59,869 bases of DNA. Source: Hydrolagus affinis. Lineage: Eukaryota. The DNA lies in contig JAAILG010000231.1 of assembly GCA_012026655.1 (NCBI GenBank), positions 62,001 through 121,869 on the forward strand, read 5' to 3'. Both the position numbers and the translations under genes were made by a program. Positions 1 to 59,869 of this stretch are shown here, piece after piece (position 1 is the first letter of the stretch; every line of letters starts with the position of its first letter). A model generated the notes under the pieces. The model saw only the letters and a program-made list of their open reading frames with translations. It had not been told where the DNA came from and ran no database searches.

Positions 1-672
1 GGTTATTCCTCTTCTATAATGTCATCAGACCACAATTTTATTACAGGTATTGATTTAATCTAATAGCATCCATTCGCATTACCAATGCACTGCAATGTAT
101 GTGTACATATAACGTTACTCCGTTTTTGTTAACAAAAAGAGCGTAACTGTTGCTCTGTTTTTAATTGAAACAGACTATTTTTTCTTACGTTTAATTTAAT
201 TTCCCCTGTGAAATCTATTAATCCTCTATTATTGGTGGATTTCAGTAAACAGTAGAGAATTTCTTCCTATAGCCTTTATCTGGCAATGTCCAATCAATTA
301 GTATGCATAAATACACATTTGGTTCAGAATTTGGATTTAAAGCATTGATAACTTCAACATAAAACCTCAGAAAACATCTTTCGCTTGAGCAGCAATGAAC
401 ATAGATAGACTAATCAATCTATCATCTCCATTGAAAAGAAGGAAATGGTTCTATCAGCATGTCAAATATAACCTCGTTTTTAATACTGAGAAAACCAAAC
501 TATAAACATTGTAATTCATTTAAAACATTACTAATATATGAATACAAAATAACTATAAATTCTAATGGTTTCAGAGTACCAATACGATATGCCTATCAAT
601 GCAGTGTATTTGGTAGCTACTTTCAAAAACTCGAAATACAATTATTTCATTTGTAAAGTAACTTATTGCAGC

Positions 673-678
673 TTTATT
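673..678 (-). terminator. candidate NKX2-8 polyadenylation signal (AATAAA)
   Basis: TTTATT on + at 673-678, about 380 nt after the stop. An alternative lies at 1025-1030. Confidence 0.4.
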
Positions 679-1055
679 TCCACAGATATGAAATTACAGA
701 TGAACAGAAGTACCAAACTATTGTTTTATGTCCTTCTCGTACAGTTAGAAAACGTGCAGTCATATAGTTTAGAGTTTGTAGCTTAGGTTATATCCCAAAA
801 GCTTTAAGTTGAGTTATTTTTCAGCACATCTGGAAGACGACACTTGCACGTTATCAAGAAATCGGTGACATCCCAAGCACTGATCAAAGTCAGTTTAGTG
901 GTCTAAACACGTTGATTACATGCAACAAAAAACAGCAGCAAATGCAATTCTGCCAGACAAGCCAACCACCCATGAACTCACCAAAGCATCAAGTCATGAT
1001 TCTGCACATCAAATATTAGCATCATTTATTAGAGTTCAAAAGGTCCTGGATTCAT

Positions 1056-1597
1056 TCACCAGTTCCACTGCTGTCTTTGCATTGCAGGATGCGTTAAGTG
1101 CTGGTAGCCAGGGAAGATGCCAAATGGTGCAGTGTGTTGTATGTGTTGAAAACCGTGGAGTGTAAAAGCTGCGTAAGAACTATTGGGTTGGACAGTGCTG
1201 CTTGGCTTGTCCTGGAGTTTTACGGAGGTAATGGAGCAAGTGTGACAAGGTTTCCCATCTCTGATCAGCACAGGCACAGCCACTCTGCGGACGAATGAAG
1301 ACTGGTTGGCGTCTCTCTCCAGGGTACCGTCCAGTCGGGCTCTCTTTATTTTATACCTGTGGTTCTGGAACCAGATCTTCACCTGGGTCGGGGTCAGGCT
1401 CAACACATGGGCGAGGTGTTCGCGTTCAGGAGCTGACAGGTAGCGTTGCTGTCGGAATCGTCGCTCCAGCTCAAAGGTCTGTGCCTTAGAGAACAAAACT
1501 CGTCGTTTCTTCTTCTTCTCGTTCCCAGTGAGGGAGGCGGGATCTCTCCTCGGGATGCAATCGGCAGGAACCATGTCTGTGCTGCTTTCGTCCGATG
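1056..1597 (-). CDS. NKX2-8: NKX2-8/Nkx2.9 coding exon 2 (homeodomain + NK2-specific domain)
   Basis: Acceptor TTTTTCTTGCAG|. Reads SSDESSTD..., homeodomain [34 protein letters not shown]...WFQNHRYK (NK2-type Tyr54), NK2-[17 protein letters not shown] and C-terminal WNW. Spliced product is 251 aa. Position next to PAX9 identifies the paralogue. Confidence 0.95.
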
Positions 1598-1711
1598 CTG
1601 CAAGAAAAACAAAAGGTTTATATTTCTTAAGGTTACCTTATAATGGTTTGACTGCGGTGGCCGGAGCGGCGGATCTCAGTGTGAAGATAAGGATGGAGCT
1701 GGGTTACTTAC

Positions 1712-1925
1712 ACATTCGGTCAGAGTCAAGCCACCCCGGATAAGACGATTTCAGAGGGTTGCGATGCGAATGATGGTCCACTTCTTCTTGTTTAATGGCA
1801 GAGGGTTGAATCGGTTTCTCATCTCCACGACTGCATTGCCGATTGATAGACAGACGATCCACTTCGCGTTGATCGGGTAAGTCTAAAATGCTCCTTACTG
1901 TAAAACTTGTCTTAATTATCGACAT
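1712..1925 (-). CDS. NKX2-8: NK2 homeobox protein NKX2-8/Nkx2.9, coding exon 1
   Basis: MSIIKTSFTVRSILDLP is the TN/eh1 motif. The exon ends at a T|GTAAGT donor (GT at 1711-1710), phase 1, and joins exon 2 in frame across a 114-bp intron. Confidence 0.93.
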
Positions 1926-2084
1926 GTTATCAGACCCTCGGTGAATTTCTCCAGGGTGGAAAAAGTGACCAGTTACTCGATGGATAACGTGAATACCGAT
2001 TTTTTCATGTGTGAAAAAAAATGTGTTGCGGTATTCTCGCTGTTAGATAATACCGAAATATTAGTGTCTTTTACAGAGAGCACC

Positions 2085-2355
2085 CAATGTTTATACAGAC
2101 AGTGCTTTCCACCGCAAATACTCGCAACTTTCAGATCGTGTCTGACCACAGGACACTAAGTACCTGCATCAGTCAAGTGCCAAGGCATTAATGTGAGTAG
2201 GGGTAACCTCACCACAAAATAACCCGGTACTTCCCAATGACAGCAGGAAACAGCCTTTATCATTACATATTCTGTCTGATTAGCAAAGAAAGTGGCGAAC
2301 AGATAATGGTAATTGTGTTAGTGAATTAGTGAATTACATCTTGGGTGGTTAGTGG
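2085..2355 (-). promoter_or_regulatory. NKX2-8 proximal promoter
   Basis: TATAAA on - at 2095-2090, NK2 site TCAAGTG 2173-2179, CCAAT 2234-2238, several TAAT cores and Gli-like TGGGTGGTT 2342-2350. Confidence 0.55.
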
Positions 2356-3024
2356 TGACCACATCCCTCCCCCCCCCCCCCCCCACCACCCCGTCATACA
2401 AAGTAAAGAAGCAGTGGCAGGTTTCTGTCGTTTAATTTATTATTCATTTGCTAATCACTGTGCTGCGGACAGATTATTCAATGTAAATGGTTACATGCAG
2501 GCTGCTCTTGCCGCAGGTTGTCTTTAATTGCAAAAACGTTAGAAGTTCATCTGTGTCAAACTCTCTTTGTGAAACTTGTACTGTAAATAGGTTTTGTTCC
2601 TCCAATTAATTCTAATGACAGCAGTTGCACAGTTACAGTGGGTGGGAAGTATCTATTTGCAGCCAACGTTTACGAGGGAATCCTGTGATAGTTTGTTCTA
2701 AGACAGTGAACTGACCACCAGAACAGAAAGCTACAAAAAAAAGACATGGGTTTCGCTGGGACTTATCCGTTCCGTTTTATTCCCTGGACGTTAATTACTT
2801 TGATGCACTGTTGTAAATTATACCGTCGTTAAGAAAACTGTGATTTAAACGTTTTATCAGAATACTTTTGCAATTGTTTGTTTGAGACCTTTAGCATTGC
2901 TTCGTGAATTTACCGACAGACTGAAATCGTTTACTAATTATTTATGGATGTCCCTTGGAAACATGGCACTACTCTTTTTAAAAAAAATCTGACCTTTTTT
3001 TTCTGCAAACGTCTGTAGGTAATC

Positions 3025-3270
3025 TTCATGCAAAGATTCCCATGCCATGTCTATTGGTGCCACCTATCAAGCGTGCCTGTGTGACAGTGCTGCATGCTCC
3101 ACAAACTTCCTCACAACAAGCTGGGTGGCCGATGCTGGGAGAACACAAATACATGCCAACTGCTAGGCTGCAAACAAAAGAGGAAATGTAGACCAACGTC
3201 CTGGACCTGTTGGAAGCATTTGTTCCAGTCAAGATTTTGCATTTGTTCAGTCATGAAATAATAGATGATT
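3025..3270. promoter_or_regulatory. candidate Gli/Sox ventral neural tube enhancer
   Basis: TGGGTGGCC 3122-3130 (one mismatch from the Gli consensus), Sox-like AACAAAAG 3173-3180 and CATTTGTT 3217-3224 and 3240-3247, POU-like TTTTGCAT 3235-3242. Confidence 0.5.
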
Positions 3271-6200
3271 GACGCCTTCGCCCACAATGTGCTTTAACTT
3301 TTGGGGATAAATCCGAGTTTGTTCCTTGTTGTCATGGTTTTCAATGGCATTAAAGGGGATTTGGCCTGCTATCGACTCCGCTTCACGTCCAATGCAGCCA
3401 AGTGCATAACAAGTTATTGGTTATATCTTTTCTAATCAAATAGGATTTCTTAAATGCAATAACGAAGGGTTATTCAGTCTTACGCAAAAAAAGAGTTATT
3501 GTGTCCACAACAGATTCAATATTTTCCATTTCCCCCCCAAAATGTAATACAGTAAATGTAATGCAATTTTCTAGATTTGAAAAGATCAAAGATTTCAGAA
3601 TTTGCTTCCAACTGTAGACATGGTATTAAATACCAATAATCATTAGGTGCAATATAGAAATTATTGTTTGAAAACCAATTGCCTAGTTCAAAAGGTTATC
3701 GTTATTCTAACAGGACACTATTCAGCTACTTTATTGCTGGTAGATCAACTGAATGAAATATGAATCACGCTTATTGCACAATTGTTATTCTACACCATTG
3801 ACTTTCAAGTTAGCAATACGTAGATTAACATTGGAACTAAATAAAATTAAAACAAATTTTAAAGGAAGAAAAGCGTAAAAATTATGAATATCGTTTACCA
3901 CAAACCCAACTCTCTGGTGATGAGAAAATGAAGGAATGCCCACTGTGTTCATTGTTTTTCAGAAGCAATAGACAAAATGCTCTTAACTCCGCTTCTTAAT
4001 TTACCTGTTAATTTTTTTCCTTAAATTACAGGGTGCAAAACAGTACCTTTAAATATGTTGTTGGCTAAATTTACCAGGAATAGTTAAAAGAAAGTGTACT
4101 ACTTTTCAGGAAGAAAAGCCATGCACGGTGGAAGAAATTCACAGCTTCAATGACCTCTTGTAGACCCCTTAATCTATTTAAAATCTAGAGACTACAACCA
4201 TGTGCAGAAATAAGTAAACAGATGCACTTATACGCTTAAGGGCACTTCAGCATCAAATATTTGCTCTCACTTCTAACAGATTTCAGCTAATGGTGGGCGC
4301 ATGAATATTTTACGACCTGGAGATACTTTGATAGCAAATGGATTAAAGTGCATTTTAAATAAATATTATTTCGTAGGTTCGATAATGGGTAGGCATAATC
4401 ACCAACAATTAAGGTTACTTTAGGTACCCTAACATTTTACAGATTACATATTTCATTCCATTCCAATGCATAATTAATTGTTCCATTTCCAAGTTGAGAT
4501 CGTAGTCCTTCCTTCCTTTAAAAAAAGTTTTTAAAATTTATTATTCATTTACACATGGCTAATGTTAGGTTATTTTATATATCCAAATATAGCCTTGTCA
4601 ATCAATTTTTTTAAACTCATGTCACAATGTATACCAGTTAAATATTGTAAAAGCCACAACTTTACTTGGTGTAAAAATCCAAACTAAATTATTTGCCTAT
4701 TTTCTCAAATATAAATAACTGTTGCAGTTAAATAATGTAAGCGTCTGTCAACTAAATATCATAATGGATAAATTTGAAGTGTATCGCTAAACGTTGCGAA
4801 ATTTTCGCTATATCATTACAGTATATGATTTCCTGCCTGTAATTCGCTAAACTATTGTAATGCAAGGGGCTGGGGTAGTGTAACTTTGAGACATTTTTAA
4901 ACCAAAAAAACTCATGAGTTTAAATGTTATTTTTATCAAACATACACGAAATTTATCAAATGCACACATTTCTATGATAATCAATCTAGAGATTATGCAG
5001 CCAATTTTACATAAGACTTTTTGTAACTGAATTACAAGTTCCATTTTGAAAAATAATCATTCAAGTATTTGGGTGACAGAAATATTCAGCAATAGTCTTC
5101 ATGCACGTACTTCTCGGGTTGTTTAACAAATCTCGTACAAGTTTATTAGGTAATAAAGTCAAACTTTAGAATCCACAAGTAAGATACATTGATAGCAAGT
5201 TATCCTCAGTCCGATTCATCAAACAACACAACTCAGAGGCATTCAGCAAAAAATTGATCCGGAAACATAAGCTGAAAGAAATGTTAAATGAATAAATAAG
5301 TATTTAAATTTAGAAGAGATTAAATGGAAGATGACAGTACTGCATTGCATTTGTTGCCTAACAATTGAGATCGGAAAACTAAGAGTTTGCTTGTTCAGAT
5401 TGCGTTTCCAAGTACAGCGTTTGGCGGTTAGTGTTTTTATTAACGACAGAAGTCAATACATATAAACAATCAAAGCAAACCAAAAATGGGAACCGTAATG
5501 CAGCAAAGTCATATAAATATATCGTGCACCACACTTTTAAAACAGGAGTAACCTGCAAGCTCGTGTATGCATCATGAAAATGACTCTGCTGAAGATACAA
5601 GCAAACGCTTTGACAACAGACATTAACTGTATATATGGGAAGTAACCTCCCGTGGAGACTTGACCGTCTAATTAAAGAGCATCGTGATCTTATCTGTGCC
5701 CGGTGTCCCCCCACCCCCTCCCAAGAAGCTGTTTCTGTCTGCCTGGCGCATTGCCAAAAGCCAGTAAGTCCAAAGCAAACAGTCCTGGGAATTGATTTAG
5801 ATACACACACAATAAAACTTGGAATTTAATGGTCAAATTCTGTCGCTTCTTACTGAATGTCCACGTCGATGCAAATGGTATTGAAATGCAAAACGAATCC
5901 ACAACCTGAAAGAAACGATGCACCCAGTCTTTAGATCGCTCTCAATGAATGGATTGGGTAAAGCAAAGAACGCATTACTCCCATATACTGTACAGAGCCA
6001 GTGACAGCAGGTTTTAAAGGAAGGCTATATCACATAACACTTCTTTTTGAACTGCAATTTCTGTGAATCAGAAGGCTGACAATAAATCAGTTTCTATGAT
6101 AACTCAAAGCTATGAGATTACTGCAACCGCATGGAACAAACTTTCGAAAACTATATTTAATATGACCCGTTTTAACGGAAATTCTAAATGTAACAATGTA

Positions 6201-6789
6201 GTTGCATTACCTCACGTAAACGTTAACTGTTGCCTATACTTATCCGGCATGAGCTACACAAATGTAATTTTGTTGTTGATTTGAATTCTTATTGGGACAT
6301 TGCCTATGGATTTCTGTTGTGTGTTCAGATTTATTTGCATTGGTGGCCTTGGACGAATAAGATTCACCCTCACCGCATAATACAACATTGGTGTGTTCGA
6401 GCTTCCTATGTTACAGGCACTCGGTGTGCACTCAGGCCATCCGAACAGAGACAAGTTACTGGTATGGTTATACTAGTTCATACTGGTTACTGGTTGAAAC
6501 TCAGTTCTTGATGGTAATTTGGCTGATGAGATTTCATTCAACTAACTGTGGCACCCAAACTGGCGTAAGCATTTACAATGATACCAATACTATATATACA
6601 CCAGTAATACCAACGTTATATTTTCCATCTAGCTATAATATATTTTACCTGGAGTGACTGGTGTTATTACTAGCCATCTGAAATAGGAAAAATGTTCCAT
6701 TGCCTAGCAATAACATCTCCTACCACCATGTATTAACAAAATAACTATTAAATTTGTTTTGGAGAAATGTAGGACAACACATGTTTGAA

Positions 6790-6940
6790 TTAGTCATTCA
6801 ATTCATGGCTGTTTGTGGAGCATTACTAAGTGCAAATTGGCGGCCACTTTCACCTACAAAATGTAGTCAATGCACTTTACAGTGGATCCAGTGAATGCTT
6901 TGAGTAGTCCTCCAACTTGAAAGATTTTATATCAGTGGCA
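6790..6940 (+). mobile_element. decayed Deu-type SINE 3' fragment
   Basis: GCTGTTTGTGGAGCATT...GCAAATTGGCGGC matches the SINE body repeated elsewhere in the window. Confidence 0.6.
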
Positions 6941-7256
6941 GAAATTACAATCCTCATCATTGTACTTTGGAAGTAATGCCAATGCCATACTGCATTAGGA
7001 TTTTTCGATCAGAATAATTCTAGTATGATCATCAGTTAAAACAAATCCCTGTGTTCAGATGCCCAGTTCTATACAACTTCCAACTGCGTTACTTTCATGG
7101 AGACAGAGTGCTCAAGAGATGGTATTGTGTTGCATCAGCTTCACTGTAAGACAAAGAGCTGAAACACTGGCTCCAAAGCGAATGTACATCAGGACAGTGT
7201 AGTTAGGGAGCTCAACAATGTCACAGCACCTAGCAACCATGAAAGGAGGAGGCGCT

Positions 7257-7309
7257 TTCCAGATCTGGAATATCCTGTTCTCAGGATATTCCAGATATCC
7301 TGAGAACAG
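7257..7309. repeat. compound (nested) palindrome
   Basis: 14-bp palindrome 7257-7270, perfect 15-bp arms 7263-7277/7282-7296, and perfect 15-bp arms 7275-7289/7295-7309. Confidence 0.9.
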
Positions 7310-7504
7310 ACAGTTCTCAGCTTTGGAGCAGGAGCAGTTCCTTTCAGAATTCAAGCTCCTTGGCTTCATCTCCTTATGATGTGCTTTGTGTCATCTCAAA
7401 AAATCAGACTTGTCAATCTCTTCCACAGAGATTCTACTGTGAGGGGAAACTCACCCCCAAAATATTACACACACTCTCATTGGGTCAATAAAGCCAGGAT
7501 GTCT

Positions 7505-8225
7505 AACAACAACAAAATTATATTTGTAGAGCATCTTTCACGTTGGGAGATCATCCCAAAGTGCTGAACAGTCAGGGGTCAGATCCCGAGCATGGTAGTG
7601 GGGTGGGGGGGGGGGCAGGCAGGGATGAGGGTGGGCAGAGAAGTAGGACTGTGGCTGAAGATCAAAAAGGAGGGTCTTGAGTCAGACTTTGAAGGAGGGA
7701 GCAAGGTGAAGGGATTATCAGATGGAGTTCCAAAGGGTGGGTGCAGAGAGGCAGAAAGCCTGGCTGCCGATAGCAGAGAGGGTCGGATGGGAGACAAAAA
7801 ACTGGCTGGTGTCTAATGAACAGAGGGAACGGACAGGTGGATAGGGGGTCAGCAGGTCAGAGAGGTAGGAGAGGGCAAGGCCATGAAGGCCCTTGAAAGT
7901 GAGGACAAGGATTTTGAATTAGATCCTCTGAGGGATGGGGAGCCACTGGAGGGTAGGAGTGATGGGGTCATGGGGCCTGGTGCAGGAGAGGACTCGAACT
8001 GCAGAGTTTTAGATGATCTGCAGCTTGTGGAGGGAAGAGTTGGGGAGGTCGACAAAGAGGGAGTTTCCATAGTTGAGCCTTGAGGTGACAAATGTATGTA
8101 TGAGGGTTTCGGCAGCCTGAGAGGTGACACAGTGGCGGAGTCCGGCAATGTTGCGGAGGTGATGGAAGGCAGTACTGGTCTTGCCATGGATATGCAGAAG
8201 AAAGGACAATTGAGGACCGAGACCA
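7505..8225 (-). mobile_element. L2 LINE 3' fragment, degenerate
   Basis: ORF2 C-terminal remnants (TLIHTFVTSRLNYGNSL...LHKLQ) followed by a 3' tail ending in (TTG)n, homologous to the copies at 10.2 and 12.7 kb. Confidence 0.85.
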
Positions 8226-9204
8226 CTTGCATACAAAATGTTTGGGTCATATACATTGTGGGGGACAAAAAAGAAACAAATTGATAGATGAAATTTGCAT
8301 GCATAAATGCATAAGAATATCCAAACCCTCTCAGCTTGGTAAAGCAGGGTGATAGGTTTCCCCATGTTTCAAACACTTGGCTAACCCTCAAAATAGTGTC
8401 ATGAAACAAATACCTGTATAAGATTTTTTTTCTCATGAAAGGCATGTAGCTTTGAAAGTTATTAGAGGTATGAAATAATTTAATGGAATGCTGCCTGAAG
8501 CCATTCCTCCTCCTCCTCTCCTGCCACTTTGATGGAATGCTGCCCATTCTGAGTGACATTGTTGAAAGCAGCCAACTGCCATCGTGGTTTGGGAAGTGCT
8601 GTTTTGAGTGCAAGATGTTGTAAGAGTAGTTCAGTGGAAGGCAACAGTAGTACAGGTTGCATTATTTTACTCCCTAAATTCCCCACTCATTAACTCTACA
8701 AATGTTTGTCCAGAATTGTTCACCTAATACACTGACCTTCTCCAAAAGACATGAGCAGTTGTCAGGAGTGGAAATCAGTTCCTCCTCAATTATAACACAA
8801 ATGATTGGGTTGAAGAAGTGACTGAGTTGCCCAATGAGAACTCATTAAGTTCATGTGATACATGTATTTCTACTTGTGAGTGAATACTTTCTATAGAACT
8901 CGATGGGTGTGAACAAATGAACAGTCTTGCGACTGAGCTTACAGTAAATTCATCCTGTTTTTAAGCCTGGTGTGTAACCCTGGTTCTTCCTTCATGAATT
9001 CGGCTAGTCACATAATATTTTTGTGGGTAGATTACATGGGATCTTACTGCAGCCACAGTAAACAAAATTGTGGTGGGCGTGGTATATAACTAGTATACCA
9101 GCGCCTTAGGACGTTCTCCCAATGTGATAGGTGCTCTGCAAATGTAATTTTGTTGTTGTTATCATTGGTGAATTAGTGTTGCACTGGGAAATTATATATA
9201 TATA

Positions 9205-9390
9205 AAATAATCCTTGCATTTGATATAGCACTTTTCACATCTTCTAAGCATCTCAAAGTGCTTTACTGAATATACTATAAAGTGAATTGACTTTGTGGGT
9301 GAAACACCAGCAGCAGCCAATTGCACACAGCACTGTCCCACAAACAGTCATGGATTGAAGTGATCAAATTATTTTTATTTCTTGAGGAAT
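9205..9390 (-). mobile_element. SINE 3' half (tRNA-SINE family)
   Basis: AATCCTTGCATTTGATATAGC...CCCACAAACAGTCATGGATTGA, shared with copies at 42.1, 46.4 and 54.5 kb. Confidence 0.8.
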
Positions 9391-10231
9391 TATACGCACA
9401 CACATACATAAATAAATATACACACACACCACACACAATATAGGTAGAAGCCACATGTGGTATTGTGAAGAATTTGATAGTAGGTATGTAGTATTACTGG
9501 GTAAAAAATACTTTTTTTTTTTTTTTTAAAAGGCCCAATCACTGTGAAGCAGGTATATGCCAAGAGTTTTCCAGATCATTACCAAAATCATCTATCAGGA
9601 CTTAAATCTGTGCGAGACATCTTCCTGTCATCTGCAAGGAGAGTTCAGCTGGCAACTATTCTGATGTATTTGAGCCATGTGACATGGAGTACTCCACAGA
9701 CTTGGAACCTTACTCTAATAGGCTGCATCCATTTCCTATTGACTTCAAATTGCTTCCAGAAACTATATGATTAAGGCAGGAGCTGTGACTCATCAAGGAA
9801 GATTCGCTTGTGGCATCTTGGATGAAGAATATTTCCGTGTCAACTTCACATACTATAAAGGAGAGATTCATTTTATCATATGTATTGTTAATTGTAGAGG
9901 GTGTCTTCAAGTGGAGCACATCATTTCAGTGGCTTGAAAAATGTTCTGGTTACAGTTTTCTGGTCCATTTCAGAAATATGCTGCAGTGACTGAAAAGTTC
10001 CACGTTGAGTTTTGGGCTTTGGCCGAAAAAAAAGTCTGTTTTTAATTTTTTTAAATCTAGTTTCTAATCTAATTTGAAAAAGCCTCATTATAGCTGGTAC
10101 AAGCCTTAAAGCTATAATGGGCACAAGTTGTTTATTTCTGATAATTTGCCAGAAAATGCATTTGAGAACATTTCTTATCAAAGTTTAAACATAGCTGAAT
10201 TACTACTTTTTTTTAAAAAAAAACTGAAAAC

Positions 10232-11075
10232 AGGAGAAACAGCATTGGGGTAGGGGGAAGGAGAGTAGGAGAGGGGAAGAGTTAGGATGGGAGCAGAAGG
10301 CACGGTTGAACAGGAAGGTCTTGAAGGAGGAAAGGGAGGAAGCGAGGCGAAGGGATTGCGGGATGGACTTCCAGAATGTGGAGGCAGAGAGGCTGAAAGC
10401 CCGGCCACCAATGCTAGGGTGGTTCGGGTGGAGGATGTGGAGCAGGCCAGAGTCCACTGAACGGAGGGGACGGGCAGGCTGATAGGGAGACAGCAGGTCG
10501 GAGAGATAGGTGGAGGCAAGGCCATGAATGGCCTTGAAAATGAGGACGAGGATCCTGAATTCGACCCTCTGGGAGATGGGGAGCCAGTGGAGACGGGCGA
10601 GGGTGGGAGAGAAATAGTCATGGAGCCTAGTGTGGGAGAGTTCTGAGTAATCTGCAGCTTGTGAAGGGAGGAGCTGGGCAGGCTGACAAGGAGAGAGGTG
10701 AGGTGCGGAGGTGCTGACGTGAGCCAATCATGAAGGCCTCCGTCTTGTTGATGTTTAGTTGGATGAAGTTGTCCCTCATCCGGGATTCAATGTCGGACAG
10801 ACACGCAGTCAGAACGCCAGTAGTCCTGGAGTCGAGGGTGGAAGAGGAAAGCTAGAGTTGGGTGTCATCCACATACATGTGGAAGTTTACCCCATGTCTG
10901 TGGATGATGTTGCCAGTCAGAGTATGTAGAGGGTAAAGAGCAGGGGCCAAGGACAGAGCCCTGGTGAATGCCGCATGAGACTGTGCAAGGGCTGGAGGGA
11001 AAGCCGTTGGAGGAGACAAAGTGAAGGCAATGAGAGAGATGTGACCAGAACCAATCAAGGACAGAGCCTTGAAGA
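10232..11075 (-). mobile_element. L2 LINE fragment with RT remnants, internally deleted
   Basis: GIHQGSVLGP, FHMYVDDTQL (YADD box) and LHWLPISQRVEFRILVLIFKAIHGLASTYLSDLL...GGRAFSLSASTFWKSIP, in broken frames. Confidence 0.9.
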
Positions 11076-11415
11076 TTGTAGCTCAATGGTTGGAGCACTC
11101 GACTCGCAAACAAGATACCTGGATTTGATTCCCAGCTGGGTGAGACCTTTCCTTACTACACATGCCTGATCCTTGATGATAATCGCTCCAAAAAAAATGG
11201 CCATTTCAATCCACAACTGTTCATGGGATCGTTGGCTGCTGTATTTTGCCCACAAATATAGTCAATTCACTGCACAGTATATTGTGTAATGTGCTTTGAG
11301 ACGTCTAGAACAACAACCACAAAGTTACATTTGTATAGCGTCTTTCATGTCAGGAGGACGTCCCAAGGCACTGAAGACGTGAAAAGCGTTATATCAAATA
11401 CAAGGATATTATATT
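11075..11415 (+). mobile_element. tRNA-derived SINE with an inverted L2 tail nested at about 11310-11373
   Basis: A-box-like TAGCTCAATGG, B-box-like GATTTGATTCC and family tail GCGTTATATCAAATACAAGGATATT. Confidence 0.75.
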
Positions 11416-12691
11416 AATATTTTTGTATTGTTTTATGCTGAGGCTCGATGCACACTGACACAAGATCCTTATCTTGGGGAGAGAATTTCACACTCCTTCC
11501 AGGTGCACTCTGAAAGGAGCAATCCTTCCCCACTTTATTACTACAGTGTTTGGGGTTTGTGCCCCCATCAGAGCAGTCTCACAAATTACACCAAAATACA
11601 TGGCGATTAGTAAAACTATCTTACTTTATTCAATCCTATAGGCTTCTTATACGTGCCTGTATTTGATGAAGCATGCACATAATATTTATAGCATATTGAT
11701 AATATTATATCAATACAACTTTAACAAGGTATAAGATCATATACTCTAAGATATCTAACCACTGAGCCTCAACACTACGACCACCAGGGATAAACAAATA
11801 CCCCAAATTCACATTTCCTCAAAGTTCCTGAGATTCAGAGTTTTAGGATTAGTAATGTTAGAGTCAAGTGATCGTTCCAACTCCAAACCTCAGCAACTCC
11901 TTTTCTCTCTCTCTCCCCTCCCTCCTTTTCATGCTTCCACTGTCCCATATGTTTTTTAAAAAAACGTTTTTTTGCACTTTTACAATTTGGAAACATAAAA
12001 CTCCCAGAATTTAATACAAGAACTATAAACCCAAAATACTTAAAACAACTTTTTACCCCTTAAGACAAACAGATTGATACCTCACCCTTAACAAATGTAA
12101 CAGACCATTTAGCTACAAATACCTACCACTCTCTCCCTGAACCCAAACACTCACCACATTCACCCCCCTTTTACCGCACAGCACCATGAATGGTAGGAAA
12201 AAGCGAGTACATAAACTTAACTCGGTGAATGTAGGATGGAGAAAGTTACACAAAATACTAGTAGACTTAATGTGCTCTCTCTGGGAAATATTTAAGTTAA
12301 TCAGGCCTGAATGTGAGAGTTGTATATTGGACATCTTCCTGTCTCAAATTGTGCCACAGCATCTTTAACATTCACCTGAATTGGCCGACGGTGGTTTAAT
12401 GTTTCTTTCAAAAGACCACATCACAGCTTCAAGACTATCTTGAAATGTCATTTCAGACCTCGAGTCATGGCATGCAGTATTGAATACACAACTTTCTGAC
12501 CCAGTGACAAACTGAGCCAAGCTAAAGTCTCGGTGAATGTGTAAAGGTTGGATCAAAACAGAGTTGAGTCACCTCCGCAATCAATGAGAAAAAAAAGGAA
12601 AACAGCTGTTTTACAAGCATGTGATAAAGGAGTTTGAATGTAGAGATGCTAAAAATAAATGACCATTTGTCAGTTTACTTTTTACTGGCCA

Positions 12692-13765
12692 GCAACAAAA
12701 TTACGTTTGTATAGCACCTTCTATGTCTTCCCAAGGTGCTGGACAATCAGTGCTTCAGACCTGAGCTGAGGGTTGGGATAGGAGAGGGTGGAGGGCAAGG
12801 GTGGGGATGGAGGGTGACCAGAATAGTCAAAGTGGAGGGTCTTGAGATGGATCTCAAAGGAGGCAAGGGAGGGGGCAAGGTGGAGGGATTGCAGGATGGA
12901 GTTCCAGAGGGGGCAGAGTGGCTAAAGTCCCACCCGCCATTCGTGGGCAGCATGAGGCAGCCCAGAGCGCACTGAGCGAAGGAAGTGGTTAGATTGGTAG
13001 GTGTTTAGGATGTAGCAGAGGTATGTGGGGCTCGGGGGAGGGGGGGAAAAGGGTGGTGAGTCTATGTAGGGCTTTGAAAGTGAGGACCAGAATTTTGAAT
13101 TGTATTCACTGTGTGATGAGAAGCCAGAGTCGAGTGAGGATGTGGGTGATGTAGGTTGTGAGCCTGATGCGGGAGGGGACATGGGCTGCAGAATTCTAGT
13201 TGAACTGCAACCAATGGAGGGAGGAGTTGGGGTGGCAGACAAGCATGGAATTTGTGTAATCAAACTTGAATGTTATGAAAGTATGTACGAGGGTTTCGAC
13301 CATTAGCAGTGTGAGACAGTGGTGAAGACTGGCAATGTAGCGGAGATGGGGGAAGGTAGAGCGGGTCATGGAGTAGATGGAGTAGAAAGGACAGTTGAGA
13401 GTCAAGCAAGATGCCAAGGTTCCAGACTGGAACTGTGAGATGTAATGTGCATCCTTGGATGGTCATGTTGTCAGTGTCTGAGATGTGGAATTGCTGACAG
13501 GAGCCAATCAGTAGGGCCTTGGTCTTGTTGAATTTCATCTGTAGAAGGTTAGCTCTCATTCAGAACTTGATGTCTAATAGACACTCTGTCAATTCAGCAG
13601 TGGAGACAGAGATAGAGTTGGGTGTCATCTGCATACATGTGGAAGTTAACTCCATGTCTGCAGGTGATATCTATCAGCTCCAAGGGGGAGCAGATAGATA
13701 TTGAAGAGGCAGGGACGAAGTACCAAACCCTGACAAATGCCACACTAGACGGTGCAGGGGCTAGA
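12692..13765 (-). mobile_element. L2 LINE 3' 1.1 kb, degenerate
   Basis: VNFHMYADDTQL at about 13617-13652, KFNKTKALLIGS, VWNLGILLDSQLSF and TLVHTFITFKFDYTNSML, then the 3' tail. Confidence 0.9.
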
Positions 13766-15881
13766 GAACAATTATTTTTATGGGCAACACTCCAGATTGA
13801 AACTGCTTTTGCCAGGATAGGTACAGGATTTCTATCTATAAGCCATTCAATTCATTAAAATGGTTCCACCATTTTATTCTCAATCAATGCGAGATGTCAG
13901 AGAAGAAAGGATTGGGACACTTTCATGTTCAAAGAAAGTGGGGAATGTAAAATGACTATTTAGCAAACATGGATATATTCATCCATAGTACTTTCCCCAT
14001 TCAATGTATAATCTCCTATTCTCATGCAAAAGTGAACAATTTTATGTGTCTTTCTGTATCATTCTGCTGAAGTGTTTCATCTTAATAGCAACCAGATTTG
14101 CACACAGAAACACAATACTGCTTTCTCTCATTTTGTCCACCCCCGGTGTTTAAGTAATAACGTACTATCTTTAGAAATCTCTGTAATAATGAACTTTTTT
14201 TCATTACATACGGAAAGCAAGTAATAGTTTAAGTAACTTCTGATTTTCCTTTTACTGTTTAGAATTCTTTTCAGTTTTCTATTGTTTATAATGAGTGCAA
14301 TTTCACAATTTGGCACATATAACTGGAAGAGGAAAGGGCACTGCTGTCACAGATATTTCTATCCTATGTAATAGTTTTGGCCTTAAATACATTGCCTGCT
14401 GTAAGAGATCTGGCGAAAGAAATTCAAAAGAATGAAACAAAACATTTCAAATGAAAACAAATTCCATGCATCTGCAAGCAAGATGCATTTAAATAAACAT
14501 TAGCGAAATGTGTCTAAAATGGAAGCTGATAAAATTAGTACCACATTGGTCTAAACTTCTAACATCCTTTCTTTACAGTAAACAAGATACAAGCGCAGAA
14601 TGTGTGTTAATATTATCCATGTGGCCTGAAAGTCATTAGTCAGCTGAATGTTTCATCTCAAACGAAAGTGAGCAACACTCAAAGGAAATAAAGAGAAACC
14701 TACACATGTTGGCTTGGATGGGTGTATGACCCTTTTGATGCAATAATTGCTAGCTGTTTGTGCTTGTTTCAAACATTGGAAAAGGTTCCTGCACAAATAG
14801 AATAAAATATTATGTTCACTGTGCATTTATTATTTCCAAAGACTACTATCATTATTCAGAATGAGTATGGTCTTTTGCTCAGAAAGTTCAATACTATACA
14901 GTCATGTTTGTCTTTTGCTGGCCTGTGAAGATTTACAAATCATTTATGACTTCTTGCAAGCTTCATATCCAGGTGATGAATATAGCTGGCAAGCATGAAT
15001 AATATTCAAAAACTAAACCATTAATTCAACAGATGGGCCTAGATTTTAATCAAATAATTTTTTTATAGTGCATATTGAAAAATGATATTTTAAACATGTG
15101 CACTCAATGAAGGGGACTTTAACAGAAGTACAGAAAAAAAGGGGAGTAATTATGGAAATGATAGATAATGTGCATTGGTTGTCAACAAAGTGAACAAACA
15201 CTTGTCAATTGTCTCTAGTTGATTACTAACCTTGTATAACTAGGATAATGTGCATGGCACATTAGGTATCCTTTGTGAACCATAAAAATCGCATTGATAT
15301 GTTGTAAGTTTTAACTCTATTTAAAGAGTGTCAAGTCCAGGTCTTTCGTGACTAATGGGCAGAGATGAACAGGTTTTCAAGAAAAAAAAGGGAGCCAATG
15401 AGAAAATACAGAACCACAGCTCCCCCCACAGCTCATTTGGTAAAGTCCCTTCCTAGATTGAAACTGAGCCACATAATGTAGATAACAAAAGTTCCAGATG
15501 TGAAACGCAGTCAGAAAATTAGATCCTATAGTTTTCAGTATTGGCTAGAATAATTTAAAGCAACTTAATAACTCAATTATACTTAACGAACGAATCTCTG
15601 TTTGAATTTGTTCAAAATACACACTTTAACACCTCTAATGGCTAAAGGTTAAGTAGGGGGGGGTTGCTCAGTCCAGAAAGCAAGGAGAGGGGTGGAAATT
15701 GGCTAGTTTCCAACAACAACAATATGCATTTATACAGCGCCCTCCACGCCGGGCAGCGTCTCAGAGCGCTTCAAAATGGCAGAGCCCAAGACCGAGCTGG
15801 GAGAAAGGGGAGGTGACCATAAGTGCAGTTCTAACACCCAATGATGTCCCCTGTGATCAATTGCTTCACAATACTAAATAC

Positions 15882-15967
15882 TAATAAATAATGGCCACAT
15901 ACACAGATGTGTGGCATTATTTATTAATTTATTTATTTATTAATAAATAATGCTCACATACACAGAT
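15882..15967. repeat. short direct/inverted/direct triplication
   Basis: TAATAAATAATGGCCACATACACAGAT, then an inverted partial copy GTGTGGCATTATTTATTA, then TAATAAATAATGCTCACATACACAGAT. Confidence 0.8.
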
Positions 15968-17211
15968 CCTCCAAGGTGTGGCAGGCTCATGTGACCCATA
16001 TTCCAGTCAAAATAATAGTGACCACTGAGTGTGTTTAGGGGGTAGAAGAGGAGAGAATATTAGGCAAATATGTCTTTATTGGCAATATCAGTTTATTATT
16101 GGGCAGGTTACACGTGAAATAATCCATGAATGTTAACAAGCTTGCAGTAGCATTCTGCACCAATGTGAAAGTAACAGTATTCAACGCAGTGGTATCTTAC
16201 AAACAAATTACAAATATTCTAAGTATCTGTACATTTATTCATCATTAGAATTAGATACATAATTATACAGAATTGCATGGAGCACTTTGAAAAATGGAAA
16301 CCCACTTTTAACAGATAATAAATTATATTTTGCTTACAACACTTCTGCGAGGCATTCTTAAATGTTTGATTCTCACATAAGGCTTTTTTGGGGGGGTGTG
16401 GGGGGCTATGAAAGGTTCTGAGACATACAAGAACCCATAATATGCTTAAGAACATCCAAAGAAGACAGAGTTCCACCTAGGAATACATGAAAACTAACCA
16501 CCGGTACCAAAACAGTAAAGATGGAATGACATGACTTTTGCCTCATATTCCATTCATATTGTGAAGCAGCCAGTTTAATCATGTTCTACCTTAAATTAAC
16601 AATCTGATCCAATTGACAATATTGCCACAAATAAAATTCTCAATTAAAATACCAAATCGTCAGTCAACTGAACTCACATGACAATGCGTATCATCCTCTT
16701 GACATGTTTTGGTTAGATTTGCCAGTGATGTTTGACAACACCCTCCTAATCTGCAACAGCTAGAATTTACCTCTGGTATTTGCCATCTCTTCAATATGCT
16801 TCAGTTACATTCGCCCCTGGTTAACATATCTTTATTATGCCTCAATTAACAGTTGCCCCTGGTGTTTAACATTGTTCTATTATGCCTCAGTTAGTATATA
16901 CCTCGATGCTCCATATTTCTTCAGCTGATTGAATTTACACAGCTGCCTTTCATATGCACAAACATGCTAAGTACATAACGTTATGTTTACGCTAGTAGGA
17001 AGCAAGAAAAAAAATGTTGCGTGTGAAGTGACTTACAACAACAAAGCCGAGACATCAACCAAACCGATAGATAGATTTAAAAAAAATTCAGGTGGTCTTG
17101 GGAGAGGGGTGGGTGGGAAGAAGAGAAAAAGACACTTGGCACACAGATATCAAGACAGTTGTGAAATGCACAGGCGGTATATACAGGACAGTGTGTAAGG
17201 GAGTCACTTAC

Positions 17212-17376
17212 CCAGGGCCCCGGGCACAGCAGACTAGCCGGGGACACGGGAGGCGCTCAGGCGGCCTCAGGTTCAGACACGAGCCGCTCCAGCTGCTTCT
17301 CATTTGCTCCGGGTCTGTCGCGTGGTGCTCTGAGAGCTGGGGAAAGGCCTTTTTATTATATCCCCCCAATCCCAAT
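17212..17376 (-). other. candidate orphan promoter and GC-rich first exon (possible lncRNA)
   Basis: TATAATAAAA on - at 17360-17351, CCAAT at 17366, 17372 and 17481, a CpG-rich stretch of about 120 nt, then a consensus donor GG|GTAAGTG at 17211. Confidence 0.4.
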
Positions 17377-19184
17377 CTGCCGCACTGGTGAGCAAATCTA
17401 GAACTTTCTATCTGCATGTTGCATCGCAGAAGCAAACCCACACAGTTATTACATCTGTGCGAAATGATGGAGCCAGCCCTCCAATCGCCGTGTGCAACGT
17501 TTGCATAGGTGACTTTAGTACCATTTAATAATCCATCTCTTTGATATACATCGTGTCTCTCTCTACCTACCACAGATACAGGGCTTTCTCCCCCGCCCCC
17601 GGATTCATAGTTGTGGATTCCAAGCCACCACCAAGACTTCAGCCCAATCTATCACAGTATAATATGGTTCAACCTACTTTCCAGTGCAGTCCAGTGGGAG
17701 CTGCTTTGCTGCAAGTGCCGTCCTTCGGATAAGTGGTTACACCGAAGTCATGTCTGCCCCATTTGGTGAGATTCAAGTGAATCTTAAGGCATTGCATGGC
17801 ATTGTTTGTGAACACGGCATGTGTAGCTAGTATTCATCTGTCACACCGATTTACCCAAAACAAATACTGTATCATTCATCCCATCTTTGCTGCTGCTGGG
17901 AATGTCGTTGGTGTAGATGAGCTGTTTCTCTCTACAGTTCTGAAAAAAATATTATCATTGAAGGGCCCCCATTTCAAAATGCTTACGTTATTCTTTATTA
18001 GAAAATATGAACCGTTTTAGAGAAAGCGGATTGCAAATTCTAGTCGCCCGAGTCACCTGAGCAGTGGGAATGTTACATGGAAAACCATGAGACTCCCATC
18101 ATTATATTATATTCTTTCGTGCAAAAGTCAAGCACTCCATTCAAAATAGGACCATCGAAAAAATAAAATCACCGCTTTCAAAAGCAAACATTCCATTTAA
18201 AACAATTAGAAGGAAAAAAAATGTATCCATTGCGACATTACTATAAACACACGCTATTAAATAATCTTTGAAGTGTATGGCACATCTGAATTCTGGGATC
18301 TGAATTATGAAAGTAATAAACAGGATACGCCCTCCATAACAAAAACAATATGCATTGTAAATCATTCAGTGTTACACCGTTACATGGAAAAACATTGAAG
18401 TTTAAGTGATAAAAGTTTGTCGGCGTTACACAATATTTGCGGCTGGAGAGAGAGAATGCCTGGAAGGGTAGGATGATTATGAGACTACATCAAAACAGAA
18501 ATTACCCGAGAACCAAACAGGGGAAATAAACATATCCACCTCGCAGGAGCATCACTGACTGACTACTGCAAGAACGATATGAAAGGGTGGGTGAGACCTA
18601 ACAAATGCAATTATTTTAAAGCCTGCGCCCTTAATAGAAACCGACAGTAATTAAGGTTTGGGGATGATCGTTTTCGCATTGCATTGCACGGTAATCTAGC
18701 TACAAATCGTGTTGAGGGTATAATCAGTCACAACTGCAGTTAATCATTTAACTAAAAACATCAATCGCCAAACATTGGATAACTGTGGCTGCAGACTGCA
18801 GCGAAATGACAAGGCGATTTGCAACTGACATAATGCTGTTAATGGGAACAACATAACCGTTTACAGGTGACGAAAAAGGCTCAGACGGGGAAGGACTTAA
18901 ACCCTGTTCAGAGTGTGTTACAATGGAAAAAAAATGTTTGGCTGTTTTTACTGTCGATTTGGAAACACTTTAGGCACCGGGGAGTTTTTTTCTTGCTCTA
19001 ATTTCTCAACTTTAAAAAAAAAATTGAACTATTCAACATTTTGAAATAGTAATCAGGAAATGTGGCAAAATATAGCAAAGAGTTTGGTTTATGAATGAAC
19101 ACACAAGTGACGCGCATAACCCCTTCAGATGTAATGTGAGCGTGTGTGTACACATACCCCTTGGGCACCAGGATTTCCTTTGTA

Positions 19185-19325
19185 ATAATAATGTCTTGTA
19201 TTTGATACAGCGCCATATCACATCATTCAGAGGACCCAAAGCGCTTCACGGAATACACTGTAAAATGAAGTGACTGCATATTTAGTGGGCGAAAATACTA
19301 TATAAATCGAAGTTGTTGTTGTTAT
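19185..19325 (-). mobile_element. SINE 3' tail fragment
   Basis: TCTTGTATTTGATACAGCGCC...CAAAGCGCTTCAC matches the family tail. Confidence 0.6.
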
Positions 19326-20940
19326 ATGCCATACAATTGCATTAGATGGCGTTTAAAATATATGGGAGAGAACAATTTGCAACGTCGAGCTGCTTTGTGT
19401 ACGCATCTTCATTTCAGACTGTTTATTATTTCAGTTATAGCAGCCACCTAATATCAACATAGAAAATGTAGAATATACTATTTCATTAAATTTTCCTGAG
19501 AGAATTAAGAACCGTGCTCTTTTTGTTTTGGGTCAGTTTAAATTGTTGTCACAACTCTTTATTAAATAATTCAACAAAAACTAGGTTATAGATACTTCCA
19601 ATGTACAGTTCCTAACGTATGTTGCTGTAATATTTTACCTGCAAAGTTTCACTGCCCGCGATGCTCACTGTCTGTCTGTATATCGTTTAATTTAAGGGGA
19701 GTAACAACATTTTTAATAACGACATTTCCTACCCGCATTTTAGTAACTTGCAATTAAACAGCACAATTTAAGCTTGGAAATCACAATTGGAAATCGTAAA
19801 ATCTGAATTTGCCTCATGTGCGCAACGCAAAATAAATGTGTTATATGCTATCAAATGATATGACTGGACATCTCACGTGTTTTATTTCTAGGTGAAAGTT
19901 GATTCACACAGGTTAGCCAACCCAGAAATCGTCAAGGTAAGCCAGTCTTGCAAACGGAAGCTTCATATCATTCGCACTATTGTAAATATCTGTAGTGTTG
20001 CCGCTGATTTACTCCATACCAATCAAGTGTTTTGCTTTTTTTAAAAAAATACAACTTGGAACATGGGTAAACTCAGGCTTTAATTTGAATCACCACGCAA
20101 GGATTGAAATACAATTTTGAACCGCAATTTAGATACTTGTTAATGCAAATATCGCTCAAGGAAAATTCAAGATCGATTTCCATCGAACTAAAACAGTTAA
20201 ATTCGTGGCATTATAATTTAAAAAAAAAATAAATAAATGGAAGATGGCAGCTAATAAAGTAGAGTTTTAAACAGAAAAAACTTGAGAGTAAATTAGTTCA
20301 CTCGCTTTTATCTAAAAGTATTTTGACTTCTTTCCATTCGTTAACTTTTTTTTAAGTTTAAAAGAGAAAAACAAGATTAAAAACGTGATTCTCTGCCAAG
20401 GAGTATAAGAATAATTATTAAATATTTACTCTAATGACGTTTTAACTCATCTTATCAGTATTGTTGTTATACATGTACAGATCTACAGGAAGCTCTGAGT
20501 TGATTATTAAAATTGACAGACTTTTCGTAAAATGTACTTTGCGAGGATAAAAACTGTTCAGGGCATTTAACGATGAGAGACAGACTCTGTTGCGTTTATT
20601 TCCTACCTGCCAACAATAATCAGGAGGTGGCGCCACATCCCGCCATGGTTTCCTTCAATTGAAAGGTCCAATTGGATGGAAGTCATCGCTGCAGTTGTTT
20701 TGGGATTAGAAATTGCTGGAGGGACAATATTATTTATATTAATAAAGAACGACGCCATTCATCGAAAAATAATTGTAATGTTTCATTACATACGCACATG
20801 AATATCGAAGTAGAGCAGTGAATCATTATATTAAATAGATTTACAGCCTCTGCAATACTATATATTAAATAGGTTTTAAATAATTGCACTCATAGATACA
20901 AGCAACATCTTTACACAGTTTTCTGTTGTAAGAGTGATGA

Positions 20941-20966
20941 GTGTGTGTGTGTGTGTGTGTGTGTGT
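20941..20966. repeat. (GT)13 microsatellite
   Basis: Direct reading. Confidence 0.95.
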
Positions 20967-21629
20967 TTCTCGGGGCAGGCTGTGAAATTGTAAGCAGTTT
21001 GCAGAAAAAGACGTTTTAATGTTCCCCAGTTTGCGTCCAGTTTTTACGCATCTACGAGAAGTAGGATCAATAAACTCTGCTGAGATAAAATTCGGAGATT
21101 TTCAGCGAGTGGATGTTTTAAATTCAAAACATTTTGCGGTGGCAGTATCATAAAGTGCTACATCATTGCAAATTTCACAAGATGCTAAAATCAGAACGTC
21201 AAACATGCAGATTATGCAAATAGCACAAGAAAAAGTTAAAGCTTGAATCGTAATGCCTGTAGTCTATCGGTGTGCACTCGTTACACATGGGAGACCACGG
21301 GTAATTCAAGGTGGTTTAACAGAACCCAAAAGTTCACTATTCTGTCCCCACCCCATACACCGTCTATATATAAGATATGAAGGAATAGAGCGATACAGTA
21401 CTATGGATCATTCCGACATTAGAGTTATCTATTACAGGTATTTACTCGAAATACTGTGTTTCACGAAACAATTATATTTTAAATTATATTATTAGAATCC
21501 ATATTTATTAAATAGATTGATTTGCCAATCGGCACATTGATCGGTTCATTCACTAAACCACATTTTCTGCACATTGACAGACAAGGTACGGTGTTTCAAT
21601 TTAGCACCAGGAAACTCAAATAATTATAG

Positions 21630-21653
21630 ATATATATATATATATATATATAT
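21630..21653. repeat. (AT)12 microsatellite
   Basis: Direct reading. Confidence 0.95.
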
Positions 21654-24600
21654 TGTTAAATCTAACTACATAGAGGGACTCATTACTCATCCGGACACAT
21701 AATTATGAAAACAAATCGTGTTTATTTGTTTATATTCATCGAATTAATTGGTCTTCTCGTTAGCTTTTTTTTTGCTCATCGCGCTTTTTTTCTTTATATG
21801 GTTATTGTAACCATGGAAATATATTTAATGAAGCAAACTGTTTTATATATATTTTTTCTTTTACTCTACTTCGAATCGGAGGATATAACGAACGTGCAGA
21901 ATTTAGTTTCCTGATGGTTTTTCATTCTTGTATTATGCAATCCGGACTCACCATTTAATTTATTCGGTATTAAATTACTCAGTATAAATTTTCGGAAACA
22001 TTAGTAGGTATGATTTTATTTCTACGTAGAATTTGTTGTTTCTTTTTCTTTTTTTACCATTAATGTGGACGTGAAAAGTTTTATAATTTTACACATTTTT
22101 GTTTACATAGTTAGGTATGCACGCCTTCGTTAATTAACAATATACATTTATGGACAATATGTAAGCACATTCCAGCGTACAAAGTGTGTCTAAATACTTT
22201 AAATAAGACACATATAAAGATCCAGTTTGATACACTTTCATGGTTTTTAGCAGATGCGCCATAAATTCTATTTTCCAGGTTTTATATATACATATATATG
22301 CACTGTATATATATCTTGCCTTTTAAGATGGATTTCTGACGAAATCTGGGATTCCACAGATGTGAGTATGATATAAATCAAATTAATTGCATAAAGCAGT
22401 CAGCTACTCAATTTTTAATTTTATCATAAATTCAGCAGGTTTCTAATTTTTTTTAAAAAAACGTATTAGAAATCAGTGAACGTAGAAAGATTGAAATTTA
22501 CTTATTAGATTGAATGGCAATCACACCCATTTACACTTTGTAAGAAAAACAAAGAGACATAAGAGAAACTAGAAGTGTTCAGTGTAATCTTACAAACCCG
22601 TGCGTTAGTGGTTGACAAACTTTCGTGAGGAGAAATAGTAACCGTTCAAACAATGAATGCATATTCACACAGACCTTCAGTAAATAGATACCATGACACT
22701 GGAGCTGAGATTTTAAACTTGTTAATGATATTGCATTCTTCTATGTTTTCATATAATAAATGGGGTGGGGGGGGCTGAGACCCATTGAGATTTTGTTACG
22801 TCACCTTAAAATTTCCTATTCACCAGATAAGCAACGGCTGCACAAGATGTGTTCAACGTTTTGTGTTTTAAGCTTTTCAGTGTTCAGTGGTCCTTTTGTT
22901 TGGGGGGGAGATTTTTTTTCTTCACATTTAAGGTTTTCCCAAAACGACACAGGGAGCTGTCACAGCACAAAAGATTAATTAATTGAAATAAGCAATACCA
23001 ATATTAAAAGGTAACATCTGAAAAACCCAGGTAGTCACTGACCTTACTGATCATGATCTCTGAATCAATACAAAGTCGAAGTTTTGTCACTTCAGAAACA
23101 GTGATAGAATGGTAGAACAATGAAAGAGTTAAAACCAGGCTCCCGGGGGAACGGCGTTAATAAAATTAGCTGAAATCCACAAAATATTTAGATCTTTCCG
23201 AAATGAACATCTACATATTAGTTCAAACACGAGCACGATTGTGTCAACGCTACAGTTTTCAGATGTAACAAAAAAAATTGCAGTCTTCAGGTGGGAATGT
23301 TGTAACGTTTTAGTGTGATCTCACATTAATGGTTTCCAAACAGATCAGCCGGCCTCAAGCCCTCCTGCAAAGACAGTATAGTGATCCTGAACTTGGGAAA
23401 CACCCCAATCGACCTTGATAATGGTATCAAGGTTTGTTTAAAAAAAATACGAAGTGATAGGTAACCATTGAGATTTCATCTTTTGTACATCCACCTTTGC
23501 AATGCAATACAATGGAATGCAGCTTGATCTAATCACGGTTTGCATTCAACCGTGAATTCCCTGTGTTTTGTTTCTGTTCACGCCATTTCAGACAAAAACT
23601 TGGATCTGATCTAAAACATGACGCGTCTTTGCAGGTAAGATATCAGAATACTGTACTGGCAATAGCCATGGTCTGGTCTGGTAACCCTTTAAGGTCGTTT
23701 CGTTCTTGGTATTTCATGCGCAAAGAACAAACAGTCCGATACAAAACCGAAGGGGGTGGGGGGGGGGGGGGGGCATGTACTTTTTACAGTAGTCTAAGTA
23801 GTATATCTCAGTCATTCTACGTGTGAGTTGAGTTGAGATTGAATAGTATTCCAATGAATAATCGCAAAATTCAAAATACCGCAAAATAAATCAGGCGTTT
23901 AAATGTTTCCGAATTTTCACTACTTTGTTCATGCTAAAACCCCGAGACATGCGGGACTGCAACATTTGAACAATTTGTACTATATTAAGGAGAGCATTAA
24001 ATATATATATCGAGGACTATAACGAGCATCGTCAATGCTGTAGCTCTATGGAGAATTCTATTAATTATCAAGATTTCGAACAAAACCGGAGCAAATCTGA
24101 TGTAAACTTGGATATCATGACTCAATCCATAGCTTCACCAATTACTTTGTTATACCAAACACACCAATGATCTAAATAACACGGCACCCACACTTTCTTA
24201 TTGATTATATTCTCAGAATTCATATTTTAAATAAAGGTGGTCAATAATACCTGTGTATGTTTAAGTTTATCCGATGTAGCATCACTTTTGCTGTAACCTT
24301 GTTTCTGGATAGCAGCAGAAAATGAACACGGAGAGAACATTTACTCTGAAGATTCGCACTTCAATCATCTTAGGACCGCTGTGTCTGTAAGTAGTGAAAT
24401 TTCCCCCAAATCTCTCAGTAATTCAGGTATTTTCCACGTGTGGGTATTTACGAAACACGACACATGTTTATGGGGGAAAAATATCAATAGTGCGACTTTG
24501 GAAACAAAAACAACACCATAGATACGAAGAAAATACAGTTGATAACATCTCCCATGGACTTTTATATGACGAGGTCCACATGTAAAGCTAATATTTGGAT

Positions 24601-26374
24601 GCCATTAACCGTTTTTATAGATTAGTATAGATTTCTAGTAAAATAATTTACCAAAACATTGTTAGTGCACTTTTCTCTGAGACATGGCGTATCTATATAA
24701 AACTAACTATGAATATGTGTGGATTTTCTGTAAATACAGGTAACTTTTAATGAAATGATTATGAACCCAATTGATAGAAAATCTGGCGTTCCATGAAGTC
24801 AGAATCTATCGATTCTCCGTGTGAATGTTTTTTTTATACACACTTGCAAGTTGCAAGTTGAAATGTCTGTATTAAAGGATATGCTTAGCAATATTTAACG
24901 CAAATCGCTAGTTTGTTCATTTTACCAGTACCACATTGTGTCAGAATAACGTTGTAAGGACCCTGTTTACACCCTCCCGCAAAGTCTAGGCTTTATCTGT
25001 GTGCTGCTTTTCTGGATTCCCATGGAAGACGGAGATTGGATTTCAACAAAGGGAGACACAGTAAAAGATCTGCGTTTTTTTAAAAAAAATAAAGAAACAC
25101 CTACATCAGGAGGATTAAGATGTCTATTACACTTTAAAAACTCTGGGATCGCAATCATTGCCAGATTTGTCGATACATTTTAAACATATTAATGTTTCCA
25201 TCTGATACACTTAGTGCATTGTTAGTTTGGACTCTGGTATTGACTTGGAATGTTTGTTTTATTTTTTCGCTTCCCTCAATGGAAGTTCACTAAACATTTA
25301 TTCACGCCATAAAACATGCAATATTATTTTCTTCAATTCAAAGTAAATCTGCACAGGCACATTACATCATGCCCTACAATTAAAAGACATGAAGACATTT
25401 CGGAATCTTGCTTTAAAATCGACGTTGCAATATTTGTGAGAGTATTGTATACAGCGTTTATATCTTATCAAGCACAATGAACAACCAACCTCTGGTTCTG
25501 TACATTTCCTCATTGACATCTCATTTTTTTTTGCAAAAAACGATTTAGAAGAATGTCGAATAAATTACATTCTGTGAACGTTTGTGCTTCACTGAGAAGA
25601 CTATAAATATTTATTTCTCCCATTTCCGAATATTTAAATCAAAACTTTCGAATTCAGGAATATGCAGTAATTACATTGAATTCGTCTGACTATTGATTGC
25701 ATTTGTTATGGGTGAATAACAATTTTCATTCTGCAGGAACTTACATGGATTTCAATGTCAGATTATAATGGAAAAAATAAACAATGACAGTGGACAAGCA
25801 ATGTAAAGCATTGTACAGAGTCTCAAAAACAGGATTATAAAATCCTGGGACCTGATGCATGTTTTGGGTAAGTAGATAATGAGAAACAATTTGAAAAATG
25901 TTCTTTAAAAAATGCATTGTGTGGTATTTATTTTTACAAGGTCTGTTTCCATTTTTCCCCCCCTTAGAATGCTGAGATTATTTCATGTTTACAAAAACTT
26001 TTTATTATTAATTAATTAATTGATTAATTAATTTTAAAAAAAGAAAATCCAAACAGATTCGAAATGATTTAAAGGCCGCTTACGGAAACAATTGCAGGAT
26101 TCATCTCGTTTGTGTTGCCATTCACTTTAATGGACCAGGGTATATTTGACCTTTGTTATTTAAGACCACACTCAGCACCTCAATGGAAACAAGTTAAGCA
26201 CGTTTGGCTCTGGCAAACATTATCCTTTTCCACTGGAGACTTACCCTGTGCAAACGGGCTCCCCCCCCGCCCCCCCCCCTACCCCCCCATCCCCATCCCC
26301 ACTACCAATGTTACCCATGCTCTATCGCTTCATATGCGGCCCTGCACATTTGGTGGGAGGGAGAGAGACACAGA

Positions 26375-26462
26375 GAGAACATAAGAATAGAAGAACATAA
26401 GAAATGTTAGGCGAAAAAAACCCACTAAGCTCCATCTGGTTTGCCTTCCTGGCGGTCGCATG
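26375..26462 (-). mobile_element. CR1 LINE 3' terminus
   Basis: AGAACATA octamer-type repeats followed by a CR1-like terminal stem region. Confidence 0.5.
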
Positions 26463-28359
26463 CACATATATCCCGAGCTACTTACGTACTATATCCCATA
26501 AAGTTGTTTCCTAAAAGAAAAAAAACTATCTAATCTGCGAGACACTAACAAAACACAATGTAAGAGAATCTCGAGTAAAATGCAGGCACATAAAAAAATA
26601 TTGACGCACAATGTAGTACATGTAAATTAGAAGGATCAAAAAAACCAAGAGATTATAATTCAACTTCTGGTAGGGCAAGTATAGAAAATAAACCCTGATA
26701 ATAAAGGCATAAAGGGGTAAAGGGGGCTCTTTGAGATGGTCTCTTCAAACCTGTCCACACTTCCCCTCTCTGAAGCCTGATGCACAGCAGAACAGCCTTT
26801 ATCTTGAGCAAATTGAGGAAATATGACGGCAGACACTTTATCAAAAGCTGTTTCCATCGATCATAGGCAGTCAGCTCAGAATTGCTGCGGTGACAATGTT
26901 TAATTTGATGTTGTGTTTGTCTGGTGCACAAGGGAATTGAAACAGAAGACTAAGCACATCGTTCTGTGGAAAGTATTAAGCAACGCGAAACAATACGTTT
27001 GAGTTTACTTACCTTCGTACCTGAGATGATTTAGTTTTACTGAAAGCAAAGCTTAAGTTTGTAACTTAAGACGGTCTGCAGAGAACACACACATAACGTG
27101 ACAAAAATAATTATTCAATTAAAGAGAATGCAATATTTGATTCTTTAAATTGAAATGTATAAACACCGTGATTTTATGTGAAGTTTGATTCCAGAGTAGT
27201 ATTCCAGTTTAAACACATTCATAATTCACTTAAAAATGTAGATGTTTACTTTATTTTGTGGCAATCGTGGAAGCCAGCGTAGATTTAAATGCTAGTGTTA
27301 AATCGTACCGCAAAGGTAAACAGATACCTTCATATGATTAAAGTCATAAATTTCCTCCTCGTTCTAAAATCATTCACAGCTATAAAACAGGGCACACTAT
27401 TTAGACTAGAGTCGACGCTCCATTTTGTAATAAAGTGAAAACGTTACTGATTATATTCGTTTTAAAACGTAATTTACCAATCGGCGGGTTGTGCAAAGGT
27501 TAAATACATAAACAATTTCTGCATTTAACCTGATGCAAAGAGTCCCCAGCCTTTCTTTTCAGCAGCATCACTTTTCCGTTGGTGAAACTGACTAACTTTT
27601 CAGTGGTGCATTGTGTCATATGTTTTGATTTCAATCCGCAGCGTGAAGCAAACGCGTTATAATACATGGCCATTAACATTAGTGATGCAAGAAGTAGTTT
27701 ATGTTAACACTGCAAAAGTAATAAGCCTTCATGTGTAATTCACCTACATTTTTACCAACGTCGTTAGATACAACCTGTTTTTACTCAACTGTTGCTAAAT
27801 GTAAATTGAAATTGAAAACTATTTGTAATTAGTGATTCCAACCACATATAAATAAATGTGTTGCTTCCTACGCAAATGCGACCCTGGTTTATACGTGTAG
27901 CCAAGGAAAATCATTCTGAAGATAATTTGATTATTCCAGCCTCGATGTAACTCTGCACCTTTGCTAAATTGTTTATTGTTTTGACAAAAAAAATCAATAC
28001 AGAAAATCGGTGCCAGTACTTACATTTGGGGACAAAACTGGCTCGATTTCAACCATCTATACTGAACAATGGTGTATTTAAGAATGGTTTGATTTTTTTA
28101 AAAAAAAGTTACCATATAAAAAAAATTAATGCTGCAAGTCTACGATTACTCTAGGAACTTGTTTTTTTAAAAAAAACATTGCAACAGGAACTTACCGCAC
28201 GGGGTGAGCTAATCCATTCTAACTATTCTGATGCAATTTACAATTTATTGGAAAATAAAAATGTTTAAAAATATATATATTTTTTCTTTTTCGGATTAAC
28301 CCAAGTCCACAAGAAGCCATCAAGATACCTCGCTAGACCCCAAAACACATTTGTGGAAG

Positions 28360-28726
28360 CGACTTCCAGGTAGTGTTGCCAGTTCACGTCAATCGACCAA
28401 TGGGTTAGCTGTGGTCCCCAGTCCCGGCCTTGCACGTCATTGCCACGGGTGTGTCTTTAGTGATTGGCAGCCAGAGCGTGTAAAATCCATTTCCCATGCT
28501 GTGCTTTGAAATGCAGAACCGAGCCACCTCTCCCCAGGAAAAGAGAAGTACATTTCTACTCCATACAAGTCCCTCCGTAACTCCGAAAGTCAAATCAGTT
28601 TCCTGGGCAGCGTTTACAAGCGAATTCCGAAGCCACCCGGCATACAGCAAAGGATTGGGGATTTTATATGTTTGAAACGCACACATTCAGCAGGAAACAT
28701 TGAGGATTATTAGTGCAATAACTACC
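28360..28726 (+). promoter_or_regulatory. PAX9 promoter and 5' UTR
   Basis: CACGTCA at 28385 and 28433, CCAAT 28397-28401 and ATTGG 28463-28467, leading directly into the ATG exon. Confidence 0.6.
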
Positions 28727-28730
28727 ATGG
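28727..28730 (+). CDS. PAX9: PAX9 coding exon 1 (ATG G only)
   Basis: ACCATGG|GTAAGT is a perfect Kozak context plus donor. It joins the next exon to give [13 protein letters not shown], the known PAX9 N-terminus. Confidence 0.9.
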
Positions 28731-28843
28731 GTAAGTACTTTCAGTTTGTAAACTCTTTCTATTACTGTCAACAGGAAAGCAATGTACAAGTACTATGTTA
28801 CCCCCCTTTCAAGTTAAACGTCCCATGACATGAAATATGACGA

Positions 28844-28943
28844 NNNNNNNNNNNNNNNNNNNNNNNNNNNNNNNNNNNNNNNNNNNNNNNNNNNNNNNNN
28901 NNNNNNNNNNNNNNNNNNNNNNNNNNNNNNNNNNNNNNNNNNN
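28844..28943. other. assembly gap (100 N) in PAX9 intron 1
   Basis: Run of exactly 100 N; the true size is unknown. Confidence 0.99.
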
Positions 28944-29854
28944 GGGGTGTTAAATGAGTTAAAGAGCGTTTCCTCGGCTGCACTAGGAAAACAAACCACA
29001 ATTCAGTCCGCTGGTTAAAACTAACAAACACTGCAAACCGAATGAAGGGTTGGCTGTAGCCTTAAAGCGCGACGTTCAAAATAATCTTGTGATTTTATTT
29101 TATAATCTCCTTTGGCTATACATACAGTACACCCCAAAAAACTTACGCCCAAATCAAAGCTGTTTCACATGCATTACATTTTAACGTACATATCTTTTAC
29201 ATTTAGCTGTGGTGTAATTATTCTAGATATCTTATCTTTATGTATCAGTAATATTATAAATCAAAGAGGGCCCCAAATGCTTTTAAAGCCCATCTTCGTG
29301 TAAATAGTTTTGCTTTGACCGTACAGTACTGTTGTTCGCGGGTGCCCTAAATCTACACGAAGTACACTATAAAATGTATACAAGGATGCGTAGTACTTAT
29401 ATGAATTTTAATCCTGTGCTTTTAAAACCACTCCAGTACAAATTATGAGGTTTGACAATTTAACATTGTGTGGACGATTATGTAAATAATTATGGATCGC
29501 ATGCAGATGGCTGAGCGTGTTCTGATTTTCTTTGTTAAATTCTAGTAAAAAAAAACTTGCAACGAACTCTTCAATAACATGAAGGTAATTTGCCAGAGAT
29601 ACGATTATGGGATGGAAATGGATGGAAGGATTACACTGTACAGGCCCACACAGCCCGACACGCTCCATAAACCTAACAAAGTAGACCTTGTCAAAATGTT
29701 GCGTTGTTAAGAAAACACAGAAAAGATATCCGCAGCCTGGTTTAGACATTGTATTTATTATGGTGGCTTGTAAACCGCAAGTTGACTTACTTTTCCCCCC
29801 TCTCCTGAATGCTGTTTTCCCCTCTTGTGTTTTTTTTTACTGTCCTATTATCAG

Positions 29855-30493
29855 AACCAGCGTTCGGGGAGGTAAACCAGCTAGGAGGTGTGTTTGTCAA
29901 TGGCAGACCCTTGCCCAATGCTATCAGACTGCGGATCGTTGAACTGGCTCAGTTGGGGATTCGACCCTGCGACATCAGCAGGCAGTTGCGGGTTTCCCAC
30001 GGCTGCGTCAGTAAGATACTGGCTCGTTACAACGAGACGGGCTCCATCCTACCCGGTGCAATCGGTGGCAGCAAACCCAGAGTGACAACCCCAACGGTGG
30101 TCAAACACATCCGAGGATACAAGCAGAGAGACCCGGGGATTTTTGCCTGGGAGATTCGAGACAGACTCCTAGCCGATGGGGTGTGCGACAAGTATAACGT
30201 GCCCTCGGTCAGTTCCATCAGCAGAATCCTGAGGAACAAGATTGGAAACTTGTCGCAGCAAAATCAGTACGAATCCAGCAAGCACTCGCCACACCCCCCC
30301 CCTCCACAGTCCGCTCTCTCCTACAACCCACTCTACTCCTCCTATCCCAGTCCCATCACAGCCGCAGGAGCTAAAATGCCAACCTCGCCTGTCTTGCCGA
30401 CTCTCTCTGGCCACATGGGAATTCACAGGACCTGGCCTTCATCGCACTCTGTCACCGATATCCTGGGCATCAGAGCTATAGTGGAACAGCAAG
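29855..30493 (+). CDS. PAX9: PAX9 coding exon 2 (paired domain + octapeptide)
   Basis: Acceptor ...TCAG|AACCAGCG. Paired domain [52 protein letters not shown]...SISRILRNK and octapeptide HSVTDILG. Donor G|GTAAGA, phase 1. Confidence 0.98.
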
Positions 30494-32628
30494 GTAAGAT
30501 ACAGCTCTGCTGACAAGGTTAAATAATAATAATTTCAAAAAGGGGGCCAAGGTTACACACCGCAATACTGAGACCAATTTTAAAACATGGTTGCATTGCA
30601 TCAAGTAAACGATATATATACTGCATATACATACATATATGTATGTTTATATATATGCATAATTCTCATTAATCCCGACAACTTTTCTCACGCTTTCCTC
30701 CACTCTGTAATCCTAATAATCATAAATGTCATACAATGTACAGTCACCGCCTCCCTCCCTTCCCCAACCATTGCCCGGTTTATGGTGAGGTTTTAACAAT
30801 ACATAGAGCTGAGCTGGCCACCTCGTTTTTTTTTACACACACTTTTGTGCAGTCGTGAAATTACAGCTGATTCTGAGAGATCGCCGTGTAAAATTTCATT
30901 TCGAATTGCTTTCTAGTGAAACAATTGTATTGGATGTGGTATGAAGTAATTGCACATACACACACCGACCATATAAGCGAACTTCCGCAAAATAAAGGAA
31001 GATTCCTTTCCAATCAATCAACATTGGGCGCGCATTTTGCACTGAATTTAATGTAAACAGTCGTATTCTCCCAAGTGTTCAGTGTTTTGGCAGTGTAGAC
31101 CACCTAACAGTACTGCATAAAGCCACGCTGCTTTCCACACACAAAATGTCCACTTCTGTTGTACTGTCAGGCAGGATAATTATTTCCTTTCCCACTGACG
31201 GAGTAATTATAATAGTCTTTTATTTATGTTTGCCTTGTGGTTTTAGGTTTTTGAACACCGATTATCTGTAACGTTTTGTAGTGATTTGTACTCTGGCAAC
31301 ATTTTTATAAAGCTGTAAGATCGTTCTGTGAGATCGATCGCCCTTGTCAACTGTGAAGGATTGATTATTCAATTCTCGTTTCTCTGCTCAAGATTTTTTC
31401 ATTTATGATTTAGTTTCTGGTCAGTTTCCTCCCCACACTTTCACACTCGCACTCTCTCGCTCGCTCTCTCACAATCACACAAGTCGCCATTTCACCCAAG
31501 CCTTTCTGTACAAACACACACATTACAATGGAACATTGCTTCGAACTTGCGTCGCACAATAACGATTGTACATCGGTGGCCGTAAAGATTGAATTGTACA
31601 GTATTTAAAATCTGATTTAACTGCTGCATAAGTTTTACGTCGCGACATGGATACTATCTCGTGTTAATGAAGGAGTCCTGTGCGAAATTGCTTCTTGGTA
31701 ATCTGACAATATATATATATATTTTTCAATTTCCAAAGCAAAATTAAGACAATATCTTGTCACGGGACAAGAAGGAAATACACAATTAAACATTAAATTG
31801 CACTTCCTACGTAATAATATATTGCTTCGGGCTACCTAGCACTTAATACATTAAGAGCACGAATGCATGAGTACTGTAGTTTTTTTCGGGGGGTGGAGGG
31901 AGGTGGGAGGGAGTTTGAATGTAATTTAAATACGATAATCTGCAAAGAAACTCGAAACACAATGGTTGTGATATGGAGGGTGGGGGAGGGGGGAGTGTGG
32001 AGCTGAAGACATCAGATTAAACCAAACTTGTCATCCTTTCATATCTGTTTCCAATGCACCTGGACCTTCTAGATTGACATGAAGCAGAATTTTAAAGCGG
32101 TTGTGTTTCTTTTCAGCGAGATGATGTGCAAATATTATAAAATACAAACACATTTGCAAAACATTTGATACTTGTAAAAAAAAAGTATCCCCCCCCCACA
32201 CACACACACAAGTTTGATGTAGCACATTGTTGGTGCACGCCATGAATCAGTTAAAAAGGTACACAGTTTGCAACCACTTAATCGTAAGGAAATTTGAGAA
32301 AATATTTCATTTTCAAAAGTCGGCCGGGGCTCTCGGCTCATTAATCTATAACACATTCCATAATTTATGAACCAGACCGCATAAGGCGTGCAAACCGGAT
32401 TCCAATCAAAAAAATCCGGATGGGTTCAGCAGTAATGAGTAAATCGCTGAATGGGTTACCCCAGCTCACTTCATCTGCCCGTCTGGGTCAAATTAAAAAA
32501 CACAAAAAAAAATACCGGAATCATACTGACGGAAATAAAGGGAAACAAATATGGTATCTAACTATAACGTGTTAGGGGGAATGCGAATCATATTATATAA
32601 ATATTTGTGTTATTCGATGCTATTCCTA

Positions 32629-32768
32629 TTAGTGACAGTTCTTCCTATTCTACTAAAGTGGAAGAATGGAACAACAGTATAAACAGGAGCAATTTCCAGT
32701 CCTCAAACCAGCCTACAGTGAATGGCTTGGACAAGTCCCCACTGGAACAGGAAGTCAAATACACTCAG
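32629..32768 (+). CDS. PAX9: PAX9 coding exon 3 (140 bp; acceptor anomalous)
   Basis: (V)SDSSSYSTKVEEWNNSINRSNFQ...VNGLDKSPLEQEVKYTQ matches PAX9 exon 3, with donor CAG|GTAATT. The 5' boundary is inferred from the frame because no AG precedes it. Confidence 0.8.
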
Positions 32769-35268
32769 GTAATTGTAGCTTTGCCTTTCCTCTCAACCAG
32801 ACAGATTACAGCGTTTACAGAACTCCAAACTGCAAAAATAAACATGCTTCAGCAATTACTGACCCAGATATAATTAGTATTTTAAATTGCCATGACTTTT
32901 TTTTCACATGCTCGGAACCTTTCAATAATTAATCTGCAGAATGGTGGGGATGAAATAAAAGGCGTGGATTTTTGATTAATTTTTTTTAAAAAGCGGTGAC
33001 GGACTAAATATGAAATATTATCAAAGGCAATTATTTAAATTTGCCTGGAAGGAGACTTAGGCAGGGATGCGGATATGGCGTATTTTTTTAAAAAAAAGAC
33101 AAAGTAGTGTGAAAGATTGCACCGAGCAAGAATCGTGCACCAAGCAATCACAACTACAATATTTAAATCAACTCACGACTTTATTCCTGTTTTATTCTGG
33201 GGGATAATAACACCTAACGTACAATGAATGTACTGTCAATAGTAAAGCACATTATGAATACGAAACAGTAAACTGACTCTTTCAAAATCTTAACTAAATT
33301 AGGATCTGATTTTGAAAATAATACCTATTATTCACCTATAATCCGATATAATACCAGGACGTAATTATGTTTTTTAAAAAGTGAATGGAGTAATTATCTC
33401 AGATTTAAGTCAATAAACACAAACGCAAAGCGATCTTTTCTGTGATTTACTGCATCTCAAACAACCGCGAGTTTCATGTTGGAAAGTTTGCAACATAAAA
33501 CGATATTTATCTATTCGAGCGACCGGTTTACAATTTAAATAAATGGTCTGAATTCGAAGTTTCTAGATTTAAAAAAACGCATTTGTAGATTATATGATTG
33601 TTCGAGAAGTCATTGAAATTAAATAGAAATTAACCAGATACATTGCAATCCCTGAAAAGTTCAAGATAGCGCGAAAATATAAGGGAGCAAATACGCACAT
33701 AGTTGAACTCCATATCAAAGAATATTTTTTTAAGCATGAATCATTGACAAATATGACTCTCCCACTCCTCTCCCGATCACTTACCATTCCGAAAATTGGC
33801 ATTTATTGATATGAACAATGACAATTGCATAATCTGATATAAATGGCCAGTATTTCATAGAACAAAAAGCGACGGCTATAGAGAAAACTCTTAGAAGCGA
33901 TAGGTAATCCAGCAAAACCTCAATGACAGAAGAAGAAAAATTCAGGACTGTTCGCTCAGCTGTCGTGATAAAGAACCGGTCCGCAGTGAACTTGGACAAA
34001 AGATCATTTCATACCAATTTAAAAACCAGTCAGAACACACGGCTTGTAGTGTTTTGTGAACCGGCATAATTGTGATTGACTAGCAGTATTTTTTAAAGCT
34101 GTTCCTGGTGCCAATATTTTTAGGCAAAAAAAACTGAAACATATATTTATGTAGTTCGACTCGTGTTATCTATAATTAAAACAACTAGAAAAAAGGACCG
34201 CATATTACAAAGCTAATATCAGGCTTTCAAATGTATTCAGGATTCAAGAAATAGATGGATTATTGATGAAATATAACATTTCACAAGAGCGTGTCATTAA
34301 TGACCAGTTTGAAAGAGACAATATTGTGTGGGTAATTTTGAATGGATGTGACCTTCGGTATTTTATTCATCTGTTATTATTTGCAACTGTGCTCGAATGC
34401 AGCAAATTATGCACCGACATCTATCATACACTTAGACTCGAATTCAGTAGAAACCAGCAACAACTAATGTGAGGTTTCGCGTGTTTGCTCCATACTGATC
34501 TGGGAGTATTAATTCTGGGTCTGTGGTGGGGCTCGCTCTGCACAGTGCCCTTTATTTGTCATTTTGTTTTGGGGGATGATGCCATTGCATTCACACACAT
34601 TGGCATCAATGCCAGCGGCGGCGGCTGTTTGGCAACTGCACTAAAATAACATGCATCACAACTTAACATCGTATTACAATGCACTGATGGAAACATATTT
34701 CTGATGATGTGGTTGATGTTGAGGGGGTTGATTTTTTTCACTGATCCCTTCACATATTTTCTATAGAAACTACGGCAAATACTTAAAGCAGTGACAGTCA
34801 AGGACGGTTCTTTTTAGTACTAATTGCATAGTATTAAGGTGTATAACTTCCCCCCCGAGGGTATGTATGCGAAGCCCTCATATTAGTTTGACTGTAAAAA
34901 GATCAAGTCTGATTTGAACATTTACAATTGACCTGCCATTTTTTAAAAAAACATTGAAAATGTCAATTGTGTGGAATTCATCTACACACAAATAACAGTT
35001 GCAAGATAATACACACATCTTGTTTTATATATAAATCGTTCGAACTTCCCTACTTCATTTTAACTCCCTTTGACAATTAAGTTTTGCATCAAACATCTGT
35101 GTTATTAATTGAATTCATATACTATATTTGTGTGGATAATCTAGTCCTGGCGTTGGGTTGTTTCACACTTACCTGCATATAAACGATTGAATTATATTTT
35201 CGATTGAGAATGACTCGAAAAAAAACACATATCAAATCAAATGTGATGATCGATCTTTATTTTTGCAG

Positions 35269-35526
35269 GCTCCGAACGGTCTGCCTGCAGCGAGCAGCTT
35301 TGTCTCAGCCTCGACCATGGCTCCCTACCCTCCTCCACCCACACAAGTGTCGCCCTACATGTCCTACAGTGCGGCCGCTTCCAGTTACATGGCAAGTCAC
35401 GGCTGGCAGCATGCGGGGGGCAGCACACTCTCAGCCCACAGCTGCGACCTCCCTACGCCACTGCCGTTTAAAAGTATTCAAGCAACCAGAGAAGGTAGCC
35501 ACTCTGTTGCAGCCTCCGCCTTGTAG
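35269..35526 (+). CDS. PAX9: PAX9 coding exon 4
   Basis: Acceptor TTTTTGCAG|. Reads [21 protein letters not shown]...AFK-like [20 protein letters not shown], the PAX9 C-terminus. Confidence 0.95.
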
Positions 35527-37699
35527 TGCACACACACACACACGCGGTTATATATGTCTTGATGTCAACCATGCATCAGTAACAGCACAGACTTTGGTAC
35601 CAAACCTTTAAGAGCACAGACCAGTTAAAGAACTACTGGTTACTTACTTGGCATTTTTTCCGAACTTTATTTTGCTTGCTTTTATTTAATGGACAATTGG
35701 AATTCGCTCCCCCTTTTGTATCACATAGTTGGTAACCCTCGCAAGTCACCCATGGTTTCATATAATGTAATTGGTACTTCATGTATAAAAAGGTCGAGGA
35801 TCAAATTGTACCCGTGTTATATCCAAAGAAAGATGACAACTCAAGGAGTTTAACCATGTGACTCCCAGCCAAGTTTGAATCCCAGAGCCACTTGTCCCCC
35901 TGGGTTTAGTTTGCAGAGTTATGTAACTGTCTGTCAGAGATAAATGGATTTCCAAAACATCACGAGCTTTTACCTCTAACTAGAAGTGGGAACATTTCAA
36001 AATTGTCCATCCGCTTTCCCTCTCCCCTCTCCAAGACTGAGGCAGCCTTGATAAGAGAGCCAATGAGGGTTGAGCTCAATAAATCCCATCATCCAGGTTA
36101 AGGAAAGAAAGCTCATGACAGTATGTGGCCTATCAATTGGAGAAAAATCACATCAGGCACAAGGTATAAAAGTTAAATCAAGGAAAGCAGAATAAAGTTT
36201 AAGTACCAGGGGCCAGAACTTGAACAGTTCATGCTACCAACAATTGATACAGAGACAATATTTACAACCTATCAATGATGCTAATTAATCACTGGTTAAA
36301 CTAGTTATAACAAACGATTCAACAGCAACAACTTTCATTTATCTCAAGCCCTTCATTTGAGTAGCATCATTATAAATAGTTGCTCCTTAATTAAGATTCA
36401 AGTTGTGGTTTTTCCCTTCCAGTGATACTCAAAGGGAAGCATATTTCAATTGTTTTGCCAACACTAGTAGAGCATAATGATTATGTTATTTAGGCAGATT
36501 ATTTTTTTCCCTTTCGAATCGTTTAAGTGGCTATATATATTAATACAAAAAGTGGTTTACAGGATGCTACATTGTTTCTTGAAATGCAATGAGGGCCAAA
36601 TGCAAAACAAAAAGACCACTATAAACTTTAGTGCAATTCTAAGCAATTCTATTGAAAACCTGGTCCCAGTTAATTCCTACTTAAAATTCAGAAAATGACA
36701 CAGCTGTACTTATATTTCAATAATTTCTTCTGTTAAAGCAATAAATATAAGTAACTGGAATTAGAGAGTGAGACAGAATATTGTAATTTAAATTTTTGGT
36801 GAAGACATAATTGATGGGGGAAAAGTAATTATGGATTAAAGATTTTCTTCTATGTAAATACAAATAAATTGACAAAATTTATTTTTGTATCATTGTGTAA
36901 GCTTTCACTCTTTGACTGCTGCCACTGGCTTTCTGCCAAGCATATTCTTTTCATTGGTGGCGGGCTGGCCAGATCCATATATGGACATTTCTTTATTATT
37001 TTATGTGCATACAGTAAGTGTTTTATGAAGGAAATTTTCTTTCTTCGGCACAGGACACAAAGGCAAACAACTCTACAAGTAAACTACAGGATCCTATGCA
37101 ACCTCACAGGGTCATGATACAAGCCCCAAACACAGCTAGGGTATAAAGTTAGCTTTTCGAAGATCCTGAACAAAATGTCTTTAAGAAGTTGATCAGAAGG
37201 TTCAAACTTAATGTGAAACCTATGTATGGACTCATACAATGGACTCGTAACATAACCACTGTGAAACACAACTTCTCCTCTAGTTATTGGCTGTAGCATT
37301 GACCCAACAATTCAGGTGACACATCTGTTCACTCATTTTCTGATATTTTCAAGAATACTTCTGGTTGAAATGAATGTACATCAGTCCGCTGTGAAGTTTA
37401 CATCTATGTAAATAATCTTTTTATTTGTAGGTAAAATGGTGGTGGTAAAAAGTATGAATCTAAATTTTATTTAATGGTAATTAGTATTGTATGTAGTTCA
37501 AAACATTCAGTGAACCAGACAGCAGCTGGGCAGTCACACAAAAAGCTGCACACCATGTAAAAAGCTATAAAAAATCTCTGTTGTTCTATATTGAAACCAT
37601 AACCTTTTTTGTATTTTTCTTAGTATGCATTAACTCTGTCCCAGTTTCCCACAGCAAAGTCTTCCATTGAACCTGCTCTTTGTTGAAGACCAGGATGGA

Positions 37700-37890
37700 T
37701 GTATAAATAAACTAAATCACTTAACAAGGATGTACATCATAAGGCTGTAATTGTACATATTTGTAAAAAAAAACCTTTTATTTTTATATCGTATCTAAAT
37801 TAAAAAGGGTGAAAGACAAATATTTGTTTGTTCAGAATTGTAAAATGTTGCTATTTTTAATTCATCATCATAGGTTAATTTATTGACACT
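37700..37890. terminator. convergent poly(A) region of PAX9 and SLC25A21
   Basis: + strand AATAAA 37706-37711 and ATTAAA 37799-37804; - strand AATAAA 37782-37777 and 37884-37879. Confidence 0.45.
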
Positions 37891-38065
37891 AACAAATATC
37901 TTACCTATTATAACATATTATTTGGTTGGTGATCGAAAGTTACATCGGTGACTGTCCTCTGAAAAAGGGTAGAAAATGTAAAATCTGCATGTGCACCCAA
38001 GTTAACTGAGGGGCTCATCGCATGATATTCCGTAACTGTTTCAAAGGCACTTTGTTCAGTTTAAA

Positions 38066-38127
38066 TCAAAAGTTCTCATGAAGCCAGGCAAGTGAATATT
38101 CATAAACCAACAGCATAACTGCACCTC
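38066..38127 (-). CDS. SLC25A21: SLC25A21 (mitochondrial 2-oxodicarboxylate carrier) last coding exon
   Basis: Pyrimidine tract plus TAG|, then GGAVMLLVYEYSLAWLHENF*. Confidence 0.92.
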
Positions 38128-38261
38128 CTAGAGATAGAGATAGAGAGCAGAAATGAGACAAGAGAACATATCACTTAATAGTGAATTTTAAAAAGTACCT
38201 GAAACTGTTCACAACTAAATACTAATATTTGATTATATATAAATACTAGGATTGCACTTAC

Positions 38262-38314
38262 CTGGCCCAAGTCGCATGATTTTAGGCACCAAGCCTTTAT
38301 ACAATGCAAAGAAC
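38262..38314 (-). CDS. SLC25A21: SLC25A21 exon (53 bp)
   Basis: AG|...FFALYKGLVPKIMRLGP...|GTAAGT; phases match both neighbours. Confidence 0.93.
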
Positions 38315-38832
38315 CTAGAAATTGGAAATGTATGAATTAGTTAACATCGTTGACAATTATGTCCAAATGTCTGCTGGGAATTTCCGCTAAATAATACTCT
38401 GCCTTCTGCAGTGCAGGCTTTGCTCCCTTTGAACTGCAGGGTGTTATAGCATTTTTGCAGTTAATTGTGTTTTTTATATTGTTTCTAAAATTGATTTAAT
38501 TAAAACAACATTAATACCATGACTGAAATATGATGACCGTCATGCTCCTGGGTATTTTTTTTTAGAAACTTACCTTAATTGCATTACAATTGGACATTTA
38601 ATAGGTGAACAATGCATTAAGTTAAGATTTTGACTTGCTAATTGTTAAACACACTTTATTTCAAGAGCAACAAAACCAGAGAGTAATTACATTTACCAAC
38701 AACATGGAATGGAATTCTTAATACTAGTTTAAATTCTGCTGTGCAAATCACCAAAGCATTTACTAGGCAGTGATTGTATTAAAATAACAATGTTAAAATA
38801 ACCCAAATTTTAAATTGAAAAGGGGTTCTTAC

Positions 38833-39014
38833 CCTTCTTCTCTGTAGATAGTGTTCATGGTGCTGAAACATGTCCTATATTTAATCTCTCCTAGAATAGG
38901 CTGAGGCCCTTGGATTCTGCTTTTAGCCACATCGAAAGGTATGTTAACACAAGAGGCAATTGTTCCTGACAGTAGTCCTATTCCAACTTTCCTCAAGAAC
39001 TCCAAGGTTGGGTC
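38833..39014 (-). CDS. SLC25A21: SLC25A21 exon (182 bp)
   Basis: DPTLEFLRKVGIGLLSGTIASCVNIPFDVAKSRIQG...REEG, with carrier signature PxDxxKxR and AG/GT ends. Confidence 0.95.
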
Positions 39015-40193
39015 CTGAAGAGAAAACACACACATTAAATTTGTTTTAAGGGAAAAAAATGAAACATAATTAGTTGAAAATCTATATGGCAACACTGTCT
39101 TGTTGCTCGACCTAAACACATTAAGATTTCTCATCCTGGAGTTCACTTTCTTGACAATCACATTGCCTGTGTTTTTACACATGTTCCAAATTGCTGAAGC
39201 ACACATTTCCTCACACAGGATTTATAAACAAAGTTCATAAAAAAAAGAGACTTGCATGGCATATGGGGATGATTTGTATAATTAGGCCTTACAATGTACT
39301 TAGTATTACTGTATCAAAACAGAAGAAATCCAAGCAACCATATTAGCTAATTGGCCAGAATACTTTACAAATGACAGCAACTTCCACCATGAAATCTACC
39401 AAAATACTGATTTGTACATGAGATCACCATATGTTAAAAAAGTTTGAATCCCAACGTTCTATGTTTTTGTTCTCTTTCCTGCATGCTTTTCTCTTCAGAT
39501 TTTCTTTCATGTTCAAGTTATCCAGTCGATCAAGAAGTAGAAGTTTCCTGTTATTAACAATCCACATTAGTTCAATTATAGCAGTGACTGAAGTCTCTTG
39601 TATTTTTGAAAAACAGCAGCAACTAATTTAATTGACTGAAGGATTTTTAAAGTACACTACTGCTTAAAAAGTAATGCTTCAGTTTCAGACTTTCTTGCAG
39701 CCAGAATATTTGTGTCCTGACTTCGATGTGAATGTGGACGCTTCAGTGATGTTTTATTATAATATATTCAAACCATTGTGATTCTTTTACATTCTGTGTT
39801 AGTAATTATTGATGCAGACCCTTGATCTCCCACATTTTTATAGACAATTAAATCTAATGGTGTGTAATGATTTACACTTGCAAAACATTGCACTACAATG
39901 TAATGCTATTTATATGTAACTTCTACAGCATCCAATTAAAAAACAGAATGATTGTTACACAAAAGCATGGCAGATGGTCAAACAATACTTTCTTCCTAAA
40001 GCCCAATTACTGGAGTGTTGTAACAGATGTATTGGCTTAGTTTCGATGAAAGTTTTGCATGAGGAAATGAGATGTATTAGTGTAAAAACAACATGAAAGT
40101 CCACTGCTTACTCATACACTAATGTTGCTTGGTTTCTGATCATTCTCCTGCTGCGTATCTGATATTGGCCCACAATTCAGGTGAAATAATTAC

Positions 40194-40358
40194 CTCCTTT
40201 GCAGGAATAATATTTTTCACATTGAAGTAAAATCCAAAGTAGATCATGTTGAATATGCCGTGGCGACCCAATGTTGCTGTTAGTCCCTTGTTGAGGCCTT
40301 GCAGTCCAAAGCCCTGGGAGTTGACAATTTCTCGTGCGTATGCAAATGCGGATGGTTG
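40194..40358 (-). CDS. SLC25A21: SLC25A21 exon (165 bp)
   Basis: QPSAFAYAREIVNSQGFGLQGLNKGLTATLGRHGIFNMIYFGFYFNVKNIIPAKE, AG/GT ends. Confidence 0.95.
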
Positions 40359-40649
40359 CTGTATCAAAACAAATGTCATACTGAAGGTTTTTTTCCTCCC
40401 CACCAAAAGGAAAATAAAAATAAATACAACATTTGAAATCCAACTGCTTTCAGGTCTTTATGTGCCTTAAGAAAGGAAACACAAAGTTTGTACAAAGGTT
40501 GAATAATTGACACAAATCATGACCTTGTAAAACAAAACTAAATGTTTTTTGGTTATGTTGAAACTTTTATTTATTCACCAGCATTTTACTTTGAAACCTA
40601 ATCAGTGTTGTTTACTAAACTCAAATGAAACATTGCCAAGGGTTTCCTG

Positions 40650-41125
40650 ATTATGGGCAAGTTCAGAGCCATATAGAGCAGGTTCAAAGTCAAAAACATG
40701 TGGCTGTTTTAGCTGATCTTAGTCCTAACATAGAAGAGCTAATACAATTGGCCTCCAGTTGAGGTGGTAAATGGGATTAGATTAGATGGTTTATGCAGAG
40801 ATAAACACTAGTGCAGATGAGATGGGCCAAATGGCCTCTTTCTGTCCTGTAACATTCTATGATTGCTATTTCAGTGACCTCTACTGGAAGACAAACATCA
40901 AGACTGGTCTGGGACTAGCTATGATGCTTTCTATCCATGATTAAAGACCTACCCACCTCACACATGAGAAATGAAGGTCATGATTTTAAGCAATAGTGTA
41001 CTTTAAAATCCTTCAGTCAAAAATGTCCATGGTCAAATTGCTGGAGGTGGCTGGAGCCTTTAGAACCATTTCCCTGCATGAGTCATTATTTTAAGAGAGG
41101 AGAAATTAGGAGGAGGAAATTCTGA
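40650..41125 (+). mobile_element. old LF-SINE-like element interrupted by a CR1 3' end (about 40785-40863)
   Basis: Blocks TAGCTGATCT, TACAATTGGCCTC, GCTATTTCAGTGACCTCTACTGGAA, CTCACACATGAGAAATG and GCATGAGTCA recall the LF-SINE consensus in order (from memory). The insert ends GATGGGCCAAATGGCCTC...ATTCTATGATT. Confidence 0.6.
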
Positions 41126-42096
41126 CTTGAAAAAAGTTATTTCACTTCCTATTTTTCCCTTTCCCATTGTGGCCTCAACCTCGCAGACCAGATGGTCAGG
41201 ACTGTACTGTAGATTCTTCTTCAACAGCAGCTGTCAGATCAGCTCCATGTTGCTGGAGGGCAATAATATGCAAAGAAGTACAGTGTGAGCCTGACTGGGC
41301 ACAAGGGAGGATGGCGGCAAAAGTGACTGAGTAGAAACAACTGTCTAAGAGGAAAATAGACAAAATGGAAAAGAGGGAAATAGACAAAATGGGAAGAGGC
41401 ATTCAGCTACATGACAGCGGAAAAGAACAACAATGGCCTAAGAGGAAGTGCCTGTGTCCCATCCCGCTAATGCCAGTTAGCAGAGATACTCTGGAACACC
41501 CTTCCCCTATCCCTCCGTCTTTCCCCTTCCTTCTCCAACGTCACTTTCCACTTCGGTTACCTCCTCCCACCCACTCCGGCTCGGCATCATGCCCTGCCAT
41601 TTTCATGCACTCTGGGACGTTACCCTGTGTGAGGGGCACCATATAAATACAAGCTGTTTTCTGTAATAAGCAGACAAGCAATAATCTCTTCTGTGCTTTA
41701 ACTATTTTAGTTTTTGACAATACTGTGCTCTGGAAGAAAACTAAGGAAGGCTTTATGCAGAATTCCCTATCTCCAGTTCCCTTCTGCAATCATCGATTGG
41801 GGGTAGGGGATAAGGGGTAAGTTCTTCCTATTGTTATAGTTAATTAATTCTCTCACTTGGATATATAGATAGAACAGTTCTGACTAGAATCTTTCAGCAC
41901 GGGTTATTTTAATGAGCTGATTTGTTTAAAAGGTTCTCTTTCAAAATACTGTACTGTTGAATCCATGGCCTCAGCCAAATGAACCCTTCATATATCCGGT
42001 TGGAAACCAAGGCAGAGGTGAAGGATGCGTTCAAATTACATGCTGTTCAGAGGGACAACATGTTTTACTTGTCAATAAACCAATGAAAATAATAGA

Positions 42097-42460
42097 AATA
42101 ATAATAATAATCCTTGCATTTGATATAGCGCTATATCACGTCTTTGAGACCTTTCAAAGAGCTTCACAGAATTTACTATAAAGTGAATTCACTGTATATT
42201 TTGTGGGCAAAATGCAGTAGTCAATTGTGCACAGCAGTGTCCCACAAACAGTCGTGCATTGAGTGACCAAATTTTAAAAAAAAGAAGTTATTACCCCGGA
42301 AAAGCGATCTGCCGTTCAAGTAACAACTGGGTTCCTATACTGTTAAGTAAACAGAGGTGTATTGAGTAAGGAAACTTGGCCACGTTTTGTCCTGCCGGGA
42401 ATCAAACCCAGGTCTCTCGCTTGTGAGGCAAGTGCCCTAACCAATGAGCTACAGGACTCC
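42097..42460 (-). mobile_element. full-length tRNA-derived SINE
   Basis: Head GGAGTCCTGTAGCTCATTGGTTAG...GGTTTGATTCCC (A/B boxes), family body and (ATT)n tail. Confidence 0.85.
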
Positions 42461-42809
42461 ACAACTAATGATATTAGTTATCTAAGGATGTGGACAATTA
42501 TGTTCGCAATACGTTTCTCTCGCTCAGAACTGCCACTGCACGTAGCTGTATATATGTGGAGATCATATCAGTTTTAACTATTTCAGTGCCAGCCTTGTTG
42601 CACTAAAGATAACCATCATTTAAAAAAGCTTGTATTTTTGGGTTTCCCATTTAGTTGACCAAAATATGGTATAGAATTTACAATTTATTTCATGGAGCAA
42701 GTAAATATGATCTGCTTCCTAAATATAAATCACCTCTCAATCTGACTTTGTGGATTCAAGCGTCATGTCGGGATTTGTAAGTCACCGTCTAAATTGACAC
42801 TTCAATATA

Positions 42810-43130
42810 GTGTTGAATTGTTGGAGGATGTGTCCTTCAGATAAGATGTTAAACCGAGTTCCCATCTCCCTGTTCAGGTCGAAGTTATAGATCCCATGGC
42901 ACAACTCAAAAAGAAAAAGGGAAATTCTTCCAGTGTGCTTTTATTCACTTGAATAAAAATTGGCCTTCGCTTCATGGCTGTTTGTGGGATACGTTGTAAA
43001 CAAATTGGCTGTTGCGTTCATCTACAAATATGTCACTACATTTCACAGAAAAATCCAGTGAAGCACTTTAAGATGTCTTGGCAATGTGAAGGGTGCTGTA
43101 TCAAATACTGTACCAAGATTGTTATTATTA
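42810..43130 (+). mobile_element. Deu-domain SINE (SacSINE1/AmnSINE-like)
   Basis: GATAAGATGTTAAACCGAG...TTCAGGT...GATCCCATGGCAC (Deu domain), then GCTGTTTGTGGGA...AAATTGGCTG and an L2-like tail. Confidence 0.75.
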
Positions 43131-43935
43131 TAAAATGGGGTCTGAAGTAAAGGGGAATGAGTTCATTGGATTTCTTAATAACAACAACTGCAAAATTACA
43201 TTTGTATAACGTGTCTTTCACTTCGGGAGGATGCCCCAAGGCACTGGAATAAGATCATGAGTCATGCAGATGATTAGCCCTTCTACCTGTTGGTATGGCA
43301 CGATGACTTGTGGGACACCCCACTATACTGTAATCTACTTCTTGGAGCAGAGTTCACTTGATTCCATGATTGCTCAACTGAATTTCTTATTAAGGAATGA
43401 AACCCCACATATTAGACTGTATGGATTTTTTTTATTTCCCAGAATACGAAAGCTCAGTGTTGGCAAGTAACAGCCTACACCGTACAAGAGGAACCTTTGT
43501 AAACAGTAAAATCTGCATCGGTCGTATCAATCAGGAACATAACATTTAATATGACTTACATGAAGTCTGAGTTATTTGTACAAGTCGGATTTTTTACGAG
43601 CAACACATGACAGTAAACAAGTACCTCATTTTCCATGCTTGTTTAAACAGACTATGCGGTACTTCAGCACTGCAGCCAATGTGTTAGCATGCGGTGATGG
43701 GTTCAAGACTTGTTTCCCATGCTTGCTTTAAGCAGAACAGTGCGAATGTGTATTTCAATGCAGCCGGTAAGTGTCATAGTGACATTACAAGTTAGGAGAT
43801 GATTTGCATTGGATTTGGGATTATTTGGGATCACAAAATCATTACAATTTAACCAGTTTTCCAATTTATAAAATATGATGAGTGCAAACAAATCAGAAGG
43901 TTTTTTTTAACTGAAGGGGACTTGGGTGCGTGTGT

Positions 43936-44280
43936 GGAGTCCTGTAGCTTAGTGGTTAGAGCTTGGGTTTGTTTCCCTGCAGGATGAAATGTTGGGCAAG
44001 TTTCCTTATTTCACATGCCTCTGTTTACCTAGCGGTAAGTAGGAACTTAGTTGTTGGCAATTGGCGGATCACTTTTCCGGTGTAATAATTCCTTCAAAAA
44101 ATTATAATAATAATTTGGCCACTCAATCCTTGATTGTTTGTGGACCACGGCTGTGCACAATTGGCTGCTGTATTTAGCCCACAAAAAATACAGTAAAATC
44201 ACGTTAACAGTGTATTCTGTGAATTGCTTTGAGAGACGTCTCAAAGGCCCTCTATCAAATGCAAGAATTATTATTATTAT
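43936..44280 (+). mobile_element. tRNA-derived SINE
   Basis: Same family as 42097-42460 in the opposite orientation, with (ATT)n tail. Confidence 0.85.
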
Positions 44281-44392
44281 GTATGACTCAGGCGATAATA
44301 TGATTTATAGAAATAACTCAAGTTTTACTGTACAAAATTAAATTGAGCAGCAGAATTATAATATCAAATAAAAATAGTTCTATGATACTGAC

Positions 44393-44500
44393 CTCAGAAA
44401 ATGCATTCCGCTGGGCCTGTAAACTGACCTTAACCACTTCGAAAGGGTTTACAACAATTGCTTCTGTGAGTCCAGATCCCAAACCAGAAATCATAAAAAT
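44393..44500 (-). CDS. SLC25A21: SLC25A21 exon (108 bp)
   Basis: IFMISGLGSGLTEAIVVNPFEVVKVSLQAQRNAFSE, with carrier signature PxExxK, acceptor TTTTTAG| and donor |GTCAGT. Confidence 0.95.
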
Positions 44501-44949
44501 CTAAAAAAAATTCAACTAACATTCAATTCAAAGATGTAGCAGAGTAACATCAGCTGTAAAAGTGGCACTACTTTCTGGAGACACTGAATTGCAGATTAGG
44601 GGCAAGTAGCATAGCTGCTGCACCTTGTTTAGCAGAAATAAAATCATGTTTAAATTTTAATAAAAATTTTAACAAATAAAATTGGTCACTCACTCAATTG
44701 CTGTTTGTGGGACATTGCTGTACGGAACTTGCAACCGTGTTTTACCCACAGAATACACAGTCACCAGACTTTACAGGACATGCTGAGAAGTACATTGAAA
44801 CATCTTGGCGACATGATAAGAAGCTTTATTACATGCAACAATTATTATTTTAGCAGCGTGGAGTGAAATGTTGAAAAAAATGCAGTCTTCCATTTTGGAG
44901 ACCTGAGGGAAGCATGTAAAAAAAATTATGGGCTTAAGGCTGTTAAATA

Positions 44950-45686
44950 CAGTAAAAGCCCGTTTATCCGGCACCCGCGGGACCTGGCCAATGCCGGTTA
45001 AAGCGCCTGCTGGATATTCGGGCAGTCCGCAGCCGAAAACCCAGAACAAAAAAAGTTAAGTTCTTTTAACACACACCATACATACCAGACTAAATAATAA
45101 CAGATAATAACATAATATTGTATTGGTACTTATTGTTAAAACTACTCTCTTGTGCTTCTCACCTTTACTGATTAAGGTTTACACGTCCAGAGATTCTTTT
45201 TTAAATGGAGGACGCCAAGCGGGTGAAAAAAACGGCAGCACGATTTTAAAGTCTTGCGACTTTACTTGCGGCAAGCCTATAGCCCTAGACTCTATTAGCA
45301 GCAAACCAAAATACTACACCTGCATGACAATGTGGGTTATCGGCTAGCGTTATCAGCTTGCCGCTAGTATGGCTTTAAAATCGCGCTCTGTTTTTTTCAC
45401 CTGCTTGGTGTGCTCCATTTTAAAAAGAATCGCTGGACTATAAACCTCAACCGCAGCATCATGGCTTCAAGCACAGCATCTACTAGTAAAAGTGAGAAGC
45501 GCAAAAGAGTAGTTTTAACAATAAGTACGAATACAATATTGTTATGTTATTATTTATGTATTTACAAATGCTCCACTGCTATTGTTCCGGATAAGTTCCG
45601 GTTTATCGAATGGGGACTTTTTGGGGGGCGTGCCGGTTATATGGAAGTGCCGGTTCATCGAGTCATGGATAAACGGGCTTCTACTG
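44950..45686. mobile_element. non-autonomous Tigger/pogo-type DNA transposon (MITE)
   Basis: TIRs CAGTAAAAGCCCGTTTATCC and GGATAAACGGGCTTCTACTG, TA duplications at 44948-49 and 45687-88, and a transposase N-terminal remnant MASS...KRKRVVLTI at 45461-45523. Confidence 0.9.
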
Positions 45687-46411
45687 TACATTGTAAAACA
45701 AATCATGTAGATGAGCAGGAGGAGGGAATATGGTCCATTGAAGTCAGCAATAGAACAGCCTCATGGGCTTGCACTTGGTTTAAGGAGTATTCATGATAAA
45801 CATGATGCATCGTAAACAGCTGGTGATAAAATTTATTCCACCTTGCAACATTTTCTGTAATGTGAATGCTCTTTTTTTTCCACAAATTATTAACAACAAA
45901 AGTAACAAAATACACATTGAACAGACTCAAAATCCATGAGATAATTGTCACCATGGAATCAAACTGTCTGGTGGAATGCTTCAGTTGATAATGTACACAG
46001 GAATCTGGTGTCTGACTACCAATGTCTAAATAGAAATTTAATATCTTAATCTCATTTAACTGCAGTTTTATTAGTCAATGAGTGGACAGAGGATGCCATT
46101 GAAACTAAGATGCCTGCACTTTTGTTCAATACAAAAACATTTTATGTGTAAAACAGTGTTGGTAAATTTATCTCGCCATTTTGGTTTCATAAGAGGCATC
46201 CTAAAAAGATCACCAGCCATAAATACCTGAAAATATCTCACCCTTCAAAATTGCTGTTCTTGTCTCTTCTGATTTGTGTTTCTAATTTATTATGTGGAAC
46301 TGATGGCTTTAAGAAAAAATATATTTGCTCTAAAGAGCTGATCAGTGTTTCTTGAGCAAGGCAGCATTGTAGGAAATGAGTGTCGATGAATCTTCAATTA
46401 AATCAATTACT

Positions 46412-46710
46412 TAATAATAATAATCCTTGCATTTGATGTTACGCTTTTTACATCTTCTAGACATCTCAAAGCGCTTCACAAATTGTATTGTAAAATGAAT
46501 TGACTGTACATTTGTGGGCAAAATGCAGCAGTCAATTGTGCACAGCTGTGTCCCACAAACAGCCGTGGATTGAAGTGACCAAATTATTATTGTTTTTTTT
46601 CTTGAGGGATTATTATCAGGAGTGTTGAATAAGGAAACTTGCCAAAGATTCCCTGCCAGGAATCGAACCCGAGTCTCTCACTTGCGAGACGAATGCTCTA
46701 ACTACTGATA
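46412..46710 (-). mobile_element. tRNA-derived SINE, internally shortened
   Basis: B-box GGTTCGATTCC on -, family body and tail. Confidence 0.85.
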
Positions 46711-47237
46711 CAAAATGCTTTTCGGATCATGGCACAGACAATTCAATAGTGATTCGCAAAAGCTCAGCAGTGGAGATTTTGGTTAATCAACTAATTTTGT
46801 GTGAACCTTTAAGCCCTGATTCCTTTGGCATTGAGCATTAATTGAACAACGGATCAGATAACAAAAAGTACTGTAGTATAAAATGAAGTTTCCTTGTTTC
46901 TGCTGTGTGCTGTTGACTTATTTTTTAGTATGTTCTCCAGGCAAGAGACAGTTAAAGATTGTAGCACTTCAGATTTCCGTGGTCGAATAAACTGGTGGAT
47001 TGGGTTCAATATGTTGGATGACCTCCCTCTTCTTGTTTTCCAATGTTTCTTAATACAGTACTGTACAGAGCAATCGGATTCAGTGAATTTCCTTTTTGTC
47101 CCCAAGAAATGCAGATTGCTTGCTACGAGAGAGGCTTTAAATATACAAATGTTCCACTATGGATTCGGGTTGTTCTGTCTGAAGCGATTGAAATTGGCTT
47201 TAATGTCTTTCAATCTGCTTCACAGAATTACGTAGAC

Positions 47238-47335
47238 TGATAGAGCACAGAACTGGCCATTCAGCCCAACTGGTCCGTGACGGTGTTTATATTCACACAA
47301 GCCTGCACCCCTCCTATTCCCTGCTCTCATACCCC
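47238..47335 (-). mobile_element. CR1 LINE 3' terminus
   Basis: GCACAGAACTGGCCATTCAGCCCAAC is the reverse complement of the CR1 terminal GGGCTGAATGGCC motif. Confidence 0.65.
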
Positions 47336-48168
47336 TGATATTTAAATTTGTCGGTGATTCCAATGTGGTCTGCCAGGTTGGACATACAGTCACTATTCTT
47401 GACAGTAATTATCTTTGAAATACAATGTGATTTTGCAAAGTAATAAGCCATTACAAAATGTAGGCTCTTGCTTTCTGCTCAGAAAGATTTTCTTTTTAAA
47501 TGCGATACAACTCAATATTTTACAGGTAACCTTTAAAAATCTTCAACTTATCCTTCTCTTAGACCATCCACATTAAGATGGGTCAAAACATGGGCACTCA
47601 AAGTACCTGTAGAACCCTTCCCTGAAAGTCTGTACACAAGTCGAGTGACCCAGTAGTAAGCAGATTTTTGCAAGAGCAGGTTTTAGCCTAGTGCCAGTAA
47701 CTGTAGCTGCCAAGCAGGTTTTTGCATGGAGCTCATCCTAATCTAACTCCCCATAGTTCCTAAATACACACTCACAGGTAAACAGGAAGACGAAAGCTGG
47801 AATTCAAGAAACAAAGACACTAATCCTTGCACTGAGTGACAGCTCATGAACAAACTTACAGCGAAAACCTTTTTTTTATTCGGGTATTCAAACGTAATAA
47901 TATACAGAACTTTGACCGACTGTAATGTGACTTTACAAGGAGAAATGTCTTTCGATTGAAGTCTTTGAAGCTATAAAGTATATTTAACTATTACTAACAA
48001 CAGATTTTTAAATGAAACCATGTGTTGCGTCAATGGATTTATTGTTGGAATATGATAACAAATTGTTCACATTTGTATCAACATCTTGAAGAAAGTGTCT
48101 TGCGTCACCACAACCAGTTGAAAGGCTGGGTGCATTGAAGGAGGGTGCATTGCAGATTTTGTACTTAC

Positions 48169-48228
48169 CAGATTAGATGGCAAAGAAGTATAATTCAAAA
48201 TCTTCTTATATTGTTCAAAGGTGAAAAA
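48169..48228 (-). CDS. SLC25A21: SLC25A21 exon (60 bp)
   Basis: TTTTTCAG|FFTFEQYKKILNYTSLPSNL|GTAAGT. Confidence 0.93.
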
Positions 48229-50929
48229 CTGAAAAACAAACCATAAGTACGCAGTCATCAATTGCAGAAAATTTACAGAGAATTTACGGTTTGTCTGCTT
48301 TTATAGCAGGAAAGCACTACTGTGATCATTGATTCTACAAGTGTGAGCAGAAACTGAACAACAAAGAGAAGTAAATATGTTCAATAACATTCAGAACATT
48401 AACAGAGTGTACTGCAGACTATATTTCAAAACATTGCACAATATCTTTCCTTCTCAATATAAGTCAGAAGTACACATGGGATGTAAAATAAAGGCTGCGT
48501 TTTTCTGATGAGCACACCAATAAAAAACATCAATGATACTTTTTTTTTGATCAGCTAAAAGTCTGAAACCTGTATAAATGCATCACCATGCTTCAGAGTA
48601 TCCAAACCAAACTTCTATGCATCCCGCCTACATATGGAAATTGGAATGGAATGTTCACCATCTCTCTTGAGGGATGTACCTTGCTTACCTAATTCCGGAG
48701 AGTATTAAGTGCAGGTTGGTAAGAGCCAAGCCTTTGAAACTCCAGAGTGTGTGTTTGTATATACAGTGTTGTTGGTTTGCGGGCAGTTCAGATCCACAAG
48801 CACTAAGAAATACATGGTAAAGTCTTGAGATTTTAGCTTCAGAACAGGTAGCTACCACCCCATAAGTTATCAGGTCGCTGTCTGGGATTCACTCCAACAA
48901 GGTAAGTCAATGGCCACATTCCAATCAAAATCATCCAACAATACAAACCTTTCTGCAAGCAACATTCAGAGCTGCAAGATATCAAATAAACTTGTCAAAT
49001 CAGAAGAAGCCATAGCCTCACTTTGAATCTTCTAGAAGACTTTTATATCTTCTAGGCCACTTTTTTTTTATTAGCATTACTGCTGCAAGTAGTGTAAACC
49101 ACTCACTAGGGAAAGGCAAGTGAAGCGATTTTAGCTGGTTAGACTCCAGGTATACCTCAACGTACATTTTGGGTACCCAAACATTGGCTTTTGCCAACCA
49201 TCGCCTAATATTCTCTGGATGCAGGTGGGGAGAGTGCACATTCCATTCCAATAAACAACTGTAGAATTTCCATTCTCTGCTTGGAACTCTCAATTTGGTT
49301 TGAACACTATTAAGCGTGACAATGAGTTTCTGCGTTTGTCATACAAGTGACTGAACAAAACAAGGGAAGGGATGTTCGGGAGTTGGGTTCTGAATTGTTA
49401 TTATCAGCCTTTGAACTACCCCATTCCTTCAGGCTGTCTCACCCTCTTTTCGAGTCCTGTTACTGGCATGAACGACAGTGGAGAAGCACAGATTGGTTGC
49501 ATTTACAACTACCAAATGAAAATTCAGTATAACATTTGGCAGTAACATGCATAATACTGTTTAGGCAAATCGATAGTCACACTAAAAAACAATGATGTTT
49601 CCAACATCAGTTTAATCAGTGGCCCTCTGCTGATCTGTGAGCGGTTGCTAGGTCCTGACAATACATTGCTTCTCTTCTCTTGATAGTTGTGACAACTGAG
49701 TGAAAAGCACACCGGCGCAGGAAGGAATATATCATGTTATCAACAAAAGAGGCTTATGTCTCTTTAACACCATGGAGGTGGGTTCCAATACAAACAAAAC
49801 TGCAAGGTGAAAATGTGTCGAAATGATCTTAAGATTGTTGTTTGTCAGAAAAAGCAAAAACAGAAATAATATAAGCCACGCTTGCAATTCAAGCATTGGC
49901 ATTGACTGATGAAATAGTTGGCACGACAGAAAGAATTTTGAAGCCCATTCAGTTAGTAAGAAAAATATATAATAGTTGCCTAAGTGGAATGTTTCCAGAG
50001 TTTATGAGCAGGCAAGAACATTGTGCCCTGCCACAAAATATGTTGGAAAAATTGTCAGGAAAAAAATAAATCAGTTCAAAGAATGTGATTATTCTTAGGT
50101 CATGCTGGTTAAAAACATACCAAAGGGTTAGACCAGCATTCAGTCTACAAAATTAGAATAATCTTATACAGCTGCCATTGTAAATCCCTTCTTCCTAAAA
50201 ATGTAACCAATTTTATTGCTGATGAAATACAATTGGTCATTCACTTCATGGCTGTTTGTGGGATAACTGGTACTCAAATTGGCTGCTGCATTAGCCTACA
50301 AAGTATACTGCACTTCACCGAAAAAAGTGCTTTGAGACATCCTCCTAATGTCTTCTTACATTGTAAATGTAAGTTAGACTATTTATCGTAAATGTAAGTT
50401 AGACCCTATAAAGGGTCGATATGAAAGGACAAATGGCGAGGTGGCGAATTATTAAATGTATAACAGTATATTTTATGGAGGAAGAAGAATCTGCGAAGGT
50501 TATGGAGGAATGGCATCAAAAGTAGACTAGGTTATGGTTAAGAAAATGTTGAAAGCTGAAAATGTTAAAATCAGAAGAGTGACGTGCAGAAAAAACTGCA
50601 CAAAATTGGGCATTGCAGTCTACAGTTTTGTTATCAGGAGAAAGGAATCTAAATGTTAACAATGACTAACTTTGAGGAAATGCACAAGGCACTTTTGTAA
50701 ATCCTCCAAGAGTAAACTAAATATGTAACACATTTGGAGATTTGTGCCCAATTTCTTAAATGGTAGAAAGATTTTCTAAGAAACCACACAGGAAGGTATA
50801 ATGACAAAATATGTAGTACAGGAGTTGGTTTTGTTTTGTATTTTCTGACGAGGTAATTTGTCGCATACAATATTTATAACAGCTAAATAAGCAAAAGCAA
50901 GTGTTGTCACAATCAGATTAATAATAATA

Positions 50930-51150
50930 ATAAAAATGCAAAATACTGCAGATGCTGGAAATCTGAAACAAAAACAGTACTCGCTGGGAACACTCAGCAG
51001 GTCAAGCAGCATCTATGGCGAAAGGAAAAGAGAGTCAATGTTTCGGGTCAGAACTGACGAAGGATCGTGAACCTAAAACATTGACTCACTTTTCGTTTTT
51101 CCATAGATGCTACCTGACCTGTTGAGTGTTCCCAGCGATTTCTTTTTTTG
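50930..51150. mobile_element. palindromic Penelope-like terminal element with decayed hammerhead motif
   Basis: Inverted arms of about 70 bp (50981-51049 and about 51070-51138), CTGACGA...AAAACATTGAC at 51054-51085, and a possible TSD TTAATAATAATA/TTAATGATAATA. Confidence 0.75.
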
Positions 51151-51425
51151 TTAATGATAATAGTTGCATTTGATATACTGCTTTATCATGTCGTTCAGAT
51201 GTCTCAAAGTGCTTCAAGGAATATACTATAAACTGAATCGATTGTGCATTTGGGGGTCAAACGCAGCAGCCAATTGGGGCGAAATGCAGCAGCCAACTGC
51301 GGGCAAAACTCAGCAGCCAGTTGCCACAAACAGTTGTAGATTGAGTGACCAATTTATCATTTATTTATTATTGAAATAATTATTTCCCCCAGAAAGCAAT
51401 CTGCCAATCAACTATCATTTGGTGC
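51151..51425 (-). mobile_element. SINE 3' portion
   Basis: TTGCATTTGATATAC...CCACAAACAG...GAGTGACCAA...GAAAGCAATCTGCC family blocks. Confidence 0.75.
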
Positions 51426-51454
51426 AGTTTACAGATGTGAAATACTGCACTTAC

Positions 51455-51521
51455 CTTCACTGCTCTTTTTGGTGTTTCAGCAAGGATGGGAGGAAAGATC
51501 CCTTTGTAATAGCCAAAAAAT
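51455..51521 (-). CDS. SLC25A21: SLC25A21 exon (67 bp), most 5' exon found in the window
   Basis: TAG|(G)FFGYYKGIFPPILAETPKRAVK|GTAAGT. Upstream exons were not found and presumably lie beyond 59869. Confidence 0.93.
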
Positions 51522-51669
51522 CTATCGCAGGAAAGTACAAATATACAGCATTTTATTTTCAAATGAATGCAAACAATTTTCAAAGCACATACAAGTAAAT
51601 TTGAAAAAAAAGTTATAATTATGGTATTTTTAAAATTAATTTCCAATTTGGAAATGCTCCAGTTTCCAG

Positions 51670-51912
51670 TTTGTCTCCTCTGATCCACTATCCGTGGCTG
51701 TATTTTCAGCCACTAAGCCCCAAAACTCTAGAACTCTGCCTCAATCCTCCGCCTACTGCCAATATTCAGATCGCAGCTGAAGATCTTCTTCTTCGACCGC
51801 GCCTACAGTTACCTCCCCTCTCTCCACAGCTCGGCATCAAGCTCCGTCACTGTGAAGCACTCCGAGATGCTGCCCTATGAGAAGGGCGCTGTATAAATGC
51901 AAATTGTTGTTC
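51670..51912 (+). mobile_element. L2 LINE 3' end
   Basis: Degenerate ORF2 end (STIRGCIFSH*APKL*NS) and tail GGCGCTGTATAAATGCAAATTGTTGTT. Confidence 0.7.
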
Positions 51913-52099
51913 TTGCATGTTCAGTTGATTATATTCTCTGAAAAAAAACTGAATCCACCTGAAGACAGTATCTACAGTACTGTATTATGTGCTGGTTGGG
52001 ATGGAATATTGCCTGTGGGTGAGTGGAGAAGAAGTATTGAACAACCTTCTGACCCAGTACCATTTGGTGAGCCAATCTGATATATTTATCATGGATAAG

Positions 52100-52253
52100 G
52101 AGGAAGTCACCCCAAATCCCCTCCTCTCCCTCCACCCCCGCCCCACCCCATTCCTGACTACAGCTCGGATCTGAAACATTGACTGTCCACTGCCTTGGGA
52201 CATCCTCCCGACGTGAAAGGCACTATAGATGTGTAATTTTGTTGGTGTTGTTG
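52100..52253 (+). mobile_element. L2 3' UTR/tail
   Basis: Homologous to the reverse complement of about 7505-7640. Confidence 0.7.
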
Positions 52254-53509
52254 ATAAGTCAAATGGAAGGATCTCATTTCATACCTTCTTATGTTCTTTT
52301 GTCTGATTGGTCAAAAGACATGTCATACCAATAAGTTATGACCATGGGAAGTATTATGAATGTATTATTAATATGTTTCTGTTGAAAACAAGACACTTTT
52401 TGACCAGTAGATATTTTTTGTTTTGCAGCTAAGGAAAATATAATCTAGATAGTTACTTGGGGAAGTAATCTTTGTACAGACAGTCACAGGTGAAGGGGAA
52501 AGTACTGCAAATGGCCTAAGTCATATAATGGGTACCAACGATCTCTTAATACAGAACTTGGGGGGGAAACACAAGACTGTATTCACTCAAAACCTCCAGC
52601 AATAAGTGGAGGAGTGACTTATAACTCACAATGCCGGAAGAGAAGTCAACAGATGATAAAACTACCTGTACAAAGGCCAGATCTTTTGAGACGAACATGT
52701 CTAGACAGTAGTGTTTTGTGAAATTATGGACAGTACTGCTGTGGGTTACAACTGAAGAATACATCAGTTGATGCAACAGATTGCTGGTTGACCACAGGGG
52801 AATGTCCATGCCCTATGAGAGGGATTTATTTCTCAGATTCCTTTCATAATCAAGGTACTGAAATGACTGCGCTGAATAGCACCCAAGCATGAATACATTG
52901 TTGAAATGTCAATATTGAGAGATATGAGCAGCTTACACATTCCAGTGGATCAGGTTCTTCCCTACACAGGTAGTGGTGCAACGTCCCTGAAATGTTATTC
53001 AGCCGAGTATTCAAAATACATTCCAGTACACTGATACCAATTTATAACCAATGGAAGTCATCAGTAATTTTATTTCAAACATCTGTTTTCTGAGGAGTGA
53101 TATTATTCTGGTAACTGTTACTATTGTTATTGCCAGCACTATCTTCTGACTCAGAGAGCAGCACCATGTGGCAACTCTGCAAGCTCGGAGATTAGTTAGA
53201 CAGCATTGATTTTTGGTGTGGCATTTCTCTTTCCAATTTTCTGTCATGTCAGGGTAGGAGCAAAGGAGGAGGTTTGAGGATTTTATTTCCACCACACAAC
53301 AGAGCTGCTACGAGCATTGGTCAAATCAGGATCCATATTAGCTTTCAAGATCAATATCTAAAAGAAGCAATTTGCAAAGATGTGTGGAAATGGCAGATTG
53401 ATGGACTGCTTTTTCAAAGAGTCAGTGTAGACAGAATGGCCCAAATTGTTTTCAACTGTGCTGTTTTTTTTAGTGACTCATGCTAAATTATGATTTCACA
53501 TACACTGAC

Positions 53510-53715
53510 AATCCTTTGGTGTGCTACCCATTCTTCAGGCAGGAATCTAGTCAGTGAATGAATGCTGTCAGGCTACTCAAGTGTGATTGCATTATACTGG
53601 AGCCAGTAGTGACTGACATTTTTCACCTTGGGTTCCGGGATAGAAATCAAAAACAGAAATTCTAAACACTATTTTCCCCCACATCCCTTATGTAGGGTAA
53701 CTAAAGTCAATTGAA
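53510..53715 (-). mobile_element. old LF-SINE-like fragment
   Basis: CCATTCTTCA...CTAGTCAGTGA...CAGGCTACTC...CAATTG blocks resemble the LF-SINE reverse complement (from memory). Confidence 0.45.
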
Positions 53716-54493
53716 TATGCTTTCTCTTATTACGAATGTTCCTTAAACAATTGTGGCATTGGTTGGACAGTTGGTTGGTAAGAAATCAGCGCCCAAACAT
53801 ACTTCAAAGAACTTCTTCACTGACAATCTTCATGAATTATATTTGTAACTAATGGTAATGAGACTTTTAATACAGATAACTCACTTTTCCAGCAAACTGG
53901 CACCTAGAGCCAATAATATGATGATGCGTCCAGTACAAAGAGAATACAAAATCAAACAGGGTGAAGCATGTTGGATAGTCCCATTTGAGGAAGTGAAGCA
54001 TAACTATGTGTAAGTTAATATGATTGGATAGTTTTAAAAAAAGTATAGGTGGTCTAATACCTCCCAAGGAGCTTTTCCAAGCTGTTGGCTGACACTCACA
54101 TTATTTGAAGGCTATGCAAAGTTAGAGAGTTTTGTACTGTAGATTGGCAGGATTGTGTTCTCTAGTGAGATTCCCTTAGTTGTGGGTTTTGGCGATAGAT
54201 TATTCATTGCTAAAATGAGAAACTTCCTCTATGAAAGGCTTCTGTGCAGTTTCTACCATCTACCACTGTTATGACTTGGACACAAGCCATGACTTGTTCT
54301 GTTAGATGGATATGGATATCTGGTGTGAGGGCCTTTACACAGGGCAGAAAATAATATATTGAAAAAGTCAGTGAATTAAAAATGAAAACCCCCAAACTAC
54401 CAGTTAGATGATATTTTTCAAGCTGTTTACAAAAACCAGATGTCAGTTTACTTTCTTTTTCATGCTACATCCATGAACCTCATCCATTTCCAT

Positions 54494-54818
54494 TAATAAT
54501 AATAATCCTTGCATTTGATATAGCACTTTTCACATCTTATCGACGTCCCAAAGTGCTTCACATGATATGGTGTAAAGTGAATTGACTGTATATATTTGTG
54601 GGTGAATCGCGGCAGCCAATTGCGCACAGCAGTGTCCCACAAACAGTCATGGATTGAAATGACCAATTTTATTATTGTGGTTTTTTTGGACGGATTATTA
54701 TTAGGCATGTGGAGTAAGGAAACTTGCCCAAGGTTTTGCCTTGACCTGCCTGGATTTGAATACAGGTCTCCCCAGCTTACAAGACAAGTGCTCTAACCAC
54801 TAAGCCACAGGAGCTCCG
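54494..54818 (-). mobile_element. tRNA-derived SINE
   Basis: Head TGTGGCTTAGTGGTTAGAGC on -, family body and (ATT)n tail. Confidence 0.85.
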
Positions 54819-56825
54819 TTGTGGAGCACATGGAAACTTTTAGTGGAAGAGACTAACAATTTTTGACACTGAAAATAAGGTGAACGATCTGTGGAAAATA
54901 AACAATTACAAGCTGAAGTCTTTTTCCTCCCAGTGTTCTTGACAGATATGAAAGCTTACAATAATTTTCTTTGAAGTTACCTTAACTTATAACTGATGAA
55001 TTTTGGATTCTAATTTACAAATGCAATTACTGACAACCCAAACAGTGAATTGCCAAATGGAATGAGGTTGAGGAGCAATTTGAGAGCCAGAACCGAGGAG
55101 ACAAGCTTTGCCAAATTGTTTCTCTTCGAGTGATCAACTGTTCACCACATACATGTACATACAGCAAAGGTATAGAAAATCTTCACGTGTGAGTTATGGT
55201 AATGGTACCCCGTATTTATGAACATGACTTTGAGCAACTTGAATAATCACCTACAAAATGCAGAACCACTGCACTTTTCACCAGATGCTGCACTTTGAGA
55301 CGTATAATAACATTAAACATTGCATTTGATATAACGCATTATCACATCGCCGAGACACCTCAAAGCATTTCACAGAATATACTGTAAAGTGAATTAACTA
55401 TAAATTTTGTGGAACAGAATATTTTCCCATTGTGAAAATCACTAGATCAAATGCAAAGGGGGCCTTGTTTAAATCTTGAAATGTTGTGAACCTTAAAACT
55501 GAAGAAAGTAAAAGAAAGTACTTTTACATAAAATGTAAAAGAACCCTCCTCCACATCACTCAAGGTAAGATTCTGTTACGCTTATATCTTGTTACTGGGT
55601 TGCTTTGCAGAAGAAAAATAGACCGTTTGTTACAATCAAAGGTTAAAAATTTAGGTCTGTGTCCTGATCAATTTATATAAAATGGAGTCTTTATAAGTGA
55701 AGTAATTGGTAAGATTTTAACTGAGAGGCCAATGAAATTCATAGGAAATGTGAATAAAAGAGTTGAGAGCATTACTGCAGTGTCAAAAGAAGTAGATCAG
55801 GATAAAAGCAGCCTGCTTTGAAATATTTACTCCTGCCACACCTAGGAGTGTAAAAGAAAGAAAGTTCTTAAAGAACATTTTTCCACCAATGTATATATGA
55901 AGCTTTCATTGTCCTGAAATATGAAATGAGGAGCGTTCACACAAAAGGAAACAAATCGCATCATAGCTCATTGTGGGAACTGGGGTGTGTGTCTATTTGA
56001 GCACTTGTTACTTTTCAGGTTTTTTGATGCAGTTGTGTTCGTTGACAATCTGCAAGTTCAGGTATTTTGCAACACTGTCCAATTCCATTATAATAATAAC
56101 AATCCTTGCATTTTATGTAGCGCCTTATCATGTCTTCGAGACACTTCAAAGCCCTCACAGAATATTCTGTACAGTGAATTATCCTCCATTCTTGCAAATG
56201 GATATTTTAAGAATCTGAACTCAAAGGAAGTGGATCCTGGTTTTGAAATAATGTTAAAAAAAATTATGTTATATACAGTACTTCAACAGGGTGAAACCTA
56301 TACTCCACCTAGATCAGGAATGGCAAACAAAGTGGAATTGTGATCCAAAGATACAGATGAAACTCAAAGCAGTTTAGTGGGAAGTTACAGTGATGTATTA
56401 CCAGACTACTATCCTATCACTAAATGATTTAGTGAATGTTTAAAAGGAACTTGTGGCTAGAAATTGCAGTTCACAACAAGTTACAAATAGTCCTTACTCA
56501 AATAAGAATGATCAGCACGATCACTTCATGAAGGTTTTGGCTCACGTTTCCATTGAATAGTGTAAACTTTTATGGTCATGTTATATGCTGAGCTACTGTC
56601 ATGAACTTTGAGAGAATAGAATGAACCAAAGCTGTGGTATCACTCGTCCGCCTCTTATTCACTGTGAAGTGATTATAACACTCATAAAATAATACTTGAA
56701 TGATAAGTGAGTGCCAAATATTATTTAATAGATTCTTGGCCAGGAAATCAGAAGAAACACCCATTTCTTTTCGAACAGTGTCATGGTATCTTTAATGTCC
56801 ACCTGAACAGGCAAATAGTACCGTA

Positions 56826-56969
56826 ACAAAAACAAAAGTTGCTGGGGAAACTCAGCAGGTCAAACAGCATCCATGGAGAAAGGAAAAAGAGTCAACGTTT
56901 CGGGTCTACAATCCTTCGTCAGGACAGATTGTTTCAGATTCCCAGCAACTGTAGTATTTTGTGTTTTGT
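56826..56969 (-). mobile_element. Penelope-like short insertion with 13-bp target-site duplication
   Basis: TSD AAATAGTACCGTA (56813-56825) and AAACAGTACCGTA (56970-56982). Homologous to 50930-51150, with the terminal 40 bp or so inverted. Confidence 0.8.
56891..56925 (-). ncRNA. minimal type-I hammerhead ribozyme motif (PLE-associated variant)
   Basis: Minus strand reads GUC-CUGACGA-A-GGAUUGUAGACCC-GAAAC-GUU-GAC: both core boxes, stem I GUC/GAC, an imperfect stem II and a palindromic ACGU stem III. Confidence 0.6.
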
Positions 56970-59699
56970 AAACAGTACCGTACTTCGGTTTAACATCTCA
57001 TCCGAAGGAAATAGAAACGTTATGGGATTTCTGCAACGGTTTTGAATTGATGAAGATGAGGCTATTTCTAAGGGAGATGTGAATTCCCGGGCTTTAACCT
57101 GGGCTTAATGTTTTTTATTTGTTTAATTTAAAAAAATTATTATAAATATTATAATATAGTATATAAATATTATTATCTGTATCACCCAGCATTAAATTGG
57201 GATTAAGGCTTAATTCTGTTTTTTGTTTCATTGATGATTTTTTAAGAGTAATTTTCTGTTAGCAAAGCCAAAAATGAAATCCAATGTTAAGTCAAACAAA
57301 TAAAGACATTTGTGGAGAACGGGAATCAAAATTTTATTGCCAATTAGTCTAATATATATATATCTATAAATACATAGATGAATTGAATCTCTGCTGGTTA
57401 TAGAATTTCTCATTCATAAAGTTTGACAATCTCATTATGCTTTACTTCTACGTCTTGATACTTAGCAGGTGGGTTAATCATGCTGAGGTATTTGGTTTGT
57501 GCACCTCTACTTAATGCTTGCAAACTTTTGTGTCAAGAGACCTATGCAATTCTGTTTATTCATTGTCCCAAACAAGATCAACAAGCTCAATTATGCTTTC
57601 CTTCTTTCCTATCTAAACTGGCTAAGCAATCAAATTGCAGTGAATTAGTCTCCCAACTGATATTCTCTAATAAATATAATATAAGCCTTACATTTGATTC
57701 TGCAGTTAAAGAATGCTATTAGAAATCATCATGTTTTTGACTCCATGGTCAAATGAATTAACATAGTGGTTTGTACCAATAGATTTGTTGGGACCAGAAA
57801 TGGAAGATGGGTGTTATAGATTGTTCCATTTTGATCTTCCTCAGGGATGTGACTTTATCATTAAAAATGATGATCAAAGCAAAAATCATACTACTCAGCA
57901 CAAAAATATTACAATACAAAATTGTATTTGTATAGCACCTTTTATGTTGGGAGGACATCCCAAGGAGCTGGGAAACAGTTACTGAAAACCATGGCCATCA
58001 GTCTGAGATGAAACAATATTTCTAGTATTCAGCACAAATGGCAATGCAACTTCCCCAAAGATGTTTTACTTTACAAGAATTTGTTAGCTGCTATACATCG
58101 CAGTCACAAGGTTCGTCTGGCACAGAAGGGCAATGACCCATGAATCCATTCCCTTTTTTTTCAATGGATAGAATTGCCATTCTTCTAATAACTCAGAAGT
58201 ATGTTACTTATCATTTCCTAGTCACATTTCATACAGTAAAAACAGAATATTGTCTTACGTAAGTTATGGAGAAAGGAAAACACAAGTGATAAAGGTAAAT
58301 ATCACTGTGTGCCTTCAGCACACCCCTTCCCCCCTCAAAAAAATCTTTAGTAGTATTCAACTGCTCAGGTGCTATTGAAGTTATCTAAGGCTGAAATGAG
58401 ATTCATTGTGAATGGATTAATATTGTGGATGCAGACATAAGAAAAGCCTTACTGATAGAGAGAATGATAAAAGATTCCTTTGACATGGAAAAATAGATAA
58501 AATCCTGTATCTCTTCATCAATCGTCTCCTGTTATAATCTGGGTGAATTGTAAAAAACAAATCCCACTAACCCTGCTGTAAACAAAGAATGCTATGCTTA
58601 ACATTACGGTCATCACAAGAGCAACAGCAAGAGGCTGAAGTTTTGTAACATCATTGCTTAATGCTTAATGAGCAGAGGGGAAATTGAATAAGAATCCAGC
58701 TGCAATAGAGTGAAAAGCCAGTAATGAGTTTAACTGAAGGTGCTGTTTGCCCCAGTGTACATTTCAAACATAAAGAATCACATAATTGAGAGATTTACTA
58801 TAACCAATTTAAATACCAATAGATTTTCCGCATCTGTCTGTGCCCAATGCCCATTACCATTAACTCTCCATTATGTGGAGAATGACCTATTTAGTGTCTA
58901 TGCTATCTCTCTGGATTTGATTGCCAGTATAGGTTCAAAAGAGTCATTCCCCTCAACAGCAGTTTTTTTTGTTAGAAACTGCAATTGTTTTAAAAACATT
59001 TTTAGTGGCTTCCATTCATCACCTGCAAGCAACAAAGCAGTAACTTGATATATGACAAATATTACAAGCTGAATGGCTGCTGTGCATTATTGATGAGGCC
59101 CTGCTTGCTCTTGATAGGAAACTGTCAATGAAGGATTGCTGTGCAAACAGAGGTGTGAGAAACTTGCACGCAATAGCCTGTCACCACATGTGTGAATGGA
59201 GGCATTTCCAGGGGACATTAGCTGTTATCTTAAGGTACAAGCCACTAACAGTGATATTAATGCACAACAAAAAACTCATGATACTTTGGTATGCATGATC
59301 ACTTGATGGTGGTTTCCCCTAAGTGTACCTCATTCTCGTTGTGGATCACCTGAGGCCAAGCTGTCCACACACTTTCCTTCAGAAACCACGAGGCAGAAAA
59401 AATCTAACAACCCAAGCAGTAAAGTGTAACAAAACAATCATTATCTCATTTAGCAAGCAGCTAAACCATTACAGTCGGTCGAGTTCACTGAGTGAACTGA
59501 ATTTCATCCTAAACAATAGCTGATTAGTTCTCCTGCCACAGGAGCAATTTTTATTTCATATGGTCAACCCTAGCTGATTTTTTGGAATTGTTAGATAAGT
59601 AAAGGATGTGTCTCTTCTGCATTCTCCTGCTCTTTATTTCTCATGTGACCAGCAAGTCACCCAACTGATGCTTTCACTTGTCTACACTGATAGATCAGC

Positions 59700-59869
59700 A
59701 GAATACACTGAGAATAGGTCACCCCTTGATCAAGCCAGCGCCTCCGCACATCGGGCGCTGCCAGCCTCAACATCCAAGGCTGCACTCTCCACCTCACGAA
59801 GCCAATCAGGAACCTCGGCATCATGTTCGATCAAAAACTTTCCTTCCTCCCCCACATCCGCGCCTTAAC
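59700..59869 (+). mobile_element. L2 LINE fragment running off the window end
   Basis: IRNLGIMFDQKLSFLPHIRAL, a post-RT L2 ORF2 motif. Confidence 0.8.

Follow-up and report, generated by a model that had tools for sequence, protein, structure and literature searches.

A 144-bp insert interrupts an older repeat in the 59,869-nucleotide stretch of Hydrolagus affinis DNA analysed here (the window), and its minus strand reads as a small hammerhead ribozyme. What kind of element does this insert represent, and does its ribozyme act on the RNA in which it lies? The initial annotation proposed a distinct non-autonomous, ribozyme-bearing mobile family, one copy of which might self-cleave an intron of SLC25A21. 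The analysis favours another reading (probability about 0.88): the insert is a copy, truncated and in part inverted, of the terminal repeat, hammerhead included, of a protein-coding Penelope-like element (PLE) with reverse transcriptase (RT) and GIY-YIG endonuclease, likely dead and not cutting the host intron.

Anatomy of the insert and its surroundings

Coordinates and letters bear out a 144-bp insert enclosed by a 13-bp target-site duplication (TSD) with one mismatch (table 1). The A at 56825 is also compatible with the element end, so the TSD may be 12 bp plus one nucleotide of microhomology. Two arms of opposite orientation make up the insert. The direct arm (56925–56825) is 93% identical over 101 nt to an endonuclease-linked copy by BLAST. 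In native copies, the tail lies directly 3' of the pre-tail end; here it is inverted. By sequence comparison, the insert is the terminal repeat of an RT and GIY-YIG (Neptune-like) PLE, reduced to a 100-nt arm and an inverted 41-nt tail. A reading as a MITE was rejected: the imperfect inverted-repeat look of the ends stems only from the similarity of tail and pre-tail as direct repeats.

Table 1. Features of the insert and its surroundings, in window coordinates.
Feature	Position	Strand	Remarks
Left target-site duplication	56813..56825	.	13 bp; last base possibly microhomology
Direct arm of the PLE terminal repeat	56826..56925	-	starts 3 nt ahead of the CUGA box and runs to the pre-tail end
Minimal type I hammerhead motif	56891..56925	-	predicted cut 56894/56893; stem II broken by a G>A change at 56912
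Junction between arms	56926..56928	.	3 nt, unlike either arm; gap between two BLAST matches
Inverted arm	56929..56969	+	PLE 'tail' with a few bases of the pre-tail; 41 nt at 97.6% identity
Right target-site duplication	56970..56982	.	
Older host repeat, SINE-like, split by the insert	56705..57009	+	uninterrupted copies align to the reconstructed empty site
Nearest downstream SLC25A21 coding exon	51455..51517	-	tblastn with P0001/P0005
Another insertion of this PLE group, more diverged	50933..51152	.	two inverted arms; 81–85% identity

The annotation had the insert splitting a Deu-SINE. The splitting of an older repeat stands, as the flanks rejoined across the insert align at 68–81% to uninterrupted copies of the host repeat; the name Deu-SINE is tentative, based on a likeness to the Deu domain. 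Compared with uninterrupted copies, the insertion site holds five extra bases (56983–56987), possibly a small earlier tandem duplication.

The motif was further described as sense to the SLC25A21 pre-mRNA. This gene, whose best homologue is that of Callorhinchus (97%), as would fit a chimaera-like host, does have its exons on the minus strand, between 51517 and 38069. A search of the window for the next exon upstream found none before the end of the contig at 59869, so the intronic, sense-strand position of the insert is one that we infer. Exons in the window follow vertebrate order: 1056–2042 (minus), which we take to be an NK2-type homeobox gene, 29809–35611 (plus), presumably a paired-box (PAX9-like) gene, and 38069–51517 (minus), SLC25A21; the first two names are given from the translations. 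Rfam matches tRNAs at 42387–42458 (minus) and 11078–11136 (plus), both probably the heads of tRNA-derived SINEs.

The second PLE insertion in the window is older than the 144-bp insert and is built alike, except that its inverted arm is longer. Its minus-strand arm (51048–50933) has the tail, and its plus-strand arm (51054–51152) is without it. The plus-strand arm contains a degenerate hammerhead.

The Penelope-like family behind the insert

Relatives of the insert are abundant. At least 40 were found at 86–93% identity (40 scored of 1940 candidates). A 32-nt pattern of the motif has 903 exact matches in the genome and its reversed control none, while a looser core pattern has 3316 against 63 in the control; the motif is thus not a chance occurrence. 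A 25-nt anchor downstream of the motif matches 3579 times. The locus itself is ordinary, one among thousands of decaying stubs.

Following the sequence upstream from the motif gave the link to open reading frames (ORFs). Copies with additional upstream sequence have in common a pyrimidine-rich 3' UTR, which runs to the end of an endonuclease frame. In 28 of 30 loci fetched with the endonuclease C-terminus, the endonuclease is followed on the same strand by the hammerhead arm, and the other two loci end first. A repeat of ~138 nt, comprising hammerhead, pre-tail and tail, follows the endonuclease ORF and in long copies also directly precedes the ORF, as in 8 of 30 loci fetched with the N-terminal part of the ORF (about five independent events). 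Its position, after the endonuclease and also before the ORF, identifies this repeat as pLTR and tail, the terminal repeat of an EN+ PLE. In two long copies that are 90.6% alike across 2190 bp, the RT and GIY-YIG frames are broken and include a DKG motif as well as a Cys-rich linker. PF01541 matches L112 (E=1.9e-5), and L111 and L112 align at 42–60% over residues 106–797 of an RVT_1-bearing protein. Compared directly with Pfam, the three RT fragments gave no RT match. None of the copies seen has an intact full-length ORF, and autonomy rests on broken copies. The search for linked GIY-YIG and RT frames was nonetheless successful, and the proposed association of the motif with PLEs holds at family level, through RT and C-terminal GIY-YIG frames, this copy being without an ORF. 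A Cys-rich linker of the kind present in the L112 translation is the criterion of the Neptune clade in the available text of PMC8557442, which suggests a Neptune-like PLE, assigned by linker motif and not by a tree.

PF01541 itself has 24 matches in the genome, of which 20 loci were fetched. This repeat is absent from all 20, and the matches were set aside as other families. Elsewhere, L042, L044 and L046 represent a second GIY-YIG family, with a different hammerhead-like motif of longer stem II near the endonuclease.

Several variants of the element were observed along the way. Six loci (L244, L250, L255, L257, L260 and L261) are an internally deleted derivative, with the leader repeat, ~1 kb of the 5' part of the ORF and then the repeat again from −4 (positions are relative to the CUGA box). 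Three of these, L250, L257 and L261, have a common upstream flank, so the derivative was multiplied within a larger unit. In L235, L247, L250 and L252, the sequence just 3' of the tail resembles a splice acceptor, being a pyrimidine tract with a terminal AG a few bases ahead of the likely start codon. Introns are known from PLE leaders. One short motif within another abundant repeat is the landing site of several insertions (L003, L011, L023, L029, L006 and L012), which hints at a preferred target.

The hammerhead of this copy

On the minus strand, the letters of the hammerhead are as first described, with both boxes, an extra A, a 3-bp stem I and ACGU in place of stem III. The 5' side of stem I (56925–56923) is followed by CUGACGA (56922–56916), the extra A (56915), stem II (56914–56902, with an A-C mismatch at 56912/56904), GAAA (56901–56898) and the ACGU palindrome (56898–56895), and cleavage is predicted between 56894 and 56893. 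A regular expression for the core boxes matches nothing else on either strand of the window. Rfam, which is uninformative for minimal variants, gave no hammerhead match at the gathering score or at E<=10.

The identification as a PLE-type minimal hammerhead (min-HHR) agrees with the published metazoan examples, as far as the consulted part of PMC4209133 describes them. Shared features are the CUGANGA and GAAA boxes with a UH cleavage site, the extra nucleotide between 9 and 10.1, the G10.1-C11.1 pair, the palindromic 15.2–16.2 without stem III and, in the family, a 4-bp stem I. The published motif class likewise occurs mostly in single truncated copies and also in opposite-strand pairs, 100–700 bp apart. 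Stem II has 5 bp here and 7–8 bp in the Schistosoma mansoni families of the same source. Cartilaginous fish are not named in that part of the paper, and the stem II lesion is particular to this copy.

Could this copy be an active intronic ribozyme that cuts the SLC25A21 pre-mRNA? The core is intact at all 11 positions, as is the palindrome ACGU, and the motif lies on the same strand as the gene. The stems are less well preserved: four of the five pairs of stem II and three of the four of stem I are present, against full sets of five and four in the family. Family stem II is GGGUU/GACCC, and 24 of 27 copies have G where this copy has A (56912). The stem II hairpin is predicted at −4.2 kcal/mol in a family copy and is not predicted to fold here. 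In a 240 nt context, the pair probabilities of stems I and II round to 0 in this copy; a family copy in its native context reaches about 0.55 and 0.23. The fold constrained to a hammerhead is predicted at −1.3 kcal/mol here, against −6.6 and −8.4 in family copies. For the insert, the predicted fold is instead end to end (z=−2.76), owing to the similarity of tail and pre-tail as direct repeats, and the ends of the insert would thereby form a competing hairpin. These folding predictions ignore tertiary contacts and protein help. Since the A-C mismatch departs from the G-C pair of the family and the fold is predicted to be absent in context, self-cleavage of intronic RNA by this copy appears unlikely.

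Nor is a usable partner close by on the same strand. The nearest same-strand arm is 5.8 kb away, beyond an exon, has no CUGA box and has a broken palindrome. In the sections of PMC4209133 that were available, min-HHR monomers of PLEs do not cleave and dimers cleave weakly. The suggestion that this copy self-cleaves the intron is accordingly not supported, and an active intronic ribozyme is considered highly improbable.

Conservation gives no sign of selection on the motif. Comparison of core and flanks was set beforehand as the refuting check, and the core proved no better conserved. In 27 copies recruited with the endonuclease, mismatches number 11/297 in the core and 107/2511 in the flanks (p=0.76). 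In 39 arms recruited with the anchor (39 of 45 were kept; six gapped arms were dropped), the core is worse than the flanks (33/429 against 28/936) because of CpG decay (p=0.17 without CpG), and the whole motif is retained in 10 of the 39. Excess core conservation was thus rejected, which counts against an active ribozyme in the host intron. As even decay is expected of dead copies, the result speaks against host selection and not against a ribozyme in the parent element. The proposed covariation of stems I and II did not emerge either: the 39 arms have no two-sided compensatory change at eight pairs, a comparison of little power within a single young family, and subfamilies differ by one-sided C-G/U-G swaps only. 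Two polyA runs of one sample from another organism, mapped to a family copy, show no pile-up of molecule starts or ends; such libraries show RNA ends poorly, and nothing on cleavage is concluded from them.

Copy ends and the candidate start of the element RNA

The architecture of the family was assessed from the first 100 of the 3579 anchor matches, taken irrespective of their 5' ends. The longest contigs supplied these 100 arms, which make up 84 units and so are only partly independent; the exact 25-nt anchor favours younger copies. The 84 units comprise 46 inverted pairs and 38 single units. A TSD, mostly of 13–16 bp with one mismatch allowed, is present in 62 of the 79 units with both ends inside the reference. 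The 3' ends form two groups, at about +99 and about +134 from the CUGA box, and in all 16 loci with the anchor in both arms, the two arms end at different sites, one at the tail and one at the pre-tail site.

This plan matches published insertions of EN+ PLEs, for which the parts of PMC8557442 and PMC3846280 at hand describe an inverted, 5'-truncated pLTR copy, a one-sided tail of 30–40 bp and a TSD. The insert in the window is an extreme short form without ORF sequence, and the fixed 5' edge at stem I seen in the sampled family is not mentioned in those parts. The kind of feature is already known and the insert adds a member to it, though the supplements of bioRxiv 10.64898/2026.07.22.740005 may include the chondrichthyan family.

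Are the short copies a family in their own right? They would then have an internal promoter for their own transcription and undergo retrotransposition in trans, as a SINE-like family dependent on the PLE. Many solo units of ~100–140 nt do have near-fixed ends, with TSDs in 20 of 33 single units; the promoter of Drosophila virilis Penelope lies inside the transcribed pLTR region, according to the portion of PMC2377424 available; and polyA RNA of a relative contains the repeat in abundance. The depth profile of this RNA is, however, the same as that of the contigs of run X2. Among the 30 closest relatives, the junctions between arms differ in all 21 copies that could be parsed, so each stub was built at insertion and not copied from a master stub. 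One diagnostic variant is as common in short arms (14/61) as in long arms (4/20; p=1.0), and the sampled loci contain no retrozyme-like tandem arrays. A SINE-like family is hence improbable, and the distinct non-autonomous family of the annotation gives way to truncated copies of the coding element. The non-LTR retrozymes described in the accessible text of bioRxiv 10.64898/2026.07.22.740005 resemble the insert in being non-coding and pLTR-related with a type I hammerhead. They consist of head-to-tail tandem units, each with its hammerhead, whereas the insert is a monomer with an inverted tail. Retrozyme identity is not supported, given the single motif in the window and the single or inverted form of the sampled units.

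For truncated PLE copies, the position of the 5' ends becomes informative. Ends at −5 to +7 account for 61 of the 100 arms, with a sharp outer edge at −5; a further 21 run further upstream and 18 stop further downstream. Expressed as stops among the 82 arms that reach +7, 61 fall within −5 to +7 where neighbouring rates predict 8%, and the per-base stop rate is about 0.10 in this zone against 0.004–0.007 to either side. At +27 to +31, the expected start of a cleavage product, only one of the 100 arms begins. A peak at the cut site was accordingly rejected (1 of the 91 arms reaching it). The concentration at −5 to +7 and the near-absence at the cut site suggest run-off copying of an uncleaved leader RNA that starts at the ribozyme. 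The sequence around −4 fits a Pol II initiator consensus.

The proposed mechanism would run as follows. (i) The element protein would nick both DNA strands about 13–15 bp apart. (ii) Reverse transcription would be primed at two internal sites, one per strand. (iii) The template would be uncleaved RNA, since copies retain sequence 5' of the cut site. (iv) When priming occurs on the 5' leader copy, the cDNA would likely run off the RNA 5' end at hammerhead stem I. (v) The two cDNAs would be joined head to head, yielding the 100-nt arm and inverted tail of this copy. Priming at two internal sites has been reported in vitro for the PLE of the green anole, Poseidon_Ac (PAc; Frangieh et al. 2024, PMC11167929, seen in part), in which two RT start sites flank the tail, cleavage is dispensable and the hammerhead cleaves only with protein. 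Both systems have two 3' ends that bound the tail, an apparently uncleaved RNA template and AT-rich ends. They differ in that the PAc ORF starts inside stem II, whereas the ATG frame here begins about 35 nt after the tail, and in clade, by linker motif. For inverted junctions, self-priming on an antisense template is favoured in the excerpted text of PMC3846280.

Might the pile-up instead be an RT stop at a folded or protein-bound hammerhead on a longer RNA? The inward spread of ends over the ribozyme, from −5 to +13, and the 21 arms that read through further upstream are what such a block could produce. A block met from the 3' side should, however, stop RT at about +33, and just 7 of the 100 arms end at +21 to +45. 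The read-through arms are explicable by priming on the 3' repeat. Leader copies before the ORF (8 loci, about five events) start at −3, +38, +53, +56 and +84 and none extends further upstream; the −3 start is that of four loci with a common internal deletion, likely one event. An RT stop is thus a possible but rather unlikely explanation. Somewhat better than even odds are given to an element RNA that starts at the first bases of stem I, with most copies being strong-stop-like run-off products primed on the uncleaved 5' leader. This RNA start is one that we infer from DNA ends. A literature search, with subscription papers outside its range, found no published statement of a fixed 5' edge.

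The statistics of the family, more than the locus, bear on an open question, namely the role of the PLE hammerhead and the origin of inverted, one-tailed insertions. Copy ends avoid the cut site and pile up at the 5' edge of the ribozyme, in agreement with the uncleaved template seen in vitro. The 5'-end pile-up yields a sharp prediction of the RNA start and is the only part worth pursuing. If the prediction is true, the ribozyme would mark the transcript start and would not make the template ends, and thousands of stubs would constitute a base-resolution record of PLE priming and termination.
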